A stretch of 64,000 nucleotides of DNA, taken from the NCBI GenBank assembly GCA_026396275.1, contig JAPLXC010000004.1, positions 1,193 to 65,192 on the forward strand, in the 5' to 3' direction. The position numbers and the translations under genes were made by a program. Shown here piece by piece: positions 1 through 64,000 of this stretch. Each line of letters opens with the position of its first letter. Within the stretch, counting starts at the first letter, position 1. The DNA comes from Candidatus Moraniibacteriota bacterium (GTDB taxonomy: Bacteria > Patescibacteriota > Minisyncoccia > Moranbacterales > JAPLXC01). Below the pieces are notes generated by a model, which worked only from the letters and a program-made list of their open reading frames with translations, did no database searches and was not told the origin of the DNA.

Positions 1-18
1 TCACTCGGCGGCAATTAT

Positions 19-225
19 TTGGATGTTGAAAAAGGAGGAATTATTTGCAAGCACTGCCGTGGCGGAAGGCAGAACGCTATAGGTACCGGGGACAATACTG
101 TGAAGCTCATCCGGATTTTTTCCCGCAATAAAATTTCCTCTCTTCAAAAACTACGAGTTCAAAGAAAAGAAATTGATGAACTAAATGCGATTTCCCAGAA
201 GTTTCTTGAGTGGGTCGTAAAGTAG
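19..225 (+). CDS. C-terminal fragment of an upstream ORF with a CxxC motif; function unknown
   Basis: ORF runs to the window edge. Peptide contains CKHC. No recognisable family. Confidence 0.3.
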   Translation: MDVEKGGIICKHCRGGRQNAIGTGDNTVKLIRIFSRNKISSLQKLRVQRKEIDELNAISQKFLEWVVK

Positions 226-246
226 CTTTTTACGATGCTCTTTTTG

Positions 247-255
247 TGTTATAAT
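247..255 (+). promoter_or_regulatory. Extended -10 element (TGtTATAAT) upstream of the 287 ORF
   Basis: tgttataat lies about 30 nt before the start codon. The -35 is weak. Confidence 0.3.
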
Positions 256-286
256 TTACATACTAAAACTAAAGCGAATATGAATT

Positions 287-2209
287 ATGTCCTTGGGAGA
301 TCTAAATAAGGAACTCTATAATCCCAATTCAGATGCGGGAGAAAAAACTCATAAAAAGAGCCGATTTGACCCGGAACTTTCACCCCAGAACGATAGCCAG
401 GAATTTCAGAAAAAGGAGATGTGGATAAAAGGAAAAAAAGGACTAACTCCCGATCAGAAAAAAATAATTAAGCGAGGATTATGGGCAGTCGGCAGTATAG
501 TTCTTTTGGGTCTTCTCACCCTGGCTGTTTACGAAATCAGGAGGTCGGCTTTCAATGAGGAGAAAACGACCATAGGCCTAGAGGGGCCGACAGTTATTGA
601 CAGCACTCAGCCTGCTCAGTACATCATCCGTTATAAAAATGGTAATCGCGTTGATCTTAAAGATGCAGTGATCCGTTTGAACTACCAGGAAAATTTCCAG
701 CCGGAGGAAGCGGCAAACCTGAAAACCATAAACGCCAGCAATAGCCAGATCTACATTGGCACTATTAAGGCCCATTTCGAAGGTACAATTGAACTAAAAG
801 GGAAGTTTTACGCTCCCCAGGACTATATTGTTTATCTCCGGGCTACTCTTAGCTATACTCCTTCAAATTTCAACAGCACTTTCGAAGCCCAAAACCAGCT
901 GGGTGTCAGTGTGCAGACATCTCCTATTTTTTTGGAAATCGCCGCTCCCTTGGAAGCAGCTAGCGGAAATAGGGTGGAATATGTCATTGATTACAAAAAT
1001 CTCGGCACTCGGAATTTTTCCGATGTGCGGATTAAAGCCGAATACCCGGAAGGATTTCTGTTTTCTTCCGCGGAGCCGCAGCTGTCGGAGGGAAATAACT
1101 TCTGGTACATTGGAAAACTTGACCCCCAACAGGGGGGGAAAATAAAAATCCAGGGAACGTTACAAGGCGCGCGAAGCGAAGAGAAAAAAATAAATGTTTT
1201 CGCGGGTTCATTGAGCAGCAGCGGGCAGTTTCTTATTTACACTCAAAGTGACAAAACCACTAAAATAATCGTTTCACCTTTAAGTATAACGCAGTCAGTT
1301 AACAATCAGCGAAGTCCTTCAGTGAACGTGGGCGAAGAGCTTTACTACGTGCTAAAGTACCAAAATGAAGGCGAGATTGGACTACGGGACGTGATTATAA
1401 CCCTGGAAATCAAAAGTTTAGCGCTTAATTTTTCCAAACTTAAATTAGGAAATGGATTTTACGACCGGACTCACCAGACAATTACCTGGAAGGCCCCGGA
1501 TTTTCCTCAACTGACTAATCTGGGTCCGGGAGAAGGAGGGGAAATCAGGTTTTCCGTTCCGGTAACGAGTCAGATTCCCGTGGACAACGAAAACGACAAA
1601 AATTTTACCGTCACATCAACCGCTAAAATCGACAGCCCTGACATTCCGACTCCTCTTGGATCGAATAAGATTATCGATAGCGATACGCTTGAATTTAAAT
1701 TAAACTCCAAAGTTATCCTGGAAACCCTTGGATATTACGCTGATCCCAACATTCCTAACTCCGGACCGGTTCCCCCGCAAGTGGGGAAAGAGACAACTTA
1801 TACTATTCACTGGAAGATTACTAACGTCAATAACGATATTGCTGATACAAGGGTCGTATCTTCGCTTTCCACCGGCGTGAAGTGGACCGGAAAGATATAT
1901 CCAGAAAGTGAAAATATCGCCTTTAATGAGCGCACTAATCAAATAATTTGGGAAGTAGGAAAACTTAAAAACGGTATTGGAATTTTAAACCCCAAACGGG
2001 AAATAAGTTTTCAGGTAAGCATTATCCCCCAAATAAACCAGGCAGGACAGGAAGCGCTTCTACTTACTCCCTCGATTCTAACAGCCAAAGACCTCTTTAC
2101 TGGGGAAGAATTACGAGCTGAAACGCCAAAGAAGAACACGCTGTTACCAGAGGACGTTAGCATTGGCGGGAATTATAAGGTGGAAAATCCCGGTAATGAA
2201 CCCGGCTGA
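287..2209 (+). CDS. Membrane-anchored surface protein with about four tandem ~100-aa beta-sandwich repeats (DUF11-like conserved repeat domain)
   Basis: N-terminal TM helix (GLWAVGSIVLLGLLTLAVY). Recurring repeat pattern Y.I.YKN.G ... W.IG.L..G..G.I.F seen four times. Confidence 0.6.
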   Translation: MSLGDLNKELYNPNSDAGEKTHKKSRFDPELSPQNDSQEFQKKEMWIKGKKGLTPDQKKIIKRGLWAVGSIVLLGLLTLAVYEIRRSAFNEEKTTIGLEGPTVIDSTQPAQYIIRYKNGNRVDLKDAVIRLNYQENFQPEEAANLKTINASNSQIYIGTIKAHFEGTIELKGKFYAPQDYIVYLRATLSYTPSNFNSTFEAQNQLGVSVQTSPIFLEIAAPLEAASGNRVEYVIDYKNLGTRNFSDVRIKAEYPEGFLFSSAEPQLSEGNNFWYIGKLDPQQGGKIKIQGTLQGARSEEKKINVFAGSLSSSGQFLIYTQSDKTTKIIVSPLSITQSVNNQRSPSVNVGEELYYVLKYQNEGEIGLRDVIITLEIKSLALNFSKLKLGNGFYDRTHQTITWKAPDFPQLTNLGPGEGGEIRFSVPVTSQIPVDNENDKNFTVTSTAKIDSPDIPTPLGSNKIIDSDTLEFKLNSKVILETLGYYADPNIPNSGPVPPQVGKETTYTIHWKITNVNNDIADTRVVSSLSTGVKWTGKIYPESENIAFNERTNQIIWEVGKLKNGIGILNPKREISFQVSIIPQINQAGQEALLLTPSILTAKDLFTGEELRAETPKKNTLLPEDVSIGGNYKVENPGNEPG

Positions 2210-2227
2210 AAAATGGATAAAGCATAA

Positions 2228-3355
2228 ATGCTCAAAATAATTTCCCATAAAAACGGGAGAAGAATAGGAAAACTGGAGACGAAAAGCGGAGCAATAAATA
2301 CTCCGTTTTTTATGCCGGATGCGACGAGAGGATTTGCGAAGTCTCTTGGTAAAGAGGATTTGGAAAAAATCGGCGTTGGGCCGATGGTGGTAAACACTTA
2401 TCATCTTTATCTTCAACCGGGAATTGACCTAATTAAAAAAGCCGGCGGGATAAATAAATTTATGAACTGGGAGGCACCGCTTCTCTCTGACAGTGGAGGC
2501 TATCAGATCTTTTCACTCATTCACAAAAATCCGGAAATGGGAAAAATCACGGACGACAAAGTGATTTTCAAATCGCCGCTTGACGGAAAAGAACATGAAT
2601 TCACTCCGGAGGAGGCGATTCAAATCCAATTTGACTTAGGTGTTGATATGATGGTGGTGCTGGATGACTGCCCGCCGAATAGTTATCCCAAAGAGAAAAT
2701 AGAAGAAGCCGTGAAGCGGACAATAGGGTGGGCGAAAAGATGCAAAGAAGAATATAACAGACAATTAAGAGTGAGAAATGAGAAGTTGAAAAGAAGGCCG
2801 TTAATATTTGGGGTAATTCAAGGCGGGACATATAAGGATTTGCGGAAATATTGCGCTGAAGAGTTAATTGAAATTGGATTTGATGGACTGGGTTTCGGCG
2901 CGCGGCACCATGATGAAAAAGGAAATTTAATGGAAGAATTACTTAAATTTACCGCCAATTTAATACCAGAAAATTATTTGCGTTTTGCTTTGGGAGTTGG
3001 AACGCCGGAAGATATTGTACAATGTGCGGTAATGGGATGGGACATATTTGATTGTGTGATTCCCACCCGTGAAGGCCGTCATGGCAAATTGTTTATTTGG
3101 AAAAGTGACCCAAATGACGCGAATTTTCATCCGAATGGCCCGAATGGATTTTATGAAACCGTAAACATTAATAATGAAAAGTTTAAAACAGATCTTTCGC
3201 CAGTAGATGAACATTGCGATTGTGAACTTTGCCAAAATTACAGCCGGGCATATCTAAGTCATTTGTTCAAAGCGGGCGACCCATTAGCAATGCGCCTGGC
3301 GACAATTCACAATTTGCGGTTTTATCTGCGGCTTATGAAACAGTTACAGTCTTGA
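2228..3355 (+). CDS. tgt: Queuine tRNA-ribosyltransferase
   Basis: LSDSGGYQIFSL motif and the zinc site CDCELC...H are both present. Confidence 0.9.
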   Translation: MLKIISHKNGRRIGKLETKSGAINTPFFMPDATRGFAKSLGKEDLEKIGVGPMVVNTYHLYLQPGIDLIKKAGGINKFMNWEAPLLSDSGGYQIFSLIHKNPEMGKITDDKVIFKSPLDGKEHEFTPEEAIQIQFDLGVDMMVVLDDCPPNSYPKEKIEEAVKRTIGWAKRCKEEYNRQLRVRNEKLKRRPLIFGVIQGGTYKDLRKYCAEELIEIGFDGLGFGARHHDEKGNLMEELLKFTANLIPENYLRFALGVGTPEDIVQCAVMGWDIFDCVIPTREGRHGKLFIWKSDPNDANFHPNGPNGFYETVNINNEKFKTDLSPVDEHCDCELCQNYSRAYLSHLFKAGDPLAMRLATIHNLRFYLRLMKQLQS

Positions 3356-3433
3356 TTTTAGAAACCGTTAAACAGCGGTATTTTGCAAAAATGCTTCCAG
3401 TTGTTAAAATTGATGTAATAAGCAAAAAGAGAA

Positions 3434-4744
3434 ATGGTAAACCCAGTCATCACAATAGAAAATCTTCGCGTTATCTACAACCAGGGAAAATCCAACGAAA
3501 CCCGTTCTCTGGACGGAGTCAATCTTAAAATATTTCCCCGGGAGTACATTATCGTTCACGGTCCTTCTGGTTGTGGCAAATCAACCCTTCTTTATTCTAT
3601 CGCCGGATTGCAAGCACCGACCTATGGAGAAGTGACAATTGAAGACAAAAAACTTTCTCAAATGAAAGAGCGGGAAAAAGTGGAACTTCATCAGGTGGGA
3701 GTGGGAATGATTTTTCAGGCCTTCTATTTAATTTCCTCATTGAGTGTGATTGATAATGTTTGCCTCCCCCGGGTTTTTCGCGGTGAAGATCCGGAAAAAA
3801 GAAAAAGTGATGCCTTGGTGCTTCTGCGCCGGTTTGGAATTGCGGAGCAAGCCAATAAATTCCCCGGCCAGCTTTCCGGAGGGCAAAAACAGCGAGTAGC
3901 AATCGCTCGCGCTCTAATAAATAACCCCCAGATTATTTTGGCCGATGAGCCCGTGGGAAATTTAGATAGTGAGTCAGCGGAAAGTGTGCTCCAGATCCTA
4001 AAGGAACTAAATGAAGTCGACAAAAGAACGATAATTATGGTTACTCATAACTCTGAATATTTGCATTATGCTGATCGAGTGATTCACATGAAAGATGGGA
4101 TCATTGTCAGCTTGGAAGTAATTGAAGAAAAAAGACCTATCTCAGTGGTGAAAGAAGAAGTAGCCATTCAACCTGAAGAAATTTCCACTGATTTAAAACT
4201 ATTAATGCGAATGTTTAAAAATCTTTCTCCTCAACAAGCCGGGGTCTTGATTGTTCCTTTTAAGGCCAAACAGCTTCTTTCTCACGTGGTGTCAGAATTT
4301 ACTGAAGAACAGCTGACTTCAGCGGAAAATTATTTGAAAGAGTTTCTCTTTCGCAATATCGATATCAAGGAACTGGAAAAAAGCTTGGATCTTGATTATG
4401 ACGAAGGCGGAGCCGGATGGAATAAAAGAAGAGCCATTGCCTTTGCCCAGCGAGTAAGACAAATAATGAATCAGGTAGAGGCGCTCACAGCTAATCCGGA
4501 AACCGCTGCCAACACTTTTTCTGACTATCTTCTTGAACACTTTAATATTAAACTCAGCGATGATATCAAATTGCGGTTTCGCTCCTTTATTAAGTTAAGA
4601 ATTGACAATAAAATAGACCGTTTCAGCTTGCAGCAGCGTTTGGATACCCCCAAGATATTAGGAGGAATAGGACTGTATAAAACAACAGCTGAGAAAGTAG
4701 TGCGGGAGATAGAAGTGGTAATGTTGCTTAAATATTCAGCTTAA
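3434..4744 (+). CDS. ABC transporter ATP-binding protein (FtsE/MacB/LolD-like) with an unusual ~200-aa C-terminal extension
   Basis: Walker [10 protein letters not shown], signature [15 protein letters not shown] and Walker B ILADEP are present. The C-terminal half has no recognisable motif. Confidence 0.85.
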
Positions 4745-4747
4745 ACT

Positions 4748-5962
4748 ATGAAATTTTCCGATATTTTCAAACTTTCAACCAGAATGTTCAAAGCGAGAAC
4801 TTCGCGCACGCTTCTTACGATTTTAGGCATGAGTATTGGAATCGGTGCTATTTTATTCCTGGTATCGCTTGGATACGGCTTGCAGAAAACCTTACTTAAT
4901 AAGATCACTACTTCCGACGCGCTGCTTACTCTGGATGTGACTGAAGCCAAATCAGCAACCGTTTTTCTTAATCGCGAGACCCTCAAAGTGATGGCAGAAA
5001 TGGAAGGGGTAGGGGAAGTAAGTCCCGCTTATCAGTTGAACGCCCAGGGACGCCTTGGCGATCTTTCAGCTGATTTTTCTGCCGTAGTGGTAAAGCCGTC
5101 ATTTCTAAAATTGGGGGGATATCGGGTAAGTCAGGGGCGCTTACTGAATGACGAAAGTCCTCAGGAAATTGTGGTTACTTCAACGGTCTCCCGCGTATTT
5201 GGGAAAAATGCGGATGAGATAATTGGAAAAGAAATAAAGTTTAGTTTTTTGGTGCCCGAGCAGGACAAAACAGGAGAAGTATCAAAAAATTCGCAAGTCA
5301 AGACAAAACGGGTGGAATCCGACAAAGCATACGTAGTAGCCGGCGTCATTGAAGGGGAGGATAGCATTATATATATCAATTCCAAGTCCCTTGATAATTT
5401 TTCCATTGATCATTTTAGCCAGGTTAAAGTGAAATGCAGAACGAATCAGGCGTTGGGGTTAGTTCGGGATCAGCTCATTAGCCAGGGATTTTTAGTATCG
5501 GCACTTTCCGATACGGTTGAGGAAGCAAACAAAGTGTTCAGGGCCATTCAGATTGTGCTAATGCTCTTTGGAGTTGTTGCTCTTGTAGTAAGCGCTATCG
5601 GGATGTTTAACACAATGACTATTGCTCTTTTGGAGCGGACGGAGGAAATCGGGATAATGAAGTCCATTGGCGCTTCCAATGCGGGAATATCTTTAATATT
5701 CGTTATGGAATCGGCTATTATGGGATTTTTGGGAGGAGTATGCGGTGTTTTTATCGGCTTTGTCAGCGGGGAGGTTTTTAATGGACTGATAAATTTTATT
5801 GCCCGGCGTTTTGGAGGAGAATCAGTGGACTTGTTCTACATTCCTTTGTGGTTCGTGCTACTTATCATTCTTTTTGCCGGTTTTGTTGGCTTTTCCACCG
5901 GGTTTATTCCGGCCAGACGGGCAAGCCACATTGATCCTCTGGAAGCTTTGAGGTATAAGTAA
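4748..5962 (+). CDS. FtsX/MacB-family ABC permease with a large extracytoplasmic domain
   Basis: One N-terminal TM, then a ~220-aa loop, then three C-terminal TMs. Translationally coupled to the ATPase (4-nt gap). Confidence 0.8.
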   Translation: MKFSDIFKLSTRMFKARTSRTLLTILGMSIGIGAILFLVSLGYGLQKTLLNKITTSDALLTLDVTEAKSATVFLNRETLKVMAEMEGVGEVSPAYQLNAQGRLGDLSADFSAVVVKPSFLKLGGYRVSQGRLLNDESPQEIVVTSTVSRVFGKNADEIIGKEIKFSFLVPEQDKTGEVSKNSQVKTKRVESDKAYVVAGVIEGEDSIIYINSKSLDNFSIDHFSQVKVKCRTNQALGLVRDQLISQGFLVSALSDTVEEANKVFRAIQIVLMLFGVVALVVSAIGMFNTMTIALLERTEEIGIMKSIGASNAGISLIFVMESAIMGFLGGVCGVFIGFVSGEVFNGLINFIARRFGGESVDLFYIPLWFVLLIILFAGFVGFSTGFIPARRASHIDPLEALRYK

Positions 5963-5966
5963 AGCT

Positions 5967-6806
5967 ATGAAAATTCTTAGCGGAAAAAGAGCAGCTCTAA
6001 AAATATTAAATAATCTTGAAGTCAACATCAGGAAATTACCCGCCGCTCCCGGACTGGCAGTGCTTTTAATTGGAGACGATAAACCCTCACATTTATATGC
6101 CCGCTTAAAACAGGAAGCAGCAAAAAAAATAGGAGTTCGTTTTTATCTTGTTAAATTTAAAGAGAATGCTGCCGAGAGAAAAATTATTGAGAAAATATCA
6201 GTGCTTAACAAAAACGGAAAAATAAACGGAATTATAGTTCAGCTTCCACTGCCCTCAAAATTCAACGCACGGAGAATTATCAAAGCCATTGATCCGGAAA
6301 AAGACGTAGACGGATTTCATCCGGAAAATATGAAGCTGTTTTTGAAAAGCAAAGAAAGATTCTGGCCGGTTTTTCCGCGGGCAATTGTTAAACTGATTGA
6401 AGAAAGTCGTCTTAAACTTTTAGGAAAAAAAGCAGTGGTTTTAGCAAATTCGCAAAGTTTCGGGAAGATAATGGTGGCAGCTTTAGGGAAGAAAAAAATA
6501 AGAGCCAAATATATCTTGTTTAAAAAAGTTAAGGAGAATGTTAAGTTAATCAAAAAAGCAGACATCATTGTGGTTGCAATGGGAATTCCAAATCTCGTAA
6601 AAGGGAAAATGATTAAAGAGGGTGCAGTAGTAGTTGACGGAGGAATTACGAAAAGAGGAAAGAAGGTACTAGGAGATGTTGATCGAGAGTCCGTAAAATA
6701 CGTGGCTTCCTATCTTTCCCCGGTTCCCGGAGGAGTTGGGCCAGTAACGGTAGCCTGCCTTTTTTGGAATGTTTACTTAGCCACTAAAGAACAACTCAAG
6801 GATTAA
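5967..6806 (+). CDS. folD: Bifunctional methylenetetrahydrofolate dehydrogenase/cyclohydrolase
   Basis: FolD family motifs: LLIGDDKPSHLY, GIIVQLPLP and a C-terminal GGVGPVTVA. Confidence 0.85.
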   Translation: MKILSGKRAALKILNNLEVNIRKLPAAPGLAVLLIGDDKPSHLYARLKQEAAKKIGVRFYLVKFKENAAERKIIEKISVLNKNGKINGIIVQLPLPSKFNARRIIKAIDPEKDVDGFHPENMKLFLKSKERFWPVFPRAIVKLIEESRLKLLGKKAVVLANSQSFGKIMVAALGKKKIRAKYILFKKVKENVKLIKKADIIVVAMGIPNLVKGKMIKEGAVVVDGGITKRGKKVLGDVDRESVKYVASYLSPVPGGVGPVTVACLFWNVYLATKEQLKD

Positions 6807-6937
6807 GAGATTAAGTAAAAAACTGATTGTTCCAGATAACTACGATCGCTGCCAAGTAGAATAATTGTTTTTGGCAAAGTCGGCTTTATAAAATCTTCCT
6901 TTTGACGGAGGGTTTTTTTGTTGATAAACTTAATAGT

Positions 6938-9889
6938 ATGGAAAAATACAACTCGCGGAAAATAGAGAAAAAGTGGCAGAAGAAATGGGAAGAAAGCGGA
7001 ATTTACAAGAATTACAAAAAAGACAAGAAATTCTACGCTCTTGATATGTTTCCTTATACCTCCGGCGAGGGTTTGCACGTGGGCCATCCGAGAGGATACA
7101 TCGCCACTGATGTCGTTTCCCGTTTCAAGATGCTTCAGGGAGCAAGCGTTCTTCATCCGATGGGATGGGACGCTTTTGGCTTGCCAACAGAAAATTACGC
7201 CATCGAGCATAAAATTCACCCGCGGATCGTGACCGAAAAAAATATTTCTGTTTTTAAAAAACAGCTTCAAATGTTTGGTTTTACCTATGATTGGGATCGG
7301 GAGATTAATACAACGGATCCGGGATATTACAAATGGACGCAGTGGATTTTTTTGAAAATGTTTGAAAAAGGACTGGCTTATGAGTCGAACGAGCCGATTA
7401 ACTGGTGCCCCTCCTGCAAGACAGGGCTGGCGCTGGAGGATTTGGAAAAAGGATTATGCGAACGTTGCGGAACGCAGGTAGTGCAGAAAAAAATGAGACA
7501 GTGGGTTTTAAGGATGACAAATTATGCTGATCGTCTGCTTTACGATCTGGACAGCGAAGATCTAGATTGGGAGGAGCAGATTTTAGAACAACAAAGAAAC
7601 TGGATCGGGAGAAGCGAGGGAACAGAGTTCAAGATGCCAGTTGTCATTGCGAGCGAAGCAAAGCAATCTCGTACAGAAGAATCAAATTCAGAGATTGCCG
7701 CGTCGCCTTCGGCTCCTCGCAATGACATCTATATTGAAGTTTATACCACCCGTCTGGATACGGCCTTTGGGATGACATATGCAGTAGTAGCACCGGAACA
7801 TCCAATCGTCGCTTCGCTTCTCAAAATCAAAAATCAAAAATCAAAAATCAAAAATATTGAAGAAATTAGAAATTATATAATCCGGTCACAGAATAAAACA
7901 GAGCTGGAAAGAATGGAGGCAAAGGAAAAAACAGGAATGGAAATTAAAGGAATAAAAGTTATAAATCCTTTCACTAATGAGGAAATTCCGTTATTTGTTG
8001 CCGATTATGTTTTAGGCCACTACGGCACCGGCGCAGTGATGGCTGTGCCAGCACACGATGAAAGGGACTGGGAATTTGCGAGGAAATATAATTTACCCAT
8101 AAAACAATCAATCGTTCCAAATTACAGAGAATATGAAACTACAATAAAGACCCTAAATGCACTTAGAGAAATCTATAGAGCAGCTGAAAAAAAAGACTTA
8201 AGATTTTGGCTACTTGGCGGACTAGCTTGCGCTTTTTATGCGGGAATAATTTATAGGGAACACAATGATTTAGATTTAATTACCGAAAATGAAAATGACC
8301 GTATTAAAATGTTTCAATTATTGGAAAATTTGGGATTTAAAAAAATAAAGGAGAAAAAAATATCAGAAAATCTCATCAACTTTGTTTATCAACGAGGAGA
8401 AATTGAAGTTGATATTGGACCCAATCAAGGCGAATTTGGTTTGGCTGGTGATTTTGAGGAAGATATTAAATATCTAGGAGAATACCAGTCAAGAGTATTA
8501 AGCAAACGATTTGTCAAAAGTTTTAAAGAATATCAGTTGAAGACTAGAGATGAAAAAAAAGACCAAATAGACGTGGAATATTTAAGTGGTAAAGTTTTGA
8601 TTGATGATGAAGTATTGGTTAATTCTGAAAAATATTCAGGACTAACTTCCCAAAAAGCCCGAGAGGAAATGGCAAAGTGGCTGGAGAAACAAAGAATCGG
8701 CAAGAAAAAAATAAATTACAAAATGCGTGACTGGGTGTTTTCCAGACAGCGTTACTGGGGAGAACCCATTCCCATAATTCACTGCGAGAAATGCGGTGCA
8801 GTAGGGGTGCCGGAGAAGGAATTGCCTGTTACTTTGCCGGATGTTGAAAGTTACGAGCCGACCGGGACGGGCGAATCGCCACTGGCGAATATCAAAGATT
8901 GGGTGAACACCACTTGTCCCAAATGCGGCGGACCGGGAAAAAGAGAAACCAATACTATGCCTCAATGGGCGGGCTCCTCCTGGTATTATCTTCGCTACAT
9001 TGATTCAAAAAATGAAAAGGAACTTGTTGGAAAAAAAGAAGAAAAAAAGTGGATGCCGGTGGATCTCTATGTGGGCGGGATAGAACACGCTACTCGTCAT
9101 CTTCTCTACGCACGATTCTGGCACAAGTTTTTATACGATATTGGTGTTGTTTCCACAAAAGAGCCGTTTAAAAAATTAGTTCACGTCGGGCTCATTGGCG
9201 GAGAGGACGGCAGAAAAATGTCCAAGCGCTGGGGCAATGTCGTCAGTCCTAACGACGTGATAGAACAATTCGGAGCGGACTCAATCAGATTGTATGAAAT
9301 GTTTATGGGGCCTTTCACCCAGGGTATTTCATGGAGTACGGCAGGGGTAAGTGGGATGAGGAGATTTTTGGAGAAAGTATGGAAATCGCAAAATCGAATT
9401 ATGAATTACGAATCAGGAATTAAGAATAACGTTGAAAATTTATTGCATAAGACAATCAAAAAAATAACAGAAGATATAGAAAATTTCCGATTTAATACCG
9501 CACTAAGCTCGATGATGATATATATTAATCAACTTGAGAAACAAAAGAAAATATCCATGATTCATTATTCACAATTCCTAATTCTATTGAGTCCCTTCGC
9601 CCCCCATATCGCCGAAGAGCTATGGGAGAAACTAGGACACAAAGAAAGCATATTCCGGCAGTCCTGGCCGAAGCATAATCCGCAATTGATAAAAGACGAG
9701 GAAATAGATCTGGTAATCCAAGTCAATGGAAAAGTCCGCGACACTGTTAAAGTATCAGCCGATATTTCCGAAGATGAAGCGAAAAAACTAGCCTTTGAAA
9801 ATCAAAAAGCAAAAACCTTTACAAAGGAAAAAGTAATTAAAAAGGTCATTTTTGTAAAAGGCAAGTTAATTAATATCGTAGTTTCTTAG
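6938..9889 (+). CDS. leuS: Leucyl-tRNA synthetase with an embedded ~165-aa nucleotidyltransferase-like domain and two short repeat-derived insertions
   Basis: HIGH motif (HVGHPRGY), KMSKR, and the zinc ribbon CPSCK...CERCG are present. Likely start is the second Met (MEKYNSRKIEKKW). An extra segment with W..GG...R.H.D.D motif lies between the CP1 domain and the body. Confidence 0.9.
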   Translation: MEKYNSRKIEKKWQKKWEESGIYKNYKKDKKFYALDMFPYTSGEGLHVGHPRGYIATDVVSRFKMLQGASVLHPMGWDAFGLPTENYAIEHKIHPRIVTEKNISVFKKQLQMFGFTYDWDREINTTDPGYYKWTQWIFLKMFEKGLAYESNEPINWCPSCKTGLALEDLEKGLCERCGTQVVQKKMRQWVLRMTNYADRLLYDLDSEDLDWEEQILEQQRNWIGRSEGTEFKMPVVIASEAKQSRTEESNSEIAASPSAPRNDIYIEVYTTRLDTAFGMTYAVVAPEHPIVASLLKIKNQKSKIKNIEEIRNYIIRSQNKTELERMEAKEKTGMEIKGIKVINPFTNEEIPLFVADYVLGHYGTGAVMAVPAHDERDWEFARKYNLPIKQSIVPNYREYETTIKTLNALREIYRAAEKKDLRFWLLGGLACAFYAGIIYREHNDLDLITENENDRIKMFQLLENLGFKKIKEKKISENLINFVYQRGEIEVDIGPNQGEFGLAGDFEEDIKYLGEYQSRVLSKRFVKSFKEYQLKTRDEKKDQIDVEYLSGKVLIDDEVLVNSEKYSGLTSQKAREEMAKWLEKQRIGKKKINYKMRDWVFSRQRYWGEPIPIIHCEKCGAVGVPEKELPVTLPDVESYEPTGTGESPLANIKDWVNTTCPKCGGPGKRETNTMPQWAGSSWYYLRYIDSKNEKELVGKKEEKKWMPVDLYVGGIEHATRHLLYARFWHKFLYDIGVVSTKEPFKKLVHVGLIGGEDGRKMSKRWGNVVSPNDVIEQFGADSIRLYEMFMGPFTQGISWSTAGVSGMRRFLEKVWKSQNRIMNYESGIKNNVENLLHKTIKKITEDIENFRFNTALSSMMIYINQLEKQKKISMIHYSQFLILLSPFAPHIAEELWEKLGHKESIFRQSWPKHNPQLIKDEEIDLVIQVNGKVRDTVKVSADISEDEAKKLAFENQKAKTFTKEKVIKKVIFVKGKLINIVVS
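7643..7726. mobile_element. MITE-like palindromic element family A (GTCATTGCGAGCGAAGC...CTCGCAATGAC), 84 nt, in-frame inside leuS
   Basis: Terminal inverted repeats gtcattgcgag / ctcgcaatgac. Encodes VIASEAKQS... in the leuS frame and SLRGAEGDAAIS on the opposite strand, the usual signature of this repeat family. Confidence 0.6.
7823..7855. repeat. (AAAATCA)x4 heptamer tandem repeat, in-frame in leuS
   Basis: Direct read. Encodes KIKNQKSKIKN. Same repeat occurs in rnhB and the GT4 gene at 48093. Confidence 0.7.
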
Positions 9890-9890
9890 C

Positions 9891-10547
9891 ATGAGAGTAA
9901 TTTATCTTGATCTTAATGACGAACATAAATTTAATTTGGCAATTTCTGAAGCAGTTCAATATTTAAAAGAGGGTAAAATTATTATTTATCCAACAGACAC
10001 AATTTACGGAATGGGGTGCGACGCGTTTTGCGAAAGAGCGATAGATAAAATTTTTTCCATCAAGGGGCGGGAAAATATGAAGCCGCTCTCTATTCTCGTG
10101 AAAGACATTGAAGAAATAAGAAAATATTCATTTGTTGACAGCAAAAGAGAAAAAATTATTTCTGCTCTGCTCCCCGGCCCTTTCACTCTCATTCTTCCGG
10201 AGGCAAAAAATATTCCCAAACTGGTAACTGGCGGAAAAAACGCCATCGGAGTAAGAATTCCAGACAATCCTATTACCAAGAAGCTTTTGAAAAGCTTTGA
10301 GCGTCCCATAGTCAGCACTTCAGTGAATATCTCCGGCAGAGAGCCCCTAAGCGACCCGTTTAAAATCGTTGAGGAATTCAAGATTAAAAAAATTCGGCCG
10401 GATTTAATTCTGGACTGCGGAAAAATTCCTAACGCGCGCCCCTCGGTCATCGTGGACATAACCAGAGAAAACCCGCAGATAAAAAGGAGTGAAATATTGA
10501 GCGTTCAAGAAGTTAGAAAACTGTTGCAAAAATTAAGCGCGCTTTAA
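9891..10547 (+). CDS. tsaC: L-threonylcarbamoyladenylate synthase (YrdC/Sua5 domain)
   Basis: YrdC motifs IIIYPTDTIYGMGCDA ... SIKGRENMKPLSILV. Confidence 0.8.
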   Translation: MRVIYLDLNDEHKFNLAISEAVQYLKEGKIIIYPTDTIYGMGCDAFCERAIDKIFSIKGRENMKPLSILVKDIEEIRKYSFVDSKREKIISALLPGPFTLILPEAKNIPKLVTGGKNAIGVRIPDNPITKKLLKSFERPIVSTSVNISGREPLSDPFKIVEEFKIKKIRPDLILDCGKIPNARPSVIVDITRENPQIKRSEILSVQEVRKLLQKLSAL

Positions 10548-10577
10548 CGCTAAATACAAAGTACCGGAACTAAAATT

Positions 10578-12407
10578 ATGTGCGGAATTATTGGCTACAC
10601 CGGAAAACAAAACGCAGCCCCTATTCTAATTGAAGGACTAAAACGTCTTGAGTACCGCGGCTATGACAGCGCCGGCTTAGCAGTGGTTAATAATGGAAAA
10701 ATTTTTGAGTCCAAAGCAGTCGGTAAAGTGGCAGAACTCGAAAATAAAATAAACGGGAAAAATATTTCCGGAACTGCCGGCATTGCTCATACCCGCTGGG
10801 CGACTCACGGGAAACCCAGCGATCAAAACTCGCATCCTCATAGTGATTGCCGGGGTGAAATTTATCTGGTTCACAATGGAATTATCGAAAACTACAAGGA
10901 GTTAAAAGACAAGCTTGCTAAAAAAGGTCACAAATTTTCTTCAGAAACGGACAGTGAAATTATTGCCCACCTTATTGAAGAACTGACCAAAAAAATGGAT
11001 TTTGAAGAAGCAGTTATTGAAGCGCTTAAAAATCTAAAAGGTACTTATGGCTTGGCAATCATAAATAAAAAATTTCCAAGAAGAATTATCGCCGCCAGAA
11101 TGGGAAGTCCCTTAGTAATCGGTCTGGGCCACAATGAAAATATTATCGCTTCGGATGTTTCGGCCATAGTGCGGCATACGGATAAAGTAATTTATCTTGA
11201 AGATGGAGAGGTGGCAACAATCGAGCCGGATAATTACGAAGTAACAAACATCAAAAAGCAAAAAGTTGACAAGAAAATAACAAAACTTGATTGGACGATT
11301 GAAAAGGCCCAGAAGGGGGGATTTGCCCATTTTATGCTCAAAGAAATTTTTGAGCAGCCGGAAGTGGTAGGAAACGCCACTCGTGGGCGATTGGTTGTTC
11401 CTGAAGGAATGGCGAAACTTGGGGGCCTGCGTGATGTTTCTGAAAGATTGCGGGAGTTGGAGAGAATAATCATAGTCAGTTGTGGAACATCATATTATGC
11501 CGGACTGGTCGGAGAATATATGCTGGAAGAATATGCCGGGATTCCCGTTGAAGTAGAATACGCCAGCGAATTCCGTTATCGCAAGCCAATTCTTGATAAA
11601 AACACGGCAGTACTGGCCATTTCCCAATCGGGAGAAACAGCTGATACTTTAGCTGCCATTCGGGAGGCAAAAAACAAAGGAGCGCTGACTCTCGGAATTG
11701 TAAATGTCGTTGGGTCAACTATTGCCCGTGAAACAGACGCTGGGGTCTACAATCATGCCGGTCCGGAAATTGGAGTAGCTTCAACGAAGTCGCTTACCTC
11801 GCAGTTAAGCGTTTTAGTACTGATAACCTTGCTTATGGGGCGCCAAAGAGCAATGTCATATGTTATGGGAAAAAGAATTGCCAGTGAAATGGCAAAAATC
11901 CCCAAACTTATTTCGACGATTCTCAAAAAATCAAACGAGGTTAAAAAAATTGCCAAGAAATACGCAAAATACGAAAACTTTTTGTATATGGGAAGAAAAT
12001 ATAATTATCCGATTGCCTGCGAAGGAGCACTCAAGATTAAAGAAATTTCCTATATCCACGCCGAGGGCTACCCGTCAGGTGAGATGAAACACGGACCAAT
12101 CGCCCTAATTTCCGAAAATTTCCCTTCAGTGTTTATAGTTCCCCGTGACAGCGTTTACGAAAAAAACCTAAGCGGAATGCAGGAAATTAAAGCCAGAGAA
12201 GGTTCCATTATCACCGTAGCTACGCAAGGTGACAAAAAAATCAGAAAAATCGCCGATGACGTTATTTATATTCCTAAGACACTGGAGATGCTTACTCCAC
12301 TTTTATCAATTGTTCCATTACAACTGCTGGCTTACTATGTAGGAACTCTCAAGGGCTACGATGTTGATAAGCCGAGAAATTTGGCAAAAAGTGTGACGGT
12401 TGAGTAG
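10578..12407 (+). CDS. glmS: Glutamine--fructose-6-phosphate aminotransferase
   Basis: N-terminal MCGIIGY (Ntn Cys), two SIS domains, C-terminal ...KSVTVE. Confidence 0.9.
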   Translation: MCGIIGYTGKQNAAPILIEGLKRLEYRGYDSAGLAVVNNGKIFESKAVGKVAELENKINGKNISGTAGIAHTRWATHGKPSDQNSHPHSDCRGEIYLVHNGIIENYKELKDKLAKKGHKFSSETDSEIIAHLIEELTKKMDFEEAVIEALKNLKGTYGLAIINKKFPRRIIAARMGSPLVIGLGHNENIIASDVSAIVRHTDKVIYLEDGEVATIEPDNYEVTNIKKQKVDKKITKLDWTIEKAQKGGFAHFMLKEIFEQPEVVGNATRGRLVVPEGMAKLGGLRDVSERLRELERIIIVSCGTSYYAGLVGEYMLEEYAGIPVEVEYASEFRYRKPILDKNTAVLAISQSGETADTLAAIREAKNKGALTLGIVNVVGSTIARETDAGVYNHAGPEIGVASTKSLTSQLSVLVLITLLMGRQRAMSYVMGKRIASEMAKIPKLISTILKKSNEVKKIAKKYAKYENFLYMGRKYNYPIACEGALKIKEISYIHAEGYPSGEMKHGPIALISENFPSVFIVPRDSVYEKNLSGMQEIKAREGSIITVATQGDKKIRKIADDVIYIPKTLEMLTPLLSIVPLQLLAYYVGTLKGYDVDKPRNLAKSVTVE

Positions 12408-12567
12408 ATTATAGTGTTATCCCTTAAGGAACAGCGACTTTACGGTGTGAATAAAACGAATCTTACAAAAAAGATCAGGCGAGAACCCTGTTCTTTAATT
12501 TTCTTAATATTTAGATTATTCCACTTGGCAACGATCGCGGCTATCTGGAATAATCAGTTTTTTTACT

Positions 12568-13011
12568 TTATTCTCCGATAATCTGCAAAGCGATTTTTCG
12601 CGGGCGGGAACGGTCAAGTTCTACGGCAAAAATTCTTTGCCAAGTTCCCAGTTGAAGCTGATTCTTAACGATGTTGAGAAAAGTCGAAGTGGGGAGATGA
12701 ATGGATTTCACGTGAGCGTGGCCGTTGGAGCATTCATTGTCGCACATGTTAACAGTACGGATTTCAAAATTGTCGTGAAGATATTTATAGGTTCGGGGCG
12801 CCAATCTTTCCAAAAGCACTTTCATGTCCTTGATGAGCAATGGTTCAGCTTCGTTGACGATAATGGCCATGGTAGTATGGAGCGACTGGATATTTATCAC
12901 TCCGTTTTTGATACCGGCTTCTTTTATTTTCTTCTGGATTTTTTCGGTGACGTCGATGAAATCCAGAGTAGCGTTAGTCTTAAGGTTAATAATGTGATTA
13001 ATGATTTTCAT
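12568..13011 (-). CDS. YjbQ/UPF0047 family protein (secondary thiamine-phosphate synthase-like)
   Basis: Length and motifs (NGHAHVKS, LQLGTWQRIF) fit the YjbQ family. Confidence 0.55.
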   Translation of the reverse strand: MKIINHIINLKTNATLDFIDVTEKIQKKIKEAGIKNGVINIQSLHTTMAIIVNEAEPLLIKDMKVLLERLAPRTYKYLHDNFEIRTVNMCDNECSNGHAHVKSIHLPTSTFLNIVKNQLQLGTWQRIFAVELDRSRPRKIALQIIGE

Positions 13012-13128
13012 AGCTGTGCTTAATTATTATAATATCCGTTATTATAATCCTTTTTGGATAGAATTTAAAGATTTTGTCAAGATGGCAATGATTTTGATTT
13101 TTCCTTGAATTAACAATATAATGGCCTT

Positions 13129-13965
13129 ATGCTAAGCGAAGTTTTGCAATCAGTAGTGCTGGGAGTTGTACAGGGATTAGGAGAGTTTTTGCCAATTTCT
13201 TCAACGGCCCATTTAATACTTGTACCCTATTTTTTCTGCTGGAAAGATCTGGGATTGGCTTTTGACGTGGCGCTGCATATCGGGACGCTCATTGCCGTAT
13301 TAGCATATTTTTATTCTGATTGGATTAAAATTTTTGATCTGGCGATTGATAATTTAAAATTAAAAAAAGCAATTTGCAATAATTCACTATCCCGCGGCCG
13401 CGGGATAATGTACAATCGGAATTTATTGTGGTTTTTGGTTATTGCCACCATCCCTGGGATACTAGCTGGATATTTTTTGGAAGAAAAAGCGGAAACAATT
13501 TTTCGCAGTCCCTTGCTTATCGCGTTCACGCTGGCTTTTTTTGGACTCATACTCTATCTGGTTGACCGCCGCGTTCAGCATAAAAAAACACTGGGAGAAA
13601 TCACTTCTTTAGATTCAATTATTATCGGCCTCTCTCAAGCCATAGCTATTATTCCGGGAATTTCTCGATCCGGTGCCACTATTACGGCGGGGCTTTTCCA
13701 AAAATTGGACCGGGTAAATGCTGCTCGGTTTTCATTTCTTCTTTCCACTCCGATAATTTTCGGGGCGGCAGTGTTTAAGCTTCCTCACCTTTTTCGCGAA
13801 GGAATAAATATTGCCATGGCAGTCGGCGTGCTAACCTCCGCCATTAGCGGATACCTAGCGATAAAATATCTTTTGAAATTCGTACAGAAATCAAGCTATG
13901 CAATTTTCTTTTGGTATCGCTTGGTATTGTCACTGGCAATAGTTCTTGTTTATTTTTTGAAGTAG
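13129..13965 (+). CDS. uppP: Undecaprenyl-diphosphatase
   Basis: GLGEFLPISSTAHL motif and a multi-TM profile. Confidence 0.85.
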   Translation: MLSEVLQSVVLGVVQGLGEFLPISSTAHLILVPYFFCWKDLGLAFDVALHIGTLIAVLAYFYSDWIKIFDLAIDNLKLKKAICNNSLSRGRGIMYNRNLLWFLVIATIPGILAGYFLEEKAETIFRSPLLIAFTLAFFGLILYLVDRRVQHKKTLGEITSLDSIIIGLSQAIAIIPGISRSGATITAGLFQKLDRVNAARFSFLLSTPIIFGAAVFKLPHLFREGINIAMAVGVLTSAISGYLAIKYLLKFVQKSSYAIFFWYRLVLSLAIVLVYFLK

Positions 13966-13973
13966 TTTCGCAG

Positions 13974-14209
13974 TGGGCACACCAAGATTCGAACTTGGGA
14001 CCTCGTCATTATCAGCTTGCCCCGCACTAAAATTCAATCTTTGTTTATACTTTTAGTGGGCGATGGAAGACTCGAACTTCCGACCTCGTCATTATCAGTG
14101 ACGCGCTCTAACCAACTGAGCTAATCGCCCAAATACTTCTTGAATTTTTAGTGCGGGGTGAACGCTCTATGCCTGCCGGCAGGCAGGTAACCAACTGAGC
14201 TATGTGCCC
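13974..14209 (-). tRNA. Interrupted tRNA-Ile(GAT)-like gene: 5' part (14163..14209) and 3' part (13974..14019) separated by ~139 nt that contain a complete tRNA-Ile. Possible intron-containing or split tRNA, or a pseudogene
   Basis: The 5' part reads GGGCACATAGCTCAGTTGGTTA, then a 20-nt insert holding a 16-nt perfect palindrome, then GAGCG. The 3' part reads CTGATAATGACGAGGTCCCAAGTTCGAATCTTGGTGTGCCCA. Acceptor (GGGCACA/TGTGCCC) and T-stem pair perfectly. The insert is flanked by CCCCGCACTAAAA / TTTTAGTGCGGGG. The 5' strand of the anticodon stem is not cleanly recoverable. Confidence 0.4.
14057..14130 (-). tRNA. tRNA-Ile (anticodon GAT), intact, nested inside the interrupted tRNA locus
   Basis: Manual fold: acceptor GGGCGAT/ATCGCCC, D-arm GCTC-AGTTGGTTA-GAGC, anticodon arm CGTCA-CTGATAA-TGACG, T-arm GGAAG-TTCGAGT-CTTCC, discriminator A. 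No encoded CCA. Confidence 0.85.
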
Positions 14210-14216
14210 TTATCCG

Positions 14217-14289
14217 TGGACCGTGCCGGAATCGAACCGGCTGCCTCCGCAGTGCAAATGCGGCGCTCTACCAGGTGAGCTAACGGCCC
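14217..14289 (-). tRNA. tRNA-Ala (anticodon TGC)
   Basis: Manual fold: GGGCCGT-TA-GCTC-ACCTGGT-AGAGC-G-CCGCA-TTTGCAC-TGCGG-AGGCA-GCCGG-TTCGATT-CCGGC-ACGGTCC-A. Confidence 0.85.
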
Positions 14290-14365
14290 TGCGAGAGGCT
14301 TATACTTAATAAAATAACACTAAAAGCTATTATAACCAATTTTTTCAATTTGTCCAGATCCCAAT

Positions 14366-14393
14366 TTGACAAAAAATCTGCTTATTATACAAT
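14366..14393 (+). promoter_or_regulatory. Candidate sigma70-type promoter (TTGACA-16-TACAAT) for secE-nusG, followed by a short GC hairpin (14402..14420)
   Basis: Consensus hexamers read directly, then aagccctcggggcttttt. Confidence 0.35.
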
Positions 14394-14515
14394 AATGTAA
14401 AAGCCCTCGGGGCTTTTTAAAAAAGGGCATAATCTCGAAACCCGCAACCTGAAACCTAAAAATCAACATATCAATATGTTTGAATCCAAATGGTTACAGG
14501 TTACAGGCTACAGGA

Positions 14516-14704
14516 ATGATTAATAAAGTTGTCACATTTATAAAAGAAGCACGGATTGAACTGAAAAAAGTTAACTGGCCGTCAAAAAAGCAAACTATTA
14601 ACTACACACTGATAGTTATTGGAATAAGCTTGGCAGTAGCGGCTTTTTTGGGAGGGCTGGATTATGTGTTTGGATATTTATTGAAGGTATTTATTATCAA
14701 ATAG
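14516..14704 (+). CDS. secE: Preprotein translocase subunit SecE
   Basis: 63 aa with one C-terminal TM (TLIVIGISLAVAAFLGGLDYVF). Immediately upstream of nusG. Start chosen at MINKVV. Confidence 0.75.
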   Translation: MINKVVTFIKEARIELKKVNWPSKKQTINYTLIVIGISLAVAAFLGGLDYVFGYLLKVFIIK

Positions 14705-14795
14705 ATAACTCGAATATCCCGAAAAATTAAACCGAATGACCCGAAAATTTTTTCGAATCATTCGGGTAATAATTCGCAGATTCGGGTTATATTAC
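14703..14795. repeat. Tandem degenerate AATTCGGGTA / CGAAT..CCCGAA motif array just upstream of nusG
   Basis: Four to five imperfect copies read directly. A related array lies at 40600..40670. Confidence 0.5.
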
Positions 14796-14799
14796 AAAA

Positions 14800-15345
14800 A
14801 TGGCGAAGCAAACGCAACATCACGGAAGAGCTTGGTATGTAATCCATACTTATTCCGGATATGAAGATAACGTCTCGCGCAATTTGCGCCAGCGTATTGA
14901 ATCAATGGATATGCAGGATTTGATTTTTGACGTGATTGTGCCTAAGGAAAAGAAGATTAAGATTAAAAACGGAAAAAGGGCAGTAATTGAAGAAAGAATT
15001 TATCCCGGCTATGTTCTGGTAGAAATGATCGTGACTGATGCTTCCTGGTACGTGGTGCGCAATACTCCTAATGTAACCGGCTTTATTGGATTGGGAACAA
15101 CTCCGACGCCGGTTGATCCAAAAGAAATAGAACTGCTCAAAAAGCGGATGGGCGTGGCCGAGCCGAAATACAAGATTGACGTGAAGCCGGGAGACGCCGT
15201 GAAAATAAATGATGGACCGTTTAAAGATTTTGACGGTAAAATTCAGGAAGTTGACGAGGAAAAAGGAAAAATCAAAGTGCTAGTATCGATATTTGGAAGA
15301 GAAACACCGGTAGAATTGGACTTTTTACAGGTGAAGAAGATTTAG
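14800..15345 (+). CDS. nusG: Transcription termination/antitermination factor NusG
   Basis: NGN domain (WYVIHTYSGYE) and C-terminal KOW (GDAVKINDGPFKDFDGKIQEVD). Confidence 0.9.
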   Translation: MAKQTQHHGRAWYVIHTYSGYEDNVSRNLRQRIESMDMQDLIFDVIVPKEKKIKIKNGKRAVIEERIYPGYVLVEMIVTDASWYVVRNTPNVTGFIGLGTTPTPVDPKEIELLKKRMGVAEPKYKIDVKPGDAVKINDGPFKDFDGKIQEVDEEKGKIKVLVSIFGRETPVELDFLQVKKI

Positions 15346-15507
15346 TAGGTATGGCTATCCCGCACCAATTCCGAACATAGTTTTACGTAAAGTAAAGTTA
15401 TATCCACGGAATCGCCTGCGGCTTAGTTCTGGTAATTATTAAATTTTTACAATGAATTAGTGCGGGATGCTCATTTTTTTAGCTACTCACTACGCTCATA
15501 GACAAAA

Positions 15508-15930
15508 ATGGCAAAGAAAATCAAAACAGTGGTAAAATTGCAAATTCCAGCCGGAAAAGCTACTCCAGCTCCTCCTATTGGGCCGGCCTTAGGCCAGCAT
15601 GGACTGAATATCCAGGATTTTTGCGTGAAATTTAACGAAAAGACAAAAGACAAAGGAGAAGATGTTATTCCAGTGGAAATCACCATTTACGAGGACCGGA
15701 CTTTTGAATTTATTATGAAAACTCCTCCGGCGGCGGAACTTCTCAAAAAAGCGGCTGGCATTGAAAAAGGAGCGGCTAATCCCTTGAAAGACAAGGCGGG
15801 AAAAGTGACCAAAGAGCAAATTCGCCAAATTGCCCAAACCAAAATGGCCGATCTTAATGCCAATGATATTGAAGGAGCGGAAAAAATTGTAGAAGGGACG
15901 GCAAGGAGCATGGGGATAAAAATAGAGTAA
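15508..15930 (+). CDS. rplK: 50S ribosomal protein L11
   Basis: [27 protein letters not shown]. Confidence 0.9.
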
Positions 15931-16012
15931 TTCTCTACGAAGTACGAACGCCTACGAAACTACGAAAATATAAATTAAAGTTCGTAATTTCGTAAATTTC
16001 GTAATTTGTAGA
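15931..16012. repeat. Intergenic TACGAA/TTCGTA repeat palindrome (rplK-rplA leader). Member of a dispersed AATTCTCTACGAA...TACGAA motif family
   Basis: taattctctacgaagtacgaacgcctacgaaactacgaaaat ... agttcgtaatttcgtaaatttcgtaatttgtag. The two arms are roughly complementary. Confidence 0.5.
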
Positions 16013-16020
16013 CACATCGT

Positions 16021-16695
16021 ATGAAACGCGGAAAGAAGTATAAAACTGTCGCGGAAAAAATTGATAAGAATAAATCTTATCCTATTGATGAGGCGGTTAA
16101 GCTTGTCAGGGAAAAAAAAATCGCCAAATTCGATGAATCAGTCGAAATTCATATTAAGCTTTCCATTGATACCAAAAAGGGCGAAGAGCAAGTGCGGGGA
16201 ACTGTAGTTCTTCCTCACGGAACGGGAAAAAGCAAAAAGGTGGCGGTCATTACTTCAACCAAGGTAAGGGAAGCCAAAGATGCAAAAGCGGATATTGTCG
16301 GTGGCGAAGAAATGATAACCAAACTAAAAAGCGGAAAATTCAACTTTGATGTTTTAGTAGCCACTCCCGAAATGATGCCGCGCCTGGCTTCAATCGCCAA
16401 GATTCTGGGACCCAAGGGACTGATGCCCAGCCCCAAAACGGAAACCGTTACGGAAAAAGTGAAAGAAACAGTAGAAATGCTTAAAAAAGGAAAAGTCAAT
16501 TTCAAAAACGATGACACTGGAAACATCCATCAAATAATCGGCAAAGTTTCTTTTACTGAGGAGCAGCTCAAAGGAAATTTTGAAGCATTTCTGGAAGCAG
16601 TTAAAAAAGCAAAACCAGCTACAGTGAAAGGAAAATTTATTAAGTCAATTTCAGTTTGTTCCACAATGGGCCCGGGAATTAAAATTGGGATATAG
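16021..16695 (+). CDS. rplA: 50S ribosomal protein L1
   Basis: Typical L1 N-terminus and length, following rplK. Confidence 0.9.
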   Translation: MKRGKKYKTVAEKIDKNKSYPIDEAVKLVREKKIAKFDESVEIHIKLSIDTKKGEEQVRGTVVLPHGTGKSKKVAVITSTKVREAKDAKADIVGGEEMITKLKSGKFNFDVLVATPEMMPRLASIAKILGPKGLMPSPKTETVTEKVKETVEMLKKGKVNFKNDDTGNIHQIIGKVSFTEEQLKGNFEAFLEAVKKAKPATVKGKFIKSISVCSTMGPGIKIGI

Positions 16696-16717
16696 AATTA
16701 AGAATTATAGATATGCA

Positions 16718-16743
16718 AAAAGATGCTTGAAAGCATCTTTTTA
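16718..16743 (+). terminator. Rho-independent terminator after rplA
   Basis: agatgctt-ga-aagcatct stem followed by TTTT. Confidence 0.5.
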
Positions 16744-16814
16744 AATTTGTTGACATTTATGATTTAATATTTTAGGATGTTATGAAGCTCTTTAAAATAA
16801 AAGGGAGGTAAAAA

Positions 16815-17831
16815 ATGAATATAAAGGTAAGGAAGATAAGGGAAGATGCTAAAGTTCCAATTAGGGCATCTGATGGTGCAGTAGGATATGATGTTTTTGC
16901 TTCAAGGGTACTGGATAAATTTACCAAGGAAGTAATTCAGGATTTGCCGGTAGAAATACTTGGTGGCGCTAGTGTATTAATCGGTATTGGAGTAAAAATG
17001 GCTGTGCCCTGGCCGTATGAGTGCCAAGTTAGACCCAGGAGTGGTCTTGCGAGTAAATTTGACATCGAACTTTCTAATTCTCCAGGAACAATAGATCCCG
17101 ACTTCAGGGGCGAAGCAGGTGTTCTTTTGAGAAATAGAGGAAAAGAAACTTTTGTTGTGGAAAAGAATATGAGAATTGCTCAATTAATTTTCTCTAAAGT
17201 CGAAATCCCGATTTTAGAAGAAACGAAAGAGCTCCCTGCAACTAGGAGGGGAACTGGCGGTTTTGGATCAACAGGACTTCATGGAGATGGATTAGGGACT
17301 GATGAATATAATGAATACATAAAAGAAATGGATAGGTATTATATGAGAGTGGTTCTTGCAGTAGCGGATCGCTCCACATGTGTCAGGGGGGTAAAAAAAG
17401 TAAATGGTAAATATGAAAGAGATAAAAAGGGAAAATTGGTTGGCCAGAATCGCAGATTCGGTTGTGTGATTGTGAAGAATGATAATATCCTTGCTCAAGG
17501 TTTTAATGACCAATATTACGGTTCTCCAAAATGTGCTGACGCAGGATGTTTGAGGGAGGAGTTGAATATTCCCTCTGGTACGCAAATTGAAAAATGCAGA
17601 GCAATGCATGCCGAGTGGTGGGCATTCACTAATGCAGGTAAAATGGATAGCTCGCCGACACTTAAAGGTGCTACTGTCTATGTCAATGCGGAACCATGCG
17701 AAATATGCGCAAAGATGATTGTTGGTTTTGAGATTGATACAGTTGTTTTACTAAAAGGTATTTATCCAACTAATGGCATCAGGATTTTAAAAGAAGGAGG
17801 AGTGAATATAAGGTATATTGAAATTAATTAA
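16815..17831 (+). CDS. Fusion protein: N-terminal dUTPase-like domain plus C-terminal dCMP/cytidine deaminase zinc-binding domain
   Basis: N-terminal half has dUTPase motifs (GYDVFAS, GTIDPDFRGE, RRGTGGFGSTG). C-terminal half has the deaminase signature HAEWWA...PCEICAKMI. Confidence 0.7.
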   Translation: MNIKVRKIREDAKVPIRASDGAVGYDVFASRVLDKFTKEVIQDLPVEILGGASVLIGIGVKMAVPWPYECQVRPRSGLASKFDIELSNSPGTIDPDFRGEAGVLLRNRGKETFVVEKNMRIAQLIFSKVEIPILEETKELPATRRGTGGFGSTGLHGDGLGTDEYNEYIKEMDRYYMRVVLAVADRSTCVRGVKKVNGKYERDKKGKLVGQNRRFGCVIVKNDNILAQGFNDQYYGSPKCADAGCLREELNIPSGTQIEKCRAMHAEWWAFTNAGKMDSSPTLKGATVYVNAEPCEICAKMIVGFEIDTVVLLKGIYPTNGIRILKEGGVNIRYIEIN

Positions 17832-17840
17832 GACCTAGAA

Positions 17841-17875
17841 AGGCTCTTAGTTTGAATAAACTAAGAGCTTTTTCC
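17841..17875 (+). terminator. Rho-independent terminator
   Basis: gctcttag / ctaagagc stem followed by TTTTT. Confidence 0.5.
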
Positions 17876-17891
17876 TTTATTAAGCCGTTTT

Positions 17892-17920
17892 TTGACAAGT
17901 TTGGCTAAAGGCGGTACAAT
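17892..17920 (+). promoter_or_regulatory. Candidate sigma70 promoter TTGACA-17-TACAAT
   Basis: Read directly, 25 nt upstream of the dCMP deaminase start. Confidence 0.45.
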
Positions 17921-17944
17921 GAAATAACTGATTACTAACTTCCT

Positions 17945-18469
17945 ATGGCTAAAAAAGCTTTAAAAAAGAAAAATAAAAAGAGCGAGGAAAAGTATATTCG
18001 TCCGTCTTGGGATGAGTATTTTTTAGATCTAGTAGAAGCTGTTGGAAAAAGAGCTACCTGTGATAGAGGGAGAACAAGCTGTATAATTGTTCGCGAAAAA
18101 AGAATTCTTTCCACCGGTTATGTCGGTTCACCAATCGGAGCCAAGCACTGCGACGATGCGGGGCATGAGATACACACGGTTATCCAAGAGGATGGCACTC
18201 AATCTCGGCATTGCATCAGAACCAGCCACGCGGAGCAGAATGCTATTGCCAATGCTGCCAGATTCGGTATGCCTCTGGAAGGCGGAACACTTTATGCCCA
18301 TATGGCTCCCTGCTACACTTGCGCCAAAATGATTATAAACTCCGGGATAAAAAGAGTGGTCTGCCGGGTTGATTATCATGGCGCCAAACGCGCTAAAGAA
18401 ATTTTCAAGGAATGCGGGATTGAATTTGAACAGATTGAAGATAAAATGCAAACTTATAAAGATATGTAA
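17945..18469 (+). CDS. dCMP deaminase (ComEB-type)
   Basis: HAEQNAI...PCYTCAKMIINSGIKRVV. Confidence 0.8.
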   Translation: MAKKALKKKNKKSEEKYIRPSWDEYFLDLVEAVGKRATCDRGRTSCIIVREKRILSTGYVGSPIGAKHCDDAGHEIHTVIQEDGTQSRHCIRTSHAEQNAIANAARFGMPLEGGTLYAHMAPCYTCAKMIINSGIKRVVCRVDYHGAKRAKEIFKECGIEFEQIEDKMQTYKDM

Positions 18470-18531
18470 TTCAAACGTACTACTTTTTCTGGTGTATGCT
18501 AAAAAAGCAGCACGCTTACAAAAAGTCAAAA

Positions 18532-19083
18532 ATGAGAAAAATAATCGCCATACTTGGATTACCCGGAGCTGGTAAAACCGAAGTTATAAATTATCTTATA
18601 AAAAAATACAACTGGCCGAAAGTTTATTTTGGCGATGTTACTTTTGATGAAGTTAAAAGGCGCGGATTGGAAATAAATGAGAAAAATGAAAGAACGGTGC
18701 GAGAAGATTTGCGCGCAAAATATGGAAGGTTGCATTATGCGTCGCAGGTAATAAAAAAGATTGAAGCGTTGCCGTCCGACACAAATGTCCTTGTGGAGAG
18801 TTTATACGACTGGAGGGAATATCTTTTTTTCAAAGAAAAATTTGGAAAGGAATTTATGACAATTGCGACTTATGCTTCGCCTGAAACTAGGTATGAGAGG
18901 CTGTCAAAAAGGCCAGAAAGGCCATTGACTCCGGAAGTAGCCCAAAGCCGGGATTATGCTCAAATTGAGAATCTTTTTCAAGCCGGACCAATTGCGATGG
19001 CGAATTATACCATAAATAATGAAGGTACATTTGAAGAACTTTATAGTCAGGTTGATGAGATAATAGAAAATATAAATAAATGA
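18532..19083 (+). CDS. P-loop deoxynucleoside monophosphate kinase-like protein (resembles phage T4 gp1-type dNMP kinase)
   Basis: Walker [12 protein letters not shown]. The C-terminal [16 protein letters not shown] resembles, from my memory of the T4 gp1 sequence, its C-terminal segment. The ORF could start earlier, at 18496. Confidence 0.5.
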
Positions 19084-19874
19084 AACAATATCTAGATTTA
19101 TTGCAAAAAATAATGGAAGAAGGGGTTAACAAAGAAAATAGAACCGGTATTGATACAAGAAGTATTTTTGGTTATCAATTGCGTTTTAATCTGGAAGAAG
19201 GATTTCCGCTTCTTACGACCAAAAAAATGCATCTGAAGTCCATTATTCACGAACTAATTTGGTTTTTGAAAGGCGAAACGAATATAAAATATCTTCACGA
19301 CAATGGAGTAACGATCTGGGACGAGTGGGCGAATGAAAAAGGGGAACTCGGTCCGGTTTATGGCTATCAATGGCGGCACTGGAAAAAATATGAGGGAGGG
19401 GAAGTTGACCAGATCAGCGAGGCGATTGAAAAAATAAAAAACAAGCCAAATGACCGAAGAATAATAGTGAGCGCCTGGAATGTTGGGGAAATTGAAAAAA
19501 TGGCGCTCCCTCCCTGCCATTTATTATTTCATTTTTATGTAGCCGATGGAAAATTATCCTGTCTAATGTATCAGCGAAGCTGTGATACTTTTCTGGGAGT
19601 GCCGTTCAATATTGCATCTTATGCACTTCTTACTATGATGTTTGCGCAGGTTTGCAGTTTGAAACCGGGAGAATTCGTACATATTTTGGGTGATACCCAT
19701 ATCTATCATAATCATTTTGATCAAGTGAAACTGCAATTAAGCCGGGAACCAAAAAAACTGCCGACTATGAAAATCAATCCGAAAGTGAAAAATATTTTTG
19801 ATTTTAAATACGAAGATTTTACACTGGAAGGATATGATCCCCATCCGGCGATTAAAGCGCCAATCGCGGTTTAG
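19080..19874 (+). CDS. thyA: Thymidylate synthase
   Basis: [51 protein letters not shown]. Confidence 0.9.
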
Positions 19875-19878
19875 AAAT

Positions 19879-19934
19879 GTCACTCCGGGCTTGATCCGGA
19901 ATCTAATTAGATTCTGAAACAAGTTCAGAATGAC
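19879..19934. mobile_element. MITE-like palindromic element family B (GTCA[CT]TCCGG...CCGGAATCTA...GAATGAC), thyA-folA spacer
   Basis: gtcactccgggcttgatccggaatctaattagattctgaaacaagttcagaatgac. Nested hairpins. Confidence 0.55.
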
Positions 19935-19947
19935 ATATTAAAATGTA

Positions 19948-20436
19948 ATGAAATCGACTATCTCTATCATCGCAGCTATTGCCGAAAAAAATCGGGCTAT
20001 CGGCAAAGATAATAAATTGCTTTGGCATATTCCGGAAGACCTAAGACGTTTTAAAAATCTCACCACTGGACACGCAATAATAATGGGGCAAAAAACTTTT
20101 GAGTCGCTTGGAAAACCTCTGCCAAACCGCACCAATATTGTTATTTCGAACAATCCCGATTTTAATCCCCAAAATGTTATTGTGACAAGATCAATTGAAG
20201 AATCTCTGAAAAAAGCTAGGGAAATAGAGAAAGAAGAAATATTTATTTGTGGCGGAGGATTAATTTACCGACAATTTCTACTACTGGCTGACAAATTGTA
20301 TTTAACTATTATTGAAGGAAACTTTGAAGCTGATACTTTTTTTCCAGATTATTCGGAGTTTAGTAAAATTGTTAAAGAAGAAAAAAGTTCAGATGAGAAA
20401 TATAATTATAAATTTGTGGAGTTAGTCAGAGAATAA
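19948..20436 (+). CDS. folA: Dihydrofolate reductase
   Basis: ISIIAAIAEKNRAIGKDNKLLWHIPEDLRRFKNLTTGHAIIMGQKTFESLG. Confidence 0.85.
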   Translation: MKSTISIIAAIAEKNRAIGKDNKLLWHIPEDLRRFKNLTTGHAIIMGQKTFESLGKPLPNRTNIVISNNPDFNPQNVIVTRSIEESLKKAREIEKEEIFICGGGLIYRQFLLLADKLYLTIIEGNFEADTFFPDYSEFSKIVKEEKSSDEKYNYKFVELVRE

Positions 20437-20440
20437 AAAT

Positions 20441-21055
20441 ATGAAAAAAAACAAGAAACGGAGATTGTTCATTGTCTTTGAAGGACTTGATGGTTCCGGC
20501 CAGACAACGCAAATAAACTTATTAGAAAAATATCTAAAATTAAAAGGAAAAAAAGTGCATATGACAGCTGAACCATCAAGCAGTTTAATTGGCGGATTAA
20601 TTCGGGCAGTTTTGACGCATCATTGGAAATTGAGCAACACCGGATTACAGCTTCTCTATTGCGCTGACAGGGCGCATCATCTTGAAACAGAAGTGTACCC
20701 GGCGCTTGCGAAAGGAAATATCGTGTTATCAAGCCGCTACTTTTTTTCAACCATCGCCTTTGGCTCTTTGAATAATGACACTAGATGGCTGGAAAAAATC
20801 AATGAAAAATTTCCAAAACCTGATGTCACTTTTTTCATCAATGTTTCTCCAAAAGAGTGCATTAAAAGATTAGATCTTTCAAGATTCAGAAAAGAAATTT
20901 TTGAAAAGGAGGAAAAAATGGGAAAGGTCTTAAGAACCTATATTAAAATAGGTAAAAACAAAAAATATAAAAATTTCTTTACTATCAACGGGGAACAGCC
21001 CGTCGAAAAAATTTCACAGGATGTAATTAAAATTATTGACAAATTTATTAGATAA
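20441..21055 (+). CDS. tmk: Thymidylate kinase
   Basis: P-loop FEGLDGSGQTTQ and the DR..H LID region. Confidence 0.85.
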   Translation: MKKNKKRRLFIVFEGLDGSGQTTQINLLEKYLKLKGKKVHMTAEPSSSLIGGLIRAVLTHHWKLSNTGLQLLYCADRAHHLETEVYPALAKGNIVLSSRYFFSTIAFGSLNNDTRWLEKINEKFPKPDVTFFINVSPKECIKRLDLSRFRKEIFEKEEKMGKVLRTYIKIGKNKKYKNFFTINGEQPVEKISQDVIKIIDKFIR

Positions 21056-21129
21056 TATTACACTAAAAAGCCGATAATTTTGTAAGGAAGAAATAAAAGC
21101 TTTTTGAAAATTTAAGGAGGTGGGAGAAG

Positions 21130-21852
21130 ATGATTTTTGAAGATAGTAATACTGTTATGGTTAATGGCCGGATTGATGATGGTTACAGAGAAGCAATGCT
21201 TCTTTGCGTGAGAAATGGCTGGGATTTTGTAGTAAAAGGCGGGAGTTATGTCGGGCAAATTAGAAAACAGTTGGAAAATGTCCAGATAATAATAGGGGAT
21301 CCGAGTAAAAGACCGCTGGCTCCAGTTTTGCCGCCTGGAATTCCCGCCAGTACCAGTGATGAAAAAATAGATAAATATTTTGCCGAATATCTGATGAGCA
21401 CCGAGGTCAAAGAAAATGAGGAATATACCTATGGCACCTACATTGTTCCACAAGTTCCGAAAATAATCGAAATATTGAATAAGGCAAAAGGAAACACTAA
21501 TCAGGCCTGCATAAGCATCGGGGATATTAATTCAATTAATCTTCCTGATCCACCCTGTTTAAAGCTTATAAGCTTTAAGGTTGTAAAAGGAAAATTGATT
21601 ATGACAGTTTTTTTTAGATCTTGGGACTTATATGCAGGTCTGCCAGAAAATCTGGGAGGGCTGCAACTACTCAAAGAATTTGTTTTTGCTCATCTCGATT
21701 TTGAGTGCTCTGACGGGAAAATGATTGCTTATAGCGACGGGCTTCACCTCTATGAACAGTACTTTGATTTAGTAAATGTTCTGAATGTGGATAAAGTTGT
21801 TATTAGCAAAATAGCGGCAAAAGATAAGGAGGAATTTTCAAAAACTCTTTAG
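21130..21852 (+). CDS. Divergent thymidylate synthase-superfamily paralog (candidate pyrimidine nucleotide hydroxymethylase/methylase)
   Basis: Catalytic-core motifs retained: PPCLKLISFKV (PPC nucleophile), GKLIMTVFFRSWDLYAGLPEN (compare QRSxDxxLGxPFN), DGLHLY. The N-terminal ~95 aa are unrelated to ThyA. Confidence 0.5.
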   Translation: MIFEDSNTVMVNGRIDDGYREAMLLCVRNGWDFVVKGGSYVGQIRKQLENVQIIIGDPSKRPLAPVLPPGIPASTSDEKIDKYFAEYLMSTEVKENEEYTYGTYIVPQVPKIIEILNKAKGNTNQACISIGDINSINLPDPPCLKLISFKVVKGKLIMTVFFRSWDLYAGLPENLGGLQLLKEFVFAHLDFECSDGKMIAYSDGLHLYEQYFDLVNVLNVDKVVISKIAAKDKEEFSKTL

Positions 21853-21916
21853 TTGCAAAAAGGTCGACATCCGTCGGCCTTTATTTTTTTGACCAGTATG
21901 ATAAGATAAAATTGAT

Positions 21917-22474
21917 TTGAAGACAAGCCATTTTATGAAAAGGAGAAATATCGAAGTTGAAATTAGGAGTTTTATTTCCAAAGAGGAATATGATGAATTA
22001 CTGAAATTTTTTGAAGAGAGAGGAAAGCTAATTAGCAAAGACAAGCAGGAAACTTATTATTTTAAAGGACTGTGGGATCTGCGGATCCAAAAGAATAATT
22101 TTTATTCAAAGATCTGGTTCAAGAAAGGAAAAATTCATGACGACTTCCGGGAAGAAATTGAAATAAAATTTGATAGCGGTGATTTTAATGAATTAAAAAA
22201 ATTGTTTGATGCTCTTGGTTATAAGGTCGATATAAAATGGCTGCGAACTAGACATACTTTCAGATGGCAGGGAATTACAGTAACAGTTGATTTTACCAAA
22301 GGATACGGCTATATTATTGAGCTGGAAAAAATGACAAGGAGAATAGAAAAGGAAAAAGTAGTCAAGCTACTAAAAGGAAAGTTAAAAATGCTTAGCATTC
22401 GAGAAACGCCGCGGGAGGTGTTTGAGAAAAAATTTCAGTTTTATAAGAAGAATTGGGAAAAACTAGCCAAATGA
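21917..22474 (+). CDS. CYTH-domain protein (triphosphate tunnel metalloenzyme family)
   Basis: N-terminal EVEIR acidic motif and beta-rich size fit CYTH. Weak. Confidence 0.45.
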   Translation: MKTSHFMKRRNIEVEIRSFISKEEYDELLKFFEERGKLISKDKQETYYFKGLWDLRIQKNNFYSKIWFKKGKIHDDFREEIEIKFDSGDFNELKKLFDALGYKVDIKWLRTRHTFRWQGITVTVDFTKGYGYIIELEKMTRRIEKEKVVKLLKGKLKMLSIRETPREVFEKKFQFYKKNWEKLAK

Positions 22475-22896
22475 AAATTTTTGTCAAAAAACTTGAGCCC
22501 GAGGCAAAGATTCCTTCCTACGCCCATCCCGGAGACGCCGGAATGGATTTGTATTCTCTGGAAAACGTGAATATAAAACCAGGAGAAAGAGTTTCTTGCC
22601 GAACCGGAATTGCGATACAAATCCCGGGTGGCTATGCCGGGCTCATTTGGGACAAAAGCGGAATTGCTTGGAATGGTGGAATTAAAACAGTAGCAGGAGT
22701 AATTGACAGTGGTTATCGGGGTGAAGTCGGAATTGTTCTTGTTAATTTAGGTCATAAAGATTATAAAATAAACAAAGGCGACAAGATTGCCCAAATGCTT
22801 ATACAGAAAGTTGAGGATCCGGAAATTATTGAAGCAGAGAACCTAGAAGAAAGTGCCAGGGGCAACGGAAGATTTGGAAGCACAGGAGTAAGCTGA
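22471..22896 (+). CDS. dut: dUTP diphosphatase
   Basis: AGVIDSGYRGEVGIVLVN and RGNGRFGSTG. Its ATGA start overlaps the preceding stop. Confidence 0.9.
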   Translation: MKIFVKKLEPEAKIPSYAHPGDAGMDLYSLENVNIKPGERVSCRTGIAIQIPGGYAGLIWDKSGIAWNGGIKTVAGVIDSGYRGEVGIVLVNLGHKDYKINKGDKIAQMLIQKVEDPEIIEAENLEESARGNGRFGSTGVS

Positions 22897-22984
22897 AATA
22901 ATATGAAATACATATCAGTAATAGGAATGGAAGTCCACCCTGTAAAGTCACGAGGCATGACCACGGGGCAAGTATTGAACTTAT

Positions 22985-24490
22985 ATGAGTAAATACAAAG
23001 CCACAATTGGCATGGAGGTTCATGTCGAGCTCAAAACAAAGAGCAAGATGTTTTGTGATTCTAAAAACGCGATGGGAGAGGAAAAAAAGCCCAACGTTCA
23101 TATCTGCCCGGTTTGCACGGGCCAGCCCGGCACTCTTCCGGTTCCCAATCGCCAGGCAATAGAATTTGTGCAGCTGGCCGGGTTAGCATTGAATTGCGAA
23201 ATTGCAAAAGAATCCAAATTTGACCGCAAAAATTATTTTTATCCCGATCTTCCCAAGGGCTACCAAATTTCACAGTACGATCAGCCGTTATGTAGAAGTG
23301 GAAAATTAGAAATGGGGAGCGGGAAGATTATCGGAATTACGAGGATTCACTTAGAAGAAGATACGGGAAAATTAATACACCCCGTAAAATCGCTTCGCGA
23401 TAACGGGGCAAGCCCCGCCGGGGCAGGTTATACTTTAGTAGATTTTAACCGGGCTGGAGTGCCACTTATGGAACTAGTGACGGAACCGGATATTGAATCC
23501 GGAGCCGAGGCGCGATTATTTTGTCAAAAACTCCAGCAAATTTGCCGCTATCTTGAAATTTCCGAAGCCGATATGGAAAAAGGGCACATGCGCTGCGAAG
23601 CTAACATCTCGCTATACAAAGAAGGCGAAAATAAGCTAAGTGGAGTTAAAGTGGAAGTAAAAAATATCAACTCTTTCAAGTTTGTTGAGAAAGCTATTGA
23701 TTATGAAATTAAAAGACAAACTGAAATTTTAGAGAAAGGTGAAAAAGTAATTCAGGAAACTAGAGGCTATGACAGCAACAAAAATATTACTGTATCCCAG
23801 CGAACCAAAGAATCAGCTCATGATTACCGCTACTTTCCCGAACCAGATATTCCGCCACTGAAGTTTACTGAAGATTATATTAATAACTTGCGCGCTAAAC
23901 TCCCGGAACTTCCCGATGCCAAAAAGAAAAGATTAATCGCGGAATATAATTTATCTTCGGAAAATGTTGAGGTAATAGTCAGCGATAAGGGTTTGGCGGA
24001 TTACTTTGAACAGGTAGTTTCAGAAATTAAAGAAAAAAGGGAAAGCAGTGAAGTATGTGCGGATGAAAATAAATGCGTTAAACTTTCGGCCAACTATATC
24101 GTCAGCGAACTGCAAAAGCATCTGATTCGCGACGGGGTGACGGTTAGGGACATAAAAATCACTCCGGAAAACTACGCGGAACTTGTAGGTTTTATCGCGG
24201 ATGGGAAGATAAGTTCCAGTGCTGCCCAGACAGTCCTTGAAGAAATGTACAAAACCGGCGGAGATCCATCACAGATAATCAAGGCCAAAAACTTGGCCCA
24301 AGTCAGCGATGAAAGTGAGTTAGACAAAACTATCCAACAGGTGCTTGACAAAAATACTCAATCAATGGAGGATTATAAAAAGGGGAAAGCCAATGCGTTG
24401 CAGTTTTTGATAGGCCAAGTAATGGCAAAAACCGGCGGCCGGGCTAATCCCAAAATGGTGGCAAAAATACTAAAAATTAAATTGAACTAA
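22985..24490 (+). CDS. gatB: Asp/Glu-tRNA(Asn/Gln) amidotransferase subunit B
   Basis: IGMEVHVELKT...CPVCTGQPGTLP and a C-terminal GatB/YqeY tail. Confidence 0.9.
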   Translation: MSKYKATIGMEVHVELKTKSKMFCDSKNAMGEEKKPNVHICPVCTGQPGTLPVPNRQAIEFVQLAGLALNCEIAKESKFDRKNYFYPDLPKGYQISQYDQPLCRSGKLEMGSGKIIGITRIHLEEDTGKLIHPVKSLRDNGASPAGAGYTLVDFNRAGVPLMELVTEPDIESGAEARLFCQKLQQICRYLEISEADMEKGHMRCEANISLYKEGENKLSGVKVEVKNINSFKFVEKAIDYEIKRQTEILEKGEKVIQETRGYDSNKNITVSQRTKESAHDYRYFPEPDIPPLKFTEDYINNLRAKLPELPDAKKKRLIAEYNLSSENVEVIVSDKGLADYFEQVVSEIKEKRESSEVCADENKCVKLSANYIVSELQKHLIRDGVTVRDIKITPENYAELVGFIADGKISSSAAQTVLEEMYKTGGDPSQIIKAKNLAQVSDESELDKTIQQVLDKNTQSMEDYKKGKANALQFLIGQVMAKTGGRANPKMVAKILKIKLN

Positions 24491-24494
24491 AAAT

Positions 24495-24842
24495 ATGCCA
24501 AATCGAGAAATTATAACGCCAGAGGCGTCAGAGATAGACAAGAAAAAACCTCGTGTTGAAAGCGAGAACATTGGTCGATTGGCCAAGGCGATTTATTGCA
24601 TGATAGAAGATTCTGTGGCAATTTTAAGAGAAAAGGGCAATGAGGAAACGCTACTTAAAGAAATAAAAGAGAAAATAGATAATTCAGACATAGTAGTTAC
24701 TTTTTTGACTTTCCAGGAAATAAGAGATTATATAGAGGATATGAAAAACAAAGACTTAAGGAACAAAGACAAAGAAATCAAATATGAATATTTTTCCGGC
24801 ATCTTGGATAAAGTGGAAAAGATGTATAATCCTAGCAACTAA
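24495..24842 (+). CDS. Hypothetical protein
   Basis: ORF coupled to gatB. No motif recognised. Confidence 0.4.
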   Translation: MPNREIITPEASEIDKKKPRVESENIGRLAKAIYCMIEDSVAILREKGNEETLLKEIKEKIDNSDIVVTFLTFQEIRDYIEDMKNKDLRNKDKEIKYEYFSGILDKVEKMYNPSN

Positions 24843-24878
24843 GTTTGGCATTAGATTACGTAATAAAAGGAGGTGAAA

Positions 24879-25037
24879 ATGGCAGGGCCATTATTGACAG
24901 AAAAGCAATTAAGGCAAAACAAAAAATGTGTCTGTAGGAGATGCAGTCATTGCCACTCAAAGATATGCAAAGGTTGTGAAAATCCTGAAGTAAGTAAGAA
25001 AAATTGCAACGATAATTGCAATGTATACTTAAAGTAA
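24879..25037 (+). CDS. 52-aa cysteine-rich small peptide (10 Cys; zinc-ribbon or metal-binding or RiPP-like)
   Basis: Strong SD aaaggaggtgaaaATG. Peptide MAGPLLTEKQLRQNKKCVCRRCSHCHSKICKGCENPEVSKKNCNDNCNVYLK. A terminator follows immediately. Not in the ORF track because it is under 60 aa. Confidence 0.35.
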   Translation: MAGPLLTEKQLRQNKKCVCRRCSHCHSKICKGCENPEVSKKNCNDNCNVYLK

Positions 25038-25078
25038 AAAAATAGGTCTCGATATTAATCGAGACCTTAAAAATTTTA
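25036..25078. terminator. Bidirectional rho-independent terminator (ggtctcgat-atta-atcgagacc with A/T runs on both sides)
   Basis: Read directly. Shared by the small Cys-rich ORF (+) and miaA (-). Confidence 0.6.
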
Positions 25079-26002
25079 TTTTAAGAATTTTTCACTTGCT
25101 TCCTTAATTTTCTTATAACTTTCTAGCCATTCAACTCTTTTGTCTTTCCTGAACCATGTCATTTGCCGTCTGGCGTAGTTTTTAATTTCTTGATAAAGTT
25201 TTTCTTTCATTTCCTGAAGTCCTATTTTCTTTTGCAGATACAGCGCAATCCAGTGATATTCAAGGCCGAAACTTTCCAGCCGTTTCCATCTTACGCCATA
25301 TTTAAAATGCAAATCTTTTACTTCCTTTATCATTCCCTGATAGAATCTTTTTTCTAACCGAACTTTGATATTTTTGTGCAATTTTTCTTTTGGCAGTTTT
25401 ATTCCAATCTGAAGAAATTGGAAATTGGAAATTGGAAATTGGAAATTTGGTTTTGGGACATATCCCAAAACTTTGGCTATCTCAATTGCCCTAATCAACC
25501 TCACTTTATTATTTTTGTCAATATTTTTCGCTCTTTCGAAATCTAATTTTTGAAGCATTTTAAATAATGTTTCCGCGGACCTGTTGCGTAACTTGTTACG
25601 TAACTCTTTATTGGGCGCAACGGCGGGGAACTGGACATTATCCATAATGGCTTTGATCCAAAATCCTGTCCCGCCGCAAATAATAGGCAATTTACCGCGT
25701 TTTAAAAGAGCAGGGATAATTTTGTCAACTGCTTTTTTAAATTTTGCTACATTATATTCAGTTTTTGGGCTAACAATATCTATCATGTAGTGGGTAATTC
25801 CTTCGGATATAAATGTTTTATGCTTCATGTTGCATGTTCCATGAATCTTGCCTGTTCCTATGTCCATATGACGATATACTTGCCGGCTGTCAGCTGAAAT
25901 CACCTCGCCGCCGAATTTTTTGGCAAGTTTAATCGCAACGTCAGACTTGCCGCTGGAAGTTGGCCCCAATATTACAATAATTTTACCACTCGAATTTTTC
26001 AT
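25076..26002 (-). CDS. miaA: tRNA dimethylallyltransferase
   Basis: ILGPTSSGKSDVAIKLAKKFGGEVISADSRQVY. Likely start is MKNSSGKIIV (ATG at 26002 rather than the TTG at 26020). Contains two repeat-derived in-frame insertions. Confidence 0.9.
   Translation of the reverse strand: MKNSSGKIIVILGPTSSGKSDVAIKLAKKFGGEVISADSRQVYRHMDIGTGKIHGTCNMKHKTFISEGITHYMIDIVSPKTEYNVAKFKKAVDKIIPALLKRGKLPIICGGTGFWIKAIMDNVQFPAVAPNKELRNKLRNRSAETLFKMLQKLDFERAKNIDKNNKVRLIRAIEIAKVLGYVPKPNFQFPISNFQFLQIGIKLPKEKLHKNIKVRLEKRFYQGMIKEVKDLHFKYGVRWKRLESFGLEYHWIALYLQKKIGLQEMKEKLYQEIKNYARRQMTWFRKDKRVEWLESYKKIKEASEKFLK
25414..25448. repeat. (GAAATTG)x4-5 heptamer tandem repeat, in-frame in miaA (encodes NFQFPISNFQF)
   Basis: Direct read. 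The complementary heptamer CAATTTC array is in rnhB. Confidence 0.7.
25813..25869. repeat. ATG-rich dispersed repeat (ATGTTTTATGCTTCATGTTGCATGTTCCATG), in-frame in miaA
   Basis: Near-identical strings at 47940..47968, 50862..50893 and 27215..27262. Confidence 0.45.
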
Positions 26003-26012
26003 ACTAAATGAA

Positions 26013-26048
26013 ATATGCAAATCCTTGCATATGCAAGGATTTGCATAT
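26013..26048. promoter_or_regulatory. Perfect 36-nt palindrome ATATGCAAATCCTTGCAT|ATGCAAGGATTTGCATAT in the miaB-miaA spacer
   Basis: Both halves checked against each other. 10 nt upstream of the miaA start. Confidence 0.5.
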
Positions 26049-26066
26049 GGACGCTAAGGGGGCGTA

Positions 26067-27440
26067 TTATGATAAAATTCCCTCTAAATTCCAAATGTTA
26101 GCTTTAATAATTTTAATTTTGACAAATTTGCCAACGAGATTTTTTTGAGCGCTTTTAAATTTTACATTCTTCATTGTTCTGGTTCTGCCGAAATAAAATC
26201 CATCTTTTTGGCTGTCTATTATGACTTTAAATATTTTTCCCAAATAATTTTTATTATTCTCAAATGCCGTAATTTTCAGAATTTCATTCAAAAATTTTTC
26301 CCGCCTTTCTTTTTCTTTTTTGGAAACATTATCTTTCATCTTCCAAGCGGCGGTTCCCGGGCGGGGAGAAAATTGGCCAAAGTAAACCATATCATATTTG
26401 ACTTTTCTCATAATTTCAGCGGATTTGGCAAATTGTTTTCTGGTTTCCCCGGGAAAACCAACAATTATGTCAGAGGTTATCGCATATAAAACTCCCGGCT
26501 TGTATTTAGTAAACGCGGATTTAATTTTTTTAATCAGTCCCGGATAATGTCTGGCCGTATAGTTTCTGTTCATTCTTCTTAGTATTTCGTCGTCTCCGGC
26601 CTGGATGGGAAGATGCACATATTCACAAACTTTTTCGCATTTAGCAATTGTCTTAATCAATTCATCTGACATATCTTTCGGGTGGCTGGTTAGAAAATGA
26701 ATCCAGAAATTGCCGGAGATAGCATTTATTTTTTTAAGAAGCTTGGAAAAGTTTATTTTTCTATAATTATAAGAATTCGCGTTTTGTCCAAGTAAAATAA
26801 TTTCTTTATATCCCTTTTTCACTAAAACTCTGACTTCCTTAATAATTTCCTTTGCCGGACGGGAAATTTCCCTCCCTCGGGCATAGGGGACAACGCAATA
26901 AGAGCAAAAGTTGTTGCAGCCGGTCATGATCGGCACGAAGGCAGAATATTTTGTGTTGTATTTTGGCTCAATGTTTAGGTAATTGTCATTGCGAGGGAGC
27001 CCGTCAAAGGCGGATAAACTCCGCGACCGTGGTAATCCTGTAGATTTATCATCATTTAAATTATCTAGAGATTGCTTCCACCGCCAAGGTGAGGTCGCAA
27101 TGACAGACAAAATTTTTTCCGGGAATTCTTTTATTCCACAAAACAAATCAACTTTATCTTTTAACCTTCTCTGCACATCTTTTCTATTTGCCAAGCACCC
27201 GGTTAAAACAATAATCTTTTTTGTTCTATGTTTTGTGTTCCATGTTGTAAGATTATGTATTTGTCCATAAACCCGATCCTCTGCGCTTTGGCGCACGCCG
27301 CAGGTGTTGAAAATCACCAGATTGGCCTCATTGATATTTTTCCCTGGCTTAAATTTATGCAATTCCAAAAATGCCGCAATTCGTTCAGAATCGCTATAAT
27401 TCATCTGACAACCAAAGGTTTTAATAAAATATTTTTTCAT
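26067..27440 (-). CDS. miaB: tRNA-i6A37 methylthiotransferase (MiaB family, radical SAM)
   Basis: N-terminal MTTase domain (FGCQMN), radical SAM CNNFCSYC, TRAM C-terminus. Confidence 0.9.
   Translation of the reverse strand: MKKYFIKTFGCQMNYSDSERIAAFLELHKFKPGKNINEANLVIFNTCGVRQSAEDRVYGQIHNLTTWNTKHRTKKIIVLTGCLANRKDVQRRLKDKVDLFCGIKEFPEKILSVIATSPWRWKQSLDNLNDDKSTGLPRSRSLSAFDGLPRNDNYLNIEPKYNTKYSAFVPIMTGCNNFCSYCVVPYARGREISRPAKEIIKEVRVLVKKGYKEIILLGQNANSYNYRKINFSKLLKKINAISGNFWIHFLTSHPKDMSDELIKTIAKCEKVCEYVHLPIQAGDDEILRRMNRNYTARHYPGLIKKIKSAFTKYKPGVLYAITSDIIVGFPGETRKQFAKSAEIMRKVKYDMVYFGQFSPRPGTAAWKMKDNVSKKEKERREKFLNEILKITAFENNKNYLGKIFKVIIDSQKDGFYFGRTRTMKNVKFKSAQKNLVGKFVKIKIIKANIWNLEGILS
26985..27104. mobile_element. 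MITE-like palindromic element (family A-related, GTCATTGCGAG...GTCGCAATGAC), 120 nt in-frame in miaB
   Basis: Terminal inverted repeats. Encodes a 40-aa insert (SPWRWKQSLDNLNDDKSTGLPRSRSLSAFDGLPRNDNY) ahead of the radical-SAM cysteine motif. Confidence 0.55.
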
Positions 27441-27451
27441 TCAATTTATAT

Positions 27452-27516
27452 GTCATTCCGGACTCCAATCCGGAATCTAGTTAATTTTACTGGATTCCCG
27501 CCTGCGCGAGAATGAC
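27452..27516. mobile_element. MITE family B copy, 12 nt upstream of the miaB start codon
   Basis: gtcattccggactccaatccggaatctag...ctggattcccgcctgcgcgagaatgac. Confidence 0.55.
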
Positions 27517-27630
27517 AGTTAAAATTGCTTGACAGCTAAAGGTTTTGATGAAATACTTCATGGAAGTTTCTTTAACAAACAAGTATTCATTAGGATACTT
27601 AATAATAAAACTAAAATCAAGGGAGGATAA

Positions 27631-27897
27631 ATGAAGCCGGGAGTTTTAGAACGTAAGATAAGAAAGATAGTAGAATATTCAAGAGACAAACAGCCGATGT
27701 TAAGAATCATCAAAAATAATGGTGAATCAAAATTCGGCGAATATATTCAATTAGGAATCATTGAAGGCGGCGGAAGAGCTCTCTTTACCAGAGATTCGGG
27801 GATCAGCGTTTATCCCTTGCGTGAGATTTCTGGCGTAGAATATATTTCAAAAAGTATAGCATGTTATGCATTAAACCGATCGCTGATTTTTAATTAA
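27631..27897 (+). CDS. Hypothetical small protein
   Basis: Strong SD (caagggagga). No motif. Confidence 0.4.
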   Translation: MKPGVLERKIRKIVEYSRDKQPMLRIIKNNGESKFGEYIQLGIIEGGGRALFTRDSGISVYPLREISGVEYISKSIACYALNRSLIFN

Positions 27898-27928
27898 AAG
27901 TTTCAGTGAAAATCAAAGGAGGAGGAAA

Positions 27929-28210
27929 ATGGAGAAAAAACAAATGCAAAAAGAAATAAAAGAAATTATTAAAAGAAATGGTGCTTTTCCTGCCCTAGTT
28001 GTTTTGACTAAGAAAGGTCTTTTGATTCTTGGTGAGCTTCAAGCATTATACTCAGACAGATTGGCGCTAAGAAAGTTTAATACGCCTCCAGAACAAGCAG
28101 AAGGTTGGACATTTATAACGCATTCAGCTGTTGAAAAAATAAAACATGTGCCGCAGATTGAATTGATTAATATGATCAACAATCTTGAATCTTGCTGTCT
28201 TGTTTGGTAA
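27929..28210 (+). CDS. Hypothetical small protein
   Basis: Strong SD (aaaggaggagga). No motif. Confidence 0.4.
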   Translation: MEKKQMQKEIKEIIKRNGAFPALVVLTKKGLLILGELQALYSDRLALRKFNTPPEQAEGWTFITHSAVEKIKHVPQIELINMINNLESCCLVW

Positions 28211-28377
28211 AATATGCGCCATTTAAATGTACGCAGAAAGTAAAAATAAGCCGACGGAAAATCCGCTCAGCTTTCTTTTTTGTCCAAATTTCTGATAAGT
28301 AACTATTCGCGCGAATAGTTACCAGTACTTTATTCGATGTTACACTTAACGTCGGCCGACAGTATGTGTAGTAAGAG

Positions 28378-30333
28378 TTATTTCTTTTCTGTGATTTCTT
28401 TGGTAATTTTTTCAATAAATTTCTCCAATTTCATAGTTTCCTGATTTCTATTATCTCTTTCTCTAACGTTCACACTATCACTTCCCATTTCTTTTTCTCC
28501 AACCACTAGCATATATGGGATTTTTTGCTTTTCGGCATCGCTGATGCGTTTGCCTAGTGTCTCGGATTGGTTGCTAATTTGAGAGCGAATATTATTAGCT
28601 AATAGAAGCGAATTAATTTTTTCAGCGTATCTAGAAAACTTTTCTGAAATTGGGATAATTACCGCCTGAACAGGAGAGAGCCAAACGGGAAAAGCGCCGG
28701 CAAAGTGTTCCGTAATAATTCCAATGAATCTTTCAAAAGCGCCAAAGATGGCAGCGTGAATCATCACCGGCGTTTTTTTCTTTCCGTCTTTATCTACATA
28801 TTCTATCTCAAACCTTTGGGGAAGTTGAAAGTCAAGCTGAATGGTAGCTAGTTGCCAAGAGCGGCCCAAGGCGTCTTTAATGTCAATATCAATTTTCGGC
28901 CCGTAAAAGACACCCTCTTTATCTTTTATTTCGTATTTAACTCTTTCTTTCTTAAGCGCATCTTCTAAATCTTTTTCAGCTTCATTCCAAGTCCTAATAT
29001 CTCCCATAAAATCATCTGGCCGGGTGGAAAGATAAAATTTCGGCTCAATTCCAAAACAACCATAGTATTCTCGCGTCATCTTGAGCAATATCCTGATTTC
29101 TTCTTTAACCTGATTTTTGGAGAGAAAAATGTGCGAGTCATCCTGGGTAATTTGGCGAACACGCAAAAGGCCGTTAAGCTCACCCGATTTTTCGTTGCGC
29201 ATCACATGGCCGATCTCCGTATATCTTATTGGAAGTTCTTTGTACGACCTTTGTTTTTCCTGGTAAATTTTTATATTAAAAGGACAGTCCATTGGCTTGA
29301 TAACATACTTATTACTGTCGACTTCGAAGTGAAACATGCTTTCTTTATAATGCTCCCAGTGGCCGGAGATTTCCCAAAGTTTTCTTTTAGCCAGGATCGG
29401 CGTCTGTATTTCTTCATAACCGTATTTCTTACGTATGTTTTTTCCTAATTGTTCTAGTTCGTTCCAGATAATCATTCCCTTGGGATGCCAGAAAGCCGAA
29501 CCGGGAGATTCAGGGTGAAAGGAATATAAATCCAAATCTTTCCCCAGTTTTTTGTGGTCTCTTTTTTCAGCTTCTTCCATATTTTTCAAATAATCATTCA
29601 GCTCTTTTTTGGTTTGAAAAACCACGCCATAAATTCTTTGCAATTGCTTGTTTTTTTCATCGCCTTTCCAATAAGCGCCGGAGATTTTGGTAAGTTTAAT
29701 CGCGTCGGGATTTATTTCGCCAGTAGAATCCAAATGTGGTCCTGTACAAAGATCGACGAAGCCCCCAGTTTTATAAATTGTTACCATCACCGATTTTTTT
29801 TCTTTTGACAGTATACTCCGATCGGAGCATACTGTTATATTAGCAGAAATGTCATTTAGAAGTTCGACTTTATATGGCTGGCCGGCTTTTTTGAAATGTT
29901 TAATGGCATTCTCGGCTGTGATTTCTTGCCTCTCAAATGGATAATTAGCTTTAATGATTTTTTTCATTTTTTCCTCCAGGATTTCCAGGTCTTCGGGAAT
30001 GAGAGTCCGCGGCAAATCAAAATCGTAATAAAAACCATTTTCAATAGCCGGGCCTATCCCAAATTTGGCTTCGGGAAACATTTCCAAAACCGCCGCGGCA
30101 AGAACATGCGAAGCCGAGTGCCTTAAAATTTCTAGATCGCTATTTTTTTTGCTTAACATATTTTCATTATAGCTAAAAAATAAAAGACCTAAAAACATAG
30201 GTCCTGGGCCCCGATGTAACTTCGGGGGGTTCCACCCAAGTTGTCCGATGTAACCATCAAACCACTCTTTAAGCTGTTGCGCCAGCTTCTGCGGAAACTC
30301 GACGGTTGGTAGCCGTGTCATTGTTTCATTCAA
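28378..30333 (-). CDS. thrS: Threonyl-tRNA synthetase
   Basis: TGS domain, editing-domain HxxxH (HSASHVLAAAV), class II core, C-terminal anticodon-binding domain. Confidence 0.9.
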   Translation of the reverse strand: MNETMTRLPTVEFPQKLAQQLKEWFDGYIGQLGWNPPKLHRGPGPMFLGLLFFSYNENMLSKKNSDLEILRHSASHVLAAAVLEMFPEAKFGIGPAIENGFYYDFDLPRTLIPEDLEILEEKMKKIIKANYPFERQEITAENAIKHFKKAGQPYKVELLNDISANITVCSDRSILSKEKKSVMVTIYKTGGFVDLCTGPHLDSTGEINPDAIKLTKISGAYWKGDEKNKQLQRIYGVVFQTKKELNDYLKNMEEAEKRDHKKLGKDLDLYSFHPESPGSAFWHPKGMIIWNELEQLGKNIRKKYGYEEIQTPILAKRKLWEISGHWEHYKESMFHFEVDSNKYVIKPMDCPFNIKIYQEKQRSYKELPIRYTEIGHVMRNEKSGELNGLLRVRQITQDDSHIFLSKNQVKEEIRILLKMTREYYGCFGIEPKFYLSTRPDDFMGDIRTWNEAEKDLEDALKKERVKYEIKDKEGVFYGPKIDIDIKDALGRSWQLATIQLDFQLPQRFEIEYVDKDGKKKTPVMIHAAIFGAFERFIGIITEHFAGAFPVWLSPVQAVIIPISEKFSRYAEKINSLLLANNIRSQISNQSETLGKRISDAEKQKIPYMLVVGEKEMGSDSVNVRERDNRNQETMKLEKFIEKITKEITEKK

Positions 30334-30375
30334 TTAATTGTAGTATATTAAAAATATTCAAAAAATGCAATATTT

Positions 30376-31161
30376 ATGATCAATGTCAAAAATCTCACCA
30401 AAAAATTCGGCGATTTCGTCGCTGTGGATAATTTTTCTTTTTCAGTTAACAAAGGGGAAATTTTTGCGTTTTTAGGGCCGAATGGCGCCGGGAAAACTAC
30501 CACCATAAAAATATTTACGACGCTCCTTCAGCCGACGAGCGGGAAAGTTTTGATAAACGGCTTTGATCCGGTGGAAAATCCGGATGACGTACGCTGTTCT
30601 TTTGGAATTACTTTTCAGGACCAGAGTTTGGATGATGAGCTTACGGCTTATGAAAATATGGAATTTCACGGAGTACTTTACGGCATTCCCAAAGTAACTC
30701 GCCGAACCAGGATTGAAGAATTGTTAAAGATTGTCGAGCTTTGGAAAAGAAAGGATGATTTGGTCAAAGAATTTTCCGGCGGAATGAAAAGACGGCTGGA
30801 AATTGCCCGCGGGCTTCTTCATCACCCGAAAATTTTATTTTTGGACGAACCAACATTAGGACTTGATCCGCAAACACGAACTCTCATTTGGAATTATATT
30901 AAAAACTTGAATGAGAAAGAAAAAATTACCGTTTTTTTTACGACGCACTATATGGAAGAAGCCGAAAAAGTAGCAGATCGAATCGCCATCATTGATCACG
31001 GAAAAATTATATCGGAAGGTACCGCGCAGGAATTAAAGTTAAAAACCAACACAATATCACTTGAGGACGCATTTCTTGCTCTCACCGGTGAAACTATCCG
31101 CGACGAAGGCGGGACGGCAATCGAAAGATTAAGAACGGCGAGAAAAGTGTGGAGAAGATAA
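30376..31161 (+). CDS. ABC transporter ATP-binding protein (ABC-2/DrrA-like)
   Basis: GPNGAGKTTT, SGGMKRRLEIARGL, LFLDEPT. Confidence 0.85.
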   Translation: MINVKNLTKKFGDFVAVDNFSFSVNKGEIFAFLGPNGAGKTTTIKIFTTLLQPTSGKVLINGFDPVENPDDVRCSFGITFQDQSLDDELTAYENMEFHGVLYGIPKVTRRTRIEELLKIVELWKRKDDLVKEFSGGMKRRLEIARGLLHHPKILFLDEPTLGLDPQTRTLIWNYIKNLNEKEKITVFFTTHYMEEAEKVADRIAIIDHGKIISEGTAQELKLKTNTISLEDAFLALTGETIRDEGGTAIERLRTARKVWRR

Positions 31162-31292
31162 TATTGAAAATTTCTAATTACTAATTTCTAATGTCTAATC
31201 AAATCCCAATTTAGGAATGAACAAACTAATAAAATTTTAGACATTATCATTTCAAGTATTGGTTATTAATCAGAAATCAGGTCAATTATAAA

Positions 31293-32057
31293 TTGGACAT
31301 TATGAACATAGTGAATATTATATATATTCTCTGGCTTCGGCAGGTGAAAAGATATTGGCGTTCGAAGCCCAGAATGATCGGCTCTTTAGGCCAGCCAATA
31401 TTGTTTCTGGTGGCTCTGGGTTTTGGCTTCGGTCCGATTTATCAGTGTGCGGGCGGAGGAAATTACATCGAATTTTTAGCGCCGGGCATTATTGCCATGA
31501 GTATCATCTTCACCGCCATGTTCACTGGTATTGAAGTCATTTACGACCGTCAGTTCGGGTTTTTGAAAGAAACGCTGGTGGCTCCGGTGCCGCGCTGGGC
31601 TATAATGTTTGGCCGGACTCTGGGCGGAGCAACAGTCGCAGCCTTGCAGGGAATTGTGGTTTTTATAATATCGCTTTTCATCGGATTCCGGCCGGAAATA
31701 GCGGCGCAGTCGCTTCTGGCTTTGGTTTTTATGGTATTAATTGCGATTTTTTTCACCGCCTTTGGAACAGCCATTGCTTCGCGCCTCGAAGATATGCAGG
31801 CCTTTCCTTTGATAATCAACTTTCTTATTATGCCTCTTTTCTTTCTTTCCGGAGCGCTTTTCCCGATAGAAAATGTTTCAGGGGCATTGCATACAATTAC
31901 AAGCTTCAATCCACTCTCCTACGGCGTGGACGGTATTCGCGGGGCGCTGACAAATCAAATTCATTTCGGCTTCACAAGTGATTTTACTTTTTTAATCATC
32001 GTGACTTTTCTGGTACTGGCAATTGGAACATATCTTTTTTCAAAGGTTGAGGTTTGA
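31293..32057 (+). CDS. ABC-2 family transporter permease
   Basis: Six predicted TMs. Follows the ATPase. Confidence 0.7.
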   Translation: MDIMNIVNIIYILWLRQVKRYWRSKPRMIGSLGQPILFLVALGFGFGPIYQCAGGGNYIEFLAPGIIAMSIIFTAMFTGIEVIYDRQFGFLKETLVAPVPRWAIMFGRTLGGATVAALQGIVVFIISLFIGFRPEIAAQSLLALVFMVLIAIFFTAFGTAIASRLEDMQAFPLIINFLIMPLFFLSGALFPIENVSGALHTITSFNPLSYGVDGIRGALTNQIHFGFTSDFTFLIIVTFLVLAIGTYLFSKVEV

Positions 32058-32166
32058 GTTTACTGAATTTTAAGAAGTGGTAGAATAGGATTAACTAATA
32101 ACTTACTACTAACTACTAGCTGCTTCCGCCAAAGGCGGATTCTCCCCTGGCGAAAACAACAACCAT

Positions 32167-33363
32167 ATGCCAGAAGAATTCAAAATCAAAAACGAGGATG
32201 TAATGCCTATGAAAAAAAGCAAGAAACCAGTGATAATTATTAGCACGGTTATTGTAGTGATTTTAGCGCTTGGCGCGCTGGGATATTTCGGCTGGAAATA
32301 CTATTCAGGAAAGCAAACACAGCTTAATGAGCTGAAACAGCAATTGGAAAATCTTAAGAAAGAATCGGAAAACCTGGCCGGCCAGGCAACTACGCAGGAA
32401 AATCAAGCGGGAAATGAAGGACAGAGTGAAGAAACGGCGGACGAATATGCCGGCTGGAATATTTATACCAATTCAGAAGTAGGATATCAGCTGAAATATC
32501 CGGCTGACTGGACAGTAAAAGAAACAAGCGAACATAGTGAGATTCTGGATAAGTATGTGAAATATGTGACTTTGTATACTCCTGGCAAGAAATATTTTCT
32601 TCACTGGGGGCTGAAATACAAGGGTGATAATTTTGGAGCCACCGACCGTACGGGACTGGGCGCCGGGGATTTTATAAATACCGGAAAGAAAATTGCGATT
32701 CTCGGAACAGAAGTGGATGTGGTGAAGCAGGTGTATAAAGGTGAAACCCAGGAAATGTTTTTTCCTAATGCCGGGGAAACTAAAACTTCCGACGGAAAAT
32801 ACTCTTTTGTAAATTCATTTACATATAACACAACTCACAAATCAACCGATCCGGATCTGGCCGGAATTCCGGAGGAAAAACTAGCCGAAAAAATTCTTAT
32901 ATCGGTAAAAATTATTCCGCGCACGGCCGTTCAAACCGGCTGCGCTTCAACTTTGACTGCTTCTGATAAATTGGCGATAAAAACCTGGAAAACTTATAAA
33001 AACGACAAATACGACTATTCCTTTAAGTACCCGGCCGATTGGACTTACGACAAAGTAAGCGATAAGCTTATAAATTTTGAGGGAAATGATGACGTTGTTT
33101 TTTCTTGGCGAAGCGAAGAGATGACAGCACTGGGATACGAGGGCTGGGAACTGGACACAACAAAAAATTTGAAAGTAGCCTGCCAAAGCGCGAAATCGAC
33201 TTATCTTGAACAAGGAGATGAGCGGATGATTTTCACCCAATTTAAAAAAGATAGTATCAACCATATGACCAACTTCGGTTACAAATACATCGGCGCCTCG
33301 CTTTCCAGCGACATGGTGGAGATGTATGACTTAATTTTGAAAAGTGTGGAATTTAGTGATTAG
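32167..33363 (+). CDS. Membrane-anchored hypothetical protein with a coiled-coil linker and two YxxKYPADWT repeat domains
   Basis: TM VIIISTVIVVILALGALGYFGW, then two ~120-aa repeats each containing KYPADWT. Confidence 0.5.
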   Translation: MPEEFKIKNEDVMPMKKSKKPVIIISTVIVVILALGALGYFGWKYYSGKQTQLNELKQQLENLKKESENLAGQATTQENQAGNEGQSEETADEYAGWNIYTNSEVGYQLKYPADWTVKETSEHSEILDKYVKYVTLYTPGKKYFLHWGLKYKGDNFGATDRTGLGAGDFINTGKKIAILGTEVDVVKQVYKGETQEMFFPNAGETKTSDGKYSFVNSFTYNTTHKSTDPDLAGIPEEKLAEKILISVKIIPRTAVQTGCASTLTASDKLAIKTWKTYKNDKYDYSFKYPADWTYDKVSDKLINFEGNDDVVFSWRSEEMTALGYEGWELDTTKNLKVACQSAKSTYLEQGDERMIFTQFKKDSINHMTNFGYKYIGASLSSDMVEMYDLILKSVEFSD

Positions 33364-36300
33364 TAAATGTCAATCCTTCCTTCTGGAATAACACTTTTTA
33401 ATTCTTCTTTCAGTTTACCATTGTCTTTGATGCAGTATGGGGTCTCCAGTTTAGACCCGTTGATATTAAGATAAATCTTCATTGCTCCCAGCTCGCATTG
33501 ATCAAAGAAACGAGATAGCTTTTTAATGGTTTCCTGCTGGGAATGAGAAGGAAGAGTGATGACTAGCTTTTTCCTTTCTTTATTGTAACCGCTGCTGGTC
33601 TTTTGGATTGACTGGACTCTTTTGAAATTATCCAAATCCTGCTGGCTTATAATCTTCGCCTCATCCGCTATTAATTTAAACACACCCTCCTTATCGGAAA
33701 GTTTTCCTTCAACAATTACTATTCTATCTTCCTCCCATACTCCTGACGTTCTTTCCAGAACCTTGGGAAAAACAAGAATCTCAAGCCGCCCCTGCAAGTC
33801 CTCGATGGTCACGAAAAGCATGGTACTGTTTTGGTTTCTCACGTGAACCTTTTGAATTCTGCTTATCACTCCGCCGAGGCGGACTTTGCCGCCAACCATT
33901 TTTTTGTCGAGAGACCGGATAGGAATAACCGTTTTTTCCAGGTACTCGCGAAAATCAGAAACAGGGTGATCGCTGACGTAAAGCCCCAAAAGTTCTTTTT
34001 CCCACCCGAGCTTTTGTTTTTTAGTGGCCGGTTCAGTAGCAACCAGCGGAATAGTGGGGGGAGCAAGAATTGAATCACTAAACAAGCTTGATTGATTGGA
34101 ACAACGTGACTTTTGAATATTGCGGGAAAAGATTAGGATGTTTTCTAAACTGGCAAGCAATTGATTGCGCTCGCCTAATTCGTCGAGAGCTCCAACTTTA
34201 ATCAATGATTCCAGAGATTTTTTGTTCAGGTCCTTGTGCTGAATGCGCTCGGTGAAATCAGCAATACTCTTGTATTTTCCGCTGCGCTTCCTTTCCTCGA
34301 CAACTTCATGGGCTATGGTATGACCGACATTTTTTATGGCATTAAGCCCAAAGCGAATCCGTTCCACCTTGTCTTCTCCGATAATCACCGCAAATTCCTC
34401 AAAACTTTCATTAACGTTGGGAGGAAGGACTTCTAGTCCCATTTCAGTGGTTTCGGCGACTTCAATGGCGATCCGGTCGATGTCATCCTGGTCGGAAGTG
34501 AGAAGCGCTGCCATAAATTCAGCCGGGAAGTGGGCTTTGAGATAAGCTGTTTGGTATCCGATAAGCGCGTAACAAGCGGCATGAGACCGGTTGAAACCAT
34601 AGCCAGCAAAGGGCTCAATAAAATCAAAAACCTTTTCAGCGATTTTCTTTCCAATTCCGTTGCGGACGCAGCCCTCAACAAACTTGATCCTTTGCTGTCT
34701 GATTAGTTCGGGAATCTTTTTGCCCATCGCTTTCCGGAGAACATCGGCTTCTCCGAGAGTGAAACCGGCCAGGTCTCTGGCGATCTGCATAATTTGTTCT
34801 TGGTAAACCGCGACGCCGTAGGTGTTTTTGAGAATTGGTTCCAGTTTGGGATGAAGATAGTTGATTTTTTTCTTTCCGTGTTTTCCGGCTATGAAATCCG
34901 GAATCCACTCCATGGGTCCCGGACGGAAAAGCGCCACCATGGCGATAATATCTTCAAAGTTAGTCGGCTTGAGCTGCTTCAGATACCGCTTCATTCCCGA
35001 ACTCTCCAACTGAAATACCCCGGTGGTCTTGGCTTCTTGGAGAAGCTGATAAGTTTTTTTGTCATCCAAGGGGATATCGTCAATGTTAATATCAATATTT
35101 TTTATTTTGCGCACGATTCGAAGCGCGTTTTGAATAATAGTGAGGTTTTTAAGCCCCAGAAAATCCATCTTCAAAAGTCCGATTTTTTCCACGTAGCTTG
35201 ATTTAGTGGAAGAAGAATATTGGGTAACTGTCCCTTCCTTTTTCCCGGCGATTTTCTGAAGAGGGGAATATTCCGTTACCGGATTTTTCGTAATTACCAC
35301 TCCGCAGGCGTGCATTGAAGCGTGACGGGCCACTCCCTCTAGGCGCCGGGCGCTGTCAATGAGTTTTTTAGCGGCGGGGTCGGACTGGTATAATTGCCTG
35401 AATTCACTGGCTTGATCCAGCGCGTCTTCAATAGAAGAAAAAATCGGGATCATTTTAGCCGCTTTGTCGCAAAAATCGTAAGGGTATCCTAGGGCTCGGC
35501 CGGCATCGCGGATAGCGGCGCGCGCCGCCATTGTTCCAAAAGTGATGATTTGGGCCACTTGATCATGCCCATATTTTTGGCGCACATAATCAATTACTTC
35601 GTCGCGCCGATCATCAGCAAAATCCATATCAATATCGGGCATTGAGATTCTTTCCGGGTTGAGAAAGCGTTCGAATAAGAGATTATATTTAATAGGATCA
35701 ATATTGGTTATTCCAATAAGATAAGAAACCAAGCTTCCCGCAGCGCTTCCCCGGCCAGGTCCGACAACGATTTTGTTTTGTTTGGCCCAGTTGACAAAGT
35801 CCTGGACGATCAGAAAATACGAAGCAAAAGCGGTCTTTTCTATGACCGAGAGCTCATATTCCATTCGCTGGCGGTGTTCTTCAGTAAACCCTTTTCCGAA
35901 TCTTTTTTCCAGTCCTTCTTCAGCAAGATGCCGAAGATAACTCTCTGGAGTAAAACCAGAAGGGACTTCTATTTCAGGCAGAATGGTTTTTCCCAAGTGA
36001 AGTTCAAAGTTAATTTGATCTACTATTTTTTGAGTGTTCGCGAGGGCTTCCGGAATATGCCGGAAGGTCTCTTTCAGTTCCGCCGGCGTTCTCATTGAAA
36101 GATCAAAAGCAGTGAGATTCATCCGGTCTTTTTCCTGAACCTTCCGGTTGGTTTGAATGCAAATCAGAATATCCTGAATCGGCGAGTCGTCCTTTTGCAC
36201 GTAATGAACATCGCTAGTGGCAACAACCGGAATTCCGGTCTCGCGGGAAATTTTTATTATCCCCTCGCTGGCAATTTTTTGCGCCGGATAATTTGGATGA

Positions 36301-36848
36301 TCTTGCAATTCCAAAAAGAAATTACCCCGGCCAAAAATTTTTTCGTATTCCAGGGCTGCCTGCTTCGCCCTTTCATATTTACCAGAAACAATATGGGAAG
36401 GAATTTCTCCCTCGATGCAGCCGCTAAGGCCTATCAAGCCCTCTGAATGGCGGCGCAGAATTTCTTTATCAATCCTGGGCTTGTAATAAAACCCTTCAAG
36501 ATGGGATACGGAAATAAGTTTCATTAAGTTTTTGTATCCCTTCTCGTTTTTAACTAAAAGGATGAGATGATAACGAAGACGGTCTTCGGCAGTCGGATTT
36601 TTATTGGCCAGCCCATTGGGAGCCAGATACATCTCGCAGCCGATGATCGGTTTTATTCCCCGCTCTTTGGCTTTAATGAAAAATTCCACGGCGCCATAGA
36701 GCACTCCGTGGTCAGTGAGAGCCAGGGAGTCCATGCCCAGTTCCTTGGCGCGATCAAGAAGCTCGTCGATTTTGGCGAGACCGTCGAGAAGAGAATAATG
36801 AGAGTGGACATGTAAATGAGTGAATTTGGGTTTTGCGGTTTCGGACAT
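33360..36848 (-). CDS. dnaE: DNA polymerase III alpha subunit
   Basis: PHP domain HLHVHSHYSLLDG, polymerase core, OB fold. 1162 aa. Confidence 0.9.
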   Translation of the reverse strand: MSETAKPKFTHLHVHSHYSLLDGLAKIDELLDRAKELGMDSLALTDHGVLYGAVEFFIKAKERGIKPIIGCEMYLAPNGLANKNPTAEDRLRYHLILLVKNEKGYKNLMKLISVSHLEGFYYKPRIDKEILRRHSEGLIGLSGCIEGEIPSHIVSGKYERAKQAALEYEKIFGRGNFFLELQDHPNYPAQKIASEGIIKISRETGIPVVATSDVHYVQKDDSPIQDILICIQTNRKVQEKDRMNLTAFDLSMRTPAELKETFRHIPEALANTQKIVDQINFELHLGKTILPEIEVPSGFTPESYLRHLAEEGLEKRFGKGFTEEHRQRMEYELSVIEKTAFASYFLIVQDFVNWAKQNKIVVGPGRGSAAGSLVSYLIGITNIDPIKYNLLFERFLNPERISMPDIDMDFADDRRDEVIDYVRQKYGHDQVAQIITFGTMAARAAIRDAGRALGYPYDFCDKAAKMIPIFSSIEDALDQASEFRQLYQSDPAAKKLIDSARRLEGVARHASMHACGVVITKNPVTEYSPLQKIAGKKEGTVTQYSSSTKSSYVEKIGLLKMDFLGLKNLTIIQNALRIVRKIKNIDINIDDIPLDDKKTYQLLQEAKTTGVFQLESSGMKRYLKQLKPTNFEDIIAMVALFRPGPMEWIPDFIAGKHGKKKINYLHPKLEPILKNTYGVAVYQEQIMQIARDLAGFTLGEADVLRKAMGKKIPELIRQQRIKFVEGCVRNGIGKKIAEKVFDFIEPFAGYGFNRSHAACYALIGYQTAYLKAHFPAEFMAALLTSDQDDIDRIAIEVAETTEMGLEVLPPNVNESFEEFAVIIGEDKVERIRFGLNAIKNVGHTIAHEVVEERKRSGKYKSIADFTERIQHKDLNKKSLESLIKVGALDELGERNQLLASLENILIFSRNIQKSRCSNQSSLFSDSILAPPTIPLVATEPATKKQKLGWEKELLGLYVSDHPVSDFREYLEKTVIPIRSLDKKMVGGKVRLGGVISRIQKVHVRNQNSTMLFVTIEDLQGRLEILVFPKVLERTSGVWEEDRIVIVEGKLSDKEGVFKLIADEAKIISQQDLDNFKRVQSIQKTSSGYNKERKKLVITLPSHSQQETIKKLSRFFDQCELGAMKIYLNINGSKLETPYCIKDNGKLKEELKSVIPEGRIDIY

Positions 36849-36854
36849 AATTCG

Positions 36855-36990
36855 TGTTTAAAAAATCCCAATTTCAAAACCCAAATGTCAAATAAAATCC
36901 AAAAAATTAAAAATAAAAAACGGCCTTATGGAGCGTTTAAAAAATCTTGGAAATTTGAGCTTTGAAATTTGACATTTTTTTATTCTATCC
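36855..36990. repeat. Long AT-rich imperfect palindrome (AAATCCCAATTTCAAA / GAAATTTGAGCTTTGAAATTTGACA arms) upstream of dnaE
   Basis: The arms are roughly reverse-complementary. Related to the element at 39012..39135. Confidence 0.45.
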
Positions 36991-37015
36991 TCATTCCCCG
37001 GGTTGCCCCTTTGGA

Positions 37016-37065
37016 GTTTGCAGGGTAGTTCTCTACGAATTACTAATCACATACGAATGTACGAA
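37016..37065. repeat. TACGAA motif family copy (ttctctacgaattactaatcacatacgaatgtacgaatc)
   Basis: Nearly identical in reverse complement to 46843..46880, upstream of mreB. Confidence 0.5.
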
Positions 37066-37428
37066 TCCGTGATTTGATTATAGCAGGTTTGGGGAAAAAG
37101 AAAAGAAGCGACGGTTTATATGTCGCTTCTAGCGGTTTTTAAACAAGGAATGCTTCACATTACCAAGGCGTCCTTCTTCGGGTTTTACTCTCAATTTTGC
37201 CAATATCAGTTGGTAATTTGTTCAGTTCCACCATTTTTTCGTAGAAGCTTTTTAAGCTTCTTCCGGAGGCCTTTAATGCTTCGTGCAAATAAAGAATTAT
37301 AACTGCCGGAAGAAGGATAATTAATCCTGCTAATACTTTTAAAACTTCTATCGGATGAAGGTACCACCTATAACTTTTCATTAGTTCCTCCTTTGCTGTG
37401 AACTTATTTAAGATGTTATAATAAATTT

Positions 37429-38142
37429 ATGAAAAAGTCAACCTTTGAACTAGAAAATAAATTATTGAATGATGGCTATGATTTTATTATCGGCATTGAT
37501 GAGGCGGGGAGAGGGCCATTGGCGGGCCCCGTCGTTGCTGCTGCAACGATAACCCGCAATTTCCAATTTCCAAATCTCAATTTCCAAAAAAATGTCAAAT
37601 GTCAAATGTCAAATGTCAAGATGTTTGATCTTATCCGCGATTCAAAAACCTTATCTGCGAAGCAGCGGGAAAAATTATTTGATTTCATTCAAGAACACTT
37701 TTACGTAGGGATCGGAATTTGCGATCACCGGACAATTGACAAGGTAAATATTTTGCAAGCGAGTTTTTTGGCGATGAAAGCGGCCCTATCAGACCTGAAA
37801 TCAAAAATCAAAAATCAAAAATCAAAATTACAATTTAAAAATCAAAAAGAAATATTAGACACCAGGTACAAAATACCAGATACAAAATACATAGTACTCG
37901 TTGATGGCAAGCACAAAATTCCCAATTTTTCCCATAAGCAAAAAAATATCGTCAGCGGTGACAAACTTGTGAAATCCATTTCCGCTGCTTCAATTGCGGC
38001 TAAAGTCACCCGTGACCGGATAATGTTGAAAATGCATAAAAAATATCCACACTATGGATTTAGATTAAAAAAGCATGGACCTTGCCGAATTCACCGGAAA
38101 AGTTTTAAGCCGGTAGAAAAACTTGTCAAAGCAAAGAAATGA
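37429..38142 (+). CDS. rnhB: Ribonuclease HII, with two in-frame heptamer-repeat insertions
   Basis: IIGIDEAGRGPLAGPVVAAA. Insertions at 37557..37619 and about 37795..37842. Confidence 0.85.
   Translation: MKKSTFELENKLLNDGYDFIIGIDEAGRGPLAGPVVAAATITRNFQFPNLNFQKNVKCQMSNVKMFDLIRDSKTLSAKQREKLFDFIQEHFYVGIGICDHRTIDKVNILQASFLAMKAALSDLKSKIKNQKSKLQFKNQKEILDTRYKIPDTKYIVLVDGKHKIPNFSHKQKNIVSGDKLVKSISAASIAAKVTRDRIMLKMHKKYPHYGFRLKKHGPCRIHRKSFKPVEKLVKAKK
37557..37619. repeat. Nine consecutive heptamers (CAATTTC x2, CAAATCT, CAATTTC, CAAAAAA, ATGTCAA x4), 63 nt, in-frame in rnhB
   Basis: Direct read. Encodes NFQFPNLNFQKNVKCQMSNVK. Confidence 0.7.
37795..37842. repeat. (TCAAAAA)n heptamer tandem repeat in-frame in rnhB
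   Basis: Encodes KSKIKNQKSKLQFKNQK. Same unit as in leuS and GT4. Confidence 0.7.
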
Positions 38143-38188
38143 TGATAACTTAACAATGTAGCCATTAACAGTTTAGCAATTTACGATT

Positions 38189-38395
38189 ATGTCTGTACCA
38201 AAGCAGCGTCATACTAAAGGCAGAAGAGATCGAAAAAGGAAAAGATTCACAGTTCGCGCCAAGAAAATGCAAACTTGCCCGAAATGCTCAAAACCGGTGC
38301 TCCCTCACCGCGTTTGTTTGGTATGCGGTTATTATAAAGGAAGGGAAATCATGGACACGCTTAAAAAGTCAAAAGGCAAAAAAGTAAAAAAATAG
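38189..38395 (+). CDS. rpmF: 50S ribosomal protein L32 (zinc-ribbon type)
   Basis: MSVPKQRHTKGRRDRKR and CPKC...CLVCG. Confidence 0.7.
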   Translation: MSVPKQRHTKGRRDRKRKRFTVRAKKMQTCPKCSKPVLPHRVCLVCGYYKGREIMDTLKKSKGKKVKK

Positions 38396-38419
38396 AGATG
38401 ACTCCCCGCACCAAATTCC

Positions 38420-38510
38420 GTTAATTCTCTACGAACTACGAATTTTTACGAATGTACGAATCTTGGTTGTTTTATTTTTTCGTACTTTAGTACTTGTTCG
38501 TAATTCTTAG
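38420..38510. repeat. TACGAA motif family copy (aattctctacgaactacgaatttttacgaatgtacgaatc ... ttcgtactttagtacttgttcgtaattc)
   Basis: Shares aattctctacgaa with 15931 and 37020. Confidence 0.5.
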
Positions 38511-38518
38511 GCAACTTC

Positions 38519-39010
38519 ATGGCAAATAGACATCTTCAGCGTTCCGTGGCGATGCAGTCCCTTTTTGAGTGGGATTTTCAAGGGCGCAAAAATGAAGAAG
38601 TGCCAGAGATTGTCGAACGCAATGTTCAAGAATTTGCTTCCGGACTGGAGGATTCCAGTTTTGTCAAATCACTGGTGGAGGGAGTCCTAAAAAACCGCGA
38701 TAAAATAGACGCTTTAATAGAAAAATGCGCTCCCGAGTGGCCGCTGGACCAGGTGACGGCCGTGGATCGCAATATTCTGCGGCTGGGGATTTATGAGCTG
38801 ATGTTTGGCAATTATGAGGAGGTTCCTCCCAAAGTGGCTATAAATGAGGCAATTGAGCTGGCTAAGACCTTTGGAGGGGAAAATTCCGCCCGGTTTGTCA
38901 ATGGTGTGCTGGGAACAATTTATCGGGAAATGGGAGAGCCCCTTAAAGACGATGATGGCCAGAAGAGAAAACAAAAAGCGGAAGAAATAAAGAAAAATAG
39001 TGGAAAATAG
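38519..39010 (+). CDS. nusB: Transcription antitermination factor NusB with a Lys/Glu-rich C-terminal tail
   Basis: NusB core [17 protein letters not shown]...[15 protein letters not shown]. Confidence 0.75.
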
Positions 39011-39011
39011 T

Positions 39012-39135
39012 TAATTTTTTAAATCCGAAATCCCAAGCTCAAATTTCAAATAAAATCCAAAATCCCAAATCTAAAATTTATTAATTTGGAATTGGAATTT
39101 CATTTGGCATTTGGATTTTGAACTTTGGATTTATC
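39012..39135. repeat. Long AT-rich imperfect palindrome in the nusB-rnc spacer
   Basis: aaatccaaaatcccaaatctaaaattt ... tttggaattggaatttcatttggcatttggatttt. Confidence 0.45.
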
Positions 39136-39141
39136 ATCTTT

Positions 39142-39825
39142 ATGATTGAAAATCTTTCCAAAAAGCTCGGAGTAAAGTTTAAAAATCAGGATTTGCTTCA
39201 GTCGGCGGTGACTCATCGCTCTTACCTTAATGAAAATCGTAGTTACGGAATAGAGCATAATGAACGGCTCGAGTTTCTGGGTGACGCGGTTTTGGAATTG
39301 ATTATCACTGAATACTTGTATAAAACTTACTCCAACCCTGAAGGAGAGCTAACTAGCTGGAGATCGGCTTTGGTCAATGGAGAAAATCTGGCAAAAATCG
39401 CCGGAGAGCTGGGAGTGGAAGAATTCCTACTTATGAGCAAAGGTGAAGCCAAGGATACGGGGAGAGCCCGTCAATATTTGCTGGCCAATGCTCTGGAAGC
39501 CATTATTGGAGCGATCTATCTTGACAGAGGATACCAGGAAGTCCAGCAATTTGTTTTGAAGTACATCGTGGCAAATTTAGACGAGGTATTGAAGAAAGGA
39601 CTTTATCTTGACGCGAAAAGCGTTTTTCAGGAAAAGTCCCAGGAGGAAGAAAAGATCACCCCTTCCTACCGGGTGCTAGAGGAATGGGGGCCCGACCATG
39701 ACAGGCATTTTGTGGTAGGCGTGTTTCTTGGTGAAGAGTTGATTGCCAAAGGGGAAGGAAAGTCAAAGCAGGAAGCCCAGCGGGAGGCGGCAAAAAAAGG
39801 ATTGGAAGTTAAAAGATGGATGTAG
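39142..39825 (+). CDS. rnc: Ribonuclease III
   Basis: ERLEFLGDAVLEL signature and a C-terminal dsRBD. Confidence 0.85.
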   Translation: MIENLSKKLGVKFKNQDLLQSAVTHRSYLNENRSYGIEHNERLEFLGDAVLELIITEYLYKTYSNPEGELTSWRSALVNGENLAKIAGELGVEEFLLMSKGEAKDTGRARQYLLANALEAIIGAIYLDRGYQEVQQFVLKYIVANLDEVLKKGLYLDAKSVFQEKSQEEEKITPSYRVLEEWGPDHDRHFVVGVFLGEELIAKGEGKSKQEAQREAAKKGLEVKRWM

Positions 39826-40032
39826 TAGATACTAAGATACTGGGATATTAGGATATTCATTGAAGTTTGTAGAAATTAAAGGGGAGAAGTTATCCACAAT
39901 TGATGAAAAATTATATTTTGCTATAATTAACCTAATAGAACAGGGAAGAACAAATTTTAAAAGGAGGACTTGAGGGGTGCATAGTCATGACGCATTTTTG
40001 TTTTTTAACAATAAAAAAGGAGAGAGAATATT

Positions 40033-40215
40033 ATGCCCGAAAATTGGTGGTATCTTATTTTTGAAACTTTTCTAAACCCTGTCAAGTTGATAACTGGTGT
40101 AATAGTTGTGGCGCTAACCTACGTTGTCCTATATTTCATATTCGGCCGCGATAAAAAATCCTGTTTATTGAAAGGAGGTGATTACGGTAAAAAAGCCAGA
40201 GGGAAAATGTTGTAA
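40033..40215 (+). CDS. 60-aa small membrane peptide with a basic C-terminal tail (toxin- or bacteriocin-like)
   Basis: SD aaaaaggagagag. TM VKLITGVIVVALTYVVLYFIF, then KKSCLLKGGDYGKKARGK. Confidence 0.35.
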   Translation: MPENWWYLIFETFLNPVKLITGVIVVALTYVVLYFIFGRDKKSCLLKGGDYGKKARGKML

Positions 40216-40524
40216 GATTCATCATGTTGTTTACTGGATTTATGTGCTACGCTCTAATCTTGCAAGATTAGAGCGTAATAAATTTTTCATTAAAAGGAGG
40301 TCACCATGATTTTTACAAGGATTTTCAAAAAAATTGCAACTAAAAATTCTTTGTAAAAGGAGGTGATCGGGCAACGGCTATCAGAAGTAGACGACCCAAT
40401 CTAGACGGATAACCGGTTTATAAAAAAGAGAGGTGAAATTTAATTTAGGCCGTTCGTGCCAAATTTGACTGGTTATTTCGCAACCAGGGGGCAGAGCGCT
40501 TCCTTGGAGATTTCAAAAGATAGA

Positions 40525-40549
40525 GGGCTGGATTTATCCAGCCCTTTTT
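40525..40549 (+). terminator. Rho-independent terminator closing the small-ORF locus
   Basis: gggctggat-tta-tccagccc followed by TTTTT. Confidence 0.5.
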
Positions 40550-40599
40550 AAATTGTTCGACAGCTTGAAAAATGGTACAATAGTTCCATACGAATAATA

Positions 40600-40670
40600 A
40601 TTCAGATGATATCCAAATTAAGAACGAATTCGGATAGTAATTCGGATATAATTCGGGTAGGAATTCGTAT
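40600..40670. repeat. Tandem AATTCGGRTA array (four copies) immediately upstream of the aminoacylase gene
   Basis: gaattcggatagtaattcggatataattcgggtaggaattcgtatc. Confidence 0.5.
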
Positions 40671-40672
40671 CT

Positions 40673-42262
40673 ATGTACGACATAATAATCAAAAACGGGA
40701 AGATTATTGACGGTACCGGCCAGCCGATGTTTGCGGCTGACATTGGAATTAAAGAGAGCAAAATAAAAGAAATAGGAGATCTCCATAATGAAAACGCGGA
40801 GGTTGTTATCAATGCTGAAAATCACTATGTGGCGCCGGGATTTATTGACGTCAATAACCACTCTGATACCTACTGGAGGATTTTTCTGGATCCGGAACTC
40901 CCGAGTTTGATTTATCAGGGAATCACCACCGTTGTTGGTGGAAACTGCGGATCGTCACTGGCTCCCTTAGTCAATCAGGAAATTATTCAAGCAATTCAAA
41001 AATGGGCGGATATCCGAAAGGTCAATCTTAACTGGCTGACCATGAAGGATTTCCTGGCGGAGATAGAGTGCCGAAAGCCCTCTGTTAATTTCGCCACTTT
41101 GGTGGGCCACAGCACGCTGCGCAGGGGACTGCTTGGCAATGAAGTCAGGAGTTTGAACACGGAGGAGTTGAAAATAATGAAAAGGATGCTGAAAAACGCT
41201 CTGAAAGAAGGAGCCCTTGGTCTTTCCACGGGCTTGGTTTATACTCATGCCAAATTGGCCTCCGAAAAAGAAATTGCTGAAATTGCCGAAGTCGTCAGCA
41301 GCTACGGGGGCGTGTATACGACTCACGTTCGGGGAGAATCCCAGGAGCTTTTGGAAGCAGTCGAAGAAGCAATCAAGACCGCTTCAGCCACGGGAGTGAA
41401 ATTGCAGATCTCCCACCTCAAGGCGATTGGCGAAAAGAATTGGCACTTGATGGATGAAGCGCTAAATCTTATTGAAACCGCCCGCACCAGCGGAATTGAC
41501 GTGAACTTTGATGTTTATCCTTACACCGTAACGGGTTCGGTTCTTTATATCCTTCTTCCTGACTGGGTAGCGGAAGGAGGAAAAAGGGCGATGATCCACC
41601 GGCTCAAAGACCCTAATATTCGCGTGCGGGTATTGCGGGAAATGGAAGAGGATAATTTTGATTATTCCAAAGTCGTCATTTCCATTTCTCCTTTGGATAA
41701 AACCCTCACGAGAAAAAGAGTTGTTGATATTGCCCGGGCGCAGGAAAAAACGGTTGAGGAAATAATTGTTGATCTTTTAATAGCCAGCGAGGGAAGAGTC
41801 ATAACGATGATGGACGTGTTGAGTGAGAAAAATGTGGCCAAAGCCATTCAGCATCCTTTTTCCATAATTTCCTCCAACGGCGCGGGGTACAGCATAGAGC
41901 ATAGCGAATCAGGAGAAGTGGTTCACCCCCGCAATTTCGGATCGTTCCCCCGGGTGCTGGCCCGCTATGTCCGGGAAAAAGGGATTTTAAGTTGGGAGGA
42001 AGCCATTCACAAGATGAGCAGCAAACCGGCGGAGAAATTCGGGATTAAAAAGCGTGGCGTACTTGAAAAAGGAAATGTCGCTGATGTTATTGTCTTTCAT
42101 CCGGAGGATATTCAGGATCTGGCTACTCCGGAAAATCCCTATCAATATTCACAAGGGATGCAGTGGGTCATTATAAATGGAGAAGTGGTAATGGAAAAAG
42201 GGAATTATTTGGGCAAAAGGGCGGGAGAAGTGATCAGAAGATCTTCGTCAAGGTGGTTTTGA
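40673..42262 (+). CDS. N-acyl-D-amino-acid deacylase family amidohydrolase
   Basis: MYDIIIKNGKIIDGTG ... APGFIDVNNHSD metal-binding start. 529 aa. Confidence 0.75.
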   Translation: MYDIIIKNGKIIDGTGQPMFAADIGIKESKIKEIGDLHNENAEVVINAENHYVAPGFIDVNNHSDTYWRIFLDPELPSLIYQGITTVVGGNCGSSLAPLVNQEIIQAIQKWADIRKVNLNWLTMKDFLAEIECRKPSVNFATLVGHSTLRRGLLGNEVRSLNTEELKIMKRMLKNALKEGALGLSTGLVYTHAKLASEKEIAEIAEVVSSYGGVYTTHVRGESQELLEAVEEAIKTASATGVKLQISHLKAIGEKNWHLMDEALNLIETARTSGIDVNFDVYPYTVTGSVLYILLPDWVAEGGKRAMIHRLKDPNIRVRVLREMEEDNFDYSKVVISISPLDKTLTRKRVVDIARAQEKTVEEIIVDLLIASEGRVITMMDVLSEKNVAKAIQHPFSIISSNGAGYSIEHSESGEVVHPRNFGSFPRVLARYVREKGILSWEEAIHKMSSKPAEKFGIKKRGVLEKGNVADVIVFHPEDIQDLATPENPYQYSQGMQWVIINGEVVMEKGNYLGKRAGEVIRRSSSRWF

Positions 42263-42362
42263 AATAAATCAAAAATTAAAATGCAAAAATCAAAATGACA
42301 ATGCAAAGTCCAAAAAGAATAATTTTCTTTTTATATTTTAATTTGTCATTCCTGCCCGCCGG
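42262..42362. repeat. AAAATCA / AAATG-CAA heptamer-family intergenic copy followed by a family-B-like half element with a 20-nt perfect palindrome CCTGCCCGCCGGCGGGCAGG
   Basis: Read directly. The palindrome resembles the D-loop insert of the interrupted tRNA. Confidence 0.45.
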
Positions 42363-42383
42363 CGGGCAGGTTGAATTATTATT

Positions 42384-43790
42384 ATGGATTTAACTTTCTT
42401 CAAAAACAAAAGGGTTACCGTTTTTGGTTTGGGATTGCAGGGAGGAGGAGTAGGAACGGTAAAATTCTTGGTAAAGCAGGGAGCACGGGTAATAGTTACC
42501 GATATCAAAGCCAAGGAACAGCTGGTCCCTTCGCTCGAAGCTCTCAAGGGGCTGAAAGGCGTTGAATTTGTTTTAGGCCAGCATCACCGGGAAGATTTCA
42601 TCAAAGTGGATATGGTAGTGAAAACCCCTCCTGTTCCCTGGAACAATGAATATGTAAAACTGGCGCTAGCTCATAACATTCCGGTGGAGATGGACTCCAG
42701 TTTGTTTTTTAAGTTCTGCAAAAATCCTATTATCGGAGTGACTGGTACGAAAGGAAAGACAACAACAGCCACACTAATTTATGAGATTTTGAAACTGGCC
42801 GGGAAAAATCCCGTGAAGGTCGGAATCGGCCAGGCATCCGTGCTGGATAGATTAGAACTCTTAAAAAAGGATTCGGTGGTGGTGTTTGAACTGTCCAGTT
42901 GGCGGCTGTCGGCTTTGGGAAAAGCGCAAATGAGTCCTCACATCGCGGTGATTAAGAATATTCTTCCTGACCATCTTAACTATTATAGAACCATTGACGA
43001 CTATCTGACTGACAAAGAAAATATTTTCCTTTATCAGAAACCCAAGGACTTTCTGATTATCAATGAAGACGATGAAAGGTTGAGAGAATCATCTAAAAAG
43101 GCCAAGTCGCAGATAATCAGATTTTCCGGACGTCCGATCAAGGAGGGGAAAGCGGTATTTCGCGAAGACAATTTTATTTATCTTAACGACGGCGTGGATA
43201 CCAAGAAACTTGTAGATATTAAAGATATTAAGATTCCCGGCGAGCATAATATTTATAACATTATGGCTGCCGCTGCCGCCGCCTATGTTTACGGAATACC
43301 AATTGAGCAAATAAAAAAGGCAGTAGTCGATTTTTTCGGCGTTCCGCACCGGCTGGAATTCGTGAGAGAACTTCGCGGCGTTCGCTATTTCAACGACACG
43401 GCGGCGACCATTCCTGATGCGATGATGAGTGCCCTTGAGTCATTTGTGGAGCCGATTGTTCTAATCGCCGGCGGAACTGACAAGAAACTGGATTTTTCCC
43501 GGGCCGGAGAAGAGATTTTAAAGAAAGTTAAATATCTGGTACTCCTTAAAGGCGATGCAACAGAAAAACTTCTGGAGTGTATTGGAAAAAATTTACCCGA
43601 GAAAGAAAAAGGACAGAGCATAGAATTTGAAGTGGTTGATTCCATGCAAAGGGCGGTAGAGCTGGCTTCTCAAAAAGCAGAAGAAGGGGATGTCGTGCTT
43701 CTTTCGCCGGGAGCGGCGAGCTTTGGATTATTTTTAAACGAGTTTGACCGCGGAGATAAGTTCCGGGAGGCGGTTAACACTATTGAGTAG
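42384..43790 (+). CDS. murD: UDP-N-acetylmuramoylalanine--D-glutamate ligase
   Basis: Rossmann N-domain GLGLQGGGVGTV, Mur ligase P-loop GVTGTKGKTTT. Confidence 0.9.
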   Translation: MDLTFFKNKRVTVFGLGLQGGGVGTVKFLVKQGARVIVTDIKAKEQLVPSLEALKGLKGVEFVLGQHHREDFIKVDMVVKTPPVPWNNEYVKLALAHNIPVEMDSSLFFKFCKNPIIGVTGTKGKTTTATLIYEILKLAGKNPVKVGIGQASVLDRLELLKKDSVVVFELSSWRLSALGKAQMSPHIAVIKNILPDHLNYYRTIDDYLTDKENIFLYQKPKDFLIINEDDERLRESSKKAKSQIIRFSGRPIKEGKAVFREDNFIYLNDGVDTKKLVDIKDIKIPGEHNIYNIMAAAAAAYVYGIPIEQIKKAVVDFFGVPHRLEFVRELRGVRYFNDTAATIPDAMMSALESFVEPIVLIAGGTDKKLDFSRAGEEILKKVKYLVLLKGDATEKLLECIGKNLPEKEKGQSIEFEVVDSMQRAVELASQKAEEGDVVLLSPGAASFGLFLNEFDRGDKFREAVNTIE

Positions 43791-43825
43791 CTTAAATACA
43801 ACCAGAGCGAAGTGAATTCCAAAGG

Positions 43826-43854
43826 TTGACAAAAGGTGAAAATTGGCCTATAAT
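43826..43854 (+). promoter_or_regulatory. Strong sigma70 promoter TTGACA-17-TATAAT
   Basis: Perfect consensus hexamers, about 60 nt upstream of the SCP-domain ORF. Confidence 0.5.
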
Positions 43855-43914
43855 AGATATAAGAACAAGTAAAAGGGTGTTTCTAGGGTGAAACGCCTTT
43901 TTTGATTTTTTGCT

Positions 43915-44532
43915 ATGAAAAGCCATTTTCAGAGCATTTTTAGGATAAGAAGTCCAAAGCTGCTAGTTGCAACAGCCGTTCTTTTCGGCATGCTTGTGTT
44001 CTTTCAAGCCCAACCGGTTTGGGCTAGCGAAGTAACGGTTCAAAATATTATTCAACTGGTAAATAAAGAGAGAATCTCACAAGGACTGGATGCGCTAACA
44101 GAAAACTCGCTGCTTTCGCAAGCAGCCCGGGAGAAAGTCAGTGATATGGTCAAAAATAATTATTTTTCCCATACTTCGCCAAGTGGAATATCTCCCTGGC
44201 ACTGGGTAGAAAAAAGCGGCTACGATTACAAGTATGCAGGAGAGCTCCGGCTGTGGGAGTTGTCCGCTCACTGGAAAATGAACCAGCCAAGCAACCGGTG
44301 GAAGAAAAAACGGCCAGTCAGGAGAAAAGCCAATCACTTATTCCTTTGTCAAAAAGCTTGTATTTTGAGCAGGTTGGAGAGGTTAAAAAAACGGAAACAG
44401 GATGCGCCAATGGACTGTGTTATTTTAACCAGGCCAATAGCTTGTTTTATCCGGAAAGAAAAATTTCAGAAGAAGCAGCTTGGCTTGTGGCCGTGGTCGT
44501 TCTTCTGCTTTCCATTATTTTCAATGCGATAA
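43915..44532 (+). CDS. Secreted CAP/SCP (YkwD-like) domain protein; the reading frame appears disrupted mid-gene (possible frameshift or pseudogene)
   Basis: Signal/TM N-terminus and the first half of an SCP domain (VNKERISQGLDALTENSLLSQAAREKVSDMVKNNYFSHTSPSG). After YAGE the frame degenerates. The +1 frame (44253..44627) carries a linker and two C-terminal TM helices. Confidence 0.4.
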   Translation: MKSHFQSIFRIRSPKLLVATAVLFGMLVFFQAQPVWASEVTVQNIIQLVNKERISQGLDALTENSLLSQAAREKVSDMVKNNYFSHTSPSGISPWHWVEKSGYDYKYAGELRLWELSAHWKMNQPSNRWKKKRPVRRKANHLFLCQKACILSRLERLKKRKQDAPMDCVILTRPIACFIRKEKFQKKQLGLWPWSFFCFPLFSMR

Positions 44533-44743
44533 CGCTTTCCCGCCAGAATAGCCACAATCCTTTCATTGCCGCTAATACCGTAATCTTGCTTATGGTTTTA
44601 ACATCGGTGATTTTCTGGAAGATGTAGCTACATGTTAGAGCAAGGAGAGAGTAATAATGCTGAATAATGACTTTTTAATATAGCGGAAACCGGTTCCTTA
44701 ACATAAAAACATAAACAAAAAAGGGGAATATAAAAAAACTTTA

Positions 44744-44820
44744 AAGGCAAGAATCCTTGCCTTTCCCTTTAAGTAGGGAAATAATATTAAAAAGAAACGA
44801 TCCAGAATCGTTTCTTTTTT
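44744..44820 (+). terminator. Two tandem rho-independent terminators
   Basis: ggcaagaatccttgcc followed by ttt, and gaaacgatccagaatcgtttc followed by tttttt. Confidence 0.5.
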
Positions 44821-45003
44821 GTTCTCCTCCGCTCAAATACCCAGCGGCTTGCCGCGGGGATAAAGGCGAAAGATATTAAAGAAGTTCCAGTGATAATAAA
44901 AGGGCTTTGGCGAATTTCGCTAGACACCTCGCAGCTTAACTGCGAGGAGCTTCATTTTGCGGTTTCTTGAAAAAAATAGAAAGGTAGAATATACTAAAGA
45001 AGT

Positions 45004-46317
45004 ATGGAACAATTCGAGATTATCGGTGGGAAAAAGCTAAAAGGGGCGGTAACAGTTAACAGCTCTAAGAATGCAGCTGTTGCTTTATTAATGGCATCTC
45101 TTATTAATAAGGGGAAAACTACACTTAAAAATGTGCCCCAAATTGAAGAAGTTAACCGGCTAGTCGAGGTGCTTAAAAGCATTGGAGTAAAAATTTCGGC
45201 AAAAGGCAGGAATCTTGAGATAACTTCACCGGAAAAAATTGAAATTGGAAAAATTAACAGAACATCGGCGAAAAAGACAAGATCAATCGTTCTTATGATC
45301 GGAGCATTAGCGGGAAAATTGAAAAATTATACTATTCCCCAATGTGGGGGATGCCGCCTGGGCAGCAGAACTGTTGTTCCTCACTTTATGGCTCTTAAAA
45401 ATCTCGGATTGATAATTAGTACAAACAGTAAGGGTTTTAGGGTCAATTCAAAAAAACTTAAACCGGCGGAAAAAATTGTCCTTTATGAAACGGGTGACAC
45501 AGCTACCGAAAACGCGCTTTTGGCAGCCGCTCAAGCAAAAGGAAAAACAACAATAAAATTAGCATCAGCTAATTATATGGTCCAAGACCTTTGCTTCCTG
45601 CTTGAAAAAATGGGAGTGAAGATAAAAGGAATAGGAACAGGAACACTTGAGGTTTATGGTATGAGAAATATAAAAAAGGATGTGGTTTATAAAATTAGTG
45701 AGGATCCAATAGAAGCCATGTTTTTTCTTTCCATCGCGGCTACTTGTCAGGCAAATCTGAAAGTAAAAAGATGCCCGATTGATTTTTTGGACCTTGAACT
45801 CTTAAAACTTTCCAAAATGGGATTACGCTATAAAATAGTAAGACGCTATGCATCCGGAAATGGGAAAACGAAATTGGCCGATATCGTAACATGGCCTTCA
45901 AAGCTAGTGGCGCTTGAGGACAAAATTCATCCTCTTCCTTCAGCGGGGATAAATATAGACAACCTCCCGTTCTTTGTCCCTATTGCCTGCGTGGCTAGAG
46001 GAAAAACACTTATTCATGACTGGGTTTATGAAAATAGAGCGATTTATTTTACGGAACTTAATAAGCTGGGAGCGCGGGTAACCCTTCTTGATACTCATAG
46101 AGTAAATATTGAAGGACCTGCGAAATTAAAAGGTTCGAAAATTTTATGCCCGCCGGCGCTTCGCCCAGCGGCGATAATTCTAGTCGCCATGCTCGCGGCC
46201 AAAGGTAAGTCAATTTTAAAAGGCGTTTATCCGATAAATAGGGGATATGAAAATTTGGAAGAACGGCTCAAAAAAATCGGAGCAGATATAAAATTTTTTT
46301 CAAACAATGAAAAATAA
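45004..46317 (+). CDS. murA: UDP-N-acetylglucosamine 1-carboxyvinyltransferase
   Basis: EPSP/MurA fold. N-terminal FEIIGGKKLKGAVTVNSSKNAAVALL, Cys-containing active-site loop QCGGCRLGSR. Confidence 0.9.
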   Translation: MEQFEIIGGKKLKGAVTVNSSKNAAVALLMASLINKGKTTLKNVPQIEEVNRLVEVLKSIGVKISAKGRNLEITSPEKIEIGKINRTSAKKTRSIVLMIGALAGKLKNYTIPQCGGCRLGSRTVVPHFMALKNLGLIISTNSKGFRVNSKKLKPAEKIVLYETGDTATENALLAAAQAKGKTTIKLASANYMVQDLCFLLEKMGVKIKGIGTGTLEVYGMRNIKKDVVYKISEDPIEAMFFLSIAATCQANLKVKRCPIDFLDLELLKLSKMGLRYKIVRRYASGNGKTKLADIVTWPSKLVALEDKIHPLPSAGINIDNLPFFVPIACVARGKTLIHDWVYENRAIYFTELNKLGARVTLLDTHRVNIEGPAKLKGSKILCPPALRPAAIILVAMLAAKGKSILKGVYPINRGYENLEERLKKIGADIKFFSNNEK

Positions 46318-46762
46318 AACGCAAAACTTAATACCAGGAAAAGATTGTATTGGGGTCGAAGGAGGCGTCTTGATTTTTAATAAAAAAGGCGAGGTACTTT
46401 TGATGAAACGGAGTAAAAATTCCAAGAATGAAGCTGATTGGTGGTCGAAACCCGGCGGAGCAGTGGATTTTAATGAAAAAGCAATAGATGCGATGAAAAG
46501 GGAAATAAAAGAAGAATTGAATGTTGATATAAATATCTGGGGCTATTTGCCGCATACTGATCATATTATAAGAAGAGAAAAGCAGCACTGGGTAGCTATA
46601 AATTATTTAACAAACATAAAAAAGGGGAAACTGAAAATAATGGAACCACATAAGTGTGAAGAAATCAGATGGTTTAGCATGAAAAAATTGCCAAAAAGAA
46701 TTACTCAAACTGCTAGAGAACCAATTAAGAATTATTTGGCGGGGAAATTTATCAAGTTATAG
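46307..46762 (+). CDS. NUDIX hydrolase
   Basis: NUDIX box GGAVDFNEKAIDAMKREIKEELN. Confidence 0.75.
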   Translation: MKNKTQNLIPGKDCIGVEGGVLIFNKKGEVLLMKRSKNSKNEADWWSKPGGAVDFNEKAIDAMKREIKEELNVDINIWGYLPHTDHIIRREKQHWVAINYLTNIKKGKLKIMEPHKCEEIRWFSMKKLPKRITQTAREPIKNYLAGKFIKL

Positions 46763-46766
46763 TAGT

Positions 46767-46833
46767 GTCATTCCCGCGGAAGCGGGAATCCAGTATTTAT
46801 CTTTCTGGATTCCGGCTCGGAGGCCGGAATGAC
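46767..46833. mobile_element. MITE family B copy (gtcattcccgcggaagcgggaatccag ... ggattccggctcggaggccggaatgac)
   Basis: Terminal GTCATTC/GAATGAC plus two internal hairpins. Spurious antisense ORF 46768..47085 ends in ...GFPLPRE. Confidence 0.55.
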
Positions 46834-46842
46834 ATAATTATA

Positions 46843-46880
46843 TGATTCGTATATTCGTAAGTGATTAGTAATTAGTAGCC
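46843..46880. repeat. TACGAA-family motif upstream of mreB (gattcgtatattcgtaagtgattagtaattagtag)
   Basis: Near-identical to the reverse complement of 37020..37060, upstream of dnaE. Confidence 0.5.
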
Positions 46881-46882
46881 GT

Positions 46883-47896
46883 ATGAGTTTATTTGTCCGA
46901 AAAATTGGAATTGATCTGGGGACAGCCAATACTCTGGTTTTTGTTCCTGGGCGCGGAGTGGTCATCAACGAGCCATCAGTGGTGGCCATTTCTATTTTAG
47001 AAAATGAAGTGCTAGCAGTAGGAAACCAGGCAAAAGAAATGCTCGGGCGCACTCCGGACTCAATCGTCGCTAGCCGTCCTCTCAAAGACGGAGTAATCGC
47101 CGATTACCGGATAACCGAGGCAATGCTCAAATATTTCATCAACAAAGTGACTGGCAAAGTTCGTATTTTCCGTCCAGAGGTGATGATTTCCATTCCGGCG
47201 GGAATTACTTCAACTGAACGCCGGGCAGTCGTTGATGCCGCTATCAAAGCCGGAGCGAAAGCCGCCTACATCGTGAAAGAGCCATTGCTTGCGGCTATTG
47301 GTGCGGGAGTTCCCATTCACAGCGCCCAGGGAAATATGATAATTAACACCGGCGGCGGCACCACGGAAATTGCCATTATCTCACTGGGAGGAGTAGTGGC
47401 GGCTCACAGCGCTCGGGTAGGCGGCAACAAACTCGACCAGGCCATTTCCGACTACGTTAAGCGCAAATACGGTTTGGCAATCGGAGAAAGAACCGCCGAA
47501 GAAATAAAAATAAGCATCGGATCAGCTATTGCTCAAGTTAAAGAAGAATATATCGAGGTCCGCGGCCGCGACTTGATGGGAGGGCTTCCCAAAATGATCC
47601 GGGTATCTTCCAATGAAGTGACAGAAGCCATTCAGGATGAATTGCGTGAAATTATTAATGCCATCAAAAAGGTCTTTCAGGAAACACCACCGGAACTGGC
47701 GGCAGATGTTATTGATAAGGGAATGGTGCTTTCGGGAGGAAGCGCTCTGCTTCGCAATTTCGACCAGCTGATCACTAAAACAATAGGAGTTCCCTGTTAC
47801 GTGGCCGACGATCCTCTGTTTTGCGTGATAAAAGGGATTGGAATAGCTCTGGATAATTTGGAGGTGTACAAAAGGACAATAATGCTGACGAAATAA
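46883..47896 (+). CDS. mreB: Rod shape-determining protein MreB
   Basis: IGIDLGTANTLVF... actin-fold motifs. 337 aa. Confidence 0.9.
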   Translation: MSLFVRKIGIDLGTANTLVFVPGRGVVINEPSVVAISILENEVLAVGNQAKEMLGRTPDSIVASRPLKDGVIADYRITEAMLKYFINKVTGKVRIFRPEVMISIPAGITSTERRAVVDAAIKAGAKAAYIVKEPLLAAIGAGVPIHSAQGNMIINTGGGTTEIAIISLGGVVAAHSARVGGNKLDQAISDYVKRKYGLAIGERTAEEIKISIGSAIAQVKEEYIEVRGRDLMGGLPKMIRVSSNEVTEAIQDELREIINAIKKVFQETPPELAADVIDKGMVLSGGSALLRNFDQLITKTIGVPCYVADDPLFCVIKGIGIALDNLEVYKRTIMLTK

Positions 47897-47968
47897 TTCA
47901 TATAACATATAACATGAAACATGTAACAGAATAATTGTTTTATGTTTTATGCTTTATGCTTCATGTTG
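47897..47968. repeat. ATG-rich repeat family (CATATAACATATAACATGAAACATG ... ATGTTTTATGCTTTATGCTTCATGTTG)
   Basis: Partner copy at 50837..50893. Its 3' end supplies the annotated N-terminus (MFYALCFM) of the GT4 ORF. Confidence 0.5.
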
Positions 47969-49186
47969 ATTGGCATTGATGCTTCCCGGGCTTTTATTAA
48001 AAACCGCACGGGAATTGAGGAATATTCTTATCAAGTAATCAGAAACCTGGTCCCGCTACTTAAAGATGATCAGGTTGTTTTATATGTGAGAAAAAATCAA
48101 AAATCAAAAATCAAAAATCAAAATGTCAATGTAAAAATTAAAATTATTAAATTTCCCTTTTTATGGACTCAATTAGGTTTGTCGCTGGAAATGCTGTTTC
48201 ACCCCGTTGACGTATTGTTTATCCCGGCGCATACGGTACCGATAATCCATTCCAAAAATACAATCGTGACAATCCACGGACTGGAATATGAATTTTTCCC
48301 GCGGGCTTATTCTTTTTGGGAAAGATTATATATGCGCTGGTCGATAAGAAATTCGTGCCGGTGGGCAAAAAAAATAATCGCGGTTTCAAATAATACTAAA
48401 AAAGATTTAATGAGATTGTATAAGGTGCCGGAAGAGAAGATTGAAGTTATTTATGAAGGCTATGAGGATTGTCATTCCGGGCTTGACCCGGAATCTAGTC
48501 TAAAAAACTTAGATGCTACACTGGATTCCCGTTTTCACGGGAATGACAAATATTTATTATTCATCGGCCGATTAGAAGAACGCAAAAATATAGTTGGTAT
48601 TATTAGGGCCTTTGAGATATTAAAAAAGCAACATAAAATTCCGCACAAATTAATACTCGCCGGAAAATTCGGTTATGGTGAAGATAAAATAAAAAATTAT
48701 ATTTCCAAATCGTCTTATAAGTCCGAGATAATTACGCCTGGATATATTAGCGAAGAAGAAAAATGGGAACTTTTAAAAAATTCCGACGTATTTTTATTCC
48801 CGACTTTTTATGAAGGTTTTGGCCTGCCGATTCTTGAAGCCCAAAGCGCGGGAGTGCCGGTGGTGGCGGGTAATAATTCGTCAATACTGGAGATCACTAC
48901 AGTATCTGCCTCCCCTCAGATGAGGGGAGGAAATGAAGGAGGGGAGTTGAAAAAAACATATGATCAGCCCCTCACTCTTAATCCCTCTCCCCATTTGGGG
49001 CGAGGGGGAGTAGAGTCCACACTTTTAGTGAATCCTCATAACCCCGAAAAAATTGCCGAAGCAGCCTATAAGCTTATTTCTAACAAGGCCTTGAGAGATG
49101 ATATAATACAAAGAGGCTATGAGAATGTGAAGAGGTTTGGGTGGGGAAAGTGCGCTGATCAAATTGCTAAATTATTAACAAAATAA
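47963..49186 (+). CDS. Glycosyltransferase family 1 (GT4), carrying three in-frame repeat or MITE insertions
   Basis: EGFGLPILEAQSAGVPVVAG. Start is probably the internal Met (MLIGID), since the upstream codons come from a repeat. Confidence 0.8.
   Translation: MLIGIDASRAFIKNRTGIEEYSYQVIRNLVPLLKDDQVVLYVRKNQKSKIKNQNVNVKIKIIKFPFLWTQLGLSLEMLFHPVDVLFIPAHTVPIIHSKNTIVTIHGLEYEFFPRAYSFWERLYMRWSIRNSCRWAKKIIAVSNNTKKDLMRLYKVPEEKIEVIYEGYEDCHSGLDPESSLKNLDATLDSRFHGNDKYLLFIGRLEERKNIVGIIRAFEILKKQHKIPHKLILAGKFGYGEDKIKNYISKSSYKSEIITPGYISEEEKWELLKNSDVFLFPTFYEGFGLPILEAQSAGVPVVAGNNSSILEITTVSASPQMRGGNEGGELKKTYDQPLTLNPSPHLGRGGVESTLLVNPHNPEKIAEAAYKLISNKALRDDIIQRGYENVKRFGWGKCADQIAKLLTK
48093..48150. repeat. (AAAATCA)x4 plus an ATGTCAA-like heptamer repeat in-frame in GT4
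   Basis: Encodes KNQKSKIKNQNVNVKIKI. Confidence 0.7.
48471..48547. mobile_element. MITE family B copy inserted in-frame in GT4 (encodes CHSGLDPESSLKNLDATLDSRFHGNDK)
   Basis: gtcattccgggcttgacccggaatctag ... ctggattcccgttttcacgggaatgac. Confidence 0.55.
48903..49015. mobile_element. GC-rich multi-hairpin palindromic insertion in-frame in GT4 (cctcccctcagatgaggggagg ... ccctctccccatttggggcgaggggg)
   Basis: Local GC spike. Encodes SASPQMRGGNEGGELKKTYDQPLTLNPSPHLGRGGVES, interrupting the GT-B C-terminal domain. Confidence 0.5.
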
Positions 49187-49243
49187 AAAAGGAGCAAGTT
49201 CGATTACATAAACTTGCCCCTTACTCCGGTTGTTTCTATTGAT

Positions 49244-49570
49244 CTAACATCGAAATCCGTTGAACCAGAAATTTAACATACGCCATGCCATTTGTATAAT
49301 GATACCAATTACGAAAAGTATAGCAAAAAAAGCATATGCAAGTGGATAAACTAAGAAGAAAACCCATTTTGATGATTTAAAATCTGATTCTGAAAATTCC
49401 TTTTTTTGGCTTTCTCGTAAGCGATCCACATATCTTTCTGGTTTTCCTGATTCTTTCCAAGAAGCAAATACATGTGCTACTGGGAATGCCCATCTTGCAT
49501 AAAAACCTACAGAAATAAGTCCGAGCAATAAATATGCAGGGATGATATATACAAACGGAATTCCTAACAT
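49244..49570 (-). CDS. Small integral membrane protein (3 TM), hypothetical
   Basis: Hydrophobic segments. Sits between the two GT4 genes. Confidence 0.5.
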   Translation of the reverse strand: MLGIPFVYIIPAYLLLGLISVGFYARWAFPVAHVFASWKESGKPERYVDRLRESQKKEFSESDFKSSKWVFFLVYPLAYAFFAILFVIGIIIQMAWRMLNFWFNGFRC

Positions 49571-49642
49571 ATTGTCCTCCTAAAGAACTAGAATTTTGAA
49601 ATCTAACCTAGCAAGATTTCAATAGACAATAATAGCATACCC

Positions 49643-50857
49643 ATGCAAAAAAGTCAAGCCCGTAAAGATGCTTCGCATCCATGGGCCAAGGAATTAAAAG
49701 TAGCTCTTATTCACGATTTTCTCCTTTACCCTGGCGGGGCGGAGAGGGTTTTGGAAGTGCTCGCGGAGATGTTTCCGGAAGCGCCTATTTATACGTTACT
49801 TTATGATCCGGAAAAAATGAGGGGGAAGTTTTCCGGTAAGGACATTCGCGTTTCATATCTCCAGAAATTTCCTAAGTTTTTACGCAAACGCTACCAGTGG
49901 CTTCTGCCGCTTTTCCTGGTTGTTCCGGAAACGTTCGATCTTCGCGATTTTGATCTGGTAATATCGTCTTCCGGCGCCTGGTCAAAAGGAATTGTTACCA
50001 AGCTCAATACCATTCATATCGCCTACATTCACTCGCCGATGCGCTTTGTGTGGGACTATAACGAGCGGTACCTAAAAGAACAAGGACAAAAGAAAATCTG
50101 CTTATTAAAAAGGTTTATTTTAAGCTACGCCCGCCTCTGGGATCGCCTGGCAGCCGACCGGCCGGATTATTTGATCGCTAATTCGAAGTACACACAGGAA
50201 AGGATAAAAAAATATTACCGGCGTGAAAGCACGGTTATTTACCCGCCGGCATATATTGATGTCGTTGCGAGAAGCGAAGCGGCGCGGCAATCTCGTTCAA
50301 ATAAGGATAGTGTTATTACTCCGGGGTCCCTCGATTTTGCTCGGGACGAAGAGAAATTCTTTCTCGTCGTTTCCCGTCTCTCTCCCTACAAAAAAGTTGA
50401 CGTTGCGGTCGAGGCCTTCAATAAACTAGAACTGCCTTTAGTTGTTATTGGAGAAGGGAAGCAGGAAAAGTACCTGAAGCTAATCGCTCGAGGAAATATT
50501 CAGATACTGGGCTGGCAGAATGATGAAACAGTAGAGCGTTATTATTCAGGTGCCCGGGCTTTTATATTTCCCGCCGAAGACGACTTTGGCATTACGATGG
50601 TTGAAGCAATGAGTCATGGTATTCCAGTAATTGCCTATGGCAAGGGCGGGGCAATAGAGATAGTTCAAGAGGCAGTTACCGGAGAGTTTTTTCATGCCCA
50701 AACGCCGGAAGTTCTGGCTGACGGAGTGAGAAGATTTATGGAGAAGGAAAAAAAATATGATAAGGAAAAGATAAGAAAAAAAGCGGAGGAATTCAGTAAG
50801 GAGAAATTTAAGAAAGAGTTCAGGGAGTTTGTAAATCATATAACATATAACGTATAA
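49643..50857 (+). CDS. Glycosyltransferase family 1 (GT4) with an in-frame MITE family A insertion
   Basis: FPAEDDFGITMVEAMSHGIPVIAYGKGG. Confidence 0.8.
   Translation: MQKSQARKDASHPWAKELKVALIHDFLLYPGGAERVLEVLAEMFPEAPIYTLLYDPEKMRGKFSGKDIRVSYLQKFPKFLRKRYQWLLPLFLVVPETFDLRDFDLVISSSGAWSKGIVTKLNTIHIAYIHSPMRFVWDYNERYLKEQGQKKICLLKRFILSYARLWDRLAADRPDYLIANSKYTQERIKKYYRRESTVIYPPAYIDVVARSEAARQSRSNKDSVITPGSLDFARDEEKFFLVVSRLSPYKKVDVAVEAFNKLELPLVVIGEGKQEKYLKLIARGNIQILGWQNDETVERYYSGARAFIFPAEDDFGITMVEAMSHGIPVIAYGKGGAIEIVQEAVTGEFFHAQTPEVLADGVRRFMEKEKKYDKEKIRKKAEEFSKEKFKKEFREFVNHITYNV
50261..50375. mobile_element. MITE family A copy (gtcgttgcgagaagcgaagcggcgcggcaatctcg ...) in-frame in the second GT4
   Basis: Encodes VVARSEAARQSRSNKD. 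Antisense frame reads SLREAKRRGNL. Right boundary approximate. Confidence 0.5.
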
Positions 50858-50893
50858 CCTTTTTGTTTTATGTTATATGTTTCATGCTTTATG
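50837..50893. repeat. ATG-rich repeat family copy overlapping the GT4 stop and the holB start
   Basis: catataacatataacgtataac ... gttttatgttatatgtttcatgctttatg. Confidence 0.5.
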
Positions 50894-51811
50894 AATATAA
50901 TTGGCCATCAAAAAATACTAAATTTACTGGATCGAAGCTTAAAGCGGGACAGTATTTCCCAGGCCTATCTTTTTGCCGGCCCAGAGTCAGTAGGGAAATT
51001 TACCATTGCCCAGGAATTTGCCAAAAGCGCAATTAACGGAACTGATTTTATCTCATCAGTCAGCCGTAAAAGAGATGAAAAAAGCCGACCCCTTTTAGAT
51101 TTAATAATCGTGGAACCCGAGAAAGAAGAAAAAAGGGGAATTACAAAGGAAAAGGAAATAAAAATAGAGCAAATACGGAAAGCCCGGAAAAACCTTCTGC
51201 TTTTTCCTTTTCAGAGAAAATATAAAGTGTTAATCGTAGACAATGCGCACCGAATGAATGAAGCATCCCAAAACGCGTTGCTGAAAATTTTGGAAGAACC
51301 CAACTCCACCTCCGTTATTATTTTAGTCACCCATGATGAATCAAGAATTCTGCCCACGCTTAAATCGAGATGTCAAAAAATATTATTTTCCCTCGTCAGT
51401 GAAGAAAAAATAAAAAAAGGTCTTGAGAAAAAAGGAATGCTGGTTAGCAACGAGCTTATTTCCTTGTCTCTCGGTCGTCCCGGAATAGCTCTGACTATCA
51501 GCGATAAAAGGGAAGAGTTTCTTTTGAGGCAGGAAGCATTGGAACAGCTCCAGGGCCTTCCGGCGCAAAGCTTAAACCAGCGGCTGGAAATGGCGGAAGA
51601 ATTGTCAAAAAACATAGTTAAGACGGCAAAAAAATTAGAGCTGTGGATCTGGATAACGCGTTTGCAGGGACTGAAAGAATTTCAGCGGAAGGAGCAATCC
51701 GGCCAGAAGAATTTCAGCCGGGCTGAACTAATTGAAAAAAGCCTTTCTGTTCTTCAGCAGACCAATGCCAATAGCCGTCTGGTGCTGGAGAATTTATTAA
51801 TAAATCTTTGA
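50891..51811 (+). CDS. holB: DNA polymerase III delta-prime subunit
   Basis: AAA+ clamp-loader fold: GPESVGKFTIAQEFAK ... NALLKILEEP ... SRC. Start probably MNIIGHQ. Confidence 0.8.
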   Translation: MNIIGHQKILNLLDRSLKRDSISQAYLFAGPESVGKFTIAQEFAKSAINGTDFISSVSRKRDEKSRPLLDLIIVEPEKEEKRGITKEKEIKIEQIRKARKNLLLFPFQRKYKVLIVDNAHRMNEASQNALLKILEEPNSTSVIILVTHDESRILPTLKSRCQKILFSLVSEEKIKKGLEKKGMLVSNELISLSLGRPGIALTISDKREEFLLRQEALEQLQGLPAQSLNQRLEMAEELSKNIVKTAKKLELWIWITRLQGLKEFQRKEQSGQKNFSRAELIEKSLSVLQQTNANSRLVLENLLINL

Positions 51812-51812
51812 A

Positions 51813-52742
51813 ATGGTCTTTTGGAGAAATAGAAAAAAAGATTCAAAAAAAATCCTTCTGCGCAAAAGCACTCGAGAGTTTCCGCGCCGCTCTTTCGATG
51901 ACCCACCCCGATTTTTAAAAGTGCTTTATTATATTTTGCTGATGCTGTTTTTGGGGGTAACAGTATATGTTTTCTTTTTTTCTTCCTTTCTTCAAGTAAA
52001 GTCGTTCGCAATAAAGGGAATAAAAAGTTTGCCTTCCGAGGAAGTCCTGAGAAAAATAACTTCTCCGCTGGAGGGGAATTATCTGGGGTTTGTTCCCAGG
52101 AATAATTTGGTCTTGATTTCTGAAGAAAAACTGAAAAGTGATCTCTCGCGCCAGTTTCGAAGGATTAAATCAGTGGAAATCAAAAAGTCCTTTCCCGATC
52201 TTTTAGCAATAAACATTGAAGAGAGGGTATCACTAGTTCTCTGGTGCTCGGGAGGCCCCTGCTATCTAGTTGACGAACAGGGATACGCCTATAATAATGC
52301 TGACCTCGATTCTCCGGAAGTAACCCAGAATAATTTAATCCGGCTGGTTGATATAAGTGCCCAGCCAGTAAACATCGGCGAACGCTTGCTCAGTAGCGAG
52401 TATCTGAATTTTGTGATTGCCGCCAGAGAAGCCCTTAAGAAAGAGTTAGGTATAGAGCTATCCGATGAGTTTCAAACAAGATCGCGTTTTGCGGAAGAAA
52501 TTCAGATTGAGACATCCGAGGGCTGGAAGGCATATCTTTCCAGTCAGCTGCCTCTTAATCAGTCGGTAAGGACGCTCAAAACCTTTCTGGAGGAAGAAGT
52601 TGATTCATCAAAACGCGGCCGCTTGGAATACGTGGATTTGCGGGTGAATAATAAAGTTTATTATAAAATGAAAGAAGAAGATAAAAGTCAAAATGTTTCG
52701 GAGGATAAATCAGAGGATAAGAAAGGAAAATCCGAGGAGTGA
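51813..52742 (+). CDS. FtsQ/DivIB-like cell division protein (N-terminal TM plus POTRA)
   Basis: TM YYILLMLFLGVTVYVFFF, then a POTRA-like segment QVKSFAIKGIKSL. Confidence 0.5.
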   Translation: MVFWRNRKKDSKKILLRKSTREFPRRSFDDPPRFLKVLYYILLMLFLGVTVYVFFFSSFLQVKSFAIKGIKSLPSEEVLRKITSPLEGNYLGFVPRNNLVLISEEKLKSDLSRQFRRIKSVEIKKSFPDLLAINIEERVSLVLWCSGGPCYLVDEQGYAYNNADLDSPEVTQNNLIRLVDISAQPVNIGERLLSSEYLNFVIAAREALKKELGIELSDEFQTRSRFAEEIQIETSEGWKAYLSSQLPLNQSVRTLKTFLEEEVDSSKRGRLEYVDLRVNNKVYYKMKEEDKSQNVSEDKSEDKKGKSEE

Positions 52743-52780
52743 GTAATAAAGTTTCCTAAAGTTGAACTTTAGAATTTACT

Positions 52781-54598
52781 TTACTTTGCCGGAATGTAAT
52801 AGATGAAAATTGAGTCGCCGGCCCGGGCGTAAGGCGAATATGACTTCAGCCACTCGTAGCTTTTTTCTCCCGGCTGTTTTGCCTTGCTGATGTTTTCCAT
52901 CAAGAAACCGGCGGAGATGGCGTACCATCCTGCTTCGGGATTATTACCGGAATGCCAGGGGATAAAAGCGTTGCCAAAATAATAGCCGGGATTCGATCCG
53001 CCGAAGTAATCAATGCGGATTTTGCTGATGGGGTCTTGCGGATGTGATTGATTGTAATCGCTGACCCAATTCCGCAGCCGCTTCAGATCCTGCCCCCAGT
53101 CAGCGTTTGAATCCGTGACGTACTTATATCCATTCTTCGGTCCTCCCACCAGTTGGTTAAAATAAGAAAGATAGCTGGGAAAGAATATTAACGGTTCCAA
53201 TACAATCCAGATTACCAATCCCGCCAGGATTATTTTGAAGGTCTTTTTGGTTGTTTCGGAGTTGGCGCTTTTGATCCAATCAAATACTTTTTTGGAGACC
53301 AGAACATAGGCAAAGGGAAGAATGGGAAATAAATGGCGAAAACCAATATTAAGATTGCCGGTAATGCTAAGGTAGACATAGAGAGCGATAAAAGCCAGCA
53401 TTGTGTAATAGGCGACTCCGGTTTGCAGATAAAATTTAATTGTTCCTCCGATTTTTGCCAATATATTACCCGGGTAGGAAAATATGTTTTTTACGGTCTG
53501 AAAAATAGCTAAACCCGCCGCAGCCAGGAGAAGCAGAAGGAAAGGAATTGTTTCTTTAATAAGAAATACTACGGGGAAGTAAGCCGGGGAAGCATGATTG
53601 GAAACATTTCCCAGGAAGTAATAAGTATTGCCTCCTTCCACGCGCACAAAGACCATAAAGACGCCCAGAAAATATTCACTCAAGGGCTTGAGAAAAGAAA
53701 TAGCGCTCATTTTAATAACAATGGATTTAGAAATAATTCCCATTCCGGAATCGGAAAAAACTGCTTTGGAAATATCCTGGACTTTTTCAGCCGGCATATT
53801 AAAGGTGTTGTAAAAGTACACAATCCAAATTATTGCGAAGCAGATGATAATAATAAGCATATACTTCCCAACGTACTCCCAAATTTTTGCCCAGCGGAAT
53901 CGAGAGTCGCTTCTCTGGTCGAAACCCGGCTTCTTTTTCGCCAGCGCGTAGGTGATTGCAATGATTCCAAAAACAGGAAAGAGGAGAACGCCGGAAAACT
54001 TGGCCAGTTCCGCCAGAGCCAGGAATACGCCGGCCAGCACGGTGTTTTTCCAGTTCGGGTTTTTGACGAATTTTACGAAGAAGTAAAAAGCGATAAAAAT
54101 AAAAGCAGCGATTCCAATATCCGTGGTAACGTAATGATTGTGGCCCAGAATGTTGGGGTCAAAAGCGTAAAGAACAAGGGCAAAAAGTCCGGCGGCGGTT
54201 CCGGCCAGTTCTTTCGTCCAGCGGAAGATGAAAAATCCCAAAAGCAATGCAACCAGCAAAATCGGAACCCGCGACCAAAAAGTAATCGCGTCAGCGTTAT
54301 TTTGATGGATGAATTTATTTCCTAGATTCCATTGCTCGTTGACACCGCTCATCCAAGCCGGATCATCAGTCGGGAACTTGACGTTGAGAAAAAGCAAAGG
54401 AATGCCGGCCAGATCCTTGAGAAGGGGCGGATGTTCGGGGTTAAGCCGCATGTCGTTGTATTTCACGTAGGTGTAAGCTGAGGGAATATGCGCCTGTTCA
54501 TCCATTGTTGTTGACTCCTGGGAAAAAACTATCAGGGAAACGGCAAAAAACCAGCCGAGAATTGCCAAAACAATGAAGGTGGAATATTTTTTAAGCAT
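52781..54598 (-). CDS. GT-C family membrane glycosyltransferase (PMT/ArnT-like, lipid-carrier dependent)
   Basis: More than 10 TMs. N-terminal loop motif PEHPPLLKDLAGIPL. Confidence 0.7.
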   Translation of the reverse strand: MLKKYSTFIVLAILGWFFAVSLIVFSQESTTMDEQAHIPSAYTYVKYNDMRLNPEHPPLLKDLAGIPLLFLNVKFPTDDPAWMSGVNEQWNLGNKFIHQNNADAITFWSRVPILLVALLLGFFIFRWTKELAGTAAGLFALVLYAFDPNILGHNHYVTTDIGIAAFIFIAFYFFVKFVKNPNWKNTVLAGVFLALAELAKFSGVLLFPVFGIIAITYALAKKKPGFDQRSDSRFRWAKIWEYVGKYMLIIIICFAIIWIVYFYNTFNMPAEKVQDISKAVFSDSGMGIISKSIVIKMSAISFLKPLSEYFLGVFMVFVRVEGGNTYYFLGNVSNHASPAYFPVVFLIKETIPFLLLLLAAAGLAIFQTVKNIFSYPGNILAKIGGTIKFYLQTGVAYYTMLAFIALYVYLSITGNLNIGFRHLFPILPFAYVLVSKKVFDWIKSANSETTKKTFKIILAGLVIWIVLEPLIFFPSYLSYFNQLVGGPKNGYKYVTDSNADWGQDLKRLRNWVSDYNQSHPQDPISKIRIDYFGGSNPGYYFGNAFIPWHSGNNPEAGWYAISAGFLMENISKAKQPGEKSYEWLKSYSPYARAGDSIFIYYIPAK

Positions 54599-54613
54599 AG
54601 TGGTTTGGTAATT

Positions 54614-56212
54614 TTAATTTATAATTACGGCTATAAAATCCGAAGGATAGCCGGGTCTTGAGTCAATTTTTTCCACTTTGGCGTTAGGATAAAATGTTTT
54701 CAGCCGGTCAATAACACCTTGATTGTAGCCCATAAGGATAATAACCATAGGTTTTTCAAGCACAATATCAGAACCGCGTTTTAAAAATATCACTTCTCCT
54801 GCCTTCCGGTAGGTCAGGTATTTAATCACATGAGCGCTGATAGGAAGACCGTCTTCCATAATCTTGCCGCTTCCGTTGACGAAAACATATTTGTGAATGG
54901 AAGCCGGGGTGCTATTGAGGTAAAGCGACATATTTTTCAGGTTTTCATTAAACTGTCCGTGCTGTTCCGGCCGGTGATTCCAAAATACGAAATATTTAAT
55001 TGTCTCGGTGGCGCCTATAGAGATAAAAGCGATGGCAAGGAGAGAAATGACAGAGAGTTTGAAAAAGTATCCTGCCCGTCCTGCTCTTCCCAAAACCCAC
55101 AGGATGGAGATGGTGGCAATGATAAAAACCACCGGCATTGTTCCAATTGAACGCAAAGCATGAGGAAGCCCTTCAGCAGTGAGAAACTCCGGCATAAGCA
55201 TCACCACAAACCAGGCCAAAAGAAAAAGATAAATCTCAAATTTTTTGTCCCGGACACCGTGACGGAAACGCAAAATGAGAAGGTGCGCGGTCTTTATCAC
55301 CAGATATATCAGCCCGGTTAGGAAGAAAAATCCCGCAATCGGATTAAGAATGGGATAAGGCGGGTAATTATGCCGCCAGTTCTGGTCGCCCCAGAAATTG
55401 TATTTTATCAAACTTAATCCCAAACTTTTTCCCAGTGTTTCGAAAAGATGCCCTTTGTTGACTTCGGAGGAAAACACCGAAATGCTGCCGGAGCGGGACT
55501 GAAAATGTTCCGGGTGTTTGACAAAATCGTAAAGCATGGGAGAAACCACAACCAAAATGGCAATAGCAAAAACAATAATTGGCTTCCAATTTTCCTTAAG
55601 AAAATTTTTCCGGTTGATAAGAAGAATTATAAAGAGTGATACCAAAATAAGAGGAGCAATCCGAAAGGCGATATAAGTGTGGAATCCCAGTCCGAAAATA
55701 AGACCGGCTAAAATAAAATTTAAATAATGTTTCGTCCGCAGGCCGCGGAAGAGGAAATAAAAAGAGAAAGTGAGTAAAAAAGGGACCATAATTGCCCGGA
55801 AAGAAATGCGGGAAAAATTAATGGCCCAAAAGGAGAAGGCCAGAAGATACGCGGCAATCAGCCCCGATCGGGTGCTGCGAAACAGCTCCTTTGTCAGAAG
55901 ATAGATTCCTAAAACGGTTAGTGTTCCGAAAAGAATTGACCAAAACTTAATCCCCAGTATGGTATTCCCGAATATTTTAATGGAAAAGGAGATAAGGTTC
56001 ATAAATAATCCCTCCCGGCCATAGTTGTTGGTGTAAAAAATTTTGTAATCGCCGGTTTCATTGGCTAAAATCGCATCGGTGCCGTTCACTGATTCGTCGG
56101 GATAAATGCCGGCCGGGATACTGTCGATTTTATAAATTCGCAAAAACAGGGCAGTCAAAACTATCGCTGAAATCAATATCGCGTTGGCAATTTTTTCATT
56201 TCTGTTTTTCAT
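54614..56212 (-). CDS. GT-C family membrane glycosyltransferase (GT39/ArnT-like)
   Basis: Multi-TM. First-loop motif IYPDESVNGTDA. Confidence 0.7.
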   Translation of the reverse strand: MKNRNEKIANAILISAIVLTALFLRIYKIDSIPAGIYPDESVNGTDAILANETGDYKIFYTNNYGREGLFMNLISFSIKIFGNTILGIKFWSILFGTLTVLGIYLLTKELFRSTRSGLIAAYLLAFSFWAINFSRISFRAIMVPFLLTFSFYFLFRGLRTKHYLNFILAGLIFGLGFHTYIAFRIAPLILVSLFIILLINRKNFLKENWKPIIVFAIAILVVVSPMLYDFVKHPEHFQSRSGSISVFSSEVNKGHLFETLGKSLGLSLIKYNFWGDQNWRHNYPPYPILNPIAGFFFLTGLIYLVIKTAHLLILRFRHGVRDKKFEIYLFLLAWFVVMLMPEFLTAEGLPHALRSIGTMPVVFIIATISILWVLGRAGRAGYFFKLSVISLLAIAFISIGATETIKYFVFWNHRPEQHGQFNENLKNMSLYLNSTPASIHKYVFVNGSGKIMEDGLPISAHVIKYLTYRKAGEVIFLKRGSDIVLEKPMVIILMGYNQGVIDRLKTFYPNAKVEKIDSRPGYPSDFIAVIIN

Positions 56213-56433
56213 TGGTTTGTGTTTTTAGCCGTGTTTCTCCGCCTACGCAGAAGACCGCGGACATGAGACCGGGGATGAATGTTATATAACTCTTCTGCTT
56301 CGACGGATTTCACTCCGCCGAAGAAAAAGGCAATACCGGATGCGCAAGTTTGCGGAGATTCATTTTCCTACTCCATTATAGCATAAATTTCTGATTATTT
56401 GGTTATGCACACGCATTCATCGCGAAGCGCTTT

Positions 56434-56444
56434 TGTGGTATAAT
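56434..56444 (+). promoter_or_regulatory. Extended -10 (TGTGGTATAAT) in the 300-nt divergent intergenic region. A perfect hairpin agagacc-t-ggtctct follows at 56479..56494
   Basis: Read directly. Confidence 0.35.
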
Positions 56445-56510
56445 TGAATCAAACAAACGAAGTAAGATTTAAGCCAATAGAGACCTGGTCTCTCTTTTGG
56501 GATTTGAAAA

Positions 56511-59402
56511 ATGAAAGATAAAGGAAATATTATTAATGTATATTCGAGCGATCAAGGAAAAAACAGGCCCCGTCTTTTCGACATGCTTAAGGAAAATTCC
56601 GGTTCTGGTGAGAAAATAACTAGTGAGGAGAAAAAATTACCTGAAAAAAGCGTTGGGGCAACTTCAGGTTCGGAATTTAAACCGCTGGAGAAGCCAAGCG
56701 GAATTGATTCCGAAAAGGGGATAGAAAGTGAACAGCTAAAAGCCGTTCCGGAAAAACCGTTTGATGAGAAGCAAAAAGAGCGGCTGCTTAGTAAGGAAAA
56801 TAAAATATTTTTAGATGATTTTAAAGAAAAGATTGAAAAAGGAATCCTGAAAAAACTTAACAAATCGGATGAGAAAGAAAATGAAAAATTGGAAGCTAAA
56901 AAAATTAGTAAAGCGCTAGAAACCCTTTCTGTACTCAATAAAGGCAGAACATTAGCAATCGAGAGAGGTGATAATTGGTCAGATATTAATATTCGCAAGA
57001 CGCAACCGGATGAGGTTGAGGAATTAAGTCCAGAAGGATTAAAATTAGTTCTGTCCAAAGAAGAAGAATACAATGCAGGACTAAGAAAATTAAGTGAAAA
57101 AAAGGAAAAAGAAAAAGAATTAACAAAAAGGGATAAGGGAAAGAAAGAAGGAAAGAAAATAACTTTCAAAACAAAAAAAGAAACTAAGCAAGTTAAAGAA
57201 GAAAAAACCGAACTGTTAAAGAGTTCTATTGTTGTGGCCCTAGAAAAAACTAGCGGAATGCCGCAGGAGAGTATTAAGAAGGAGAAAGAAGCTGATAAGG
57301 AAACACCAGAAACATCTACAGCGAAGGAAGATATAAGCGCTGAAGACGCAAAAAAACGCAACGAGGAATATATCCGCAAGCACCGGGAGGAAATGAAAGA
57401 TTATCACCCTCGTATGAAGGCGGAAGAGGTTGAAAGAAAAAGAGCGGAAAAAGCCCAGAAAGAAATTGAAGCTACAGAATCAGATAAAGAAAAGGCGAAG
57501 CGCGAGTACAAAGAAACGCAGGAAAGGCAGGAAAAATTAAGGCAATCAAAAGAAGAACTAGATCAAGCCCGCCCCGACTATGCCGAGATGGATTATAAAA
57601 AAAGAAAATTATGGATGAATGTGAGAAATTATTTCGGCAATATTATCGGGAAGGGTTGGAAAAGCAGATTTAGGAATGACATAGAAACTGAAAAGGCAAA
57701 AGATTCAAGCGGCGAAGAAAGGGAAGTTATCAAAGACGAGGATGTCGCCTATATGGAAGCGATCTATTACAACAAGCTCTTTAACTACAAAAACGCAGTT
57801 TTGGAAGATATTCGGGAGCGGGGACTTTCCGGAGAAGAAATTAAAAAAGAATTGGCCAAAGAAATACTCTTTTTAGATCACGATGAACCGCTTAATTTAT
57901 GCAATGCCCGCACGCAGGCCAGAACTGAATATCTAAAGCAGGATAAAAGTTTGTTTCATCTAGCGGAAATGACAATTACCAGATTCCTTAATTTCTACAA
58001 CAAGCTCCCGCGCAAAACAAAATGGGCAATCACCGCCGGAGTGTGGGCAAGCGGATCAGCAGCTTTAATTGGCGGAAAAAGGATTTTAGCCGGCCTCATA
58101 ATGGGTGCGGGAACAGCGCAATTTTTAGATGTCGTAGAAAGACAACTTGACTTTCGAAAGTCCCGCAGGGAAACAGAGAAGATGCTAGCGGGATTTGAAG
58201 GAAGAGATGACCAACTGAAGGATTTGGATAAGATTCTTAAAGAAAAAATTTTTCAGTCCGATGCCAAGTTTCAGCGCCGCAAATGGCTGTCATTCTATAA
58301 TAGAGCAGTGGGAACGCTAGTCGCGACTGCAATTTGCTCCGGCGCTATGGCGGAAATTACTCACTGGCTTTCGGAAAAACTGGGACTGGCTGTTCCCGAA
58401 AAACTTCCTTCAGAAGAAAAAGTAACAGCGCCGGAAGGGGCAATAGCACCGGAAGAAACGCCAGCGGAAGTTGTGTCACCGGTGGAACTGGCGGTGGAAA
58501 AGGGAAGCAGTTTGGAGGGGTCAATAATAAATTATCTTGAGCAAAATCCGGATTTAATGGAAAAGTATCAAGGACTTCATGGCGGGCGGGAATTTAATTC
58601 CGGGCAAATCGCCCACCGGATGGCGCTGGAGTGGGCAAAGGATAACCCGAATTTCCCCGAAGGGCCGCCGAGTTTAATCCATCCGGATACTAAAATAACC
58701 ATTGATCCGGAGAATTTAAAGATAATAAATGTTGAAGACCCGCAAGACCTCGGATATTTGCCGGAAAAAGAGGAGTTGGCAGGAAGCGTGCGAGAAAAGA
58801 TAGCTGAAGAAATAAAAAAGCCAGAATTTGCCCGCGCGGTTGAACTTGAGCACGCGGGACTGCGCGAATCCCCGGGTGATTTTGCGGCGGAAATTGACGA
58901 GTTGAACCAAAGCCAGATTGAAGAAGCGGAAAATCGTTTTTCTGAACTGGATCAGGATGTTAAAGAAGCTCAAGAAGATATTCTTCGCCGTTACGATACC
59001 AACTATGACGGGCGCTTGGATGACTGGGAAAAGCAAGACGGAGGCGCGGAGGCGGATCTTGAGCGAATTGAATCAATGGAGCAGCAGAAAGAAATGGAAG
59101 CGGGAAAAATAGAACAACTGGCAAATTCCATCGGTGATTTTAAGTCCAATGTGACGGCACTGCGTAAAGGACTCTCATTGGGTGATATCAATAACTGGAG
59201 CGCAATGAAGAATATGACATTTGAAAATGCGCAGGATACCATGGATATTTCTTTTCGCAAAAAACTTTCTTTGCTAGTCAAGTACTGCCGTGATGAACTC
59301 AAACTGGGAAATACCGCTCGCCCTCGATCCGAGGAGACACTGGAGGAATGGACCCGGAGAATTGCCCGGATTGCTCCGCCAATAAAAGATAAGGCATTTT
59401 AA
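56511..59402 (+). CDS. 963-aa Lys/Glu-rich coiled-coil protein with two central TM helices; hypothetical
   Basis: Long KE-rich low-complexity stretch. TMs WAITAGVWASGSAALIGG and LVATAICSGAMAEITHWL. No enzymatic motif. Confidence 0.6.
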   Translation: MKDKGNIINVYSSDQGKNRPRLFDMLKENSGSGEKITSEEKKLPEKSVGATSGSEFKPLEKPSGIDSEKGIESEQLKAVPEKPFDEKQKERLLSKENKIFLDDFKEKIEKGILKKLNKSDEKENEKLEAKKISKALETLSVLNKGRTLAIERGDNWSDINIRKTQPDEVEELSPEGLKLVLSKEEEYNAGLRKLSEKKEKEKELTKRDKGKKEGKKITFKTKKETKQVKEEKTELLKSSIVVALEKTSGMPQESIKKEKEADKETPETSTAKEDISAEDAKKRNEEYIRKHREEMKDYHPRMKAEEVERKRAEKAQKEIEATESDKEKAKREYKETQERQEKLRQSKEELDQARPDYAEMDYKKRKLWMNVRNYFGNIIGKGWKSRFRNDIETEKAKDSSGEEREVIKDEDVAYMEAIYYNKLFNYKNAVLEDIRERGLSGEEIKKELAKEILFLDHDEPLNLCNARTQARTEYLKQDKSLFHLAEMTITRFLNFYNKLPRKTKWAITAGVWASGSAALIGGKRILAGLIMGAGTAQFLDVVERQLDFRKSRRETEKMLAGFEGRDDQLKDLDKILKEKIFQSDAKFQRRKWLSFYNRAVGTLVATAICSGAMAEITHWLSEKLGLAVPEKLPSEEKVTAPEGAIAPEETPAEVVSPVELAVEKGSSLEGSIINYLEQNPDLMEKYQGLHGGREFNSGQIAHRMALEWAKDNPNFPEGPPSLIHPDTKITIDPENLKIINVEDPQDLGYLPEKEELAGSVREKIAEEIKKPEFARAVELEHAGLRESPGDFAAEIDELNQSQIEEAENRFSELDQDVKEAQEDILRRYDTNYDGRLDDWEKQDGGAEADLERIESMEQQKEMEAGKIEQLANSIGDFKSNVTALRKGLSLGDINNWSAMKNMTFENAQDTMDISFRKKLSLLVKYCRDELKLGNTARPRSEETLEEWTRRIARIAPPIKDKAF

Positions 59403-59433
59403 TTAAAGTAATTTTTTTAATTTTTTAAAATTT

Positions 59434-59745
59434 ATGGACCAATTATCCGACAGCCAGAATCCGGCCGTCAAGCAATTAATCAAAGAGCTGGGCATAGAAA
59501 AACTTCCCCAGGACGCCCAAAGCGACATAATTATCAAAGCGTCAGAAGCGCTTCTCAAGAGAATTTTTCTGGAAACGATGGAACAGTTGGGCGAAGAAAG
59601 CCGGACCCAGTACGAAAAGATGATTATTGACGGCGCCTCGCCGGCCCAAATGGAAGAATTTCTGAAAGCCAGCATTCCAAATTACGAAGGGGTTGTCCAA
59701 AAAGTAATCGATGAGTTTAAAGAGGAAATAAAAGGTAATTTATAA
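59434..59745 (+). CDS. Hypothetical small acidic protein
   Basis: ORF with SD. No motif. Confidence 0.45.
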   Translation: MDQLSDSQNPAVKQLIKELGIEKLPQDAQSDIIIKASEALLKRIFLETMEQLGEESRTQYEKMIIDGASPAQMEEFLKASIPNYEGVVQKVIDEFKEEIKGNL

Positions 59746-59820
59746 CTTAATAACTTAACTGCCTGACTGCCCACAACTCAATTTCAAAGTTTCCGGTTGT
59801 AGGTTGTTAGCGCTTAGTTT

Positions 59821-60255
59821 ATGTCCAACCTCGAACCAATTGAAGAAAAAGATCTTAACATAGAGGGAAAATTCAAAGGCGAGAAAAAAGAGACGCCTCA
59901 ACCAGAGGCAGAAAAAGAAATTTTTAAAATTGAAAAAGAAACGCCGCCTGAAACAAACCCGGCTGAAAAAGAGGGCGCTTACGGAAAAATACTTTCTAAA
60001 ATAAAACAATTGGGCCAGCCGGTTTTAGGCGAGGAAGAAATAAAATCCGACGCCGAGAGTGTTTTTCAAAAGAACGACGCCCAGAGCCAAATCCAGCATC
60101 TGGTGGACATAGCATTGCAAAAAGGAGTAGTCCACGCGGTAAAAGTGGCCAGTCACCTGGAAAATAATTATGTGCTGGATATGTTTCATGATAAACTGCT
60201 AGCAGATGAGCTCCACAAGGCGCTTACTGAAAAAGGACTGATAAAAGATCTGTAA
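59821..60255 (+). CDS. Hypothetical protein
   Basis: ORF only. Confidence 0.45.
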   Translation: MSNLEPIEEKDLNIEGKFKGEKKETPQPEAEKEIFKIEKETPPETNPAEKEGAYGKILSKIKQLGQPVLGEEEIKSDAESVFQKNDAQSQIQHLVDIALQKGVVHAVKVASHLENNYVLDMFHDKLLADELHKALTEKGLIKDL

Positions 60256-60291
60256 ATTGTAAGAAAGTAAAACAAAAATAGCAACAAAAAA

Positions 60292-62781
60292 ATGTTTCCC
60301 TTTGATCTCAACGCGATTTTTATCCCAGCTGTTGCGCTTTTGTCACTGGCAGTGTTTACCAGCGGCGCTTATTTGATGTTTCGCAGCTTTTTTCTTTTCC
60401 GGGCCCAGATCAGTCGTTCTATAAACACGGACTTGGAAGTAGTGCGGGTGTCCCGGCTGATGATAAAGAAAGAGGAACAAGTGAAAGAAGGATGGAAGGA
60501 GGAAATCGGGGCGATGGAACAGCTCTTAACCACACTTTCAAATGTAAAAGAAAGGAAATCATTTTTTTTCCGCTTTCTTTATGACGAACCGAGCATTGTG
60601 TTGGAAATCGCCAAGCCCGCCCAAAGCGAAGAAATATTTTTCTACATTGCCATTCCCAAAAAGTTCAGAGAATCCGTGGAAAAGCAAATCCACGCCTATT
60701 TTCCCAATGCGTCGCTCGAAAAAGTTCCCGATTACACCATTTTTTCCCCAGTTGGCTTTACGGCGGCGGCGGTGCTCACGCTTAAAAACAAATCAGCCCT
60801 TCCCTTCAAGACCTATGAGACAATGGAAGTTGATCCGCTTAATGAACTTTCCAATGCTCTTAGCAAGTTAAAAACTGAAGAAGAAGGAGCGGCCATCCAA
60901 ATTGTGCTTCGGCCGGCCGGCTTGCAGTGGAAAAGCTTCGGCCGGACAATCGCCCATAAAATGCAGCAGGGGAAACGCCTAAGGGATGTTTACTCGCCGT
61001 CTCTTGCCAGAAACTTAAGTAAGGAATTGCGGGGAATGATGGCTAGCACCAGCCAGAAAGAATTTTCTCAAAAAGAAAGAGAGGTAATTCAGCTTACCCC
61101 CGAAGAGCAGGAGCTTATCAAATCAATTGAAAGAAAGTCCAATAAAGTCGGATTCCGGGTTAATATCCGCCTGCTGTCGGCCGCGGCAACTCAACAAAAA
61201 GCCGAAGAAATCCTCTCTCATCTGGAAAACGCCTTTATTCAATTTGAAAACTCTGACATTAATCATCTGGTGGTGAAAAAAAGAGTCAAGGCAAAACGAA
61301 TTGCTTTTAATTACATCTTCAGGGAGTTTAGCGAGCAAGATTCAATTATTCTCAACACCGAAGAAATAGCCAGTATCTATCATTTTCCTATTTCCACCAC
61401 CGAAACGCCGAAAATAAAATGGCTCAAGGCCGGCGCGGCTCCGCCTCCGCCCAACATTCCCGCAAGCGGGATTCTTTTGGGCTACAACGATTATCGCGGG
61501 ATGAAAACGGACATTCGCCTGGCGGAAGATGATCGCCGCCGCCACTTGTATGTTGTCGGGCAGACCGGCACCGGAAAATCCGCCTTTCTTCAGGAAATGG
61601 CTAAGCAGGATGTGAAGAGCGGAAAAGGAGTATGCTTTATTGATCCTCACGGGGATGCGGTGGCTGATATTCTGACGGCCGTGCCCAAAGAACGGGCTGA
61701 AGATGTGATCTTTTTTGATCCTTCCGACAGTGAGCGCCCCTTCGGGCTCAATATGCTGGAATACGACCGCCCGGAGCAGAAAACGTTCGTGATTAATGAG
61801 ATGATTAATATCTTTGACAAACTTTATGATTTGAAACAGACCGGTGGGCCGATGTTTGAACAGTATATGCGAAACGCCATGCTGCTGGTGATGGAAGATC
61901 CGGCTTCCGGGTCAACGCTTATGGAAATTCCCAAGGTTCTGGCCGACGAAAAATTCAGAAGGATGAAGCTGGCCAAATGCGCCAATCCGGTAGTAAGTGA
62001 CTTCTGGCTTAAGGAAGCGGAGAAAGCCGGCGGGGAAGCGGCGCTGGCCAATATGGTGCCCTACATCACTTCCAAACTAACCCAGTTCATCGCCAATGAC
62101 CTGATGCGTCCCATTATCGCCCAGCAGAAAAGCACTCTGAACTTCCGCCAAATTATGGACGAGAAAAAGATTCTTCTCATTAATCTTTCCAAGGGCAAGA
62201 TCGGCGAAATGAACAGCTATCTTTTGGGAATGGTGATCGTGGGAAAAATTCTGATGTCGGCTCTTTCCCGGGTGGATATTCCCGAGAGTGAAAGAGGGGA
62301 CTTTTACCTTTACATTGATGAATTTCAAAACGTGACAACCGATTCCATTTCTCAAATTCTCTCTGAAGCCCGCAAGTACCGCCTCAATCTCACCATGGCT
62401 CATCAGTTTATCGGGCAGCTGCGTGAGGAAATTTCCAAAGCGGTCTTTGGAAACGTGGGATCAATTTGCGCTTTTCGGGTCGGACCGGAGGACGCGGAAT
62501 TTTTGGAAAAGCAATTTGCGCCGATATTCACCGTCAATGATCTAGTAAACGCCGACAATTATAATTGCTTCGTGCGTCTTTTAATTAGCAATGAATCCAC
62601 CAAGCCCTTCAATATGAAGACCTATCCGCCTACCGGCGGCGACCAGGAGGTTGCCAACCATCTCAAAGAACTCTCCCGCCTCAAATACGGCCGCGACGCG
62701 CAAATTGTCAACCGCGAGATTCTGGAACGGATAAAACTGGCCAACACGCCCGGCGAGAACGAACACCTCCCGGCTTTGTAA
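60292..62781 (+). CDS. Membrane-anchored P-loop ATPase of the VirD4/TraG/TraD (type IV coupling protein) / FtsK-HerA superfamily
   Basis: Two N-terminal TMs. Walker A VVGQTGTGKSAF followed by CFIDPHGD and FFDPSDSERPFGLNML. Walker B LYIDEFQNV. ARKYRLNLTMAHQ...QL conserved block. The ~380-aa N-domain is atypical. Confidence 0.6.
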   Translation: MFPFDLNAIFIPAVALLSLAVFTSGAYLMFRSFFLFRAQISRSINTDLEVVRVSRLMIKKEEQVKEGWKEEIGAMEQLLTTLSNVKERKSFFFRFLYDEPSIVLEIAKPAQSEEIFFYIAIPKKFRESVEKQIHAYFPNASLEKVPDYTIFSPVGFTAAAVLTLKNKSALPFKTYETMEVDPLNELSNALSKLKTEEEGAAIQIVLRPAGLQWKSFGRTIAHKMQQGKRLRDVYSPSLARNLSKELRGMMASTSQKEFSQKEREVIQLTPEEQELIKSIERKSNKVGFRVNIRLLSAAATQQKAEEILSHLENAFIQFENSDINHLVVKKRVKAKRIAFNYIFREFSEQDSIILNTEEIASIYHFPISTTETPKIKWLKAGAAPPPPNIPASGILLGYNDYRGMKTDIRLAEDDRRRHLYVVGQTGTGKSAFLQEMAKQDVKSGKGVCFIDPHGDAVADILTAVPKERAEDVIFFDPSDSERPFGLNMLEYDRPEQKTFVINEMINIFDKLYDLKQTGGPMFEQYMRNAMLLVMEDPASGSTLMEIPKVLADEKFRRMKLAKCANPVVSDFWLKEAEKAGGEAALANMVPYITSKLTQFIANDLMRPIIAQQKSTLNFRQIMDEKKILLINLSKGKIGEMNSYLLGMVIVGKILMSALSRVDIPESERGDFYLYIDEFQNVTTDSISQILSEARKYRLNLTMAHQFIGQLREEISKAVFGNVGSICAFRVGPEDAEFLEKQFAPIFTVNDLVNADNYNCFVRLLISNESTKPFNMKTYPPTGGDQEVANHLKELSRLKYGRDAQIVNREILERIKLANTPGENEHLPAL

Positions 62782-62894
62782 CAAAAGGATTCCCAAACAA
62801 AAATTCCTAAAGTCCGGCTTTAGGGATTTTTAAGGTTTCTTACGTTACACTTTATTCCGATCTGGGTGAAGTGTATTAAAAGAATTTACAAATA

Positions 62895-63926
62895 TTATTG
62901 CAAGTTAAGAAAAACCGCTCCACCTTCAGCGGTTATGAAGTAGGCCTTGTTATTTTTGGGATCAATTGAGAGCTGACGGGCGCCTTTGAGAAATTCGTGA
63001 TAGTACTGGGAAATTATTTCTCCGTTTTTCCTCAGCACCACCAGCCGGGAATTGGAAATGTCAAGAACGTATAATTTTTCCATCTGGCGGGTGGTTGCCA
63101 CTTTATCAAAGTGAATGGGTGTGGCGCTTTTTTCCACTGCCAGCTCCTGCTTTTTTCCCCGAAACAACTTTACCAGTTCCGCCCCGGTGGCAAGGTACAC
63201 ATTTTCATCTATGGCGATATCTTCCGCATCACCGAGATTCATCTCTTCTTTTAACCAGTTGGTTTTGGGCCCGAATCCGCCCTCCGCGCGGGGGTAACGG
63301 TATATTTGGTTAGAATTGACGTCAACCAGATAAAGATAGGTAAGATACGAAGCCAAAGATTGAACCTTGGCGTTTTCCGGTATCCCAATTTTATTCTCTT
63401 TAATATCGCGGGAAATGGTGCCAAAGGAGAAAATTTTGTTTCGATCAGTGAGAAGAAAAATCAGTTTAAGGTCCTCCATATAAGTTGAGTCTAGAACATT
63501 TCCGGCTTCTTGAGGCAGAGAAAATTCGCTGGTGCCGCCGTTTTCCTCCCGCTGAATTATTTTTTGCGGCGCGATAAGGAAAAGATTATTATTAGAAAAT
63601 TCGGCGGTGGTTATTTTTTCACTAACAGGAATTACCTCCACCCCGGCGGAAAGATTGATATTTTTATCAGCGGCTAGAACTTCCCGCTGGCTTTTTTCCT
63701 GCGGCACGGCGGGAGGGAAAGTACTTCTTTTATTTTTTATGCCGATTATTACCAGCGGGACGATTAAAATAGCCAGAAGGATAAGGATTCCGTACAGGCG
63801 CTGCTGATAAGTCAGGACGGAAAATGCAGATCTCGCTTTTTTGAGATCAGGAAGAAACTGGCGGGTTTTTTCGCGGAAAGCAGTCAGGGTTACTTTTCCG
63901 AAAGGCGCAAAAATTTTATCCTTCAC
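62895..63926 (-). CDS. Membrane-anchored hypothetical protein
   Basis: N-terminal TM ILILLAILIVPLVIIGI. No motif. Confidence 0.5.
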   Translation of the reverse strand: MKDKIFAPFGKVTLTAFREKTRQFLPDLKKARSAFSVLTYQQRLYGILILLAILIVPLVIIGIKNKRSTFPPAVPQEKSQREVLAADKNINLSAGVEVIPVSEKITTAEFSNNNLFLIAPQKIIQREENGGTSEFSLPQEAGNVLDSTYMEDLKLIFLLTDRNKIFSFGTISRDIKENKIGIPENAKVQSLASYLTYLYLVDVNSNQIYRYPRAEGGFGPKTNWLKEEMNLGDAEDIAIDENVYLATGAELVKLFRGKKQELAVEKSATPIHFDKVATTRQMEKLYVLDISNSRLVVLRKNGEIISQYYHEFLKGARQLSIDPKNNKAYFITAEGGAVFLNLQ

Positions 63927-64000
63927 CTTTTCCGGGCGCTCTGCTGCTTGAGGCGGGGCTGGCGGAATATCAAGCGAATCTTTTCTTCTGGGTCTAAGGC

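Follow-up and report, generated by a model that had tools for sequence, protein, structure and literature searches.

Translation in CPR (Patescibacteria) is poorly understood, and the Moranbacteria-like CPR genome studied here raises a particular question about it. In the 64-kb stretch of DNA that was analysed (the window), a Shine-Dalgarno (SD)-like tetramer lies upstream of 4 of 52 genes, which is the background level, and both the host genome and its relatives are SD-poor, the genes of ribosomal proteins S16, L10, and L12 included. What, then, is the role of the SD-like motifs that crowd into one 847-nt intergenic region of the window? A first-pass annotation had described six purine motifs there, all of which were located on the + strand, namely SD1 to SD5 and AAAAAAGAGAGGTGA at ~40420-40434. 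The unusual clustering that it pointed out is real. The two strands of the window together hold nine AAAGGAGG sites, against a shuffle-based expectation of 4.28, and four of these nine lie inside the intergenic region, where about 0.03 would be expected (Poisson P of ~3e-8, or 5e-6 with the empirical + strand rate). Three options had been offered for the locus, which were micro-proteins, leader peptides, and an RNA that titrates ribosomes, and each of them was found to fit part of it.

Both strands of the whole window were scanned for duplexes with GAUCACCUCCUUU, the canonical 16S 3' tail. Position 40357 ranked first (-21.5 kcal/mol) and position 40171 second (-19.0 kcal/mol), and both belong to the intergenic cluster. 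Pairing with the 16S tail is assumed throughout, because the host 16S rRNA is outside the window and 52% (about half) of Parcubacteria carry no detectable anti-SD motif, with bS21 also missing in many (PMC9297842). Anti-SD loss in Parcubacteria mostly coincides with uL1 loss (PMC9297842), and uL1 is encoded by the host genome; therefore, the anti-SD is probably retained in this host. In addition, SD recognition seems functional in this organism, because a few accessory or small genes have an SD placed ~5 nt ahead of their ATG. Our preferred reading, with a probability of roughly 0.5, is that the region carries a micro-protein operon whose expression is organised around 16S 3'-tail pairing, with both initiating and non-initiating sites.

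The sequence is best read as an autonomous small-gene unit (the cassette) of ~660 bases at ~39890-40550, with a promoter and a terminator of its own at the two ends. Its boundaries are as follows.

39890..39898, + strand: DnaA box, perfect consensus TTATCCACA (0 mismatches), abutting the -35 hexamer.
39900..39927, + strand: predicted promoter, TTGATG, 16-nt spacer, and TGcTATAAT (extended -10), 10 of 12 matches, with the TG.
40524..40550, + strand: predicted intrinsic terminator, AGGGCUGGAU-UU-AUCCAGCCCU and then UUUUU (inverted repeat I5).

The terminator annotated previously at 40525..40549 was retained with its stem corrected to 40524-40545, followed by TTTTT; a terminator-pattern scan lists the 40524 hairpin only on the - strand, and the + strand call comes from the inverted repeat. 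The predicted promoter is found at the same alignment position in three other lineages (L161, L163, and L166, with 10 to 11 of 12 matches) and is also present in L165 and L162. The DnaA box is kept in L161, L166, and L165 and is degenerate in L163, and its position at the promoter is a hint of replication-linked control of the micro-proteins. The 24 DnaA-box near-matches of the window (15 expected) are evenly spread. An origin of replication at this locus was rejected, as it has one perfect DnaA box and the cumulative GC skew rises monotonically without a turn.

The cassette is present in six lineages, those of the window, L161, L162, L163, L165, and L166. In five of the six, rnc lies upstream, whereas L162 has a reverse transcriptase gene in that position, and the genes downstream differ between lineages. 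Synonymous sites are saturated between the window and the five other lineages, with rnc third-codon identity only 39 to 50% versus 58 to 76% identity for the cassette over ~750 nt. The best-conserved blocks are the promoter with the DnaA box, the leader U tract, SD3, SD5, and the terminator. Searches with blastn, nhmmer, and a profile HMM recovered a homologue of the intergenic region in 0 of 160 rnc-centred loci from GTDB genomes and JGI metagenomes, and the relatives were reached only via the ORF1 peptide and exact-protein contig look-ups, in which the rnc and amidohydrolase proteins of the window were without record. To judge from these searches, the element is confined to a small clade. 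Rfam at gathering thresholds reported only two tRNAs in the whole window; at an E value of ≤10, the locus gave only chance matches far under the cut-offs, and the homologous loci gave no match.

The anatomy and conservation of the cassette and the coding status of its ORFs can be read from these alignments. Two overlapping ORFs form its protein-coding part.

40013..40026, + strand: SD2, AAAAAAGGAGAGAG, predicted ribosome-binding site of ORF1, 6 nt before its ATG.
40033..40215, + strand: ORF1, 60 aa, with one transmembrane segment (~residues 19-37) and a basic C-terminal tail.
40171..40182, + strand: SD3, AAAGGAGGTGAT, a 12-nt 16S-tail complement in the 3' end of ORF1.
40178..40309, + strand: ORF2, 43 aa, Cys/His-rich and basic, VITVKKPEGKCCKIHHVVYWIYVLRSNLARLERN...
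40248..40277, + strand: perfect 30-nt palindrome, then AUAAAUUUUU, inside ORF2 and encoding LRSNLARLER.

The 60-aa membrane ORF proposed at 40033 was borne out at 40033-40215. Homologues (P0001 to P0005) occur in the five other lineages, synonymous changes in this region are enriched in the ORF1 frame only, and third codon positions are the least conserved. With a hydropathy peak of 2.57, ORF1 is, on this substitution pattern, truly coding and specifies a single-pass membrane peptide. Conservation of SD2 is limited to its AAGGAG core. ORF2, which was absent from the first-pass annotation, has synonymous-to-nonsynonymous ratios of 9:5 in frame versus 1:12 and 3:12 in the other frames between the window and L161, and of 13:11 versus 2:21 and 3:21 between the window and L166, which indicates that it too is truly coding. 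L163 carries it as an in-frame fusion with ORF1 (P0003), and this fusion was the only match of an ORF2 profile among 5.8 billion proteins. Pfam, NCBIfam, PHROGs, and PADLOC returned only sub-threshold transmembrane-helix noise for ORF1 and ORF2, and neither has a paralogue within the window. The two micro-proteins of the cassette are previously undescribed, and they add two conserved families that gene callers have mostly overlooked.

ORF2 was also compared with bS21, and this identity was rejected: PF01165 and Pfam gave no match at an E value of ≤10 for six ORF2 variants, a PDB profile search did not return bS21, hhalign against Escherichia coli bS21 gave a probability of 0.1, and BLASTP produced no alignment. 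No bS21 gene was found in the sequences examined, which is uninformative on whether the host has one. The palindrome inside ORF2 corresponds to a hairpin annotated previously as 11 bp and perfect at 40236..40268; the hairpin is real, but it lies at 40248-40277, and its 15-nt arms without a spacer make a stem of ~13 bp with a 4-nt loop. The predicted fold has an energy of -18.8 kcal/mol in the window and -6.6 in L161 and is absent in L166 and L165, and the hairpin is considered lineage specific because the fold is strong in the window only while the peptide is conserved. A conserved RNA element at this position was therefore rejected, the region being conserved as protein.

That the micro-proteins are toxins or bacteriocins, as suggested previously, found no support. 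No Pfam, NCBIfam, PHROG, or PADLOC family was matched, the peptides do not form an array of paralogues, and genes for processing, export, or immunity are lacking. A type I toxin-antitoxin-like locus, in which ORF1 would be a membrane toxin restrained by an RNA antitoxin and by mRNA folding (SD/anti-SD pairing, a 3' fold-back element, and a coupled leader ORF), would account for a small hydrophobic peptide of ~50 to 60 aa with one transmembrane helix and a charged tail, for reading frames that overlap as in mok/hok, for a long, structured 3' untranslated region (UTR) predicted to carry an anti-SD element, and for the reverse transcriptase gene that replaces rnc in L162. However, simple consensus scans of the minus strand in four lineages found no antisense RNA for the cassette and no positionally conserved antitoxin promoter. 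Moreover, a single copy of the cassette keeps its syntenic place downstream of rnc over deeply diverged lineages, unlike typical mobile type I loci, and the conservation of ORF2 as a protein, together with its fusion to ORF1 in L163, suggests a two-part protein and not a mok-like helper frame. We consider this explanation quite unlikely.

The GUG start of ORF2 is embedded in SD3 (AAAGGAGGUGAU). This GUG, at 40178, is the sole canonical in-frame start of ORF2 in the window and in L166 and the only conserved canonical start of ORF2, and it abuts GGAG with zero spacing, which is too close for usual SD positioning. The nucleotides of SD3 are conserved in all six lineages despite a frame difference, reading KGGD in most and KEVI in L163. 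Dual coding, for KGGD of ORF1 and the start of ORF2, could be a partial source of this conservation. Depending on the lineage, 5 to 35 nt separate the ORF1 stop and the ORF2 GUG; the ORF2 start and the ORF1 stop overlap as GUGAUUAA in L161 and L162, and in the window a TGA limits the ORF1/ORF2 overlap to the SD3 motif. A programmed frameshift from ORF1 into ORF2 of the prfB or dnaX type was rejected, as there is no conserved shifty site: the candidate AAA-G is GAA-G in L166 and L165, and the zero frame of the overlap contains neither CUU-UGA nor A-AAA-AAG.

Upstream of ORF1, the leader contains a further complement of the 16S tail.

39959..39967, + strand: SD1, AAAAGGAGG, in the 5' leader, ~25 nt past the inferred transcription start.
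39972..40006, + strand: predicted terminator-like hairpin, GAGGGG..GC / GC..CUUUUU, then the U tract UUUUUGUUUUUU.

SD1 is the least conserved of the SD motifs, and no conserved start codon lies 3' of it. The downstream frame coincides with that of ORF1 in L161 and L166 but not in the window, and stops interrupt it in L165 and L162. SD1 is probably a conserved 16S-tail complement that starts no conserved ORF. The leader hairpin has an RNAalifold consensus of 9 pairs that is kept in six sequences through one-sided and compensatory changes, and in L161 and L163 it is picked up by the terminator scan. A 26-aa ORF had been reported in this leader; ATG 39987 gives 25 aa, MTHFCFLTIKKEREYYARKLVVSYF, not the sequence quoted, and the frame is not conserved. 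This ORF and a 32-aa ORF were rejected as genes, since neither frame is conserved and both lie across the leader hairpin and U tract. The idea of leader peptides accordingly failed for the 25/26-aa ORF and found support further downstream, in ORF3.

40292..40301, + strand: SD4, AAAAGGAGGT, predicted ribosome-binding site of ORF3, 5 nt before its ATG.
40306..40356, + strand: ORF3, 16 codons, MIFTRIFKKIATKNSL, its start overlapping the ORF2 stop (ATGA) and its stop abutting SD5.
40356..40368, + strand: SD5, AAAGGAGGTGATC, a 13-nt exact complement of the canonical tail.
40369..40523, + strand: non-coding 3' tail, with the SD6-like AAAAAAGAGAGGTGA and a CUGGUU..AACCAG hairpin.
40499..40505, + strand: in-cis anti-SD mimic CUUCCUU, the sole pyrimidine anti-SD-like motif in the cassette.

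The 16-aa ORF described previously was found at 40306-40356. Its length of 16 codons and its strong SD are shared by the window, L161, L163, L166, and L165, whereas its peptide sequence is unconstrained, with synonymous-to-nonsynonymous ratios of 0:6, 2:5, and 1:10, that is, no coding signature. Of the two peptides proposed previously, the 60-aa one is conserved in relatives and the 16-aa one is not. Presence, position, and length are conserved and the peptide is not, as in a leader peptide or upstream ORF (uORF), and from this pattern it appears that the act of translating ORF3 matters, not the peptide. In the window and L161, a hairpin of ~-20 kcal/mol is predicted between GGUCACC, after SD4, and GGUGAUC, in SD5.

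SD5 is the strongest anti-SD binding site predicted in the window. None of the five lineages that cover SD5 departs from its 12-nt core, AAGGAGGTGATC, and the 13th base is G in L161. No start codon lies at SD spacing from it. The frame opened by the GUG embedded in SD5 is not conserved and ranges from 4 to 26 codons over all lineages, with a stop at codon 5 in L165 that leaves 4 codons. A rival reading is a plain operon of tiny genes, in which all SDs are or were ordinary ribosome-binding sites, the SD5 GUG drives a short, fast-evolving fourth ORF, SD1 is merely the A/G-rich flank of a terminator, and there is no special interaction with the ribosome. The positions of SD2 and SD4 at the canonical 5 to 6 nt from an ATG fit such an operon. 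So do the 12-mer shared by SD3 and SD5, given that SD3 precedes a coding ORF that starts at its own GUG, the open frame of some length after the SD5 GUG in every lineage, and the strong SDs on other small orphan ORFs of the window. However, the frame after SD5 has neither conserved length or sequence nor a coding signature, and 12 of the 13 positions of SD5 are invariant where synonymous sites are saturated. A GUG abutting GGAG cannot reach the P site through that SD, and a partner in cis for SD5 recurs in different forms, as described below. We consider a plain operon rather unlikely.

The 3' tail has no frame with a synonymous excess or periodicity and no Rfam match. It is of two types, one in the window, L161, and L163 and the other in L166 and L165. 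The mimic CUUCCUU, for which SD5 is the best predicted partner in the window (-16.7 kcal/mol), is also found in L163 and is CUUCCCU in L161, where in the predicted fold a separate element, GAUCAUCUUC, pairs with SD5. In L166 and L165, CCUC directly after SD5 takes the place of the tail mimic. A predicted partner in cis for SD5 is thus found in each lineage, although its form differs. All five lineages keep the terminator, through compensatory changes. Besides the terminator, the predicted tail consensus comprises no more than short local helices and, tentatively, one long-range SD/anti-SD helix; covariation support is weak (term +1.68) because the tails represent about four independent lineages of two types.

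The third of the options raised previously, an RNA that acts on ribosomes, would take the ~75-nt leader as a small RNA (sRNA) with SD1 as its seed and the SD5-headed tail as a second 30S binder, either or both sensing or titrating the anti-SD, with the micro-ORFs being secondary. Since bulk translation is SD-independent, an RNA directed at the anti-SD would be selective. The two strongest anti-SD complements of the window sit in the cassette, SD5 is non-initiating and nearly invariant, the leader is laid out like a predicted sRNA, with a single-stranded 5' part and then an intrinsic terminator, and there is precedent for an anti-SD kept only for special regulation (PMC13000453). However, purifying selection acts on ORF1 and ORF2 at the protein level, so whatever else it may do, the transcript also serves as an mRNA. 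A single copy in each genome region, with 2 to 5 sites, is few for a stoichiometric ribosome sponge, and partition-function folding of the whole transcript gave no clear signal, as the SD motifs were not unusually accessible. We regard a regulatory or decoy RNA as unlikely. A bolder form, which we also hold to be improbable, makes SD5 and SD1 the functional core of an RNA device for sensing or titrating unoccupied anti-SDs on 30S subunits, in a lineage that has otherwise given up SD-led initiation, with the micro-proteins as its output and ORF2 possibly a ribosome-platform factor replacing bS21. If true, Parcubacteria would have their own reason to keep an anti-SD without SD genes, parallel to and independent of the rpsU circuit of Bacteroidia.

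The repeated AAAGGAGGTGAT motifs may alternatively bind a protein and not rRNA, either as CsrA-type sites in RNA or as DNA operators or iterons. The 12-mer occurs three times in nearly identical form, with similarity that extends into the flanks (families D1 and D2), and the GGA cores are akin to CsrA sites, all of which could be taken in this way. However, the conserved stretch is the 16S-tail complement over 12 to 13 nt, well past the GGA core, and the motifs are strictly strand specific. The spacings of 122 and 63 nt are not conserved (SD4 to SD5 is ~10 nt shorter in L163), and no regulator gene adjoins the cassette, which makes protein sites very improbable. A sponge of the CsrB/RsmZ type was likewise rejected, as the complement, not a loop GGA, is conserved and two conserved proteins are encoded.

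For the preferred reading, an operon organised around tail pairing in a lineage whose other genes forgo it, we infer 16S pairing, coupling, and a role in stabilisation or attenuation from the positions and conservation of the motifs. SD2 and SD4 would serve as ordinary ribosome-binding sites for ORF1 and ORF3. SD3 would tether ribosomes that finish ORF1, so that they restart on the GUG of ORF2 by translational coupling. SD1 and SD5 would be non-initiating 30S binding sites, of which SD1 may protect the 5' end, oppose the leader terminator, or both. Translation of ORF3 would open the local hairpin, and SD5 could then alternate between the anti-SD mimic of the tail and ribosomes. Non-initiating or regulatory SDs have precedents in the hbs mRNA and other STAB-SD-type stabilisers (PMC5737220), and regulatory SDs have one in rpsU of the SD-blind Bacteroidia (PMC7797042, PMC13000453). 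Against this mechanism, it does not account for the selection of a GUG at zero spacing from GGAG.

The significance of the cassette lies in the concentration of the strongest and best-conserved 16S-tail complements of an SD-poor Parcubacteria lineage in one small unit, where at least one of them starts no gene. If the pairing is real, the cassette offers a handle on the remaining use of the anti-SD in such organisms and on the tethering of ribosomes without initiation, be it for coupling, stabilisation, or attenuation. If it is not, the cassette is still a well-defined, lineage-restricted small-protein operon.

Several known systems share parts of this design. The psm-alpha locus of Staphylococcus aureus is an unannotated micro-peptide operon with one strong SD per tiny ORF. 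Like it, the cassette packs several tiny ORFs with strong SDs, missed by gene callers, into ~400 nt; unlike it, the ORFs are not paralogues (one is transmembrane, one basic and Cys/His-rich, and one unconstrained), and a secretion or cytolytic function is unsupported for them. Type I toxin mRNAs such as that of hok/sok carry fold-back elements. In the S. aureus icaR mRNA, an anti-SD duplex formed by the 3' UTR is cut by RNase III (PMC3868564), and the cassette resembles icaR in having a pyrimidine-rich anti-SD mimic near its terminator, with predicted pairing to an upstream SD, and in adjoining the RNase III gene. Unlike in icaR and hok/sok, the mimic of the cassette prefers the non-initiating SD5, not the ribosome-binding site of the main ORF, and L166 and L165 use the adjacent CCUC.

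The chain of sites resembles translational coupling. Adhin and van Duin reportedly proposed a scanning model of termination-reinitiation in overlapping bacterial genes. In the cassette, the 3' end of each ORF likewise holds the next site, from ORF1 to SD3 and ORF2, from ORF2 to SD4 and ORF3 (ATGA), and from ORF3 to SD5. Unlike in ordinary coupling, the codon for restarting is part of the SD, with zero spacing, the GUG lies 5 to 35 nt from the ORF1 stop, and no conserved ORF follows the last site, SD5.

The non-initiating sites find their counterpart in the STAB-SD of cryIIIA and hbs, a leader SD that is fully complementary to the 16S 3' end, has no start codon, and is thought to bind 30S and thereby block 5'-to-3' decay (PMC5737220). 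SD1 and, conceptually, SD5 correspond to such sites, as both are, by sequence, tail complements in untranslated regions. Unlike STAB-SD transcripts, the cassette has several sites per short transcript, one of them internal after a uORF, and its host lineage otherwise uses no SD. This last property is shared with Bacteroidia, in which bulk genes lack SDs and an exceptional, conserved SD stands on the gene of a small basic protein, rpsU (PMC7797042, PMC13000453). The cassette differs in that ORF2 has no detectable similarity to bS21 and in combining multiple SDs with a membrane peptide. The rpsU case points to an anti-SD retained for special regulation (PMC7797042, PMC13000453), and the SD-rich cassette of an otherwise SD-poor lineage is similar in this arrangement.

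The cassette lies on the + strand in the intergenic region (IGR) between rnc and an amidohydrolase gene and has its own predicted promoter and terminator.

Features of the cassette and its neighbors (SD, Shine-Dalgarno-like complements of the 16S rRNA tail)
39142-39825: rnc, the RNase III gene, upstream neighbor of the IGR
39826-40672: IGR (847 nt) with the cassette
39890-39898 (+): perfect DnaA box TTATCCACA (conserved block GTTATCCACA), directly abutting the -35 hexamer
39959-39967 (+): SD1
40013-40026 (+): SD2
40033-40215 (+): ORF1, 60 aa
40171-40182 (+): SD3
40178-40309 (+): ORF2, 43 aa, GUG to TGA, missed by the first-pass annotation
40292-40301 (+): SD4
40306-40356 (+): ORF3, 16 codons
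40356-40368 (+): SD5
~40420-40434 (+): SD6
40673-42262: amidohydrolase gene, downstream neighbor of the IGR, followed by murD

Further upstream of rnc lie the genes of RNase HII, bL32, and NusB. The nearest rnc relatives, with ≤77% amino acid identity, are found in metagenome-assembled Candidatus Moranbacteria and Parcubacteria genomes, which indicates that the window belongs to a CPR (Patescibacteria) bacterium. A tRNA-Ala(UGC) and tRNA-Ile(GAU) pair (14056-14289, - strand), the classic content of 16S-23S spacers, is isolated within an 834-nt intergenic region, and rRNA genes are absent throughout the 64 kb. This layout fits earlier reports that CPR rRNA operons are unlinked or rearranged. 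An 11- to 12-nt unit (TAATTCGGATA and variants; 40626-40670) is repeated four times in tandem, and the array stops 2 nt short of the ATG of the amidohydrolase gene (40673). These repeats, which are preceded by a good extended -10 promoter (TGGTACAAT, ~40575-40583) and are absent from the related contigs L161 and L163, may serve as an operator or as an element of the 5' UTR.

All six purine-rich motifs listed in the first-pass annotation were found on the + strand, and the cluster is statistically and evolutionarily robust. With both strands counted, the window holds nine copies of the SD-like sequence AAAGGAGG versus 4.28 expected from shuffles; four of the nine sites are inside the IGR, where ~0.03 were expected locally (P of ~3e-8, or 5e-6 by the empirical + strand rate). 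A duplex scan of both strands of the whole window with GAUCACCUCCUUU ranked 40357 (-21.5 kcal/mol) first and 40171 (-19.0 kcal/mol) second. The long genes of the window lack SDs, with GGAG, GAGG, or AGGA upstream of 4 of 52, which is the background rate, and the relatives are likewise SD-less, including their ribosomal-protein genes (S16, L10, and L12). A strong SD ~5 nt from the ATG is present on a few window genes, namely, a dUTPase-dCMP deaminase fusion, a thymidylate-synthase-like gene, and several orphan small ORFs, so SD recognition seems to exist in this organism, restricted to a minority of genes. These sequences suggest that one genome may hold two classes of translation initiation. 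Examples of strong SDs lie at 16804, 20907, 21115, 24868, 27615, 27917, 37392(-), and 49581(-). Among the unannotated small ORFs that bear them (45 to 108 aa) are one for a Cys-rich peptide of 52 aa at 24879 and others for membrane peptides at 37381(-) and 49570(-). Only 48% of Parcubacteria have a detectable anti-SD motif, its loss mostly coinciding with that of uL1, and bS21 is also often absent from CPR ribosomes (PMC9297842). The uL1 gene is present in the window's genome, which argues indirectly for retention of the anti-SD (the 16S gene lies outside the window).

Neither a nucleotide search of 160 rnc-centered loci for the element nor a word-index search with the 60-aa ORF1 yielded a match. 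An exhaustive HMMER search detected four ORF1 homologs and a profile search a fifth, and the contigs of these homologs carry the same element.

Gene order on the related contigs
L161: nusB, rnc, element, amidohydrolase
L163 (and L164): RNase HII, nusB, rnc, element, amidohydrolase, murD
L166 (and L167): nusB, rnc, element, SMC
L165: end of rnc, element
L162: group-II-intron-like reverse transcriptase, element

Among these lineages, rnc shows 71% to 78% protein identity with essentially saturated third codon positions (39% to 50% identical). The element aligns over ~750 nt at 58% to 76% identity among the same deeply diverged lineages, which indicates purifying selection on the element as a unit. 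The best-conserved blocks are the DnaA box and promoter, leader, ORF1, SD3, ORF2, SD4 with ORF3, SD5, and the tail with the terminator. The L162 reverse transcriptase (241-1143, 300 aa; TIGR04416 at 148 bits, below the cutoff, and RVT_1) stands in place of rnc, and its stop is only 18 nt from the cassette's -10 element; this 1.6-kb contig is too short to separate mobility from insertion. In each of four lineages, the nusB-rnc spacer (window, 39011-39141; L161, 1264-1354; L163, 2154-2287; L166, 3991-4130) is predicted to fold into a single long, imperfect hairpin (-21 to -27 kcal/mol; z-scores, -1.7 to -5.3). The spacers consist of low-complexity repeats (AAATCCnAAA/TTTGGATTT type) that cannot be aligned, so that structure but not sequence is kept, and by analogy with the E. 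coli rnc leader, the hairpin is a candidate for the double-stranded RNA that RNase III would cut to regulate its own gene.

A consensus scan found a promoter (TTGAnn, a 16- to 17-nt spacer, and (TG)nTATAAT) beside the DnaA box position in every lineage; the box itself is kept in L161, L165, and L166, and L163 lacks it. An origin of replication at the cassette was rejected, as the DnaA box is single and the GC skew does not switch. In the leader, SD1 (AAAGGAGG) is followed after 3 to 4 nt by a hairpin with the 5' arm GAGGGG and a 3' side continuing into UUUUUGUUnUUU. Nine of its pairs are kept across six sequences (RNAalifold), and it was called as a terminator by scan in L161 and L163. The 25/26-aa ORF previously proposed here overlies this hairpin, across which the open frames differ among lineages, and it is therefore not a gene.

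The earlier interpretation is partly right: by coding tests the locus does encode micro-proteins, although not the same set as was listed. The synonymous excess of ORF1 is confined to its own frame (window versus L163, 12 synonymous to 14 nonsynonymous changes, compared with 6:16 and 2:20 in the other frames), and its third positions are the least conserved. Its product combines a single transmembrane segment with a basic tail, as a type I toxin would; such a toxin-like module is improbable, however, since consensus scans of four lineages found no conserved antisense promoter and synteny of the cassette persists among deeply diverged lineages. ORF2 (window, VITVKKPEGKCCKIHHVVYWIYVLRSNLARLERN...; L161, VIKIKKPEGKCCKIHHVVCWIYILRSNLARLENN...; L166, VIKIKRTEGKCCKIHHVVHWLFSLRSQLARLEKM...) has frame-specific synonymous excesses of 9:5, 13:11, and 11:9 (~2:20 out of frame), which indicate a real gene. 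The "perfect hairpin" noted earlier lies inside ORF2, where it encodes LRSNLARLER. It is strong only in the window (-18.8 kcal/mol), weakens to -6.6 kcal/mol in L161, and is gone in L166 and L165, while the peptide is kept. No similarity of ORF2 to bS21 was detectable. The ORF2 of L163 and L162 is of a divergent type, and the in-frame fusion of ORF1 and ORF2 in L163 into a 95-aa protein (P0003) suggests that the two may act together. The fusion stems from a one-base A-run length difference (CGCAAAAAAAATCC at L163 ~3270-3285 versus CGCGATAAAAAATCC at window 40146-40160), present in both the NCBI MAG and a Logan contig. The fusion may be genuine, may reflect an assembly error at the homopolymer, or may mark a site prone to slippage. 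Programmed frameshifting at the cassette was tested and found unsupported.

SD2 and SD4 keep a core of only 6 to 8 nt at 5 to 6 nt before an ATG and are thus ordinary ribosome-binding sites. SD3 (AAAGGAGGTGAT) and SD5 (AAAGGAGGTGATC) are conserved over 12 to 13 nt as exact complements of the canonical 16S tail; a protein-binding repeat is a highly improbable reading of such sites. SD3 is read as KGGD at the ORF1 end in most lineages and as KEVI in L163 with unchanged nucleotides; therefore, the constraint acts at the nucleotide level. The GUG inside SD3 is the only canonical in-frame ORF2 start in the window and L166, and at zero spacing SD3 cannot position it in the P site as an SD normally would. 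An alternative AUA or AUU start at 8-nt spacing exists in five lineages, and the window has GUA there. The ORF1 stop lies 5 to 35 nt downstream of the SD3 GUG (GUGAUUAA in L161 and L162), and we infer that SD3 tethers ribosomes terminating ORF1, i.e., translational coupling to ORF2.

In each of the five lineages covering it, ORF3 is exactly 16 codons long and is preceded by a strong SD, and its changes are nearly all nonsynonymous (synonymous to nonsynonymous, 0:6, 2:5, and 1:10). This is the pattern of a putative regulatory uORF and not of a functional peptide, in keeping with the earlier leader-peptide proposal. No conserved frame follows SD5 in five lineages; its GUG frame has 13, 23, 10, 26, and 4 codons and is cut short by an early stop in L165. 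A plain operon of micro-genes, in which a fast-evolving fourth ORF at this GUG went unrecognized, is unlikely given these lengths. SD5 appears to be without any coding explanation. In every lineage, SD5 has a predicted pairing partner in cis. In the window and L161, GGUCACC after SD4 is predicted to pair with GGUGAUC of SD5 in a hairpin of ~-20 kcal/mol enclosing ORF3. The window and L163 each have one pyrimidine anti-SD mimic, GCGCUUCCUUGG, which precedes the terminator by ~20 nt and for which SD5 is the best predicted partner in the window (-16.7 kcal/mol). The L161 mimic, GAUCAUCUUC, agrees with the 16S tail in 8 of its 10 positions, and L166 and L165 have CCUC immediately after SD5. Covariation support is weak, as the alignment holds two types of tail and roughly four lineages that are independent, and the terminator after the tail shows compensatory changes across the alignment. 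These pairings suggest that access to SD5 may be switched, plausibly via ORF3 translation.

The mechanism as a whole is one that we infer from this anatomy. Transcription, possibly under DnaA control, would then have to overcome the leader terminator, and a 30S subunit bound at SD1 beside the terminator 5' arm could shield the 5' end and disfavor the hairpin. ORF1, ORF2, and ORF3 would be translated as a coupled chain, since each next site is embedded in the preceding ORF. ORF3 translation would expose SD5, which would hold a 30S subunit; otherwise, SD5 would refold with the tail mimic. An RNA-level interaction of the cassette with the ribosome is plausible. A regulatory or decoy RNA directed at ribosomes, close to the ribosome-titrating RNA suggested earlier, is somewhat less probable than the plain operon; the two ORFs with coding signals count against it. 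The element matches no described family, and every Rfam family tested was unsupported.

What is new is the arrangement of known principles (a non-initiating stabilizer SD, coupling, structure under uORF control, and anti-SD pairing by a 3'UTR), and the host background in which they meet is unusual. The STAB-SD and hbs stabilizers of Bacillus are a precedent for 5'-end protection by SD1, its first role only (PMC5737220). Bacteroidia ribosomes ignore SDs, and rpsU, their one strongly SD-bearing gene, autoregulates by SD/anti-SD pairing (PMC7797042, PMC13000453); this circuit is a notable parallel, differing in that the cassette's ORF2 is not detectably bS21.

Follow-up and report, generated by a model that had tools for sequence, protein, structure and literature searches.

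Three canonical copies, one degenerate copy and one single-hairpin variant of a short palindromic repeat are present in the stretch of DNA analysed here (64 kb, hereafter the window), which is from a Moranbacteria bacterium with a small genome. The copies are probably tag-outward ('head-head') dimers of the CGTC-tagged REP, which is equivalent to dRS3/NTS of Neisseria, RPE-6 of Rickettsia and the Ssn-related motif (SRM), with arms acting as Ssn-type sites in single-stranded DNA (ssDNA). The Moranbacteria elements are a further member of a described repeat type, from a phylum that is not named in PMC3733652 or PMC11893778. The initial annotation had reported four copies of a 'MITE family B', all of which are present at the positions given for them. 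The repeat is indeed dispersed and palindromic, but the term MITE is only loosely right, because no target-site duplication was found in 88 dimers, and the unit is a tagged hairpin of 27-29 nt. The call of a new MITE family is here corrected to a pan-bacterial repeat that already has a name and a known protein partner.

Architecture of the repeat unit

Each copy consists of two inverted units of 27-29 nt with their TGTC tags outside, and the unit comprises the tag, an 8-bp stem (ATTCCnnn/nnnGGAAT), a loop of 4-6 nt and a tail CYAG. The nested CCGG...CCGG and GGAATC...GATTCC hairpins described previously are really two separate inverted arms of the form ATTCC-nnn-loop-nnn-GGAAT. The tag TGTC precedes the stem in 8/8 arms of the four copies, and perfect 8-bp stems (ATTCnnnn/nnnnGAAT) are found in seven arms, with a single mismatch in the left arm of the copy at 19879. 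The loops are of 4 nt in three arms (GGAA, GAAA, GCAG), 5 nt in three (CTTGA twice, CTTGT) and 6 nt in two (CTCCAA, CTCCGA), the tails are CCAG (four arms), CTAG (two) or CTAA (two), and the orientation is head-head in 4/4 copies.

The copies in the window are not due to chance. The motif GTCATTCC occurs seven times versus 1.75 expected, a count reached in 0/100 shuffles, and the unit pattern GTCATTCC-N8-14-GGAATCYAG occurs five times versus 0.00 expected. Moreover, a search of the window with a covariance model of the unit (R1) recovered six units and no more, namely both arms of each of three dimers (E <= 1.3e-4), and the DNA folding z-scores of the hairpins range from -3.4 to -5.7. A generic scan for 'GTC + AT-stem hairpin' was too noisy to be informative, with 25 matches in the window versus 18.5 in shuffles.

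Copies within the window

The copy at 48471-48547 lies in frame within the gene of a GT4-family glycosyltransferase (47942..49186, plus strand), as had been noted, and reads GTCATTCC-GGGCTTGACCC-GGAATCTAG-(22 nt)-CTGGATTCC-CGTTTTCACG-GGAATGAC. Its left unit (48471..48498, plus strand; R1 22.4 bits, E 7e-5) has the tag (T)GTC, the stem ATTCCGGG/CCCGGAAT, the loop CTTGA and the tail CTAG. The 22-nt spacer (48499..48520) encodes part of SLKNLDAT and is equally long in the orthologue of locus L122, with 14/22 bases identical. The right unit (48521..48547, minus strand; TGTCATTCCCGTGAAAACGGGAATCCAG; R1 47.2 bits, E 3e-13) matches the SRM regular expression, and the NTS consensus with three mismatches.

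In the nudix-mreB spacer, the left unit (46767..46793, plus strand; TGTCATTCCCGCGGAAGCGGGAATCCAG) scores 47.2 bits with R1 (E 3e-13) and matches the NTS consensus with two mismatches, while the right unit (46805..46833, minus strand) has the 6-nt loop CTCCGA (33.5 bits, E 1e-8). This copy is entirely missing from the matching spacer of the syntenic relatives L121 and L123.

The copy at 27452-27516 abuts the miaB start, beginning 11 nt upstream of the ATG (miaB, 26067..27440, minus strand). It is composed of a left unit with the 6-nt loop CTCCAA (27452..27480, plus strand; R1 21.7 bits, E 1.3e-4) and a right unit (27490..27516, minus strand; TGTCATTCTCGCGCAGGCGGGAATCCAG; 35.3 bits, E 3e-9) that matches both the SRM regular expression and, with two mismatches, the NTS consensus. 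The suggestion that this copy provides or disrupts the miaB promoter is unsupported, because the -10 hexamer of the only minus-strand promoter-like site using the element end (ATGACA, 17 nt, AATATT; 27456 to 27428) falls inside the miaB reading frame. If transcribed at all, the element would be 5'-UTR.

The thyA-folA spacer does hold a copy (19879..19934), 4 nt past the thyA stop and 13 nt ahead of the folA start, but its sequence is degenerate (GTCACTCC.../...AGAATGAC) and goes undetected by R1. Its left arm reads GTCACTCC-GGGCTTGATCC-GGAATCTAA and its right arm, on the minus strand, TGTC-ATTCTGAA-cttgt-TTCAGAAT-CTAA, with no spacer between them; a similar single arm is present at locus L122. 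The 'partial copy' placed at 42338 is likewise a real element, but it is a single tagged hairpin variant (42345..42375, plus strand) in the amidohydrolase-murD spacer, with the tag TGTC, ATTCC and an 8-bp GC stem (sequence TGTCATTCC-TGCCCGCCGGCGGGCAGG-TTGAAT). The amidohydrolase-murD spacer of L123 contains no such hairpin. No two of the four copies are identical, so there is no sign of recent mobility in this genome.

Distribution and conservation across bacteria

The repeat is not confined to this genome, since an exact-pattern scan that sampled one genome per species returned at least 120 loci elsewhere, spanning more than 15 phyla and including four Patescibacteria among the matches listed. 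The source papers cover five phyla (2013) and four (2025 seed set), and the present matches add Patescibacteria and many further phyla to the range of the family. Related Moranbacteria genomes differ in which copies they carry. When 2231 ORFs from 120 loci among the matches listed were clustered, no gene family recurred beside the elements. A scan of viral contigs yielded 11 stretches only, and phages are therefore not an obvious vehicle.

In the arms from other genomes, the base ahead of GTC is T in 121/237 and C in 107/237. The loops are asymmetric with respect to strand, with G as the first base in 181/189 arms and A as the third in 181/189, and the reverse loop TTTC was seen once. Within the stems, pairing holds in 97.3% of cells, and both sides have changed in 33 cells, compared with 7.3 in shuffles (0/500 reach this value). 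The three variable, free pairs of the stem covary, so conservation applies to the folded single strand.

The in-frame glycosyltransferase copy

Like an RPE, the GT4 copy is inserted in frame, in an interdomain loop predicted to be disordered. It encodes CHSGLDPESSLKNLDATLDSRFHGNDK, at about aa 177-203, in the stretch that separates the Glyco_transf_4 domain, which ends at aa 174, from the Glycos_transf_1 domain, which starts at aa 198. AlphaFold2 assigns pLDDT values below 50 to aa 174-194, as against 85-98 for the domains on either side. Alignment of the orthologues gives a base length of ~353-365 aa without the insert. In this comparison, the element was found at the identical site (L121, L122, L138 and L140), at another site (L139 and P0046) or not at all, and in most orthologues the peptide is absent or other repeat peptides occupy the site.

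The GT4 copies of the orthologues were found by protein homology and not by DNA pattern, and TGTCATTCC and GGAATC are identical in them across five lineages. Their loops and inner stems vary, in a compensatory manner (GGG/CCC to GGA/TCC; CGT/ACG to CGC/GCG). Elsewhere in the gene, third-codon identity at conserved four-fold residues is only 0.44-0.49; synonymous sites around the element are near saturation, and the core nucleotides stay identical. The invariant positions are those reported to be critical for binding and cutting by Ssn, and the loop is reported to be dispensable (PMC11893778). The five-lineage linker offers a small natural experiment, in which Ssn-critical nucleotides are intact amid nearly saturated synonymous sites. 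Comparison of these sequences suggests that the repeat is not just decaying and that selection or conversion maintains it; conservation of the core could also stem from gene conversion or repeated insertion. In a crude neighbour-joining tree without support values, the element-bearing orthologues are scattered, a pattern compatible with a single ancient insertion followed by losses as well as with repeated insertions.

Comparison with known repeats and the Ssn nuclease

The CGTC-tagged REPs were described with a CGTC/TGTC tag, 8-bp stems beginning with A-T and T-A pairs, loops of 4 or 5 nt, a CCA tail and mostly head-head dimers (Di Nocera, De Gregorio and Rocco 2013, BMC Genomics 14:522; PMC3733652). 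The window elements resemble CGTC-1 and CGTC-2 in tag, stem, CCA-type tail, head-head dimers, heterodimers and occasional in-frame intragenic copies. However, loops in that description are of 4 nt (CGTC-1) or 5 nt (CGTC-2 to -4), which leaves the two window arms with 6-nt loops outside it, and Patescibacteria/Moranbacteria are not among the five phyla listed. No dedicated enzyme was found for CGTC REPs in that study.

As in the GT4 copy, the palindromes RPE-6 (= CGTC-1) and RPE-4 (= CGTC-4) are found in frame in conserved proteins. CGTC-1 dimers of R. conorii encode ...LDSRFRGND (PMC3733652 supplement), which is almost identical to LDSRFHGNDK here. The Rickettsia RPEs differ in phylum and lifestyle, and in that the window case involves one linker which is a hot spot occupied by different repeat families among orthologues.

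Ssn is a small GIY-YIG nuclease that binds the single-stranded form of the repeat in Neisseria and Wolbachia and cuts it beside the tag, and it acts on neither double-stranded DNA nor the RNA form (Nat Commun 2025;16:2388; PMC11893778). In the same study, NTS is given as CGTCATTCCCGCGMAVGCGGGAATCYRG and SRMs were searched with the pattern HGTCWYN(0-2)YYVSBRHN(0-5)WNVSBRGN(0-2)RNCYNB. Three window arms match the NTS consensus with 2-3 mismatches, and unit orientation is likewise shared with NTS/dRS3 and SRM. The SRM pattern has three matches in the window versus 0.04 expected (100 shuffles), and two arms of the copies match it; arms with 5- and 6-nt loops do not. NTS form clusters around particular genes, whereas in the window dimers are dispersed among housekeeping genes, and any role in transformation here is putative. 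In addition, no ssn was seen in the 64 kb and no NTS-ssn-NTS unit was found in any locus examined.

No GIY-YIG/ssn gene was detected by Pfam among the 54 ORFs of the window, or by inspection among its small ORFs, and six-frame phmmer searches of loci L001-L134 and the window gave nothing significant. The four GIY-YIG queries did not include a verified Ssn, and this negative is therefore weak. With no ssn found in the window or loci, the link to Ssn is one borrowed from Proteobacteria and is putative for this organism. Two GIY-YIG genes were retrieved by plasmid tblastn with a query 98.7% identical to E. coli YhbQ, and neither is a confirmed Ssn; six-frame phmmer searches of L001-L134 and the window with these proteins likewise gave nothing significant. 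The Neisseria gonorrhoeae gene, which is probably the YhbQ-type paralogue, lacks NTS in the 1.2 kb flanking it on each side, and the Sphingomonas gene has a different palindrome just upstream. A literature search returned no useful match for the element sequences or for palindromes in CPR.

Alternative explanations

It is unlikely that the element functions at the RNA level, with the cotranscribed dimer forming an mRNA stem-loop that serves as a 3'-exonuclease barrier, an RNase III site, a modulator of miaB translation or an sRNA. The RNA folds are as strong as those of the DNA (z-scores -4.5 to -5.2), each of the three intergenic copies occupies a short gene-adjacent spacer, two of which separate co-directional genes, and the window carries an RNase III gene (39118..39825). 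No copy, however, is followed by a T-run, G-U pairs occupy just 8/448 stem cells, the RNA form is not bound by Ssn (PMC11893778), and the core is unchanged in every genomic context across phyla, with ~12% of copies within long open frames (both among the matches listed). The copy at 46767 matches Rfam RF02625, WsnRNA46 (Wolbachia sRNA 46), with 28 bits (E 4e-4), which is far below the gathering score of 65.3, and membership of that family was rejected. The WsnRNA46 consensus is likewise a tag-outward dimer (GUGUCAU...CCAG / CUGGAU...AUGACAC), but its stems are longer and different. This was the sole addition of a permissive Rfam search of the window, and gathering thresholds gave two tRNAs only. 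An RNA-level role would be compatible with Ssn-type sites.

The remaining alternatives concern mobility and coding. REPINs mobilised by a RAYT or IS200-type Y1 (HUH) transposase acting on ssDNA hairpins share with the window elements the inverted hairpin pairs, the strand-specific 5' tag, the absence of target-site duplication and an inferred ssDNA intermediate. Nevertheless, such an origin is improbable, since the tag is YGTC and not the GT[AG]G of GTAG REPs, a RAYT flanked by CGTC units was not found in PMC3733652, the window encodes no Y1_Tnp domain, no RAYT association is known or seen, and no gene family recurs beside the elements at the 120 loci listed. Even less probable is a classical MITE, in the sense of an IS deletion derivative moved by a DDE transposase that recognises 8-9-bp terminal inverted repeats. 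The conserved termini (TGTCATTCC/GGAATGACA) and the presence or absence of copies between relatives would be expected of such an element, but direct repeats of 2-8 nt flanking the 88 dimers are no commoner than in permutations, lone single arms exist, and no transposase domain was detected in the window. Furthermore, the inner stems covary, which an enzyme binding terminal repeats in double-stranded DNA would not need, and the sequence is kept across the phyla listed above. Almost no credence can be given to a conserved protein-coding motif of the glycosyltransferase: CHSGLDPES...LDSRxxGND does recur in several GT4 orthologues, but only one of the four copies lies within a gene, the lengths of dimers from different phyla are spread evenly modulo 3 (28/28/26), the peptide is missing or its site holds other repeat peptides in most orthologues, the segment is predicted to be disordered, and synonymous core positions are conserved.

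Proposed mechanism and implications

If the arms are Ssn-type sites, each would fold when ssDNA arises through uptake, replication or repair. By analogy with PMC11893778, the folded arm would be bound, via the stem and the C after the stem, by a small Ssn-family nuclease with a single GIY-YIG domain (cd10448), which would then nick beside the GTC tag. A dimer would present one correctly oriented site per strand, and in this way the repeats could modulate ssDNA recombination; their spread may have been that of satellites accompanying an NTS-ssn-NTS unit. In GT4, the copy would persist because two of three frames per arm are open and the linker tolerates ~26 extra residues. More speculatively, the repeats of Patescibacteria might be under purifying selection at the nucleotide level, even in coding sequence, as Ssn-type recognition sites, with the nuclease either policing incoming ssDNA or itself spreading the hairpins around the genome; we consider this rather unlikely. 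Were hairpins copied by the nuclease, NTS-ssn-NTS would constitute a class of GIY-YIG-driven mobile element, and small CPR genomes would be the simplest place to identify the long-missing enzyme that spreads CGTC repeats. For annotation, peptides such as CHSGLDPES, LDSRFxGND and VIPAKAGIQ are to be read as repeat-encoded loops and not as protein motifs.

Identity and anatomy of the copies

The window, which has a GC content of 41%, belongs to a metagenome-assembled genome of Candidatus Moranbacteria (Patescibacteria/CPR). Four copies of the repeat were found where the initial annotation had placed them: at 19879-19934, in the spacer from the thyA stop to the folA start; at 27452-27516; at 46767-46833, in the nudix-mreB spacer; and at 48471-48547, where the reading frame inside a GT4 glycosyltransferase gene was confirmed and encodes CHSGLDPESSLKNLDATLDSRFHGNDK. 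The copy said to abut the miaB start lies 11 nt upstream of its ATG (miaB 26067..27440, minus strand). Every copy is a pair of inverted arms with a spacer of 0-22 nt between them and GTC tags facing outward; each arm reads, 5' to 3', T-GTC, a stem ATTCC-nnn, a loop of 4-6 nt, nnn-GGAAT and a tail C(C/T)AG. A partial copy claimed at 42338 stands only in part, as a tagged hairpin is present at 42345, but it is single and has a longer GC stem. The sequence GTCATTCC occurs seven times in the window (1.75 expected), and the unit pattern GTCATTCC-N8-14-GGAATCYAG five times (0.00 expected). Folding of the copies is strong as single-stranded DNA (z-scores -3.4 to -5.7) and as RNA (-4.5 to -5.2). With a covariance model of the unit, just six units were recovered from the window, two from each of the 27452, 46767 and 48471 copies (E ≤ 1.3e-4); the 19879 copy is too degenerate for the model.

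This anatomy matches that of the CGTC-tagged REPs, in which the tag CGTC is often changed to TGTC, the 8-bp stem begins with A-T and T-A pairs, the loop has 4 or 5 nt and the tail is CCA (Di Nocera et al. 2013, PMC3733652). These REPs occur mostly as head-head dimers, with tags outside, and are reported from five phyla with no dedicated transposase; CGTC-1 was equated with Neisseria dRS3 and Rickettsia RPE-6 (PMC3733652). In R. conorii, intragenic dimers encode SFLRKQES...LDSRFRGND and single units VIPAKAGI (PMC3733652 supplement). The Neisseria unit was redefined in 2025 as the NTS, CGTCATTCCCGCGMAVGCGGGAATCYRG, and a degenerate SRM pattern covers relatives in Rhizorhabdus, Wolbachia, Rickettsia and others (PMC11893778). 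Three window arms match the NTS consensus with 2-3 mismatches, and the published SRM regex gives three matches in the window (0.04 expected), two of them arms. On these resemblances, the copies are assigned to the CGTC-REP/NTS/SRM family. The feature is real and was correctly spotted, and it belongs to a known repeat family, not to a new MITE family. The main value of the copies lies in extending that family to Patescibacteria and in showing that its coding member is under constraint.

Distribution and conservation of the hairpin

Searching one genome per species for exact matches to the pattern GTCATTCC-N8-14-GGAATCYAG-N0-30-CTGGATTCC gave at least 120 loci. Hosts among the matches listed include Alpha-, Beta-, Gamma- and Deltaproteobacteria, Nitrospirae, Planctomycetes, Dehalococcoidia, Armatimonadota, Omnitrophota, Aminicenantes, Gemmatimonas and Verrucomicrobia, together with four Patescibacteria, one being another Moranbacteria genome. 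Only 11 stretches of viral contigs matched. Many matches lie at contig ends, as expected because repeats break assemblies. The 82 full dimers among the matches listed are 64-85 nt long, with lengths even modulo 3 (28/28/26), and 10 lie in long open frames.

Because the scan itself fixed ATTCC, GGAATCYAG and the tag, independent evidence comes only from the loop and the three inner stem pairs. These pairs are formed in 96-99% of 189 arms with a 10-nt insert, with C-G, T-A and G-C as alternatives. Loop orientation is strong: G is first and A third in 181 of 189 arms each, with a single case of the reverse loop TTTC. Another class of arms has the 5-nt loop CTTGA. Of the cells in 56 distinct units, 97.3% are paired and 33 are altered on both sides, against 7.3 in shuffles, none of 500 of which reached that number. 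Pairing dropped to 14.5%-54.5% when the 3' partner was shifted by one, two or three columns. Structure is what is conserved in the unit, and pairing, covariation and loop orientation together make it a strand-specific hairpin, of which the dimer presents one per strand.

Within relatives, the order murA-nudix-mreB-GT4-GT4 is syntenic, and copies are variably present. The nudix-mreB copy is absent from two collected loci, L121 (spacer 44 nt) and L123 (4 nt), and the 42345 hairpin from the equivalent L123 spacer.

The copy within the GT4 gene

Comparison of GT4 orthologues, a check proposed initially, yielded both insert-bearing and insert-free proteins, the latter of about 353-365 aa. Length variation in the alignment is confined mostly to a few sites, two of which, the interdomain linker and a C-terminal loop, are filled in the window protein. 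The linker carries the dimer in the window protein and in orthologues P0002, P0003 and P0005, and one arm only in P0004; P0011 and P0046 have the dimer at the C-terminal site, read in the same frame. In the remaining orthologues these sites are either empty or filled with peptides from other repeat families. In an AlphaFold2 model (mean pLDDT 81.8), two stretches set between confident domains, aa 174-194 and aa 327-355, have pLDDT below 50. The copy is tolerated in frame in a loop predicted to be disordered.

Within the left arm, TGTCATTCC and GGAATC show no difference among the five lineages with a linker copy; within the right arm, GATTCC and GGAATGACA are unchanged in three of the five. The inner stems show compensatory differences (GGG/CCC against GGA/TCC, synonymous, and CGT/ACG against CGC/GCG). 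Identity of the aligned element is 80-84%, and third-position identity at conserved four-fold residues in the rest of the gene is only 0.44-0.49; the conservation of the repeat core is unusual. The conserved positions are those that Ssn needs and the copies were located through protein homology, not a DNA pattern, which argues for upkeep of a nucleic-acid signal in the GT4 copy, through selection, gene conversion or re-insertion. In a crude NJ tree the element-bearing orthologues fall in three groups, compatible with all three routes alike. For at least the window copy and that of the relative's locus L122, 14 of 22 shared bases in the 22-nt spacer suggest common descent.

The linker and C-terminal loop are hot spots, where the peptides in the aligned orthologues come from at least four repeat families (VIASEAKQS..LPRNDR, PLPxGEGxxxGEG, SFRAxPERAKRVEG and PFAKGGLKGDF). 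A second insertion in the window gene, at 48905-49010, is likewise in frame; it comprises the C-rich/G-rich hairpins CCTCCCCTCAGATGAGGGGAGG and CCCTCTCCCCATTTGGGGCGAGGGGGA and encodes SPQMRGGNEGGELKKTYDQPLTLNPSPHLGRGG (pLDDT <50 at aa 327-355), and orthologues have variants or nothing there.

Mobility and possible nuclease action or RNA-level roles

The MITE label of the initial annotation does not fit in its classical sense: direct repeats of 2-8 nt are no commoner at the flanks of 88 dimers than in permutations, and the sole bias there, Y-Y before GTC and R-R after GAC, prolongs the palindrome. No gene family recurs beside the elements among the 120 loci listed. A Pfam scan of all 54 window ORFs of at least 80 aa detected housekeeping genes (LeuRS, thyA, folA, miaA, miaB, ThrRS, DnaE, murA, murD, mreB, two GT4 genes and others) and no transposase, Y1/HUH, IS110 or GIY-YIG domain. 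SsnA is a 94-aa single-domain GIY-YIG protein (cd10448) that binds and cuts the NTS solely in its ssDNA form; binding depends critically on the C that follows the palindrome and cutting on the three bases ahead of it, the loop is dispensable, and repeats often flank ssn genes (PMC11893778). By analogy, we infer that these copies may be substrates of an Ssn-type nuclease in this organism, and that its action may relate to their spread or maintenance. No ssn gene was found in the window or the collected loci, and the GIY-YIG queries were not confirmed Ssn proteins.

RNA-level roles for the repeats are possible. In their support, the 46767 copy has a sub-threshold Rfam match (window 46746-46853, 28 bits, E 4e-4) to RF02625, the Wolbachia sRNA WsnRNA46. 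The consensus of that sRNA also pairs two related units with their tags outward, suggesting that WsnRNA46 may derive from a CGTC/SRM repeat. The proposal that the 27452 copy provides or disrupts the miaB promoter fared poorly: the only minus-strand promoter-like site using the element (ATGACA, 17 nt, AATATT; 27456 to 27428) has its -10 hexamer within the miaB ORF, and the next candidate lies about 230 nt upstream. Were the element transcribed, it would form a hairpin in the 5'-UTR, with 11 nt between its end and the miaB AUG; any effect on miaB is speculative.

Other repeats and observations

tRNA-Ile(GAT) and tRNA-Ala(TGC), the usual 16S-23S spacer pair, lie side by side at 14056-14289 (minus strand), with no rRNA gene anywhere in the window. 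The SRM regex also matches TGTCTCTTTCCCCACTTGCGGGGGAACCGG at 1766-1795 (minus strand), inside a DUF11 ORF (287..2209); this match may represent another class of hairpin or be due to chance. Positions 7643-7726, 26985-27104 and about 50200-50300 hold a second family of palindromes, TGTCATTGCGAG...CTCGCAATGACA, again with the tag TGTCAT. Its members are in frame in LeuRS (VIASEAKQSRTEESNSEIAASPSAPRNDI) and in MiaB, where the site falls between UPF0004 and Radical_SAM, and a degenerate one is present in the second GT4 (VVARSEAARQSRS...DFARDEE). The family probably represents a further class of SRM type. A single arm in the HD-mreB spacer of L122 (4895-4930), TTAGATCCTGAAAACGTGTTCAGGATGACA, is very similar to the right arm of the degenerate 19879 copy and may exemplify a separate subfamily, ATYCTGAA/TTCAGRAT.

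Upstream of a Sphingomonas GIY-YIG gene (locus L136, 1340-1500) lies a different long palindrome, GGGCTTCGACTTCGCTCAGCCTGAACGG...CCGTTCAGGCTGAGCGAAGTCGAAGCCC; the C-terminus of the gene product, ALRLRSGRTRE, looks repeat-encoded, and gene and palindrome could be another Ssn/hairpin pair. Two Neisseria gonorrhoeae records labelled plasmid, NZ_CP119140.1 and NZ_CP119142.1, are chromosome-sized (2.17 Mb) and hold 21-22 dimer matches. On the Sphingopyxis indica plasmid replicon NZ_CP076395.1 (32500-32577), a dimer of the CGTC-REP/NTS/SRM family lies under an annotated ileS, a candidate for another in-frame insertion in an aminoacyl-tRNA synthetase.

Follow-up and report, generated by a model that had tools for sequence, protein, structure and literature searches.

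A type IV coupling protein relative and its small partner protein in a core-genome region of Candidatus Moranbacteria

Patescibacteria need a chromosomal type IV secretion system (T4SS) for epibiotic growth, and the coupling protein of the corresponding gene cluster has been described as "not recognisable" (PMC10633639). According to a 2025 report by Quinonero-Coronel et al. (PMC12102498), 5,713 VirD4-like homologues occur in 2,918 of 3,035 Patescibacteria genomes, or about two per genome, of which just 148 lie near virB4; VirB4 itself was found in fewer genomes (2,417 of 3,035), and it was remarked that "exaptation cannot be ruled out". The question raised by such an orphan type IV coupling protein (T4CP), and one that can be tested, is whether it feeds a T4SS or has been exapted. 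The locus analysed here lies in a 64-kb window (the whole stretch of DNA examined) from Candidatus Moranbacteria (Patescibacteria), and its 829-aa ATPase very probably belongs to the genes described in the 2025 report. Since that report already covers VirD4-like T4CPs away from virB4 in Patescibacteria, the ATPase is of a known kind, and it is one ordinary case among thousands of orthologues. The new details are a partner protein, named S144 here, and the fold of the N-terminal domain; in the sections consulted, the report is silent on DUF8128, on a VirB4-like fold, on a conserved or fused S144, on loss of the transmembrane (TM) helix, and on the DUF5663 and giant-protein neighbours. The locus thereby gives the orphan T4CP an anatomy, comprising a predicted VirB4-like N-domain, an apparently intact motor, and a small partner that seems able to replace the membrane anchor.

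The gene block and its flanks

Four co-oriented ORFs were verified at 56511-62781 on the + strand, in a core-genome region, exactly as described in an initial annotation made from the sequence alone (Table 1). Consecutive ORFs are separated by 31, 75 and 36 nt, and TAA is the stop codon of each of the four. Upstream, the divergent region is taken to carry the promoter of the block, a role that is presumed only, since a promoter scan returned 13 candidates against a shuffled expectation of 8.7 +/- 2.8 and was thus not above chance; downstream, a hairpin lying past the stop codon of the ATPase and ahead of a convergent gene is the likely terminator. The GC content of the block (0.385-0.461, window mean 0.41) is not clearly atypical. 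The remainder of the window consists of housekeeping genes throughout, in keeping with the earlier view that the block is chromosomal and not a conjugative element. Among the window ORFs scanned there was no relaxase, pilin or integrase, as had been annotated, and no VirB4 or VirB6; the window also lacks a polytopic channel protein, a peptidoglycan hydrolase, transposases and repeats of the mobile-element kind. A repeat scan of the DNA detected A-rich coding repeats only, and no oriT-like or attachment repeats.

Table 1. Features of the gene block and its flanks, in window coordinates
Feature	Position (nt)	Strand	Basis or remark
Divergent intergenic region, 298 nt, between PMT_2 (reverse strand) and giant ORF	56213-56510	.	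Gap size
Giant 963-aa ORF	56511-59402	+	27% K+E; fast-evolving, position-keeping
Giant protein, pair of weakly hydrophobic G/A-rich segments (about aa 504-540 and 596-620)	58020-58370	+	Kyte-Doolittle
103-aa acidic helical DUF5663 protein	59434-59745	+	Pfam match
144-aa acidic protein S144	59821-60255	+	No Pfam family; conserved ATPase partner
829-aa T4CP-family ATPase, DUF8128 subfamily	60292-62781	+	Pfam, NCBIfam, PDB profile, fold search
Single N-terminal TM helix of ATPase (aa 8-30), with R31 and R37 after it	60313-60381	+	Kyte-Doolittle 2.06
DUF8128 N-domain (aa 39-400), ~360 aa	60406-61491	+	Pfam, AF2 model, Foldseek
P-loop motor domain (aa ~405-780)	61504-62631	+	Motifs, profile search
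Walker A	61558-61581	+	Motif position
Walker B (LYIDEFQNV)	62308-62334	+	Motif position
RKY...AHQ motif	62371-62406	+	Motif position
15-pair hairpin	62799-62831	.	Hairpin scan and sequence

A coupling protein motor behind a VirB4-like N-domain

Every motif block quoted for the ATPase in the initial annotation is present, namely GQTGTGKS (residues 423-430), IDPHGD (450-455), FFDPSD (474-479), PFGLNML (483-489), LYIDEFQNV (673-681) and RKYRLNLTMAHQ (694-705), and G423, G426, K429, D676, E677, R694, K695 and Q705 are invariant among 42 homologues. These blocks are more than a chance resemblance, since the protein scores above the Pfam cut-offs for both TrwB_AAD_bind (30.8 bits, cut-off 20.5, residues 410-726) and TraG-D_C (22.3 bits, cut-off 22). 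NCBIfam returned the TraD and CD1115 VirD4-like families (the latter with E 2.1e-8 over residues 393-734), and a PDB profile search ranked TrwB first (5e-8), followed by DotL, with HerA below TrwB. The model of a full-length homologue matched the folds of VirB4, HerA and TrwB, with a TMt of 0.62-0.67 on TrwB and 0.72 on the VirB4 C-terminal domain; Cagbeta-CagZ (8dol) was also among its matches. In this model, of homologue P0138, a helical block (H593-H704) separates Walker A from Walker B; in TrwB of R388, VirD4 and TraD/TraG, the P-loop motor has an inserted helical domain. Judged by its sequence, the 829-aa protein is a T4CP relative of the VirD4/TraG/TrwB superfamily, with a TrwB-like motor domain that appears catalytically intact.

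Identification as FtsK/SpoIIIE was rejected, as the FtsK_SpoIIIE match is weak (E 0.04, 13.8 bits, cut-off 24) and confined to residues 412-436, and no gamma-domain match was obtained. HerA was likewise rejected: the DUF87 match (26.3 bits) covers just 65 residues around the P-loop, HerA_C reaches only 17 bits (cut-off 22), and no NurA, Sir2 or DUF4297 neighbours of the ATPase are present. On family scores, therefore, the clustering with FtsK or HerA that the initial annotation had named as refuting its proposal is not seen, and the core of the T4CP-like assignment stands. With respect to VirB4, no Pfam match to CagE_TrbE_VirB, AAA_10 or TraC_F_IV was found at E <= 1, and NCBIfam VirB4_plasma scored only 0.031; the genes just upstream code for soluble acidic proteins, not for a VirB3.

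The initial annotation gave the ATPase two N-terminal TM helices; its sequence shows a single strong hydrophobic helix, and there is room for one only, because DUF8128 begins at about residue 37. Among 150 representatives of the family, one TM helix was counted in 89 and two in 7, and the 18 representatives fused to S144 have none. Classical T4CPs differ in that they carry a pair of N-terminal TM helices and lack the ~360-aa N-domain, and the sequence similarity of TrwB, VirD4 and TraD to the ATPase is limited to the nucleotide-binding motifs. The ~380-aa N-domain of the initial annotation proved real, at ~360 aa, and corresponds to Pfam DUF8128 (PF26449), which is carried by the identical database protein P0001 and by all top homologues in the precomputed Pfam annotation of those entries. 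An AF2 model of the domain, based on the window fragment and full-length database homologues, reached a pLDDT of 90.6 and a pTM of 0.89. When this model was searched against the PDB with Foldseek, all 14 matches at E <= 1e-3 were to TrwK/VirB4 (E 1e-7 to 7e-5, TMq 0.41-0.46), the next match lying at 1.4e-2; VirB4 entries containing the C-terminal domain only, TrwB and HerA were not matched. At the sequence level, hhalign gave DUF8128 a probability of <= 4% against VirB4 N-domains, and a PDB profile search was empty. DUF8128 is therefore predicted from its model to have the VirB4/TrwK N-terminal-domain fold, in agreement with the VirB4-like placement first proposed. VirB4/TrwK and the ATPase also share a two-domain layout of N-terminal domain and C-terminal ATPase, but the ATPase is without the sequence-level N-domain similarity and the Pfam matches of VirB4.

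At the C-terminus, some members of the ATPase family have long disordered tails of the kind that binds adaptors in DotL and TraD. Extensions of 900-1,200 aa in some homologues are P/A-rich and disordered; they were considered as a fusion clue to the giant protein and dropped, as they contain no Pfam domain and have no similarity to it.

The neighbouring proteins

The initial annotation asked whether the four genes are conserved together. Co-conservation holds for S144, which is directly upstream of the ATPase or fused to it in 52 of 82 distinct loci, and does not hold for the DUF5663 protein, whose linkage is sporadic, or for the giant protein, which is limited to Moranbacteria; S144 is the only neighbour in the block that is broadly co-conserved with the ATPase. 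S144 contains a conserved C-terminal helical domain (nt 60082-60255) with an LD.FHD.L motif, its residues D120, H123 and D124 are invariant, and it has no match in Pfam, NCBIfam, PADLOC, PHROG or PDB sequences. In a large clade labelled Paceibacteria/Parcubacteria, the ATPase lacks its TM helix and has in its stead an N-terminal domain homologous to stand-alone S144 (hhalign 97.6%, E 3.7e-12). The ATPase and S144 thus appear to be a two-part unit, in which the role of S144 can be read from gene order and fusion only. Small upstream genes are sometimes joined to the N-terminus of an ATPase, as in the known VirB3-VirB4 fusions, and the S144-ATPase fusion recalls these by analogy; the partner of VirB4 is a membrane protein, whereas S144 is soluble and acidic. 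Small proteins that bind a coupling protein encoded next to them are also known, such as CagZ with Cagbeta, the DotL adaptors IcmS/IcmW, and TraI-TraJ of pIP501; they regulate the coupling protein, serve it as adaptors or tether it to the membrane. S144 and the DUF5663 protein may resemble these in function only, as no sequence similarity to them was found. Loci labelled Uhr-, Falkow-, Komeili- and Magasanikbacteria have other small upstream proteins ("cluster 3"), for which no relation to S144 or DUF5663 was detected.

Both small proteins are acidic, as annotated (net charges -8 and -9), and no relation was found between them. The 103-aa protein matches DUF5663 (PF18908) over residues 15-99 with 38.2 bits (cut-off 23.7, E 2.3e-9); homologues near the ATPase occur in the Moranbacteria loci and in L009, L026 and L074, and DUF5663 adjoins the ATPase in only about 11 distinct loci.

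The giant protein is KE-rich, as first described, with 39% charged residues. A word-based search found only 4 homologues, and Jackhmmer found them in Moranbacteria loci only, where identity is 22-26% over part of the length or not detectable; the ORFs at this position in L001 and L006 have no BLAST match to it. All 8 of the Moranbacteria loci with upstream sequence nevertheless have a large charged ORF at this position. The two TM segments originally assigned to this protein are weak here, with 19-residue Kyte-Doolittle maxima of 1.39 and 1.44, although the central hydrophobic pair recurs in the Moranbacteria homologues (L004-L007) with values up to 1.9, and the G/A-rich pair may form a TM hairpin. 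The giant protein is a lineage-specific add-on and a candidate scaffold or cargo.

Distribution, relatives and possible function

Judged by identity and synteny, the ATPase belongs to the core genome, is inherited vertically and stands under strong constraint. Its identity among Moranbacteria is 65-72%, compared to 35-43% for HolB and 27-42% for FtsQ, placing the orphan T4CP under stronger constraint than the adjoining replication and division genes. The family comprises 5,922 clusters at 50% identity (E < 1e-30), and synteny is conserved among related loci. The ATPase lies beside holB in Moranbacteria and in the loci with "cluster 3" proteins, also beside ftsQ in Moranbacteria, and, in the S144-fused clade, at the end of the secY cluster, where map and ndk flank it. 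The order giant, DUF5663, S144, ATPase is kept in every Moranbacteria locus with upstream sequence, and in other classes the ATPase occurs with S144 alone or with an unrelated small protein. In none of the 82 related loci were VirB4, VirB6, a relaxase or other T4SS channel genes found within 10 kb. In a related Moranbacterium (L001), a T4SS_pilin-like gene (25.1 bits, below the cut-off of 26.6) is directly downstream of the ATPase, and its similarity to a Natrinema pilin runs via L027.

Beyond the phylum, the nearest cellular relatives are in plasmid-borne MPF-FATA-like conjugation systems of monoderms and archaea. The ATPase aligns over residues 69-779 (722 columns) with an 812-aa T4CP from the Embleya sp. 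plasmid NZ_CP108778 at 28% identity (E 5e-74), and the two share a TM helix, DUF8128, the P-loop motor and the same Walker A, Walker B and AHQ motifs. The Embleya cluster runs TrbL_4, PrgI, VirB4, T4CP, Replic_Relax, NlpC/P60, and its VirB4 matches members of the ATPase family at about 3e-4 at best; the ATPase is thus more similar to the T4CP of that system than to its VirB4. In Natrinema pNVE500, unlike in the ATPase, DUF8128 and the "TraM recognition domain" form a gene pair, DUF8128 being encoded by a gene of its own that is flanked by those for a VirB4-like "conjugal transfer protein" and for the T4CP; hhalign relates DUF8128 to such a separate 395-aa gene of a haloarchaeal conjugation cluster with 99.2% probability (E 7e-20). 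The Embleya and Natrinema genes are accompanied by VirB4, PrgI/VirB3, VirB6-like, relaxase-like and cell-wall hydrolase genes, whereas the ATPase is chromosomal, has housekeeping neighbours, and is paired with the phylum-specific S144, which is absent from those systems. Lytic Bacillus myophages also encode full-length homologues, located beside replication genes; in phage SP-10, the small membrane proteins encoded upstream of the homologue bear no relation to S144 or DUF5663.

The explanation we favour, with a probability of roughly 0.6, is that the ATPase is a Patescibacteria orphan T4CP that works with S144 and has as its client a T4SS encoded elsewhere in the genome, most likely the phylum's chromosomal MPF-FATA-derived system. 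By analogy with other T4CPs, the ATPase would form an ATP-driven ring that takes in and passes on, or pumps, a macromolecular substrate, and S144, from its gene order and fusion, would be an adaptor, regulator or localisation subunit. The DUF5663 and giant proteins would be Moranbacteria-specific accessories, the first possibly serving as adaptor or chaperone and the second as scaffold or cargo, and not parts of a conserved apparatus. A link to a T4SS is favoured by the pilin-like gene in L001 and by the presence of VirD4-like homologues in most Patescibacteria genomes (PMC12102498). Against a T4SS client stand the absence of T4SS channel genes, VirB4 and relaxase within 10 kb in the 82 loci, the S144-fused clade without a TM helix, and the fact that the gene is better conserved than replication and division genes, which is unusual for a conjugation-type protein; in addition, PMC12102498 reports T4CP homologues as more widespread than VirB4, and the homologue of S. 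epibionticum as dispensable where the T4SS is essential.

Several of these observations lend some weight to a possible but tentative alternative, in which the ATPase and S144 are an exapted motor that performs housekeeping work on DNA or nucleoprotein and docks to no T4SS; moving or processing DNA in replication, segregation, division or nucleic-acid acquisition are the tasks that come to mind. The holB, ftsQ and map-ndk contexts and the myophage homologues beside replication genes point the same way. The neighbourhoods of one clade, however, are non-independent observations, coupling proteins in conjugation clusters are its nearest cellular relatives beyond the phylum, most family members keep their membrane anchor, and both the L001 pilin-like gene and the DotL/TraD-type disordered tails of some members speak against this alternative. 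The initial annotation had proposed that the four genes are themselves a minimal export or DNA-uptake apparatus with the giant protein as its membrane or structural component. Tight operon-like spacing with a terminal hairpin, the gene order kept in Moranbacteria, and the hydrophobic pair retained in giant homologues are consistent with this, but the proposal is now unlikely: the window ORFs scanned include neither a channel protein nor a peptidoglycan hydrolase or pilin, the giant protein could not be detected beyond Moranbacteria and is difficult to align even among them, the ATPase occurs with S144 alone or with an unrelated small protein in other classes, and a large clade is TM-less. Least probable is a mobile-element remnant or a HerA/mad8-type anti-phage defence ATPase. 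A PADLOC match to mad8 (E 8e-13, residues 413-731), the DUF87 score, weak HerA matches, and plasmid homologues that are mostly on non-mobilizable plasmids suggested this, but the matches are confined to the P-loop core, the gene is syntenic, vertically inherited and extremely conserved, the window is without integrase, transposase or repeats, and the block is not clearly atypical in composition; identification as a defence system was accordingly dropped.

A broader and rather speculative reading, to which we give a little less credence than to the exapted motor, would make the DUF8128-T4CP and S144 a phylum-wide, near-essential two-component motor that has been freed from secretion and does a core job, with the family as an intermediate between VirB4 and classical T4CPs. 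It draws on the combination of a VirB4-like N-domain with a VirD4-like motor and on the archaeal plasmid and Bacillus phage homologues, and the DUF8128-T4CP family offers a lead on the kinship of VirD4-type coupling proteins and VirB4. The core jobs envisaged are nucleic-acid handling tied to replication, division or, in these auxotrophic epibionts, uptake.

The DUF8128 coupling-protein ATPase

The four ORFs at the end of the window lie where the initial annotation had placed them, all on the plus strand (see table), with intergenic gaps of 31, 75 and 36 nt and a 298-nt divergent intergenic region upstream of the first. The last of these encodes an ATPase whose catalytic site is intact and which belongs to the DUF8128 subfamily of the type IV coupling protein (T4CP) family. 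Every motif block quoted initially is present in this 829-aa protein in the order described, and among its homologues Walker A, Walker B, R694/K695 and Q705 show no variation. Pfam TrwB_AAD_bind matches residues 410-726 above cut-off, TraG-D_C is barely over its cut-off, and NCBIfam returns the TraD and CD1115-VirD4-like families, while the FtsK_SpoIIIE, HerA_C and VirB4 models (Pfam/NCBIfam) fall below their cut-offs and touch the P-loop alone. A PDB search with a 42-sequence profile ranked TrwB first (5e-8), followed by DotL and then HerA. The T4CP-like character first proposed is borne out by these results, and family models group the C-terminal half with the coupling proteins. Two N-terminal TM helices had been suggested; a single strong hydrophobic helix (aa 8-30) was found, with DUF8128 beginning near residue 37, and one TM is the commonest architecture in the family (89 of 150 representatives, versus seven with two).

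Pfam assigns the N-terminal 360 residues to DUF8128. An AF2 model of residues 39-400 (pLDDT 90.6, pTM 0.89) had 14 PDB matches at E <= 1e-3, all of them TrwK/VirB4 chains of R388, and the next match was about 200-fold weaker. The model did not match the C-terminal-domain-only VirB4 entries, TrwB or HerA, so that the similarity is to the VirB4 N-terminal domain. Profile comparisons of DUF8128 with VirB4 sequences were negative, and the predicted likeness is structural only. For a homologue in which the 144-aa protein is fused to the ATPase, the full-length model (pLDDT 80.5) best matched full-length VirB4, followed by HerA and TrwB (TMt 0.62-0.67) and the VirB4 C-terminal domain (TMt 0.72).

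Coordinates of features in the window and in compared sequences
Feature	Coordinates	Strand	Length	Remarks
Giant protein	56511-59402	+	963 aa	ORF scan
DUF5663 protein	59434-59745	+	103 aa	ORF scan
144-aa protein	59821-60255	+	144 aa	ORF scan
ATPase	60292-62781	+	829 aa	ORF scan
Hairpin	62799-62831		15 pairs	between ATPase stop codon and convergent gene
Convergent ORF	62895-63926	-		3' of ATPase; cut by window end
LeuRS	6902-9889		995 aa
tRNA-Ile(GAT) and tRNA-Ala(TGC)	14056-14289	-		side by side
Nucleotide-salvage cluster	16815-21852
Second thymidylate-synthase-like ORF	21130-21852			divergent; Pfam E 1.6e-7
Giant's positional counterpart, locus L001	5276-9097		1,273 aa	no detectable similarity to window giant
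T4SS_pilin-like protein, locus L001	12527-12940		137 aa	directly 3' of orthologous ATPase
SP-10 phage homologue, locus L088	AB605730.1 128010-130541

Conservation of the ATPase and its neighbours

The ATPase gene is core, vertically inherited and strongly constrained. The family is very large: at thresholds of E <= 1e-3 and E <= 1e-30 it has 22,307 and 5,922 representatives, respectively. Between Moranbacteria genomes, identity of the ATPase is 65-72%, and in the same pairs it is 35-43% for HolB, 27-42% for FtsQ and 43-53% for PMT_2. The order HolB, FtsQ, two PMT_2 genes, giant, two small genes and ATPase is kept in another Moranbacterium.

Neighbourhoods were compared at 82 distinct loci, taken from species genomes that carry a variety of Parcubacteria-group and Patescibacteria labels. 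Of the neighbours, only the 144-aa protein is conserved broadly; the ATPase is paired with it and, in one clade, the two are fused. At about 29 loci it is encoded separately, directly upstream, and at 23 it is joined to the ATPase N-terminus (ORFs of 908-968 aa, without a TM helix); among 150 independent representatives from the database, 18 show this fusion too. By hhalign, the fused and stand-alone versions are homologous (97.6%, E 3.7e-12). In the 144-aa family the N-terminal half is acidic and variable, and the C-terminal helical domain of ~55 residues is conserved, with D120, H123 and D124 invariant. The protein belongs to no Pfam family, and sequence searches of the PDB gave no relative. 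In loci labelled Uhr-, Falkow-, Komeili- and Magasanikbacteria its slot is taken by a different small helical protein with no detectable similarity to it. In loci with these labels, among others (L018-L030, L069, L072, L073 and L081), a conserved protein of ~200-260 aa follows the ATPase and a long HolB-like gene comes next, so that linkage to HolB recurs in an arrangement differing from that of Moranbacteria.

Among the three neighbours of the ATPase, conservation holds for the 144-aa protein but not for the other two. DUF5663 homologues adjoin the ATPase in Moranbacteria and are sporadic elsewhere (near it in three other loci). The giant protein was found in Moranbacteria loci only, where part of it aligns at 22-26% identity; a word-based search gave four matches only, and the counterparts in L001 (the related Moranbacterium GW2011_GWE2_35) and L006 do not align with it, although a large charged ORF always fills this slot. 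By eye, the L001 counterpart contains candidate DHH-phosphoesterase-like motifs (PDLDG...DHHGD). The giant is KE-rich as described (27% K+E, 39% charged), and both small proteins are acidic by composition. Of its two supposed TMs, the G/A-rich hydrophobic pair recurs in homologues, but the segments are weak here (Kyte-Doolittle 1.39-1.44).

Relatives and probable role of the ATPase

In tblastn searches of plasmids, C-terminal domains were 31-35% identical to the ATPase. An 812-aa T4CP on an Embleya plasmid aligned to residues 69-779, N-domain included (E 5e-74), and belongs to a conjugation cluster of typical monoderm type (TrbL_4/VirB6-like, PrgI/VirB3, 643-aa VirB4, T4CP, Replic_Relax protein, NlpC/P60) whose VirB4 matches the ATPase family at about 3e-4 only. 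On haloarchaeal plasmids, DUF8128 is instead a separate 395-aa gene, related to the ATPase N-domain (hhalign 99.2%), downstream of a pilin gene, with a VirB4-like "conjugal transfer protein" on one side and a "TraM recognition domain" ATPase on the other. In MPF-FATA-like systems, therefore, the coupling protein consists of DUF8128 plus motor, and the N-domain, thought atypical at first, is the norm in this subfamily. The large lytic Bacillus myophages SP-10, G (gp156) and relatives also encode full-length homologues, comprising N-domain and motor (about 22% identity; phrog_5156 at 1e-88); that of SP-10 has no TM helix, is preceded by two small membrane proteins and is surrounded by DNA polymerase, ligase and replication genes. 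Some family members reach 1,400-2,000 aa (P0178, P0181-P0184, P0188, P0190, P0191 and P0194); their extra length lies in C-terminal tails that are P/A-rich and apparently disordered and contain short recurring motifs (e.g., LPPIGAPPVD, ITDI.GGR), reminiscent of the partner-binding tails of DotL/TraD.

The ATPase would act as an ATP-driven ring that receives or translocates substrate; the 144-aa protein would be its adaptor, regulator or localisation subunit, and the DUF5663 and giant proteins are presumed lineage-specific accessories. Its most likely client would be a chromosomal T4SS encoded elsewhere in the genome. An essential T4SS cluster without recognisable coupling protein and relaxase has been described (Wang et al., PMC10633639). 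Quinonero-Coronel et al. (PMC12102498) report VirB4 in 2,417 of 3,035 Patescibacteria genomes; VirD4-like T4CP homologues number 5,713, are spread over 2,918 genomes and lie near virB4 in only 148 cases. The main rival, a motor exapted for a core function independent of T4SS, is possible but doubtful; it draws on the housekeeping gene contexts, the clade without a TM helix and, from Quinonero-Coronel et al., the greater prevalence of T4CP homologues than VirB4 and a homologue reported non-essential in S. epibionticum, where the T4SS is essential. These authors leave exaptation possible. No mention of DUF8128 or DUF5663 was found in the literature searched.

A self-contained export or uptake apparatus made of the four genes, the module envisaged in the initial annotation, is unlikely because only one of the three neighbours is conserved and the scanned window ORFs include no channel component. 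A mobile-element or defence role for the ATPase is very unlikely. As anticipated, relaxase, pilin and integrase are absent among these ORFs, as are VirB4, VirB6 and transposase. VirB4, VirB6, PrgI and relaxase were found within 10 kb at none of the 82 loci, in a search whose sensitivity is limited because the queries came from Embleya and Natrinema. The 137-aa protein of L001 scores 25.1 bits against Pfam T4SS_pilin, slightly below the 26.6 cut-off, and resembles L027 ORFs that match a haloarchaeal plasmid "pilin"; it has no counterpart in the window. The gene is of a known kind, its organisation is a variant one, and some of the details are new and testable; the single locus is ordinary, and the family offers a lead of moderate interest.

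Other features of the window

Public database entries identical to the encoded proteins belong to a Candidatus Moranbacteria MAG. The scanned ORFs all have housekeeping or envelope/transport functions (among them TGT, LeuRS, GlmS, BacA, NusG, L1, GatB, MiaA/MiaB, ThrRS, DnaE, RNase HII, RNase III, MurD, MurA, MreB, glycosyltransferases, HolB, an FtsQ-like protein, two PMT_2 genes and a dUTPase/deaminase/ThyA cluster). The convergent ORF gives no match in Pfam and contains a TM segment around residue 40; its homologues (801-859 aa) occupy the same convergent slot in six other Moranbacteria loci (L004, L005, L006, L011, L016 and L017). The usual place of a tRNA-Ile/tRNA-Ala pair is the 16S-23S spacer; Rfam finds no rRNA genes in the 64-kb window despite the pair there. 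The nucleotide-salvage cluster encodes a 338-aa dUTPase-deoxycytidylate deaminase fusion, a second deaminase, a P-loop kinase, ThyA and a thymidylate-kinase-like protein. LeuRS shows a weak extra match to Pfam Aminoglyc_resit (E 2.5e-6, residues 421-484) directly after the editing domain; the matching segment may be an insertion.
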